DNA of 48,117 nt, counting the filler, from Jimgerdemannia flammicorona (taxonomy: Eukaryota), in NCBI GenBank assembly GCA_003990765.1. It is 2 parts of 2 records of this genome, joined end to end, with 100 filler letters (N's around TTAATTAATTAA, not from the genome) between each part and the next. Parts side by side here need not be neighbours in the genome. Positions count along the whole stretch, not along the records: positions 24,110 to 48,117 come from RBNJ01001035.1; 1 more part is not named here. One strand, written 5' to 3'. How positions within the stretch are numbered: position 1 is the first letter of the stretch; each line of letters begins with the position of its first letter. Shown one piece after another: positions 1-48,117 of this stretch. The position numbers and the translations under genes were made by a program. A model generated the notes under the pieces. It was not told the origin of the DNA and searched no databases. It saw only the letters and a program-made list of their open reading frames with translations.

Positions 1-1840
1 GAGCATCCAGTGCCCCCAAGATCTCCTGACACTCCACCCTGTCCACCTCCTCCATATCTGCCCTATAATCTAAGCAGACGGCGCGCCACTTCTCCAGTCC
101 CTTCCTTGAGTTCCACAAGACAAGTGCCCTCTCACTCGCAATCTGTCTAAGTTCCTCCTCACGCTGATCATCAACCTGATATTCAACCGACTCCAAGAGG
201 ACCACCAGGATCTCATTCCTCATCTTCCTCGGCACCTCTTCCCCACGTAGAATCTCCTCCCAATGCCTCTCCTCCATCACCCTGAAGTCCTCACCCCCCA
301 ACTCTTCAGCTGCTACCCCTTCCAGGGTCTTCCACATCCACTTCTCCTCATCGACCGCCTCTGCCGCCCCCTGAGCAATTCGTCCCCCATCCACCTCGGG
401 GTCCACCAATGCGCTCCTCCTAACGGACTCATCCCACTCCTCATCCGGCACATCCATCAGCTCCTCCTCGCCTCCCACCCCATTCGGCACACTATACTGA
501 GGGCACCCACCATCCCCCATTTCGGCATCCACCTCAAGGTTAACCTCCCTCTCCTCCCCGCCTCCAATCAGAGCCCCGCCCTGGGCCAACTCTCCTCCTT
601 CCGCCCAGACACTCTCCTGCAACCCTGCAGCTCCCTCCCTGGAGCTTCCACCAGCCCTACCCCCATCCAACTTCGCCAACAACTCCTTCTGAATCCTCCT
701 CCCCTGCATCTTCTCCCAGGCCCCTTTCTCCATCCGAACCCTCTTCCCATCCACCTCTCCCACCACCGTCCTGGCCTCAAACTCCTTCCAGGCTAATCTC
801 CTCCTTGCGACAGCCCCTTCCAGGTCCTCCAGAGCTTCCAGCAAGTCCTCCTCCTCCTCCTGAGTTCCCTTTACCCTAGCGACCTTACACTCCACTGGTC
901 CCCACCTCAGCGCTGCTGGCCAGTCCCTCGACTTCCCCGTATTCTCCTTTCCAGCCAGTCTCACCCTGACATCGACATCTCCAGTTCGAAGCTCCGTGCC
1001 CTCCCAGACCTTGAACCCCATGTCCACAATCTCGCCATACTCCTTTATCGCCTCTACAACCAACTCCCTGGTCCTTTCCTTCGACACCGTAGGGAGGTCC
1101 AACACTGTCAACTGCACCACCCGGGGGTCCCAGCGCATACACCGAGCCATAGGGACCACCACCCCACCAACCATCACCCCCTTCTCCATGGCTGCCAACA
1201 AGGCATCCTCCTCCTCAAACCCCACTTCAACCCCTTCCTTTCCCCTCAAAAATTTCACCGACGCTGCTCCCTTAGCCTCCTGCGCCACCAGCCCCAAAAT
1301 CATCCTTACCGTCACTGCCAAGCCCCGGAAGCACATCGTGACCGCGAATTCGGACCTCGACTTCTTGAGTAATGGGGCCGACACCATGCCCGTCACCCCA
1401 TCCGCCAGGTCCCCGGGCCTCGTGCCCACTCCACATCCCGAATTGCCAACCGCTGTCACATCTGGATTTTTTGCCAGATCCCCAGTCACAGCCCCATCAG
1501 CCGTCACATCTCCAGCCCCTACTCCGGCCCCTTCCCTACCACCAGAAGCACCCTGGGGTGCACCTCCTTGACCCCCAGTAGTAGCCATCAACGCCTTCCC
1601 CAGGCCCAGCCAACTATCCAGCCCAGAAGCCATCGCCCCCATCCTGACCTTGTCAGCAAAGGTCGTCCTCTCCCCTCCTCTCTGCCTCAGACCTCCCCTT
1701 CCTCCGCCACTGGGGCCCCGGCTAGCCATCGAAGCCCCTGGCATCCCCAAACCATCTCCCCTCCTCCCCACCTGCTGCCAGCCAAAGGCGCCACCACCTC
1801 CCTGGCCAGTACGCTCACCAGATCGATCGTCGCTGTCCAT
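1..1840 (-). CDS. LINE ORF1 protein (Gly-rich N-terminus, RRM-like core), open frame of >610 codons, 3' incomplete
   Basis: Manual translation from ATG 1840 (MDSDDRSGERTGQGGGGAFGWQQ...DLAKNPDV...GVEVGFEEE...YGEIVDMGFKVWEG...ADMEEVDRVECQEILGALDA) found no stop before the window edge. It is absent from the ORF track, probably because it lacks a stop. Confidence 0.8.
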   Translation of the reverse strand, partial: MDSDDRSGERTGQGGGGAFGWQQVGRRGDGLGMPGASMASRGPSGGGRGGLRQRGGERTTFADKVRMGAMASGLDSWLGLGKALMATTGGQGGAPQGASGGREGAGVGAGDVTADGAVTGDLAKNPDVTAVGNSGCGVGTRPGDLADGVTGMVSAPLLKKSRSEFAVTMCFRGLAVTVRMILGLVAQEAKGAASVKFLRGKEGVEVGFEEEDALLAAMEKGVMVGGVVVPMARCMRWDPRVVQLTVLDLPTVSKERTRELVVEAIKEYGEIVDMGFKVWEGTELRTGDVDVRVRLAGKENTGKSRDWPAALRWGPVECKVARVKGTQEEEEDLLEALEDLEGAVARRRLAWKEFEARTVVGEVDGKRVRMEKGAWEKMQGRRIQKELLAKLDGGRAGGSSREGAAGLQESVWAEGGELAQGGALIGGGEEREVNLEVDAEMGDGGCPQYSVPNGVGGEEELMDVPDEEWDESVRRSALVDPEVDGGRIAQGAAEAVDEEKWMWKTLEGVAAEELGGEDFRVMEERHWEEILRGEEVPRKMRNEILVVLLESVEYQVDDQREEELRQIASERALVLWNSRKGLEKWRAVCLDYRADMEEVDRVECQEILGALDA

Positions 1841-1920
1841 ATTGTTATTCGCTGGACACCAAAAACGTTGTAGAAAGTGTTGTCTGAGTCTTGTGTAACC
1901 TGAATGTTACCGGAGAAAGA
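1..1920 (-). mobile_element. L1/Tx1-like LINE copy A (5' end and ORF1), young and CpG-rich, runs off the window
   Basis: 5' end reads TCTTTCTCCGGTAACATTCAGGTTACACAA on the minus strand, nearly the same as the 5' end of copy B. ORF1 is colinear with ORF1 of copies B, C and D. Confidence 0.85.
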
Positions 1921-2032
1921 TGTGCCACCACCCTTTCCTTGTCAACCTCATACTCCTTCTCCTCCAGAAGAATTGCAAGCACATTCCCCTTCAGAGCTGC
2001 CACTACTCTATCACCATGCAGGATCCATTCCC
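1921..2032 (-). mobile_element. Short ORF1 fragment of LINE copy C trapped between copies A and B
   Basis: Encodes WILHGDRVVAALKGNVLAILLEEKEYEVDKE. This matches QILQGDGVMMVLKAEILVVYLEEEGYEVDKE in copy B and continues the copy C frame that breaks at ...ILHG near 7895. Confidence 0.7.
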
Positions 2033-2110
2033 TCTCTCTGGTACCATTCAGGTTACACAACCTTTGGAAGGCACTTATAATATCGTTTTTAGAGAAAAGA
2101 GACTAGCAAC

Positions 2111-4123
2111 ATGGTGACCAACAGGCAATCTGAGCAAGGTGGCCTGAGTGCTTTTGAATGGCAGCAGGCAGAAAGGGGCCCAGGCCTGGGGGGGGGTATG
2201 AGGGGGCTACTGGTGGAAGGATGTGGAAGGGGTGGAGGTATTGGTGGAGGCCAAGGGTCTGGGAGGGCGAGCTTTGTGGAGGCGGTGAGGGGAAGACAGC
2301 AGGCATTGGAGCTGGAGGGCTGGCTGAGGAAGGGCAAGGAGAATGAGCAGGTGGCAGGGTATGGGGGAGTAGTCCTTGGAAGGGGGAGCAGTGGAGCTGA
2401 GGAAGTAGTAGCTGGGGGGAATGTGACTGCTAATGGCAATGGGACTGCCAATCTGGAAAAAAATCCAGATGTGATAGCTGATGGTGAGACTGAGTGGCTG
2501 AGGCTTAGAAGACAAGGGGATTTGGCAGATGGTATGATGGGCCTGGCAGTGGCCCTATTACTCAAAAAATCAATCTTGGCATTCATGGTTACACTGTGCT
2601 TCCAGAGCCTAGTGGTGATGGCAAAAATGATACTGGGGCTTATCGCTAAGCAGATGGCAGGAGCTGCATCAGTGAAGTTTTTAAAGAGACTGGAGGGTGT
2701 GGAGGTGGGTTTTGAGGAGGCTGAGTCACTGAAGGAGGCACTGAAGATTGGGTTGGTAGGTGGGGAGGTGTGTGTTCTGATGGCATGGTGCCTGAAATGG
2801 GATCTGAGGGTGATCCAACTGCTGGTGAAAGGAGTGCCCACAGTGATGGTGGGGGAGATAAGAAAGAGAGTTGAAGAACTCATGGCAGAATATGGAGAGG
2901 TGGTGGATATCAGTTTCAGGGTCTGAGAAGGGACCTCGCTCAGGACTGGTGATGTGGATGTGAGGATTTGGCTGGCTGGGAAAGAAGCTACTGAGAAGGT
3001 GAGGGACTGGCCTTCAGTGATGGTCTGGGGAGTGATTTTGTACAAGGTGATGAGGGTGAAGGGAAGTAAGGAGGAGGAAGAGGATTTATTAGAAGTACTT
3101 GAAGAATTGAGTAGTGCTGTGGAGCAGTGAGCTAAGGCTTGGAAGGCCTTTATAGAGTCAACACACTTGGAGATGGTAGATGGAAAGCAGATTTGAGTGG
3201 ACAGGGTGTAGTGGAAAAGGGTGCAGAGATATATGAGACAGAGGGATCTGCTGGCTAAACTGGGAGGTGGACTACTGGAGGATGGGGACAAGATGACAGG
3301 CATGGAGGAGGCCAAAGTAAGTGTCTGGGCTGGTGAGAGGGGTGGAAATAACAGGAAGGTGATAGGGAAGGAGAAGGAGGTGAGAGTTGGTGACCCATAT
3401 GCTGATGGTATCTTTGAGGTTTGAGAGGAGGCCTGGGAAGACTCCCCCACCCCTTCTCCTCTTATCAGGTGAGACCCAGCTTCCTGAAACAAGGTAGTGG
3501 AGGATGTGGCAATGCAGTGGGCTCAAAGGGTGAAATTCAGTATTCCAGAGGTGCTGAATGGGGAATATGTGGTGGTGGCTGGAGAGGAGGAACTGGTGGA
3601 TGTCCCTGAGGTGTGGGATGAGGCTGCAAGTGCTGGAGCTGACACCACAATGCTAGACAGAGAGAGGCCAGCGACCCCTGGAGGGAAGGAGGTGGGGAAC
3701 CTACTTTGGATATACAGGATGATGAATAACCTGGCAGCAGAAGAGTTGGGAGAGGTGGACTTACAAGTGATGGGTGATGAAAACTGAGTGCAGATATTGC
3801 AGGGGGATGGAGTGATGATGGTACTAAAGGCAGAAATTCTTGTGGTATATCTGGAGGAGGAAGGGTATGAGGTGGACAAGGAGCAGAAGGCAGACATGGT
3901 GGTTGTTGCTGGGGAGAGGGCTGAATACTGCTGGAATAAGTATCATGGATTGCAGCTTTGGCAGGAGGCTTGCATTGAGTACCAGGAGGAGTTTGAGGAG
4001 AAGGTAGATGGAGAGATAAATGAGCTGTTGGCTGGATTAGAGGCTCAGAGGGCTGAAGAGAAGGAGGTGATGGCAGAATATAATCTGGACATAGCACAGG
4101 AAGAGATGAACATGGAGCAGTAG
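2111..4123 (+). pseudogene. LINE ORF1 of copy B, interrupted by stops
   Basis: ORF pieces 2111-2926, 3221-3424, 3497-3787 and 3788-4123 are colinear with intact ORF1 of copy A. Confidence 0.85.
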
Positions 4124-4153
4124 AGATCAACTGATAACAAAACATACTTCATT

Positions 4154-7100
4154 ATGAACAGTACAACCAACATTTTTTCTTTGAATATGAATGGGTTATG
4201 GAGCACTGTTAGATATAGGAACATTTTTACTTGGTTAAAGAGATTGGAGGCTGATCTCTTCCTCATACAGGATATCAGGTGTGAGGATGACTCTGATAGG
4301 ATGGAATGGTCAAAGGAATGGGGAGGTATGGCAATTTGGAAAGACAAGGTTGGAATTCTGGTTCAGAAGGGCAGAGGGGAGATATGAGATGTGAGGAACT
4401 GGGGGGAGAGGCTGGTCTGGGGTGAGTGGATTCATGTGGGCTGGGAGCCAGTTACAGTTGGCTCCTGTTACTGCTCTGCCATCTGGAGAGAGTATGTCAA
4501 TTGGGTGAAGGGTCTTCAGGAGAGTGGGATCCTTATAGAGGCTGGAGTGGATGTGCTTGGGGGAGATTTCAATATGGTTTGGGATATACTGATAGATAGA
4601 ACCAATGAAGGACAGGGTGCTGAGAGCAGGAGTGGGGGACTGGTGATATGAGAGGAAGTAGAAAGACTTAGTGTACTGGTAGATGCTGGTAGGGAGTATT
4701 GGGGGGATAGAAGGGTTTATATGCATTGGGCTCAGGGCCTGGGGACTAGGATCGACTGGATTCTGACAGCTGGCTGCTGGGGACAAGATGTCTGGAAGTC
4801 ACTAGAGATGGAGTGGTGCCCATGGTCGGATCACTGGGGCCTTCTGGGACAGGGGTGCTTTGGGGGAAATGGGGATGGGCCTGGACATTGGTGCCTAAAT
4901 TCCTCTTTGTTAGATAACAAGTCTCAGTGGAATAAGTGGGCTAAAAACATTTAGCTGAGGGTGGAGAACTGGTGACATGAGGGCACTTCAATTGAGGTTT
5001 GGTAGATGAGGATGAAAGAGTTGGCCAGGATTTACTGGAGTGAGGCTGGCAAGGAGGCAGGGAAGCAGAGAAGGCATAGAGTGCAGTGGGCTTCTACTAG
5101 ATTGACTAGGCTTCTGGAGGAGTGGGCAAGACTAGCAATATTGGAAGGCGAAGATGATTGGAGAGTCTTGAGGGTGAAGATGGAGGTTGGGGAACTACAA
5201 CAGGTGCTGAAGGAAGAGGAAGAGGCAAGGGTGCAAAGCTTGGTGGTATGGCTTCATTGATAGGTACTAGAGGAAGGGGAGAGGCCTTCCAAGTTTCTCA
5301 TGAGGGCCCTTAGGGCAAGGGTACAGCAGCAGTGGAAAGGGGTACTTGACTCAGATGGTGTGCTAGTGCATGAGGTGCAGGGCATTCTTGGATCATTGAA
5401 GGAGCGATGGAGTGGATTGTAGAGTGAGGAGGAGGGTGGGGCAGATCCTGATGCCATTGACTGAACATTGAAGGATTAGCACCTGCCATAGGTAGAGGGG
5501 CTAGGTGACCTAGTGATACCTGTAATGGAGGATGAGATCCACCAGGTTCTTGTCATGATGACTCCAGGTATGGCACCTGGGGAGGATGATCTGCCCTGGA
5601 ACTTCTGGAAGCAAATGGTTGGAGTCCCAGGTGTGATAGGTGAGATGATGGCATTGTGTGACTCTATACTACAGACAGGGAGATGGGTGGGGGAGCAGGA
5701 CCTTGGGCTGGTGATGCTGCTCTATAAGAACAAAGAAAGGCATTCGGATTGGAAGAACTGGCAGCCAATAATGTTGCTAGATATGGACAGAAAGTTGGTG
5801 ACCAAGGTGGTGATTACAAGGCTACAGAAAATGGCCCAGCAAGTTGTGGGTATTGAACAGAGAGGATTCATGGGTGGTCAACTCATAAGAGATGGCACAG
5901 CCTGGGTATATGGAGTTATTGAAGGGGCTCGAGCCTGTGGACTGAATGGGCATCTAGTCTTCTTGGACTAGGAGAAGGCTTATGACTGGGTGTGATGAGT
6001 CTGGCTGGTGAAGGTACTGATAGAATAGGGGTGCCATGCGAATTTCGGACAGCAATGGTCAGCCTACTAGAAGGGAGTAGGGCTGCAATCATGTGTAATG
6101 GACATAGAGGGGTAGCATCCCCCCTGGGTAGAGGAGTGCCCCAGGGGGACCCACTGTCCCCTATTTTGTATGCCCTTTTCCTGGAACCTTTAATGGACAG
6201 AATTAGGCAGAGGATAGTAGGGCTCTCTATCTATGAAATTGGGTGGAAAGTTGGGCCCTTTGTGGATGACATAGTTGTTGGTTTAAGATCAATTACTGAT
6301 ATAGAGGAGCTCAAGAAGATAGTGGAGTGGTATGAGGAGAACTCTGGGGGTAAGTTGAATTGGCACAAGTGTGAAACAATGGTGCTAGGCAATGGACTGG
6401 TGGGAGGAGAAGTTATAGGAACAATCGTCCCCACCAGTGAGGCAGTGCGGTACTTGAGCATCTATTTGTCAGTCTATGGATTGGTTCTGTCCAGGCTTTG
6501 GTGGGAGCAGAGGATTGGCATTTGGGAGGAGGACCTGTGGGGTTGGGGGGGAAGGCACTTTTCTCTGGCAGGGCAGGTCTTGATCTTGAATGTATATTGG
6601 TTGCCAAAGCTGTAGTATTTGGCATATTACCTGGATTTCCCAGCCTGGGTAGTGAAGAGATTGTTGAAGGTGGCAAAGGGATGGATTTGGGTGGGCAGAT
6701 GGAGTCAGATTGGTTGGGAGACCTTATCTCTACCAGTGGCGAGAGGTGGTCTTGAGCTGGTGGACTTTCCCAAATGACTTCACTGCTTGAGGGCATGGTG
6801 GCTAAAGAGGGCAGTGGAGTTGTGAGGAGGAGGTTGGGTTCCCCTACTGTAGAAGATCTGGGAGAGGCAGGTATCACCAAGAGACTTGACTGGTAATCTC
6901 CTCTCACTGGTTGGACTTTGGAATACTGGACTATTGTGATATAAAGAATTCTGGTAGGGGATAGCAGAGGGGGCACACTGCATTGATATTTGCTGGCAGG
7001 GGAATGAGGGGGAGGTGACTTGGGACCCGGCAATGTGGAGATGAGATAGTATACTGCTGGGTGGCATTCCTTTAATTGAGTTCAACATTGGTGATGGGAT

Positions 7101-7806
7101 GGAATGCTAAAGGGGTCTAGGCCAGGATCTGTGGCCTAGCAGTTGATAAGGAGTTGGAATTGGAGAAGAGTGGAACTGGCATGGTGTTTGGACCTGGAGT
7201 GCCACGGTGTGTAAGTGGATGCCACCAAAGTACTGGGTGGTTTGGTAGTGCATGCTGCAGAGGAATATAATGCTCAACTTCCACTCAGGGCATCTTATTA
7301 TAGGGGGTTACTTTAACTGTGAGGAGTGCCATAATATAGGGCAGGAAGGGGGCTTTGTACAGATGCCAGAACATTGGCTAGGAGAGTGTGAGGTGTTGGG
7401 GGACTTTTGGCGGGCTATCAGGGAACACTTGGGGGTGTGGTGTAGGAGAGGTGAAGTACAGGAGAGGTGGGAGGACTTGAGGGATTGATTGGTAGAGGGG
7501 GTAGGAAAGGAATGGCTTATCTTAGGCTGGGTGGTGGCCATTTGGATGGGGCTGGCCAGTCACTGGCTATTTGTTTTTGAGGATGGAAGGAGGCAGGGCT
7601 TGGAGTGCCAGTTGTTGTGGTGGCAGAGTCTTATGAAAGACACCTTGATGGGCTGGTGGCTTGGTTGGGGGCTGCAGGGTGGTCAGAGGCACCACTTGGT
7701 GGAGAAAATCTGTGGACAGAGTGGTGGGAGAGTTGGAGTTGTTGGGGAGAGAGTGATCTTTATTTATAGGATGGTGGGGAGGGGCCCCCCTATGGGGATT
7801 GGGTAG
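4154..7806 (+). pseudogene. LINE ORF2 of copy B: APE endonuclease, reverse transcriptase and C-terminal Cys/His motif
   Basis: APE motifs SLNMNGL, LIQD, GGDFN, RIDWIL, SDH. RT motifs APGEDDL, NWQPIMLL, EQRGF, GVPQGDPLSP, FVDD. C-terminal CEEC...EHWLGEC. Confidence 0.92.
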
Positions 7807-7894
7807 TAGGTAGTGATATTGTATACTTATTCATAGACTGGTAATAAAGGGGGAGTCCAAGTGACTATAAAAAAAAAAAAAAAAAAAAAAAAAA

Positions 7895-9671
7895 TCTCCA
7901 TGCAGAATCATGCCCAATACTCCTCACTCATCATGCTCAGGTCTACTTCTCCCAACTCCTCAGCTATAAAGTCATTTATCATTCAGTGCATCCACAGTAG
8001 ATTCCTCACTTCCTTCCCTCTAGGCATTGCTGGCCTTTCAGTATCCAGTATTGTGATATCAGCTCAGCACTTACAGACTTATCCCACTTCTCCTCTGGGA
8101 CATCCACCAGCTTGTCCTTGCCAACTGCCACTATCTGACCCCCTTTTGCCACATCAGGGACTCCAAAGTGTACTTGCTGGGTACCCTGCATCAGCACATT
8201 CTCTGCCACCCCTCTCTTTACAGCTGGGCCCCTTCTGACAAGAGGGGGAATGTTATCCAAATCCTGCTCCCAGACTTCAAATGTACTATCTGCATAAGGA
8301 TCCTTGCTTGGCATCTTCCTAGTCCCCTCCTGGCCCTCCTCCACATCCCCTCCTCCTTTATTAGTCCAGACACTAGCTTTAGCCCCCCCAGACTCCTCAG
8401 CCCTACCCACATTCTTCTTTGTCTCTTCTTTTATACTTACCAATAGCTCCCTCTGCCTCTTGCACCCCTGGGCCCTCTTCCACTGCCTCTTGTCAGTGTG
8501 GATATGTTTTCCCTCTACAATCTCCAAAAGCATTAACTCTATATACCTCCTCCAAGCCTTTGCCCTCCTCTCTACTGCTCCACTCATCTCCTCAAGAGCT
8601 TCCAACAGATCCTCCTCCTCCTCCTCACTCCCTTTCACCCTCAACACCCTGTAAATGAAGGCTCTCCACATTATTACTGATGGCCAGTCACTCATTTTCC
8701 CTGTAGCCTCCCTCTCAGCCAGCCTAATCCTGATATCAACATTGCTATTCCTGAAAGTAATCCCCTCCCACAACTGAAACCCAATATTGATCACATCACT
8801 ATACTCTACCATCACCTCCTCCACCCTCCACCTAGTCTCCACTATCATCACCATAGGCACTCCCTTTACCAGCAACTGGACCACTCTGGGGTCCCACTCT
8901 AAACACTATACTATAGGGACCACCACCTCTCCTACTGCTACTCCAGTCTTCAATGCTTCCTCCAGTGGGCCTGCCTTCTCAAAGCCCACCTCAAACTCCT
9001 TCAGACCCTTCAGGAAATTCACCAAGATGGCCCCAGCCATTTGCTTTGAGATAATTTCCAGCACTATTCTCACCATCACTGCTAAGCCCCAGAAGTACAG
9101 AGTCACTGCAAACTGAGATCAACTTCTTGAGTAATAGTACCACTGCTAGCCCCATTACACCATTCACTAGGTTCCCCTTTCTCTTTGGGCCCATCTGTCC
9201 AGCCCTATCTCAATAGTCACATCTGGATTTTTTTCCAGATTCCCAGTCATACCCCCATCAGCAGTCCCACTATTACTCTCAGCAGCTACTCCACTAGCTC
9301 TACCCCCTGCCAGCTGAGGCCCAGTACCTCTAGTATCCCCAACCTTCTGCTTCCCCTTCCCTCCTGCCTGCCCACCCTGAGTTCTCACTGGCCAATCTCA
9401 AGCCCACAGCATGTCCACAAAGCTCCTCCCCTTCTGCCCTCCAGCCTCACCACTAGTACTGCTTCCACTTCCTGAGCTATCCTGCCCACTCAGGCCACCA
9501 AAGGACCCCATCCCAAGTCCATACACTCATCTGACATACTGCTATTCAAAGGCCTCAGGTCCACCTGACCTAGTATGCATATCTGCTTGCTTTCTGGTTG
9601 CCATTGCCTTAGTACCTTTCTCTAATAAACGACTTAAAAGTATGTTGTAAAAGTGTGTGCAACATGAATTG
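7895..9671 (-). mobile_element. LINE copy C (5' end and most of ORF1), decayed and interrupted by copy B
   Basis: 5' motif ATTCATGTTGCACA near 9669-9656 and ATG at ~9604. ORF pieces (NLEKNPDV, EVGFEKAG, VQLLVKGVP) are homologous to ORF1 of A and B. Confidence 0.85.
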
Positions 9672-12600
9672 TGAGCAATTAATCTCAGGCCAACCACTAT
9701 ATCATCTGCAAAGGCCCCAACTTTTCACTCAATTCCAAATACTGAGAATCTCTCTACCTTTAGCCAAATCCTGTCCATCAATGGCTGCAAGGATAATGCA
9801 TACAAAATAAGAGACAGTGGGTCCCTCTGGAGAACATCTCTGCCTAAAGAAAATGCTACCCCCTGATGACTATTGCATATAAGCACTGCCCTACTCCCTT
9901 TCAGTAGGTTAATCATTACCACTCAGAACTACTGAGGGACACCAATCCTATCCAGTATCTTCACCAACCAGACCCATCTGATATAGTCATATACCTTCTT
10001 CTGATCCAGGAAGACTAATCTCCCATCCAGCCCACAGGCTAGAGCCCCTTCAATGATGCCATAAACCTAATCTGTATTATCTCTAATAAGCTGGCCCTCT
10101 ACAAAACCTTGTTGCTCCTCATCCAAAACTTAATGGGTCATCTTCTGCAGTCTTACAACCATCATCTTGATGATCAACTTTCTGGCTATATCCAGAAGCA
10201 TAATAGGTTACCAGTTCTTCCAGTCCTCTCTCCTGCTCTTATCCTTATATAGTAGTACCACCAGCCCCTGATCCTGCTCTCCCACCCACTTCTCTGACTG
10301 TAATAAAGTACCATCAACTCTTCAAGCACTCCAGGACTCTCCCCATCTTCTTCCAGAAGTCCCAGAGCAGACCATCCTCTTCTAGTACTGTGCCTAGTAT
10401 AGTTATAACAAGAACCTGACAAATCTCCTCCTCTTGTACTGGCCAAACCAAGCTGCCAAGCCCATCTACCAGTGATGGGTGCCAATCCTCCAAAGTATGT
10501 TCTAGAGTGGCAGCATCAGCCCCACCCTCCTACTCACTCTACAAACCACTCCACCTCTCCTTTAGTAAGTCTAGAATATCTTAAGGACTATATACCAATA
10601 GCCCATCAGCATCTAGTACCCCCTCCCACCTCTGCCTCACTCTCCTCACCCAAAGGATTCTTGAGAGATACTTAGAGAGCCTCTCTCTCTCCTCTAGCCC
10701 CTGTCAGTGTAGCTATGTAGTCAAACTTCACACTCATGTCTTCTCCTCCTCTCTTAACACCTGTTATTGCTCAGCAATCTCCAGCTTGGCTCACATCAAC
10801 CTCCAGTCCTCTACTCCCTCCAGGGCCAAAAGACCTGCCCAATCTTCCTGAAGCTAGGCCAATCTAACAGAGACCCAGGTTACCTACCTCCTCCTCCATC
10901 TTTCTGCCACTCTGTCAGCCTCACTCTGGTAAACCCTAGCAGTCTCCTTCAACCACACCTATCAAATACCAACTGGGGCACCCTTATGTACCTAACTCTC
11001 CACTTTCTGCTAAATGTCCTTAGCCTAATTGTCCCACAACTCCTTCTCAGCCAACAAAGAGGAATTGAGGTACCAATGTCCAGACCCATCCCCCATACTG
11101 CCCATGCTCTATCAAGTCCAAATGGTGTGACCACAGATACCATTCAACCTCCAGGGACTTCCAGACATTCAGGCCCTAGCAATCAGATATCAGCACTTAG
11201 TCAATTCTAGTCCCCAGACCTCCCACCCAATGGGTATAGACCCTCCTATCTCCCCACATTGCCCTTCCAGTATCTACTAAGGAACAAAGCCACTCCACCT
11301 TCTCTAAGCCCTCCAGACTACCACTCCTGCCTCCTGTATTTTGCTCTCCATCTGTTCTATTCAACTGTCTCAAGTGTACCATATTGAAGTCTTCTCTAAG
11401 TATCTCCACTTTGCCTCTACAAGGACCCCACTATCTAATAGACTATCAATCCACTCTATATACTCACCTCTGACCACAGGGCAGTAGCAATATTCAACCA
11501 CAATTGACTCTCATCCAGGCTGACACCACTCTTCTCAAACAATATAATCTCCCCAGTTCCTGCTTTCACATACTTTCCCTTATCCTTTCTACACTAATAG
11601 CAACTGCCACTCTACTCCATTCCCTCATCCACTTCTATTGATCAATATCCTCCTCATATTACATATTCTATGAAAGAGAGAGATCAGCCTCTAATCTCCT
11701 TAATTAAGTAAAAATATTATGATGTCTCCCAGGCCACCTCAGGCTATTCACATTCAATGAGAAAATGTTGGTTATACTGTTTTATAGGGAATAATGTTAA
11801 TATTGATATATCCTCCTCACAACTCTATATCTGCTCTCTCTCTAGCCAGATTTAATACATATTCAGCAGTAGCCTCAGCCTCCTCAATCTGCTTGGTTTT
11901 CAGTCTAGCCAATAGCTCATTCAATACTACATCATTCTTCAACTATATCTCCTCCCAGTACTCTATGCAAGCCTCTTGCCAAATTTCTAATCTGTGCCTC
12001 AGTTTCAACCAGAAGCCTATATACTTCCTAGATACTGCCACCAACTCTGCTTCCCTTGCAACATTCATCTCATAGCTCTCCTCATTCAGATACACTGCCA
12101 GCACCTTCTTTGCTAGGGCCTCTATAATTCCATTTTTCTACAAAATTCCTGCCCAGTACTTCTTACTGATAACTCATAGGTCCATATCACCCAACTCCTC
12201 TACCACCAAGTTATTCATCATCCAGCACATCCACTGCAAGTCTCTAATCTCCTTGCCCCCAGAAGTTACTGGTTGGTTGGTCCCAAGCATCACAAAGTCT
12301 GCTCTAGCACTTACAGACTCATTTCACTCCTCCTTCCCAACCTCAACCATCTGCCCCCCACTCACTACCTCAGATCTCCAAATCTAATATAGTGAGTCCC
12401 CACTATCTCTACATCCTTACCAGCTATAGACCAGATGTCCCAATCCTTCCTTTCTATATCCTCATCCTCCTCTCACACCTCTAGTATATCATCATTATAG
12501 AGAGTCTGATCCCTCTCCTCCTAGTCTCTACTCATATTCTTCAGTACTCTCCCAACCTCCACCCCTGCCCAGATACTCTCCTTAGCTCTCCCAGTCTCCT

Positions 12601-25478: not shown

Positions 25479-26133
25479 TGGTGGGTGGGCTGGTCGGCCC
25501 GCGATTTTGTGAAAAAATTGGGGTCATGGAGGAGTTCATGTGTTTCAGATGTGATATATAGATTTGTAGAAATATGCTACATGGACGTTTTAGGAACGGT
25601 GGTGCTCAAGCTATATACATCGCGCGCTTGGTTTCAGGTTTCCGAGTTCTGTATTATACTAGTCATCATTTGATATTTCTTGAACGCACTAGCTCGTTAT
25701 AATCTCACTATTGTGCCTATATTTGCTGCGTGTCCTGACTATTTGGTTACTAGTACTGCGAAACAACTTCGTTCTTATTACCGTAAACAAACATGCACAT
25801 CAAGCAAATAAACAAAACCTTGGTCATTTTTTCTCCGGTGAAAAGCATCCAATTCATACGCTTTGGTACTTGAAGGGACAATACTAAAGGAGTTCGTTTT
25901 GTAATGTTCAAAACTTATGACCTCGAACGATGCTAACATGGTATTTGCCAGAAGTTGCCACCACATGCTCATTAAAGGTTGTCCTCTTGCTAACGTCAGC
26001 AATTCAAGGTCCGCTTGTGACGTCAGCAATAGTGATTAGTGATGGCATTCAACAGCAACCAAAGAAGAAACGCCGATTTATCTCTCCATCCATGTAGAAC
26101 CCTCCTAGTTTCCAACTCCACCGCGAACCTGCA

Positions 26134-26661
26134 ATGGACCTCACGAAGAAGCCTCGTAACGATCCTGAAACCACCTCCACCCACAGTCAATACTACAGCG
26201 ACCAGCAGCGCGCCGTGCTCATCTCCGTCGGGATGAGGGTGAGGAAGGGTGAGTGGTCTTGTCAGTTGGTGTGCGAGGCGTTACGATGTGGAAAAAGCTG
26301 TTTCGCGTACAATACTAGGGACCTTCAACGAATTGAGGCATACTCGCCCTCCAAACCGCGGCACTTGCCACAACGATATATCTGCGTATCCTGACACATT
26401 TTTCCCTGCCTCCTTTCTATGTTCCCATTCCTCCGCACAGCCATGTCCGAAGGCTACAAAACCACCTCAAAATCACAATCTCAACAACCCGTCGTCGTTG
26501 TCACCACCGCCGCCGCTGCCGCCACCCCCCTGATGAAGCAGCAGAAGGCTGCCGCTGCCACCGCCGTTGGAGTCGGGGGAGGGCAGACGCTGCTGACGCA
26601 ATGGTACGAGCCGGTATCGAGGAAGAGAGCGAGAGAGGAGGAGGATGGAAGTATGGCGTAG
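26134..26661 (+). CDS. Spd1/Dif1-family ribonucleotide reductase inhibitor (exons 26134-26248, 26441-26661)
   Basis: Splicing GTGAGT...CACAG joins QRAVLISVGMRVRK|AMSEGYKT, the Spd1/Dif1 signature (VGMRVRKxxxxGYK). The start codon is tentative. Confidence 0.85.
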
Positions 26662-26835
26662 GTTTGGTTAGGAGAGATGTGAGGGAGAGGACGAGGATGG
26701 AAATATGGCGTAGGTGTGGGTGGGGAAGATGCGAGGAAGAGGAGGAGGATAGAAGCATGTGTAGGTGTGGTTAGGGGAGATGCGAGGAAGAAAAGGGTGG
26801 TTTAGATGGTGGTTTAGATGGTGGTTTAGATGGTG
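26625..26835 (+). repeat. ~50-bp imperfect tandem repeats spanning the stop codon, then (GTGGTTTAGATG)x3
   Basis: GAGGATGGAAGTATGGCGTAGG, GAGGATGGAAATATGGCGTAGG and GAGGATAGAAGCATGTGTAGG recur at ~50-nt spacing. Confidence 0.7.
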
Positions 26836-28109
26836 ATGCGCGCGGGGTGGCACAGCGAGTAGGGATGATGGTGGATCCTGAGTTCCACCACCTCCACCAC
26901 CTCACACAGTTTATATAGATCTCTTGCTAGTTACTTCAGACATATATTTCTTCTCTTTTATCTCTTCGTTTCTATATTTCTTGCAATTTATTCCACTGGC
27001 ACGTGGTTGAGACATTTGCGATTGACTTCCTTGTTAGTCCTGCATGCCTTGCAGTTCTGTTTCTCTTATTCTGGCCTTTACGAGCCTCGCATCACTTGTA
27101 CAGATTGCCGCGCCTTGCTCTTGTTCTGTGTTTTGTTTTGTATATCGTCGCTAGTGCATTTGCGGTATTAGAATCTCGCTGAAACGATATCCGAAGAGAG
27201 TGAATATTCCTTGAATGTGTATGCAAACACATACCAGTGTTGATTCAAAACAAGATATAACACGATCGATGCTGAGTGGACAAGTATCTGGAACTATTGT
27301 ATTGTCACAGAATACTGAGTTATCCTATTTCTCGCTAATACGTACATGAAGTGTAGTGGAGATTGAGTGCGAAGACAGATACGGAAATCTATCGTTTCGA
27401 TACATCTGGACGTCGCAATGGGCATGAGCGCAGAAAATCCATCTCTTTTTTTTTTTTTTTTTTTTTTTTGTCTGACCTTGAATTCAATCAAGCATCACAG
27501 TCGGAAAACAGGCACCGTTCATTCCTCCTACTCACACACACTATACCTCATTGCTCTACATAGCTTGGCCTATGATGAGTTTAGACAGCTCGGCGCATGA
27601 CAGCGCATGCCGACACCGCCACCTTGCAGACAGAGCCTGCCCCGTTTCAATTCTCAACACAGCATCTTAAAATGTATGGACGCGAGCTGCCCTGTCCCAA
27701 TGTGCCTCCCGCCAACATCCATTCCCGTGCGCTAAGCACCATCACCCTGAAACAGTGTTAAGAATTGCTTGCTGACCGCTAATTTCAGTCGTCGACATGG
27801 TGTTTATGGGCTCCAGTTGTTCAGAGTGAAAAGAGAATGTATGCATGTAAATAGATATTGTCGGCCCCAATTCTTGGTTCCATCATGGTCACTTTTCTTT
27901 TTCCGAGTTGGGGGAGCTGGAATCTTGATGGCCTCATTCGCTCAAACTTACTATTTGACTTCCCTCCATCCATCACTTGCTCAAACATGTACAAAATTAC
28001 TCTGTACTACATTTGTTGGACTTGAAACGTTAAATCACTACATCAAGGTCCGGTGCTCCGAACGAGATATCCCAACCAACACATCGTCATCTAGTCTATC
28101 GTCACTAAA

Positions 28110-28206
28110 TAGTGTCCCGTCCCATCGCCTCGTCAGAACCGGGACATTTCAAACCGGGACGTCCTGTTGGGACCAGGACGGAACTGGGACATGTCCCGTA
28201 ACGTTG
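28110..28206 (-). mobile_element. Probable DNA-transposon (hAT-like) terminus that truncates the last LRR exon
   Basis: The LRR consensus switches abruptly to CAACGTTACGGGACATGTCCC..., followed by a cluster of GGGAC/GTCCC motifs. Confidence 0.45.
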
Positions 28207-31200
28207 TCAAGGTCGTGTTCTGCTTCAGAACCTCGGCTAGGGTGCGTGCCCCCTCGTCGCTGATGTCGTTCCCTGAACGGATGGGTGAGTGAACGCGCAC
28301 AGATCGTGAGCTTGAATCCATCGCGCAGCTGCACACAATGCTTCATGCAGTTCCGACATACCGTAGAGATTCAGCGTGGTCAAGTTCATGTTCTGCTTCA
28401 GAGACTCACCTAGGGCGCGTGCCCCCTCGTCGCCGATGCTGTTCCCTGAGCATAAAAGGGGATGGGTGAACGAAGACGAGCTTGATTCCATCGGGGGGGG
28501 GGGGGGGGCTATACACAATTCTTTACACAGTTCCGACATACCATAGAGATTAAGCGTGGTCAAGGTCGCGTTCTGCTTCAAAGATTCGGCTAGGGCGCAT
28601 CCCCCCTCGTCGCCGATCCTGTTGTCTGAACATGAACAGGGGAAACAGAGGATGGGTGAGCGAATAGGCACAGATCGTGAGCTTGATTTCATCGCGCAGC
28701 TGCACACAATGCTTCACACAGTTCCAACATACTGTAGAGATCCAGCGTGGTCAAGGTCGTGTTCTGCTTCAGAGACTGGGCTAGGGCGCGTGCCCCCTTG
28801 TCGCGGATATTGTTCACTGAACATAACAGGGAATGGATGAGTGAACACGCACAGATCGTGAGATTAATTCCATCGCACAGCTGCACACAATGCTTCACAC
28901 AGTTCCGACATACATCCAAGGTTCGACGTGGTCAAGGTCGTATTATGCTTCAGACACTCGGCTAGGGCGCATGCACCCTCGTCGCCGATGCTGTTTTCTG
29001 AACATGAACAAGGATGGATGCGCAACACGCAGAGATCGTGAGCTTGATTCCATCTCGCAGCTGTACACAATACTTCAGACATACCGTAGAGATTCAGCGT
29101 GGTCAAGGTCGTGTTCTGCTTCAGAGAATCGGCTATGGCGCGTGCTCCCTCGTCGCCGATGCTGTTCCCTGACCATAGACAGGGGATGGATGAGCGAACA
29201 CGCACAGATCGCGAGTTTGATTCCATCGCGCAGCTGCAAATAATGCTTCACACAATTCCGACATACTTTCGAGATTTAGTGTGGTCAAGGTCGTGTTACA
29301 CTTCAGAGATTCGGTTAGGGCGCGTGCTCCCTCGTGGCTGATGCTGTTGTCTGAATATGAACAGAGGATGGATGAACGAACACGAACAAATCGTGAGCTT
29401 GATTCTATCGCGTAGCTGCACACAATTCTTCACAGTTCCGACATACTTTCAAGATTCAGCATAGTCAAGGTCGTATTCTGCGTCAGAAACTTGGCTAGGG
29501 CGTTTGCCCCCTCGTCGCCAATGCTGTTCACTTAACATGAACAGGAGATGGATGAACAAATAGGCACAGATCGTGAGCTTGATTCCATCGCGCAGCAGCA
29601 CACAATGCTTCACACAGTTCTGACATACATTCGACATTCAGCACGGTCAAGGTAGTGTTCTGCTTCAGAGACTCGGCTAGGGCATGTGCACCCTCGTCGC
29701 CGATCCAGTTCCCTGAACATGAACAGGATATGGATGAGCAAAACACGCACAGATCGTGAGCTTGATTCCATCTCGCAGTTGCACACAATGCTTCACACAG
29801 TTCCGACATACCATAGAGATTCAGCGTCGCCAATGTCGTGTTCTGCTTCAGAGACTCGGCTAGGGCGCGTGCCCCCTCGTGACCGATCATATTGTCTGAA
29901 TATGAACAGGAGATGGATGAGCGAACACGCACGCAGCTGCACAGAATGATTTACACAGTTCCGACATACTTTCGAGATTCAGCGTGATCAAGGTCGTGCA
30001 CAGCCTCAGAGCGGCCGCGAGCAATTTCACGACCTCGAAGTGCCCACAATCCGTGGCATAACGCAGCGGCATCAACCCCTTGTTGTTCTTGGCGTTGGCG
30101 TCCGCCCCCAACTCAGCCACGAGCATCCTCACGACTTTGATGTATCCTCCCTTTGCAGCTATGTGCAGCGGCGTCCATCCGTCGATGTTCTTGGCGTTGG
30201 TGTTCGCCCCGAACTCGGCCACGAGCAGCCTCACGACTTTGACGTACCCCCTCTTCGCAGCCATGTGCAGCGGCGTCCACCCGTCGATTTTCTTGGCGTT
30301 GACGTCCACCCCGAACACGGCTGTGAGTATGAATATGAACTCGACATACCCGTTTTCTGTGGCGTGGTGCATTGGCGTGTTACCATTCTTGTCCTCTACA
30401 TTGGTGTTTGCATTGAATTCGAATACGAGTAATTCGAACACGTTGATGTGACCTTTCTCGGCAGCTAGGTGCAAAGGGGTCCGACCATGCCTGTCCTTCA
30501 ATTCGACGTTGGTGTTGGGTTGATTAAGCAGTGATCGGATCAATTTCACATGACCACCCTCAGCTGCGCGATGTAACAGCGGAAGAGAAAGATCAAACTT
30601 AATTGACAACTTCTTGTTTTTTCTATAACGAGACCAATGATAATATTTATCGTCGTTCTTCTCTACGCCATCGCCCCGCAAATAACAATTTGCAACCTTT
30701 TTTTGTGCTCCTCTGTCGCCAGCCTCTGCAGCTTTCAAGTGCCATTCAAACGCCTTCCTCTTGTCTACGTCAACGCCCCCTACTCCTTCTTCGTAACAAT
30801 CAGCAAGGGTCAGCTGAGCTTCTAAATGTCCATTTACCGCAGCTTTAGTGCACCACTCAATCTGCTTCATTAGATCATTTGCAACGCCGAAACCTACTCC
30901 ATAACATAAGGCGGTATAGAATTGTATCTCCGAATCATACCACATGTCGGAATTTTCGGCATAGCCAAATTGGTGGTTGAGGAAGTCAAGTAATCGAGGA
31001 TGTAGGGTGTAAAACCTTGTGTCTTTCTCCATAAACCTGGGACGCCAGTCACCGAACCTTGAATCGTACTTGAGTTCATTTAGCCAGCTTTGCTGCCAAA
31101 GTTTATGTAAATTGTTCTCTGTAGACGATGCCAATGTAGTGCTATTATCCAAAGCTTTCTTCGCGAGCGTTGCTGAGAAGGGAACCTCAAACAGCTTTAA

Positions 31201-32157
31201 CTGGCCAAGCAATGATTTAAGACCATCATCTAGGTAATCAAAGCTATACTTGATGCAGGTGTCAACCGAATCGTAACGATCTCCAAAATTATCTGTTGCA
31301 CTCCGTAGCCGGTCGCTGAAGTTGCTGATGAATTGGTCAACAGGCTCCATGCAGTTGTTGAAGCTACCTCCAAGAAGACGGATCGATAATGGATGACCGC
31401 CTGCGAGGCGACTAATATTCATTGCATTGTCATTGTTAATGTCATTTAAACGTTGAGAAGCCCATTGTCGAAAAACCTGCATGCCGTCATGTGGTTCTAA
31501 GCCATTCAACTCGACAAATTCTTCATTTGGCCAGCCAAGTGCAATTCTTGATGTTGCGAGAATTTGGATGTTCTTCGATATACGATTGAAAAATCTGAAT
31601 AAAGATATCGCATCCTTTTTGGTCGCTGGGTCTCCTTGTTCGGTTGCGTGTTTGAGATCTTCCATATTGTCAAGATAAACCAGCATATCTCCTCCGCTTT
31701 CTAACTTGGCCATCACTGCATTTTGTCGAATTTTAGGATCTCGAGATGTTTCGATGTCGATGTTGAGAAATCCGGCGATGATTGAGATTACTGAATCAGA
31801 GCTTGGACTTCCAACAAGGGATATCACCAAAACTCTGCCAGAGTTGAAGTTCTTGACCGCTTGAATTGCCAATGCCGTTTTGCCTATTCCGCCGAAACCG
31901 CGAATGGTAATATAGCGAACTTTCTTGTCACTCAGGAGTTTTTCCAATTTTCGGAGCTCTTGCTGACGCCCAAAAAATTCTCCATATGTGTTGACGTTGC
32001 CGAAATCTACCTCCATTGCTGGTTGGTTATCATTACCGACTTTGGTTTGATGAATGGAAAGTATCTTTGTCAGTGAGCGATTTCTATTAGTTCCTCCTGC
32101 TCACATTATTATACCAAAATTTTCGCTCACCTTGCAAAGTATTTGAGAGCCTTTCAT
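28133..32157 (-). CDS. NLR-like protein: STAND (NB-ARC-like) NTPase - Sel1 repeats - ankyrin repeats - RI-like LRRs. Exons 32131-32157, 29970-32064, nine 84-nt exons, 28133-28272
   Basis: Walker A GFGGIGKT, Walker B LVYLDNMED and GHPL; Sel1 AQLTLADCYEEG...AFEWHLKAAEAGDRGAQ; ~6 ANK repeats (GxTPLHxAA); LRR NxIGDEGARALAESLKQNTTLTTLNL. All junctions are GT-AG and keep the frame. May be the 3' part of one gene starting at 35244. Confidence 0.85.
28200..29969 (-). repeat. Tandem array of ~170-190-bp exon+intron units, each with one 84-nt LRR exon
   Basis: Exons 29812-29895, 29629-29712, 29447-29530, 29267-29350, 29085-29168, 28914-28997, 28733-28816, 28542-28625, 28362-28445 and a partial exon from 28272. 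Introns all begin GTATGT and are mutually homologous. Confidence 0.93.
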
Positions 32158-32175
32158 TTTCGTGGATAATGTCTA

Positions 32176-35100
32176 TTAGATTGTGTATTCAAATAAGCAG
32201 TTTGATGATGGTATTGTGAGTCTGTATTTCCAATAATCGTGCTCGGGGAATAGAAGAGACTTCAACTCACTGGGAGGAGGTTCTGTCCCAATTATAAAGT
32301 GTGTCTTCTCCAGACCAAATCGCAAAGTCTCCATGGCTTTCTTCATCAAACCTACATTCTTCTCGGTATTTGTGGTAAAACGATCAGCGGGCTCGGTGTT
32401 GGTATGATGCAAACACAGAATGAATGGCGATTTCTTTTCTGTCGCGATCGGTATGACGTGATCCATGCAGAACTTAGGAAAGCTAGCGTGGAGAATTTCG
32501 GATGCTTTGCGTCTAAACACAACCAATCCACCAAATAAAACTTGCTGCTGCACACTGTCCCTTTCAAGTTTGTGACCGCCGGTGCCAGGAATGTCGACAA
32601 TGTCGTAGTATTGTACGCCATAAGTCTTGTTCTTCACTTCGCTATGGGCGTGGTCTTGGATGCTTCGAAGTTGCCATTCGAGCACCATGGAAATTCCTGG
32701 GGTGAAAATCGGTAGTTGAAAAAAAGTGTACAGAAGAGAATCAGAATGACCGCATTTCAATTGCTTACTCACCATGCTTAGATGACTTGGCAACGCCAAT
32801 TACAAACATATCATCATATTCGCCGAGTATCGGCAAACAAAGTCGCAGTTTCATCACAGAATTACACTGTCTCGCGCCTTCCTTAATAGCGACGTGAATT
32901 CTGTATTCATCATCTCTTTTCAACAATAACTTGCTATCACATAGTTGCTGCAGGTTCTCATTACTATAATCGACCCTTTCCGATGACGAACAAGTGTAGT
33001 TGATAAAATAACATAAGAACGCGAGCACCCCTTCTGTGATTGGTCCTGTGAAGAGAGAACACATATAGAGTAGCAGGCGTTTCTTTGTTGAAAGCGCGTT
33101 GATGGTTGGTCGGAAACGGGTTTCGAGGTTTCTATTACCATATGAGCCATCTGTGAGCATTGAGCTGAAATGTTCACGAACGAGTTCCTTAAGTGATACA
33201 CGCTGATGCTGTGGTTTGTTGGTGGCATGGCCAAGGAATTCCAAACACAGTGGATGTCCGTCTACGAGCCTGACGAGGTCATCCATCAACTGCATGGAAC
33301 CTGCCTCCTTCTCCATCCTCCGCCTCACTTGAGTGTCAAGATTTCGAATGAACAACTCGACACCACTGTCAATGTCCAAGTCGGTAAAACCGTCGAGAGG
33401 CATTACGCCTTCCTCTGCTGTCCACCTTAGACGCTGGCTCGATGTCGCAAGGATTCTTACTGGGATCTCTGATATCAACATTATCTTCTGAAGCCAGTTT
33501 ACCAATGCTCCAGCATCCTCATCGTCCACGACTTGTGCGCGCTTCAAGACATCGGCTTGATCGAGGATCAGCAAACAGGTCGGATTGGACGCGAACTTCT
33601 TCGTGATGGCCTGTTCCAACGTCTGAAAGCCATTGCTGAAATCTTCCGGGAACATGACCTGATTCAGGCGCTGAAGGTATTCGATGAACGATATCTCGTG
33701 CGAAGGATCGAATCGCCAAGCGAATATTCCACCGGGGAAGAGATGCGCCATCCGCCTGACCGCATTCTCAGCCAACGCCGTCTTGCCCTGACCGACAATA
33801 CCTTCAATGGTGTACATGGGACAGGTCTGTGTCCCTCTCTTCGCCATACGCCTCAAAACATCTGTTGTCTCGATAAGCTTCTCCTTGCGTCCGCAAAAAA
33901 ATCGTGTGAAGGAGATCTCTTCGAGATTGTGGCGAGGCATGGAGCGTTTGATCTTGGGCTTGCCCTCTTCGCACTTGAACGCGCCATCCTCTTCCCGAAA
34001 CGTGGATGAATAGAGCACTATGGCACCGGGGAAGTAGTTGCGTTGTCGGGTGTCTTTTGGGTCTTTCATGGAGGCGCGCGCTTCCAACATCGCCTTTTCG
34101 ACCATGCATCCGCTAGCAAGGCACTGGTAAAATTTGTCCTCAAACTTGCGGGCGAGGTCGTCCGGCAGAGGACAGTGTGAACCGATAGTGTATGGAATGC
34201 CATTTTCGGCCAGGTCTCGAGCGACATGCCGGGTATCGCAGGCAGACAGAAATGCCAGCCCGCAGATTCATAGTCGTGTCAAGGCGCAACGCGTCCGCGA
34301 AGTCGAGCCCGCCTGTGTCTTGATCTTCAAAGATGAGTGCCCTCGCACCACCGTTCTGCGAGCCGCAGTGTCCCATGAAATGAAGCACCGTGGCCATATA
34401 AGGCTTGCTTCTAAGCAACTCGTACATTTGGTCGACGGTCGGCGGGAACGCGCGCTGTAGTAATACCTTTCGATTGTTTTTCTCATACTCATCACATAAT
34501 GTCTGAAACTGATCCCTCAGATGCAGATCTGGGAATTACTTTGCGTTGGGATCGTTCGGCGGGACGATGGGGTCCGGTACGACCGTGACGATGCGTAGCG
34601 GAAGTAGCGGAAGTTTCGAAGGCTGAGGCTCCTTAGATTTGAGGAGGGGCATCGAAAATAGCAAAAGGAGCGAAAATAGCGAAAGTAGCCAAAAATTCGA
34701 AGGCTGAGGCTCCTTCGATTTAAGGAGGGGCGAAAATAGCGAAAATAGCGAAAATAGCGAAAATAGTAGCGAAAATAGCGAAAATAGCGAAAATAGCGAA
34801 AGTGGCCAAAAATTAGATGGCTGAGGCCCCCTCGGTTTGTGCAGGCGTACGAATATGCATTGGCTGGTCAAATATGCATTGTTGCCCCAAGCGTACTCCC
34901 AGGGGATGTATGTCGAGGTCGTAGTCACCATTGAGATCTAGTAGGATCCGACGCTTTGAAAGAGGCCGTAACATATCCTGCAGCAGACGCCAGGCGGGGC
35001 TGGATTCCTTTTTCGAAAAGAGGGCCCTGAACAATTTCTTGCCATATTTTCTGAGATCTGCAGAGTTGGGGTTTGAGTCGAAGACATCGACTGCGATAGA

Positions 35101-35244
35101 TCGGCCCTCTTGGATTTCTTGAAGGTTGAAGGAATGGCTTTCAACGAGCTTAGCCAGGTAAACATCGGCGGCGGAAACCTTTACATGGACTCTGGTTTCT
35201 TTGGGGTTGTCACTGTTGGTATATTTTGACAAGGATATCAGCAT
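32176..35244 (-). pseudogene. CHAT (caspase-like) protease - STAND NTPase - Ras/Roc-like degenerate domain; disrupted (exons 32773-35244, 32176-32696)
   Basis: CHAT motifs IPWEY, VLHFMGHCG and LAFLSAC...GIPYTIG...DDLARKFEDKFY. STAND motifs GIVGQGKT, LLILDQAD, GHPL. Lesions: +1 frameshift near 34910, TAA at 34536-34538, +1 frameshift near 34260. Confidence 0.85.
34604..34830 (-). repeat. In-frame tandem duplication and 9-bp (TCGCTATTT)n expansion inside the CHAT domain
   Basis: Three PQPS(N/K) units separated by (SLF)n runs; CGAAAATAG is repeated ~7 times on the plus strand. Confidence 0.85.
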
Positions 35245-35663
35245 GTTTGTGTGTGTTCTCCAGTTTGACGCAATCGGTGGCTTGTTTCCAAGGAAACCTT
35301 AATTATAAATAAAGCCTTTATGTATATACCTCTTGTTGAATATCTCCTTTTATGGGATAAGAGAATTGACTGCCTGCCAGGCACTCTCGTTGCTAGTATA
35401 TACGTAGGCCATACTGTTGGTCGAACACTTTGTAAAACATCTTCTTGATTAATCGGACGAAAGCCTCGTTCACAGGTCATGCTTGTCTAACGAGCCTGTG
35501 TTCGGCACAGCTCGGCTTCACTCACTCGGTTTCCCCTTTACAAGAAAAAAACATATGGATTCGCAATTAAATAAGGACTTAGTTATTAGTGTTATAATAT
35601 TCCTAAGTCACTTTTAATCGCCTCGACCTCACTTCTATCACATCGTGCAATGACCAGAGAATT

Positions 35664-35739
35664 AGCCATTCCGCGCCGTTCAGCCATTCCACGCCGTTCG
35701 GCCATTCCGCGCCGTTCAGTCATTCCGCGCCGTTCAGCC
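35664..35739 (+). repeat. 18-bp tandem repeat x4 (AGCCATTCCGCGCCGTTC)
   Basis: Directly visible, about 400 bp upstream of the CHAT gene start. Confidence 0.9.
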
Positions 35740-36132
35740 CGTCCCTTTCACATATTCGAAACCCCTCCAACCCATACAAACACACGTACAGCCGAATCCA
35801 TTTTATTGCTCCCTCGCACAACCGACAAGAAAAAACTACACAGATATATTGCATGTCTATTATATAAAGTGCAAGATCAAAACAAAATCAAATGACTAGA
35901 AGCCAAAATCGCGTTCGTGTATCTGATGGGTTGCGGAACGCCGCATGTGTGTATTCGCCAGTTGAATCGCGGGAAGTTTTCGGCGAACCTGTTGAAAAAT
36001 TGGTGTGGGAAATGTGAAGTGGGAAGAGGGAGAGACGAGACGGGACCTGGAATGTACGTACCATATCTGGCTTCCCGTAGCCTGACACATGCCGTCACCT
36101 TCATCTCGTTTTAATGCCTATAAAATAAGAAA

Positions 36133-37636
36133 ACCAATTTCCTCTCCTAAAACTTCCCGTGCCACCTCAAGATACAACACGGCGTTCGACAGTTCGGCCT
36201 CCGTCCTCGTCAGCGCCACCGTCGTCTCGTACCACTCGATCGCGTCCGCGGTTCGTCCTTGTTATGGGTTGTCAACGAAAGATGCATGCATACGATATCA
36301 GAAACCAAACGACCTTAATTCGGAACCCAATGTAGCAAACAGAGCGGACAAGCGAAATAAAGGGGATGGTTCCGGGAATTACTTGAGCGCGCTCTTGAAC
36401 GTCGACATCGCCGACGTGATCGACTCCATTTTATACTGTGCAACCCGAGCTAGATGTGCGCGTACACGAACAAGTCAAGTTTGATCGCCTCTGCATAGTC
36501 TTTGGCTGCGTTATCAAAGGAAGTTGACTGAGGGGTAGGACAAGGAGCATGGGTTATGGTGGTATAGGGCTGGGGCTGAGATAGAACGGAGAAGATCATT
36601 CGATACTAACCTTATCTTCTGTAATCCGTTCAGGAAGAAAGAAGAAATCGGCCATTTTACCATAAAACATCCTCAACCGCAACATACCTCCGACATGTAG
36701 ACAACCCTACCAATAGTAGTAGATATCCTGGTCCGTTGGATCAATCTTGATCGCCTCATCGAAATGCTTATACGTCTGGATCGCCTGAAATCATAACGTC
36801 AACTGCGCCAACTCAGAAACGACCGATCTTTAATCATTTTCTCCTGTCCCCACCCACTTCCCTCATCCACCTTGCTCCATATAGATACTCGCGCGCTTAA
36901 TAAGCGTTGCAGATACTTAGGATCGGCCTCAATAGCCTTATTGAAGTCCTCGAAGGCTTCTTTGGGGTTCCCTTTGAGGAAGGTTCACGTTGAGGGCCTT
37001 GGCGGGGAGCGAGACCCCGAGCTCGACGGCGAGATCGTACGCGTCCATCACGTTCTCGTACCGGCGCTCTTCGATCGGGCCTTTGTCTCCGAGGTAGGGT
37101 GAGATGAGGAAGTGGGAGTAGAGTGGGTAAAAGGGGGTTATTAAAGGAGCAGAGGTGAGCCGAAAGGAGCATACTGGGACGGAAGGAGTCGAGGTAGGCT
37201 AGAGGTGGAAAGAGAGAGGGTGGTGGATGACGATTGAGCAATCGACACTCACGTAATAGGCGATGTGAAAGGCAGAGCTGATACAGAACGGACAATTAAT
37301 TGACAGACCTTGAGCAGCTCCTTGGTCTTCTCCTCCGACATGCTCTTGAGCAACCTCTCCATCGCCCCCGACGCGGCTTCGTTTTTGAATCCATCGATGA
37401 TGTCGACCGCGGCGAAATCTTCAGATTAACGCGTAAAGAGAACAAAATTCCACTGTCAGCCCGATGTACGCATACACCCCTACCGTAAAGGTCCTTCTGC
37501 AGCATCCCTTCTCATAGGCCTGGGCTCTCGTGTTGAGGGCAAGGGGTCCATCCTGAGGGCCTCGGTGAAGTCGGCGATGATCTCACCGCACTGCCCCGAG
37601 CCGGCAAAGCAGGCCGCGCGGTTCGAGTAGAAGACC
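36133..37636 (-). pseudogene. TOM70: Mitochondrial import receptor Tom70-like TPR pseudogene (intron-containing, 5' truncated)
   Basis: Fragments VFYSNRAACF, ALNTRAQAYEK, IIDGFKNEAASGAMERLLK, YLDSFRP, KGNPKEAFEDFNKAIEADP, FDEAIKIDPTDQDIYY, VAQYKM and ALTRTEAEL occur in Tom70 order. Frameshifts, deletions and a stop are present. Confidence 0.75.
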
Positions 37637-38780
37637 TGGAAAGTTTTTATGGGCTCTGATCCTGAAAATATTCAAACTTACATTCTTGAGACCATTGATA
37701 TGATTTTGGAGCATATGAAAACTATGAAAATACTGGTTGCAATGGATAAAGCACAGATCACCATCACTATGCAGTAAGATATGTATCCCTCCACAATATC
37801 ATTGACAAAAAAATATGATACTTCTGTACACATGTATTTGAATAGTTTTATATTTTACTTTATCCTTATACTTAACTACATGATATATGGTAGAAAATAT
37901 CTAACTCTATAAAAATAAAAATAAAAGCAACCCGAGGAGGTGAGGTTGCATCGGCTACCACGCGCCGTCTTGAAATCTACCACCCACCCAGATCACCCCC
38001 CTACACCGACCCCGCCGATTTGGCGCCCTCCTCCTCTTTTTCTTGCTGCAGGTGCGTAGGCCGATCCTAATGCGGGTGAGAATCATCCGGGTCCTGTGGA
38101 AAATAAAGAAGGATTTCCACTGAAATACAGGGGTTATCGATGGAAAGTCTGGAAAGCATGAACGCAAAACAAGGGAAAAGGAAAAGAAAAGATGAAGGAT
38201 GGGGGAATGCCAACAGTTGGGGTCTTTTAGTCTTTTGGTCCTTAGACAGCGATAGAACAATTCCGTCATTGCGCGTTAACAATTCATATATAGAGCCTAT
38301 ATCTTCCAAGAGCAACCCCCGTTTCTGGTGCCATCGTGACCGCCCATCATCAGCGTGTTCATCGTTATCGTCATCGTTGCATTCATCGCTGCAGTTACGT
38401 TCATCCTTACCCCTGCGTTCACCCATTTCACGCATCGCCAACCGTCCGAAAGAGTGTCCACGACAATCCGTGTCCCAGGTTATACGCCAATGCTCTATTC
38501 GATTGAAAGGTGGAAATGTCGCCGTCCGTTATGGCCAAAGTAACGCTAATGCTCTGTTCGATGGATGGATTAAAATCTTGATGTTTGTCGGTAACAGTCA
38601 TGCAACTAGATTTTTTTTTTTTTTTTTTTTCGCTATTGGAATAAAACTAAACATGGAAAATTACAGACCGGTATTTACATCTGCACGCTAGGAAGACTGA
38701 CTAACCAACATACAATTATCTGGCCTAAAAAAAAATAAAATAAAAAATTGTACGCTCTCACGGTCCAGTACCAGACCGCT

Positions 38781-41700
38781 CTACAACCTCGACTCCACAA
38801 CCACAACCTTCTCAGGCCTTCTGGACCCTTTATTGACTTCGAACGCCTCGGTCAGCACGTCCCCGACGGTTTTTACGAACACAAACTCAATCTGGTCGCG
38901 CACAGCAGCGGGTACGTCACCCATCACGTCCTTCTTATTACGGAAGGGCACGATGATACGGTGGATTCCAGCGCGGTGCGCTGCGATCACTTTCTCCTTG
39001 ATGCCGCCCACGGGCAGCACGTTGCCCCGCAGCGTGATCTCGCCCGTCATTGCCGTTGTTGGTGGGACGCGGCGTCCGGAGAGGAGGGAGACCAAGGCGG
39101 TGACAATGGTGATACCTGGGATGTGGAGAAAAGTTAATTTAAGGGTGGCAATCAATTGCATGCACACCTAAAAACAAAAAAAAAATTATGCTGTGTTCTC
39201 ACCTGCTGACGGCCCGTCCTTGGGTACGGATCCCGACGGGACGTGCACGTGGATATCCACATTTTCGAGCACATTCGAGTTTGCGGAGGCGGTCAGGCGA
39301 AGCGTATAGGCATGTGTCTTGACCCAAGACATGGCAATCTGCGCCGACTCCTTGATCACGTCGCCGAGCTTGCCTGGTTATGGGAAAGGTGACGGCAAAA
39401 ATAGAAGAAAGAGGATACTTGAGAGTTATGTCGCTAACACATCATGCTCTTATGTGACAACCATTGTGAGGAACCAGGGAATGTTCCACATCGAGACAAA
39501 GCTACGTTGACCCACCTGTCAGCTGTAAGTTCCCCTTGCCCGGCATCTGCGATGCCTCGATAAACAAGATCCCGCCGCTCCCGCTAGAGGTGTACGCGAG
39601 GCCCGTGACTATACCGGGAATCGATTCACGCTGCGCGATCTCGTCGTCGAACTTCTCAATCTGCAAAAGAAGGGTTGGGTGCGTATGAATTAAAAGGAGG
39701 GGAAAGCGATTAGTGAACATCTCATCTATAAACTCAACCCTAGAGACCAGAGGAAAAAAACGACCCTTTGAAAGACTAAAACAAGACTCACCCCCAAGAT
39801 GTCCTCCAAATCCTTAACCTTCACCTCTGGCCTATACTTATCCTCCCTCCCCTGCTCCCTCAGCTCAGCTACCTCGACACATTTAGCCCTAACCACCGCC
39901 GCGATAGCCCTCTCGAGCCCCCTGACGCCGCTTTCCCTTGTATACCCCTCTGCGATTCTGAGCACGACGTCGTCTGCCATGACGACGTCACCCTTCTTAA
40001 GTCCGTGCTCTAAGACCTGCTTAGGGACCAGATGGCTGCGGGCGATATGCAGCTTTTCCTCGAACGTGTAGCCGGGCAACGGGATCACCTCCATGCGGTC
40101 CAGCAGCGCCGGCGGGATCGTGTCCAGCGTGTTCGCCGTTGCGATGAATACCACGTGCGACAGGTCGAAGGGAAGATTCAGGTAGTGATCCGTGAACGTA
40201 TTGTTCTGCTCCGGGTCCAGCACCTCCAGGAGGGCTGCCGTCGGGTCGCCGTAGTGCGAGGAAGAGGCGGTTTTGTCGATCTCGTCTTTGATGAATGGAG
40301 AAAATTGAAGAGGTGTGTCAAAATCCGACAGTATGTTGAGAAAACCACTTACAATTTGTACGGAGAGTTACGAATAAAAAAATCTCGAAACACAGATAAA
40401 GGAGAGAATTCTCACCAAGCAAGAACACCGGATTGTTCACTCCACACTTCTTCAACCCATGTATCACCAGCCCAGGCAACGCGCCCACATAGGTCCGCCT
40501 ATGCCCGCGGATATCGGCCTCGTCGCGCACGCCGCCCAGCGAAATGCGGTGGAACCGGCGCGAGAGGGCCGTGGCGATGGACTTACCTAGAGAGGTCTTG
40601 CCAACGCCCGGCTGCAAGAGAGAGAGTGCGTGTGTGCAAATGGGAATAGGCGTGAGCGATATTTGGATAGGGTGCATGCGAAAATGGTTTAAACCTGAGG
40701 CTGTTACGTACGGGGCCGACGAAGCAAATGATAGGCGCCTTGAGGTCGCCCTTGACCTTGACCACGGACAAATACTCGAGGATGCGCTTCTTGACGATAT
40801 CGAGGCTGAGAAATTGCAAGAATGATAAGTCAGATTAATCGGCAAGGCAAAAAAAATATTAGCCGGCTCACTAAAAAGAACCCGGCTCGCCACAATCGCC
40901 TCACCCAAACGCACCCATAATGATCGGCCTCCAGCTGCTCTCTGGCCCTCCTAATATCCAGCACGTCCTCGCTGCTCTTACTCCACGGAAGTTCGGCGAC
41001 GGTCTCGAGATACGTCCTGACAACGGACCACTCGGCGGTGGACGGATGCAATCGCTTGAGCCGCTTGAGCTCACGCTGCGACGCTGCGGCGGCCTCCTCG
41101 GGCAAGTTCGCGTCCGCCAGCCGCCGGCCCAGGTCCGTGATCTCGTCTTCCTCTGTATTGCCAGAGCTGTTCAGATTGTCGTCAGAATCCTTCTCGCCGA
41201 GCTCCTCTTTGATGGCGTTGAGCTTTGATGGGTGGGCGGGGGGCGGAGGAGGGAATTTGGAGAAGTTATGGGGGTTTAATGCAAATATATGTGACCCGCG
41301 ACTGCTGAACTGATGATTAATATTTACCTGCTGTCGGAGATAGAATTCCCGCTGCTTTTTGCTCAGCTTGTCCTCGATGGTTGAGTGTACCTGTTGAGAA
41401 ATCTTGAGGACCTGACAGGGCACGCAAATTCGGGCGAATGAGAAAATGTATTAAGAACAGCAGGATGAGGTGAGTGCATAGTATCATTTGAATGTCATCC
41501 CCAGGAAAAGATTCCGCACGACAAAATTCTACACTCAGCTCTTTCCAAAACCATGACCATCGCATACTCACATGCAACTGCCTCGTTATCCACTCGCCCG
41601 CCTTCTCCAGCCTTGCCCCAAGTTCGGTGCTCTCAAGCATGCTCAACCGTTCGTCAAAGCTCGCGTCAATGACGGTGACGAGCAGGTTAGCCAGGGTAGA

Positions 41701-42534
41701 AGGGGGCGCCTGTTCCACCAACCGCTGCAACTGCGCTGTCAACGCGTCCGGCAGCTGCAGCTCCTTCATTTTAACGAGGAACTCTCGTGCTAGTGCCCGG
41801 AACCGCAGAACCTGGTCGTGGATCTCTGCGGCCTTGGCCGTCGAAACCTCAAGCGGCTCGGGGTAGTGTGTAACCGAAGCGATGAGATAGGGTGTCTCCT
41901 GGATGATACGGTCGACACGAAAGCGGGAAAGGCCTGAGGAATGTGGAGGTTGAAGAGATTTAGCAATATTAGATTGAATGGATTTTGTTAGGTAAATATA
42001 ATCGAACAAAGAAATTACGCTTCTGAGAATTATTTCGCACTCACCCTCTACAAATATGGTAAATCCTCCGAACCCGACCCGCTCGATCCGCATGATTCTC
42101 GCTGCACATCCAAACGTGAACAAATCCTCGCTGGAGGTCGGCGGCTCGCCTGGCGCGGCGTCTAGCTGGTCATCGGACTTCTTAGTCTTGTCGGCCCGCC
42201 TAGGCCGCTGAGGGTGCAGCACAGGCACCTGCGGGGCGGTGGTGGGCTCCGCTTGGGTCGAATTGTCGTCATCCCCGGTGCTGGAGGGACCGTTGGTGAT
42301 GACCCTGTCGTTCTCGCTGCCTTGGAGGGTAGAGGGGGCGGTTTTACGGATGATAGGGATGCAACCGACAATAGGAAAGTTTTTTGGGTCAAATATCTTG
42401 TGGAGCCTTCGTAGCAGGAAGATGGAGTCCCTGTTGCGTAGGACAATCTTTGAGACAACGCCAGGAAGGAGGACCTTCTTGTTGTGGAGTGGGACGAGGG
42501 GGAGCGAGGTGGGTATGGTAACAGGGTTATGCAT
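38781..42534 (-). CDS. LONP2: Peroxisomal Lon protease, 10 exons: 42045-42534, 41572-41933, 41328-41411, 40915-41222, 40712-40805, 40416-40611, 39792-40285, 39516-39660, 39203-39373, 38781-39115
   Basis: LON N-domain, Walker A GPPGVGKTS, Walker B LLDEIDK, catalytic KDGPSAG and GGIKEK, and a C-terminal PTS1 (-SRL). All introns are GT-AG and the frame is kept. Confidence 0.95.
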
Positions 42535-43134
42535 TGTGTTGTTTTTCTCTTGCGAGTTGGGGGTTGTGTGATAATATATTGATTTGAGTAAAGGGGTTTG
42601 TGTGACCAAGATCTGGCATCCGTGTCACATGCTCAGACATAGAAGACTACAAATGACGTGAAATTTTTCAAAAGGTGCCTTATGGCCCCCTGGACTGTTT
42701 TCAAGAAATTACAGAAAATCTATTAAAATCAAAGTTGATTTTTATCACTACTCTGAGTCTAGTCACATGTTCAGAAATTTAACTTCAGAGACACAATATG
42801 CAAATTTTATTAAAAGATACTTTATGGTGTACTTCATTAATTTTCTAGTGACTATATATTGAGTCAGTCACATGTCTATATATTATGCTATATGTTATAA
42901 ACTGTCAACTTCTTTGCTCTGTCAACTACATCTCATTTATATTTTATATTCAAAAATACCACCAATATATCATAAGATTTTTTAGCTTCTATCTTCTCTA
43001 AAACTCATCCAGAACTTACATTCTTAATTGAGGACTTTTAAAAACTCATATCTATATATATTTCTTCTGATGAGAAGAATGCAGACTCTGACAATGATAC
43101 AAATGATATACTAGCTAAATATAGATAAGAAATT

Positions 43135-43378
43135 TTATAGCTTATAATACTTGTAGTAACTCATAGTAACTAGTAGTAGCTTATTGTAGCTTGCTTGTGG
43201 CTTATATTGCAGCTTATGGCTTACTTACTTACAGCTTACTTGTAGCTTGTAGCTTACAGTTATTGTGACTTATAGCTTGCTTACAACTTGCAGCTTATAG
43301 TTATTGCAGCTTGCGGCTTGCAGCTTGCTTGTGGCTTATAGCTTACAGTTATTGCAGCTTGCGGCTTATGACTTACAA
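43135..43378 (+). repeat. Degenerate array of AGCTT/GGCTT-core short repeats in an AT-rich, CpG-poor block (~42650-43900)
   Basis: GTAGCTT, GCAGCTT, GCGGCTT and GTGGCTT recur many times; probably part of a decayed transposon. Confidence 0.6.
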
Positions 43379-44236
43379 TTAATAATAGAAATTAATTTGA
43401 ATTGAGTCAAAAGTTAAATTTAACAAGTTGATTTAAATTTACTCAAATTGATTATAATCTATTCATTATGAAAATCTTAGTATAATTCAAGAGAAAATAT
43501 TTTATTACAGTAGTCATATTTTTATTAATAATTATCTTAGTTTTTTACTGTAGTATTCTTTTTAAATTATTATAAAGCTATGATAGAAGACTATTTTTTA
43601 ATAGATGATTTCTAATACTTTCAAAATAATTATATGTAACTAATACTAAGTATATTGAGATAAATTTTTTGATAAAGAAATATACTACAATTTCAACAAT
43701 AGATGGTTCTCTTATTGACTCAAGCCTTATTCTTGAGATGTCAACTAGTATTGATCACTCTCCTGTCCATAGACTTGAGCTATACTATCTTGTTCAGTTC
43801 TAGTTAGAGCTTGAAAGACTTTTTACAATTCAACAAACTCTTCTTGACAAAACAACTGCAACCATAGCCTAGTTCTAAAAAGCAGAGAGCTTTCTCATAT
43901 TTATTTATATTTCTATCATTGACCATATTATATATTTTATGCGCAGTTTGTCCGGTTTTGTAGAATACGGAATTAATCTGTCCAGATTAGCCTTTTCTCA
44001 TTGGTAGTGACGTCTATCATCTCTGTCCAATTAGTATTTGGGTGGTAACGTATTCGTGCCAAGACGCGCGTTAGTTTGTTTTTTTTTTCAAACCGCATAC
44101 AGGTACCGCATCAAATTTTCGACGTTCTTTCGTCTGTGATGCTGACAACTTTTCGCTCCTCCATGTTCGCCTCAATTTGTAAATTGTATACCTTTAGTTG
44201 CGCAACTTCAACGCCATCGCTGGATTAGTCAAACCA

Positions 44237-45990
44237 ATGGACGCGAAGGAAGACATGTCGGAGCTCATCCAGGCCACGCTCATACATGAGACTGACAACT
44301 ATCTTTACAAATACCTTACGCAACGAGAAAAGCAAGCTTCTTTCACGGAAGATCGTCAGATCGAGCACGATGGGTATTCAGCCAGTTTGCGGAACTATAA
44401 GAATCACCCTTTGTTGGAAGCCAACGCAATGATAGCCACGAGAATGTTTGAGGTTAGAATTTTTTTTTTTTTCTTTGGCTTGTGGCGTTCCTACTTTACC
44501 CAAGCAAGAGCATCTACTGGTTGCTCTTGTGGTGATCCACTGGTTCGGGTGAATAGGCAAGGTTTTTACCAAGCAAGAGCATCTACTGGTTGCGCTTCTG
44601 ATGATCCACTGGTTCGGTAAAACCTTAGATGTCAGACTTCACTTCATCCAAGCAAGAGCATCTTTCTGCGGTTGCTCTTGTGACGATCTGCTGTTCGGAT
44701 GAAGCTGGAACTGCATCCAGCCAGAGCCGGTTTGCTCTTGTGATGATCCGCTGGTTTCGGTCGAAGCTAGATCTGCATTCCATCACTTACAATTCTTGTC
44801 ACTTCCTCTTGTCCTCCTTCAAAGAAAGAAAAAAGGTCAACAGATGTTTCTGGCTTTTGGAAGAGAATTAATAGAAAGCAACAACAGAGGGAAGAGGAAA
44901 AAGCTGCAGTGCGAGCTGCTTCGTTAGGGCACCTCAACTTTCTCGGTCAGACGGTGGGTACTGGTACTGAAGTGGGCACGTCTATAGGAGAGCCTTTCTT
45001 GGATTGTATTCTCTAGTTCTAACGCTCTTTTCTATGACCAGCTCACCACATATGGGTCCCAAATACCGAATTTAGTTGCAAAGCGCGACAATGTTTTAGG
45101 TGAGCAGAAAAACCAGGAGAAAGGCGAAGATACTGCACATGATAAGGATTTCGAAAGGGCATCCGCAACTAACGAATCCTCGGTGATAATATGGGAAGAA
45201 ATCTCATTAACGGAACAAGTGAGTATAACTTGTAGAAACGTTATGCACTCATACACGTATACACTTTATGAGCGGAAACAGCGTGGGTAACTCACTACAA
45301 CTCTTTGGTGTTCTATCCTTAATATTAATGAGGAGTAAACAAGGATGAAGTGCTGTCTGGTTCCAGCGATGCGAGTGCTCGCCCAGTAAGAACTGCAGTT
45401 GGCGTTATGGGAAGGAAAAAGAGCTACAAAAATCCAAAGAGGTTTCCGAAGATAACGACCTAAATACGTCATCCTACTTTCCTGTTTTCCAGAGCTCGAC
45501 GAAGCGTCAAAGAGACGATAACGGTGAGGATCGTGAGGAGCAGACGTCAGCTGAAGTTGACGAGGAACCGGAGATGATCAATGAGATGGTATGATTGATT
45601 TCTTTTTTGACTTTGCCTTCTAGAATGATATATAAATTTTAACTCTGATTAATCTCTTGGTACACATAGGATTACGTCCCTTATATTGTCGATGGGATTG
45701 AAATTGTAGCGAAGTTGCTGGAACAGAAGGCTGTGTATAATTATGAGTTAGTACTCTACGTTTTGTATTTGTTGAGCTGGATGTCATTTTCTTTTACTAA
45801 TTATATTATCACTCTTAAACAGAGCTGCCTTTTATGATATCCTGGATTTGAGCGAAGAGAGGGGAAGTGACTCTATCAAGAGTCGATTTTCACCAACAGT
45901 CTGGAAAAAGCTACGCAGTGCGGCGCGCATGGAAATGGTCAAGATGAACGATGAAGTCAAAGCTTGGCTGGTGGCTTTTGATGACAAAGT
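44237..45990 (+). pseudogene. Multi-exon gene of unknown family, probably disrupted and 3'-truncated by a repeat
   Basis: Exon-like frames bounded by GT/AG (…ATRMFE|gttag; DYVPYIVDGIEIVAKLLEQKAVYNY; AAFYDILDLSEERGSDSIKSRFSPTVWKKL), with tandem stops near 44870. No recognised domain. Confidence 0.45.
44490..44766 (+). repeat. Four ~70-80-bp intronic hairpin cassettes
   Basis: Shared core CAAGCAAGAGC-loop-GCTCTTGTGATGATCCRCTGGTTCGG separated by variable sequence. Confidence 0.85.
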
Positions 45991-46930
45991 ATCCAGAATG
46001 GCTTCTTTCTCCGCTACCTTACTGGTTACAAGGTTTGGTAGGCAATCTTCTGAGTCCTCTTTCTTCTATTATTACTCTCTCTATCTTGGGTTGGTTTGCT
46101 GTACCTGCATGGATATGGTGGGAGGAGGGTAATGGTAATGAGTTGCCCCTTTATTGGTGTTAGATTGGTGTCTTCTTTACTTTTTTATGGTTTCTGATGT
46201 CTTTAGCTATATTTGAAGTGTATCTGTTTTGGTGTGGTGCTTTCTTTCTTTTGCTGTTGCTAACATGGTGATGTCTTGGTGTATTTTAGGCTATGGTAGG
46301 AAGTCAGTCGACCTTGGGTGTCAAGTGCTTAGTGTAGGTTATCTGTAGGTTCTTGGTGTCTATGGTGGGGTTCTCTGACTTTGGTGAGTTTTCTGGTGAC
46401 TGTTTTTTGGGTGTTGTCAGGATGGGAGGGGGGTTGGCTGTTACAGATAGGAGGAAGGGTGATAATGGTGAACCAGTGGGGTATTAGGCTGGGGGTGATC
46501 ATCTTGGCTGGAGTAGATAATATTTCAGTGGGGCCTTTTAATTGGTTGATAGGGGGTGGAGTGGTATAGGGATTGGTATTTTGGTTATATTTAACTGGAA
46601 CTGAGAACTGATGTGGCAATATGATCAAGGTCTGCAGGCTTGGAGAGTAGGGTCTTTCTTATTTGGCAGTATCTGACTGGAACTGGGAGCTGACATGGTA
46701 ATGTGATTAAGGCCTGTAGGCTCGGAGGGTGGGAGTGGGGTCTTTTTTGGCTCTAGCCCATATGTAAGTTCTTTGAGAAAGATTCTATGTATAAGTTCTT
46801 TATTCACCTACTTTGAATCTACTTTGCTCTCTATTGGTTAGTTGGGGGGTTTTTTCTTTGCCTCGAGCTTTCTTTTGGGGTTTGGGGGGTTATTCTTTAT
46901 TCAGTCTCAGTGCTGCTAGATCTGATGCAT
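45991..46930 (-). mobile_element. Retroelement-like (gag/ORF1 N-terminus) fragment, heavily C-to-T/G-to-A mutated copy
   Basis: Colinear with 46955-47950; ATG (MSAP) near 46696. Element family not identified. Confidence 0.5.
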
Positions 46931-46954
46931 AGGTGTACTCTCACATGTAAATGA

Positions 46955-48117
46955 TGATCCAGCCCCTTTCTCCACTATCTTACCAGTCACAAGGTTTGGT
47001 AGGCGACCTTCCGAGTCCCCTTTCCCCTAATATTACCCCCTCTACCTCGGGTTGGTTTGCTGTGCCTGCAGGGGCATGGTGGGAGGAGGGCAATAGTGAT
47101 GAGTTGCCCCTTTATCGGTGTTGGATCGGTGCTTCCTCCACTTTTTCGTGGATTCTGGTGCCTTCAGCTGTGTCTGGGGTGTACCCGTTTTGGTGCGACA
47201 CCTTCTTCCTTTTGCCGTCACCAACAAGGAGTTGTCTCGGTATATCTTGGACTATGTAGAGAGTCGGCCGACCTTGGGCATCAAGTGCTCAGTGTAGGTT
47301 ACCTGCAGGTCCTCGGTGCCTGTGGTGGGGCCCTCTGGCTTTGGCGAGCTTCTCGGCGAGCGCGGTTCTGGCGTAGGTGACTGCTTTTCGGGTGTTGTCG
47401 GGATGGGAGGGGAGATGGCCGTCACAGATAGGTGGAAGGACGATTACGGTGAACTAGTAGGGTGCCAGGCTGGGGGCGGTCATTAGGGCTGGGGCAGGTG
47501 CTGCTTCGGTGGGGCCTTTTGATTGGTGCGGTGTGGTTAGGTGGTAGGTATCACTCTCGGCTTCTTTTGGTGGGTAGTGGGGTGAGGCCCCAGTCATCAG
47601 GGGGGGTCGGGGGGCCCGAGGCTACTCATTTCAGGTGTCTTGGCTGCACTCAACTGGAACCGGGAGCTGACATGGCAACGTGATCGAGGCCCGCAGGCTT
47701 GAGTAGTGAGGTATTGGGGGTTTCCTCCCGCCTCACATGTAAGTCCTTTACTCACTTCGACTGGAAGAACCAGGCCCTACCCACCGTGTTGTGCTTTGAT
47801 GAGGGTTTTTTCTTTGCCTGTCATTCTCTTTGGGGTGGCAGGGGCTATTCTATTCGGCTCAGGCGTGGCCTTGTACATATGTTGGGTTCTCAGGCGTGCG
47901 CTTTCAGTCGTTGGCATATGGTTGGGTTTCCCCTGGTGGTAGGGAGAGCATGGTGCACAGAATGAGGTGCGGGCTTATCAGCCCTGCTGCGCCTGGCATG
48001 GTCGAGCTGCTGGACAATAGCTAGCCTAGGTTAATGGGGGGGCAGTGCTTGGTGGGTGGTGGGGGAGGGTTTTGGCCTATATAGTCTAGGTTCCCTTCCA
48101 ATAAAAATCCACGGGAC
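46955..48117 (-). mobile_element. Second, less mutated copy of the same element with its upstream region
   Basis: MSAPGSS start at ~47673, Pro-rich decayed frame, and TATA-like TATATA near 48080. Confidence 0.5.

Follow-up and report, generated by a model that had tools for sequence, protein, structure and literature searches.

The minus strand of a contig from a member of the Endogonales (Jimgerdemannia flammicorona or a fungus very closely related to it) probably carries an intact, intron-containing gene for an NLR-like protein (STAND NTPase), the LRRs of which were amplified as exon cassettes. The probability of this reading was put at about 0.7. Joining of the exons on the minus strand yielded a spliced frame of 3027 nt that is open up to the TGA at 28135-28133, and the predicted protein of ~980 residues consists of an NB-ARC domain followed by Sel1, ankyrin repeats and ~10.5 RI-type LRRs of 28 residues. 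The features of the gene and its neighbor are listed below, with positions counted along the whole stretch of DNA that was analyzed (48,117 nucleotides; hereafter the window).

32176-34535, minus strand: CHAT-NB-ARC neighbor, the upstream gene, with CHAT (caspase-like) protease motifs, a second NB-ARC-like NTPase and a C-terminal part without an assigned domain
29970-32016, minus strand: exon 1, with NB-ARC, Sel1 and ~5 ankyrin repeats; its start is set at the first ATG within open frame 29887-32100
29896-29969, minus strand: intron 1 (74 nt, GTATGT...CAG), a shorter version of the recurring intron
28202-29932, no strand assigned: tandem array with an exon+intron unit of 180 nt (Tandem Repeats Finder: 9.6 copies, 77% matches)
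28362-29895, minus strand: nine LRR exons, each 84 nt and phase 1-1, and the eight introns between them
29895-29812, 29712-29629 and 29530-29447, minus strand: LRR cassette exons 1-3 (84 nt each)
29350-29267, 29168-29085 and 28997-28914, minus strand: LRR cassette exons 4-6 (84 nt each)
28816-28733, 28625-28542 and 28445-28362, minus strand: LRR cassette exons 7-9 (84 nt each)
28493-28508, minus strand: run of 16 C (G on the plus strand) that replaces part of intron 9
28273-28361, minus strand: intron 10 (89 nt, GTATGT...CAG)
28133-28272, minus strand: last exon, comprising the tenth LRR unit up to TTLTTL, 21 non-repeat codons and TGA (28135-28133)

The fungal origin of the contig was established from a Lon gene located on the same gap-free stretch. 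The J. flammicorona protein P0053 was 100% identical to it over residues 1-322, and the Lon ORF showed 98% identity to two NCBI proteins of J. flammicorona and 91% to Endogone sp. The only N run (24010-24109) lies outside the 28-42.6 kb stretch carrying both Lon and the NB-ARC-LRR gene; hence, the host is an Endogonales fungus.

Pfam analysis of exon 1 revealed NB-ARC (37.4 bits; cut-off 23.5), Sel1 (52.5 bits) and Ank_2 (185.7 bits). The NB-ARC match passes the curated threshold, though its best stretch is confined to positions 2-43 of the 248 in the profile. The exon 1 protein contains the P-loop GFGGIGKT and the GxP (GLPL-like) motif GHPLS (within GHPLSIRLLG), the latter also kept in the family alignment. 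NACHT was absent from the 14 Pfam families listed for the protein, and its Pfam search returned no ROC or COR domain. The C-terminal superstructure-forming repeats by which NLRs are recognized are present as Sel1, ankyrin and LRR. Tandem Repeats Finder resolved the ankyrin repeats of the gene with a 102-nt period and 80-84% matches. Exon 1 ends with the first LRR beta-strand (TLITLNLE) and the first base of a split codon. At the amino-terminus, no Pfam effector or signaling domain was found before the P-loop, which sits ~45 residues past the first ATG; a small extra exon upstream of this ATG is possible. The stop codon of the CHAT-NB-ARC neighbor (32178-32176) is located 159 nt before the ATG of the NB-ARC-LRR gene. 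This neighbor scored 32.9 bits with Pfam CHAT, contains a phase-1 intron of 76 nt at 32772-32697 and an apparent frameshift, and aligned with the NB-ARC of the LRR gene at 27% identity over 305 aa (E = 2e-9). It might, speculatively, supply the effector in trans.

The exons of the array were placed from the 10 GTATGT donors on the minus strand, with the acceptor set 84 nt upstream of each next donor. All 10 introns showed a GTATGT donor and an AG acceptor, and their lengths in order were 74, 99, 98, 96, 98, 87, 97, 107, 96 and 89 nt. While the introns vary between 74 and 107 nt, all nine complete cassette exons are exactly 84 nt long, each with two split-codon bases at the start and one at the end (phase 1-1), and the exon border splits the second x codon of LxLxxN behind its first base. 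The nine complete 84-nt phase 1-1 exons of the original prediction were thereby confirmed, with canonical GT-AG introns and an open spliced frame, and its ten junction strings (N, G, L, N, R, E, L, N, G and G with their flanks) were reproduced exactly. The array, earlier delimited at 28200-29970, is real, and array and gene extend slightly further: the final exon reaches 28133, and the large exon that closes at 29970 carries the first LRR strand at its end. Unspliced read-through of the array was ruled out, as 6/10 intron lengths are not multiples of three.

Each 84-nt exon encodes 28 residues, the length of an RI-type LRR, and the ten units are in register. The RI-type Pfam family LRR_6 (cut-off 23.4 bits) scored 23.5 bits on a two-unit unspliced ORF (28237-28713), 23.1 bits on 29528-29950 (also unspliced, two units) and 17.2 bits on a lone unit, values that understate the spliced match. 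Sequence matches of the LRRs in the PDB included the RI-like LRR proteins of 9y6s (E = 5.8e-13), a chain of 5irm (5.5e-6), a chain of 5irl and the ribonuclease inhibitor 1dfj (E = 0.013). A blastn search of the whole window with one unit revealed no LRR units on either strand besides the ten array copies. No tRNA genes were found, and the search for RNA genes in the introns gave only two sub-threshold Rfam snoRNA matches, both outside the introns; intron-borne RNA genes were accordingly rejected as the cause of intron conservation.

Some features of the locus would suit a dead or dying copy, i.e., an unexpressed remnant, either a truncated pseudogene or a repeat relic. The array stops abruptly in non-repeat, GGGAC-rich sequence (a GGGAC/GTCCC cluster), and the gene may therefore be truncated. 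The missing N-terminal effector domain, the frameshift in the upstream neighbor, the large exon without an NCBI-named protein match and the homopolymer in intron 9, which could be either a real 16-C run or an assembly artefact, point in the same direction. Against this, the spliced frame is open over 3027 nt, the nine exons contain neither stop nor indel despite ~20% divergence, and the splice-site pairs are intact in 10/10 introns. In addition, the sequencing run X2 contained contigs with 0 differences to the 3' end and to the ankyrin part of the gene. Taken together, a dead copy is very unlikely.

The distribution of variation within the units was evaluated with the homologous introns as reference. 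Mean pairwise identity was 85.2% among the introns (45 pairs) versus 79.7% among the nine exons (36 pairs; range 74-92%), and nucleotide diversity (pi) was lower in the intron core (0.154) than in the exons (0.203). The whole exon excess is carried by four hot codons (0, 2, 9 and 27; pi 0.50 together), three of which flank the splice junction; without these codons, the exon pi of 0.153 equals that of the introns (permutation p = 0.97). Against an intron mean of 0.154, codon diversity was 0.69 for the split codon, 0.50 for the one immediately preceding it and 0.43 for the second codon downstream. The top two of these values exceed the maximum (0.48) among 96 three-base intron windows, and none of 50,000 resamplings of the intron columns attained the observed top-three mean. 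A single four-codon window encloses the three hottest codons (chance p = 0.026). The four hot codons had pN values of 0.78 (codon 0), 0.48, 0.42 and 0.41, and the whole-exon values were 0.181 for pN and 0.272 for pS (pN/pS 0.67). The clustering of variation at the junction claimed in the original prediction is thus borne out, the variation not being evenly spread, and so is the near-constant helix, as seen from the exon alignment and site diversity. However, the two positions before the conserved Asn ranked among the top-three variable positions in 5/5 other RI-type LRR proteins examined, and the hot spot is therefore a property of the repeat class and not of the splice junction. Judged by the LxxLxLxxNxI register, the hot codons presumably lie in the loop after the beta-strand.

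The recurrence of these variable positions in unrelated contexts, together with an overall pN/pS below 1, could also reflect relaxed constraint only, whereby the junction-flanking positions would be free loop residues of the RI-type repeat that drift, with no diversification system involved. However, drift cannot exceed the neutral rate, and codon 0 (pi 0.69, pN 0.78) lies far from both the introns (0.154) and pS (0.27). Relaxed constraint would still be compatible with these values if the introns were constrained or if the junction types were older than the amplification. Since pS (0.27) is above the intron pi (0.154), the introns may indeed be constrained or partly homogenized, and the junction types may be old retained variants instead of newly selected ones. 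On balance, drift without selection seems improbable. Diversity-favoring selection on the loop that ends the beta-strand would produce the hot-spot pattern; this argument is based on 9-10 related units with the introns as the neutral yardstick.

The homology of the introns, and with it the amplification of whole exon+intron units, was upheld by the mean intron identity. That this amplification was recent, as had been proposed, was not: pairwise intron divergence is ~15%, the variable columns are mostly singletons, and the distances between exons show no correlation with those between introns. Neither recent amplification nor active homogenization is supported. The relationships among the units are star-like, with a divergence of ~15%. 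A higher-order period of three units (N-G-L) or two units (362 nt) was not supported by the identity matrix and Mantel tests (r = 0.03 and -0.18).

The split codon had been expected to yield new residues upon reshuffling. It does span the intron at a hypervariable site, but it is mostly passed on as one piece. Which two bases open an exon can be predicted from the final base of the preceding exon (MI 1.20 bits, p = 0.009), the recurrent pairings being A/AC (three times), G/GG (three times) and T/TG (twice), and the two ends of one exon showed no association (p = 0.22). Possible new combinations were seen at 2/10 junctions only (A/GG = R and G/AA = E). Both of these unique combinations flank exon 5, as might be expected from active exon shuffling by crossing-over or gene conversion in the homologous introns, within the gene and between paralogues, with new split-codon residues as the outcome. 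In favor of this, the introns are long and homologous (85% identity), identity between exons 5 and 9 reaches 92% as against only 81-83% for the introns flanking them, and two sequencing runs contained numerous related sequences that differ widely in their junction dipeptides. On the other hand, the split-codon halves are matched at 8/10 junctions while the exon ends are unassociated, and the star-like relationships, uncorrelated distances and preponderance of singleton variants do not conform to shuffling. The unit divergence speaks against current homogenization, and the likeness of exons 5 and 9, which might have suggested exon-centred gene conversion between them, is accounted for by both being nearest to the consensus (5 and 6 differences, respectively). 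Moreover, neither the introns nor the window carry inverted or stray LRR units such as those of Ectocarpus. Active shuffling is therefore conceivable but doubtful.

Homologues of the large exon were found in seven proteins (P0001-P0007), which are 45-57% identical and have very different numbers of ankyrin repeats; 2/7 end by reading into a GT intron just past an LxL strand. Although the species has named proteins at NCBI, none of the close relatives of the large exon among proteins of 375-1194 residues carried an NCBI name; the NB-ARC-LRR gene may lack an annotation, form part of a longer gene model or have been treated as a repeat. In a metagenome scan of 54 loci, L001 alone was close (53% identity, 1138 nt), and the other 53 matched the NB-ARC part at 26-38% and yielded no LRR arrays. 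Scanning of 27 distinct top LRR matches identified NACHT with LRR_6 in four, Sel1 with LRR_6 in two and Ank with LRR_6 in one, and none of the 27 combined NB-ARC, Sel1, Ank and LRR_6.

Two public sequencing runs, with word shares of 0.16 and 0.12 and of an RNA nature that is only guessed, contained 921 and 1407 contigs related to a 4.5-kb stretch at an identity of at least 92%. Intron-less, in-frame LRR-LRR junctions at the predicted exon borders were observed in 11/12 rows listed, which were decoded by hand, although the joint sides are short (21-42 nt) at the 92% threshold and may stem from repeats or other organisms. The remaining row (29325 to 29508) represents a within-exon jump. The run contigs displayed ten distinct junction dipeptides, namely, FH, ES, GW, SW, YN, KG, YG, KR, WD and FM. 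These junctions could be spliced transcripts of paralogues or intron-less DNA copies. Simple removal of the NB-ARC-LRR copy's own introns was seen in 0 of the 15 joints listed out of 89 in these presumed RNA runs. As nine out of nine exons preserve the frame, skipping or choice of the phase 1-1 exons would be able to generate isoforms with varied repeat number and junction residues within one individual, and like layouts are alternatively spliced in human NLRP3 (PMC6642158) and in the ROCO genes of Ectocarpus (PMC11378527). However, the joints in the runs carry other junction letters and thus derive from other copies and not from exon skipping in this gene; further, the ten GTATGT donors are identical and strong, the acceptors are uniform, and no weak site is obvious. 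Such alternative splicing appears unlikely here.

Under the favored reading of a cassette-amplified receptor gene, the LRR sensor would have originated by tandem amplification of a 180-nt cassette comprising one 84-nt phase-1 exon and one ~96-nt intron. Selection would have held the exons at exactly 84 nt with splice sites intact, so that indels gathered in the introns only. The units would then have diverged independently by ~15%, with a patch of 3-4 codons evolving 3-4 times faster; this fast patch comprises the x residues on either side of the conserved Asn (two preceding and one following it) and a single position where the helix begins. The intron sits within the patch and is inherited together with it, and unequal crossing-over in the exon cores would therefore move whole patches and generate no new junction codons. 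By analogy with other NB-ARC/NACHT receptors, the repeats may bind a ligand or guard a target, leading to release of NB-ARC oligomerization. Diversification would be germline, over a multigene family, and not somatic.

An intact NB-ARC-Sel1-ankyrin-LRR gene in the genome of an ectomycorrhizal member of the Endogonales would extend the LRR-NLR architecture to fungi and would make it testable whether the one-LRR-per-exon cassette of animal NOD/NLRC genes is ancient or evolved repeatedly. The gene is also a compact natural case for the study of selection, with homologous introns beside the exons as a built-in neutral yardstick. A bolder proposal, which we hold to be rather doubtful, is that the Endogonales possess a large undescribed family of receptors with NB-ARC and RI-type LRRs, built from NOD/NLRC-style cassettes, with a repertoire arising by recombination and exon skipping, a cassette (intron included) that is ancestral to opisthokonts, and the tandem CHAT neighbor as executioner partner of the effector-less sensor. 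If such a family exists, it would overturn both the rule that fungal NLRs are without LRRs and the report of Mucoromycotina without NLRs.

Reviews of fungal immunity list WD40, TPR or ankyrin repeats for fungal NLRs (PMC5658179, PMC10197012) and state that LRRs are missing from them (PMC5658179), and a comparative survey of Mucoromycotina proteomes detected neither NACHT nor NB-ARC proteins (PMC7928374). No description of a fungal or Endogonales LRR-NLR was found in the papers searched, and the supplementary tables of the kingdom-wide NLR census in PMC12258605, which included LRR profiles, could list such genes. The repeats of fungal NLRs are described in PMC10197012 as highly alike with few hypervariable surface positions, and the repertoire is proposed to arise by recombination between the repeats. 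The present gene is likewise a fungal STAND receptor with C-terminal repeats, and its mean exon identity of 80% (range 74-92%) with four hot codons may place it near this class; it differs in having one exon per repeat, whereas the described fungal repeats are WD40, TPR or ankyrin within a single exon and mostly from Dikarya. Among early-diverging fungi, RNI-like proteins were found in Mortierella alpina (P0173), Lobosporangium transversale (P0178) and Gonapodya sp. (P0256). They share the 28-residue consensus NSIGDxGAxALxEALKxNxTLTxLxL, the two residues before the Asn are likewise among the most variable, and Sel1 and LRR_6 occur together in P0256 and P0175. Unlike the present gene, the Mortierella and Lobosporangium proteins showed no similarity to NB-ARC (best E = 0.17 and 0.66).

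The analogues named in the original prediction, the LRR exons of human NOD/NLRC genes (PMC6642158) and of brown-algal ROCO genes (PMC3341825, PMC11378527), are real. The algal genes, in which shuffling and alternative splicing of 72-nt LRR exons are described, resemble the present gene in having one LRR per symmetrical exon, long arrays and a multigene family, and in being candidate immune receptors with hypervariable positions on the presumed binding face. In contrast, the algal exons are 72 nt, phase 2 and of the 24-residue LRR class, as against 84 nt and phase 1 here; the algal LRRs lie on the N-terminal side of a ROC-COR GTPase; LRR copies that are stray or inverted occur in algal introns but were not found in this window; and alternative transcripts are documented in the algae. 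In human NOD/NLRC genes, each frame-preserving exon corresponds to one 28-aa LRR, with the exon border at a fixed place "within the beta-sheet" (PMC6642158). Differences from that system include NB-ARC here versus NACHT there, Sel1 and ankyrin repeats between the NTPase and the LRRs, a fungal host, and introns that are short (74-107 nt) and mutually homologous. The one-LRR-per-exon array, known from animal NOD/NLRC genes, appears to be undescribed for fungal NB-ARC receptors in the papers searched. Compared at the level of the beta-strand region, both systems nevertheless keep the exon border at one fixed point, and both have a STAND NTPase with a C-terminal LRR sensor and one 28-residue RI-type LRR per frame-preserving exon.

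As judged from its sequence, the array gene is a fungal NB-ARC-Sel1-ankyrin-LRR receptor-like gene with cassette exons of the NOD/NLRC style. The features concerned are:

28202-29932, tandem array of a 180-nt unit in 9.6 copies (Tandem Repeats Finder)
29887-32100, minus strand, open frame of 737 codons entering the array (ORF list)
32176-35298, minus strand, CHAT protease motifs and a second NB-ARC-like NTPase, directly upstream of the array gene
32772-32697, minus strand, intron of the upstream gene, phase 1
38784-42534, minus strand as for the array gene, Lon protease gene with at least five introns
5986-6615, plus strand, reverse-transcriptase fragment (RVT_1, E = 6e-16)

The coding strand of the array is the minus strand, and the 737-codon ORF showed Pfam matches to NB-ARC (37.4 bits, cut-off 23.5), Sel1 (52.5 bits) and Ank_2 (185.7 bits). 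Ten consecutive GTATGT donors spaced by one unit were found in the array, and setting the acceptor of each exon 84 nt ahead of the following donor yielded nine cassette exons of exactly 84 nt, all in phase 1-1 (two codon bases at the start and one at the end), with introns of 74-107 nt that all end in AG. The spliced frame was open over 3027 nt, up to the TGA at 28135-28133, with a predicted product of ~980 residues counting from the first ATG (32016). Since six of the ten intron lengths are not divisible by three, the array is unreadable without splicing. The nine 84-nt phase 1-1 LRR exons of the original prediction were thus confirmed, and all ten of its junction strings were reproduced in the spliced frame; the observation is correct and far exceeds chance. 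No indels were present in the nine exons and the intron lengths spread over 33 nt, a contrast that marks a reading frame maintained by selection.

Introns 2, 6 and 9 (99, 87 and 96 nt) are divisible by three, contain no in-frame stop and lie in minus-strand ORFs (28237-28713, 28864-29247 and 29528-29950), such that retention of any one would add 29-33 residues with the frame unbroken; intron 4 (96 nt) contains an in-frame stop. About 20 nt of intron 9 are replaced at 28493-28508 by 16 G (C on the coding strand), either a real homopolymer or an assembly artefact. Seven GGGAC/GTCCC pentamers, including the palindrome GGGACATGTCCC, occur within 80 nt at 28114-28193. This cluster, the densest in the window (80 sites per 48 kb), coincides exactly with the end of the LRR array and the stop codon; an inserted element that cut the array short may end here.

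The Lon AAA+ ORF showed 98% identity to two NCBI proteins named Jimgerdemannia flammicorona, against 91% for Endogone sp. and no more than 73% for other Mucoromycota. The only N run in the window is at 24010-24109, so uninterrupted sequence connects the array gene with Lon; together with the Lon identity, this indicates an Endogonales fungal host, most likely Jimgerdemannia flammicorona. The introns of Lon and the upstream gene are canonical GT-AG introns of ~76-150 nt, and the array introns are hence of ordinary size for the genome. One of the two Jimgerdemannia flammicorona proteins, P0053, was identical to Lon over residues 1-322 and 64-99% identical in later pieces, probably owing to gene-model differences at intron borders. 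Elsewhere, base composition over positions 1-14000 was very strongly strand-asymmetric: the GC skew started at about -0.49, changed to +0.39 to +0.47 near 2000 and to -0.43 to -0.45 near 8000, and C or G rose to 33-46% of the bases on one strand; this region, where the reverse-transcriptase fragment lies, probably consists of nested retroelements of skewed composition.

The unit specified by each exon has 28 residues and follows the pattern NSIGDEGARALAESLKQNTTLTTLNLY with one junction residue added. Two-unit ORFs read without splicing scored 23.5 and 23.1 bits with LRR_6 (ribonuclease-inhibitor, RI, type; threshold 23.4) and matched solved RI-like LRR proteins, the 5irm/5irl chains and ribonuclease inhibitor. 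Among 1.84 billion representative proteins, a two-unit ORF matched 6308 at E ≤ 0.001 and 37 at E ≤ 1e-30; among the named matches are proteins labelled hypothetical or 'RNI-like' from Mortierella alpina and Lobosporangium transversale, and one from the chytrid Gonapodya that combines kinase, Sel1 and LRR. A Pfam scan of 27 distinct top LRR matches found NACHT with LRR_6 in four, Sel1 with LRR_6 in two, ankyrin with LRR_6 in one, and NB-ARC, Sel1, ankyrin and LRR_6 together in none. RI-type LRR arrays co-occur with Sel1 or ankyrin repeats in the proteins P0175, P0219 and P0256, the last being a protein of the chytrid fungus Gonapodya sp. with Sel1 and a kinase, which suggests that these repeats have been combined again and again.

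Seven close relatives of the large exon (45-57% identity) were obtained, all on Logan or JGI contigs, and no NCBI-named close relative was present among proteins of 375-1194 residues. Two of the seven terminate by reading into a GT intron straight after the LxL strand, like the array-gene ORF. Their ankyrin-repeat numbers differ widely, and two of them (P0001 and P0002) carry far more than the array gene, in which the ankyrin repeats form a 102-nt (34-codon) tandem period with 80-84% matches (30063-30351, minus strand), i.e., a second internally conserved repeat type in the same protein. Apart from members of its small family, the NB-ARC part was nearest to metagenome loci L002-L054 (26-38% identity). 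Weaker protein matches (P0011, P0024, P0034; one named Chloroflexota) join CHAT, NB-ARC and TPR, and CHAT with NB-ARC is also the combination in the gene adjoining the array gene. This NB-ARC lineage could conceivably have come from bacteria.

The upstream gene showed 27% identity to the array gene over 305 residues (E = 2e-9), and its stop lies 159 nt ahead of the array gene's ATG. Two frames overlap around 34140-34267, one with the His-bearing and the other with the Cys-bearing CHAT part, implying a frameshift, a sequencing error or a short intron that went unrecognised; the gene is also broken by tandem repeats of 9-81 nt at 34596-34801. No N-terminal effector domain was recognisable in the array-gene receptor. 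Speculatively, the two genes might form a sensor/executioner pair.

The claimed homology of the introns was borne out, with a mean pairwise identity of 85.2% for the ten introns versus 79.7% for the nine exons. Exons had a per-site diversity of 0.203, compared with 0.154 for the intron cores (one-sided permutation p = 0.049). The excess was confined to four codons of the 28-codon exon, namely the split codon (0), the one preceding it (27), the second following it (2) and codon 9 (mean diversity 0.50), and without these the exons equalled the introns (0.153, p = 0.97). By Nei-Gojobori counts, pN was 0.78, 0.48, 0.42 and 0.41 at the four hot codons, compared with a pN of 0.181 and a pS of 0.272 overall. 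Codons 0 and 27 were more diverse than any of 96 three-base intron windows, none of 50,000 resamplings of intron columns attained the top-three mean or the maximum observed, and the three hottest codons fell inside a four-codon window (chance probability 0.026). Thus, a small patch around the conserved Asn outpaces the neighbouring non-coding DNA in evolution. In five other LRR proteins of the RI type whose repeats are conserved internally (from Mortierella, Lobosporangium and a further eukaryote, plus two more proteins), the two residues preceding Asn ranked within the top three most variable positions in all five (entropy 2.2-3.0 bits), indicating that the hot spot belongs to the repeat class; the intron happens to sit inside it. 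Hypervariability at the junction is therefore present at codons 0, 27 and 2, as had been predicted, but is not peculiar to the splice junction.

The last base of an exon predicted the first two of the next (A before AC and G before GG three times each, T before TG twice), with a mutual information of 1.20 bits between the split-codon halves across the intron (p = 0.009), versus no association between the start and end of one exon (0.92 bits, p = 0.22). The matched halves indicate that the intron and the variable codons on either side travel as one module; any past exchange had its breakpoints within the exon cores, which are conserved. New combinations are conceivable at just two junctions, adjacent to each other around exon 5 (A before GG, giving R; G before AA, giving E). 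Within the array, the proposal that reshuffling creates novel residues at the split codon is largely contradicted, and receptor diversification is plausible for the gene family over evolutionary time. Distances of exons and flanking introns were uncorrelated (Mantel r = 0.03 and -0.18), singletons made up 29 of 50 variable columns in exons and 25 of 45 in introns, and each unit differed from the consensus by 5-13 bases. Such star-like units are consistent with a single amplification burst followed by independent divergence of ~15%, and the pattern gives no sign of ongoing homogenisation. No stray or inverted LRR units occurred outside the array within the window.

In two public runs of one organism, 16% and 12% of the sampled words of the stretch were present. 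At 92% likeness, 921 and 1407 contigs matched 4.5 kb (two-place fits, 385 and 512), and so many distinct contigs on one gene indicate many related sequences in the samples of both runs; summed contig depths were not taken as copy number. The 3' end (27818-28274) and parts of both the ankyrin and the NB-ARC regions were covered by contigs with 0-3 differences. Of 12 listed rows of between-side letters at joints, one was uninterpretable and 11 were in-frame intron-less LRR-to-LRR junctions at predicted exon borders, with ten distinct dipeptides at the two hot positions; frames were checked against window coordinates and decoded by hand, and the short sides of the joints call for caution. These contigs represent either spliced RNA or intron-less DNA, the type of the runs being a guess. 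Loose contig ends resembling other intron versions also occurred.

Both analogues named in the original prediction are documented in parts of the literature. Most human NOD/NLRC genes are described as devoting one exon to each 28-residue LRR, with the frame strictly preserved and the exon border at a constant position of the beta-sheet, and the LRR region of NLRP3 as alternatively spliced (sections of Hoss et al., 2019, PMC6642158). For brown-algal ROCO genes, portions of PMC3341825 and PMC11378527 describe LRR exons of 72 nt and phase 2, together with exon shuffling, positive selection and alternative transcripts. For fungal NLRs whose WD40, TPR or ankyrin repeats are highly conserved, diversification by inter-repeat recombination is proposed in a section of PMC10197012. 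The legend to Fig. 2 of PMC5658179 reports LRRs as missing in fungal NLRs, and one of PMC7928374 states that NACHT/NB-ARC proteins were not found among Mucoromycotina proteomes; no description of an LRR-bearing NLR of Endogonales or other fungi was found in the literature searched, and the tables of the kingdom-wide census in PMC12258605 could list one. The cassette-exon layout of the array gene is like that of NOD/NLRC genes and is already known; what is new lies in the host being a fungus, in the combination of NB-ARC, Sel1, ankyrin and LRR, and in introns that are homologous to one another.
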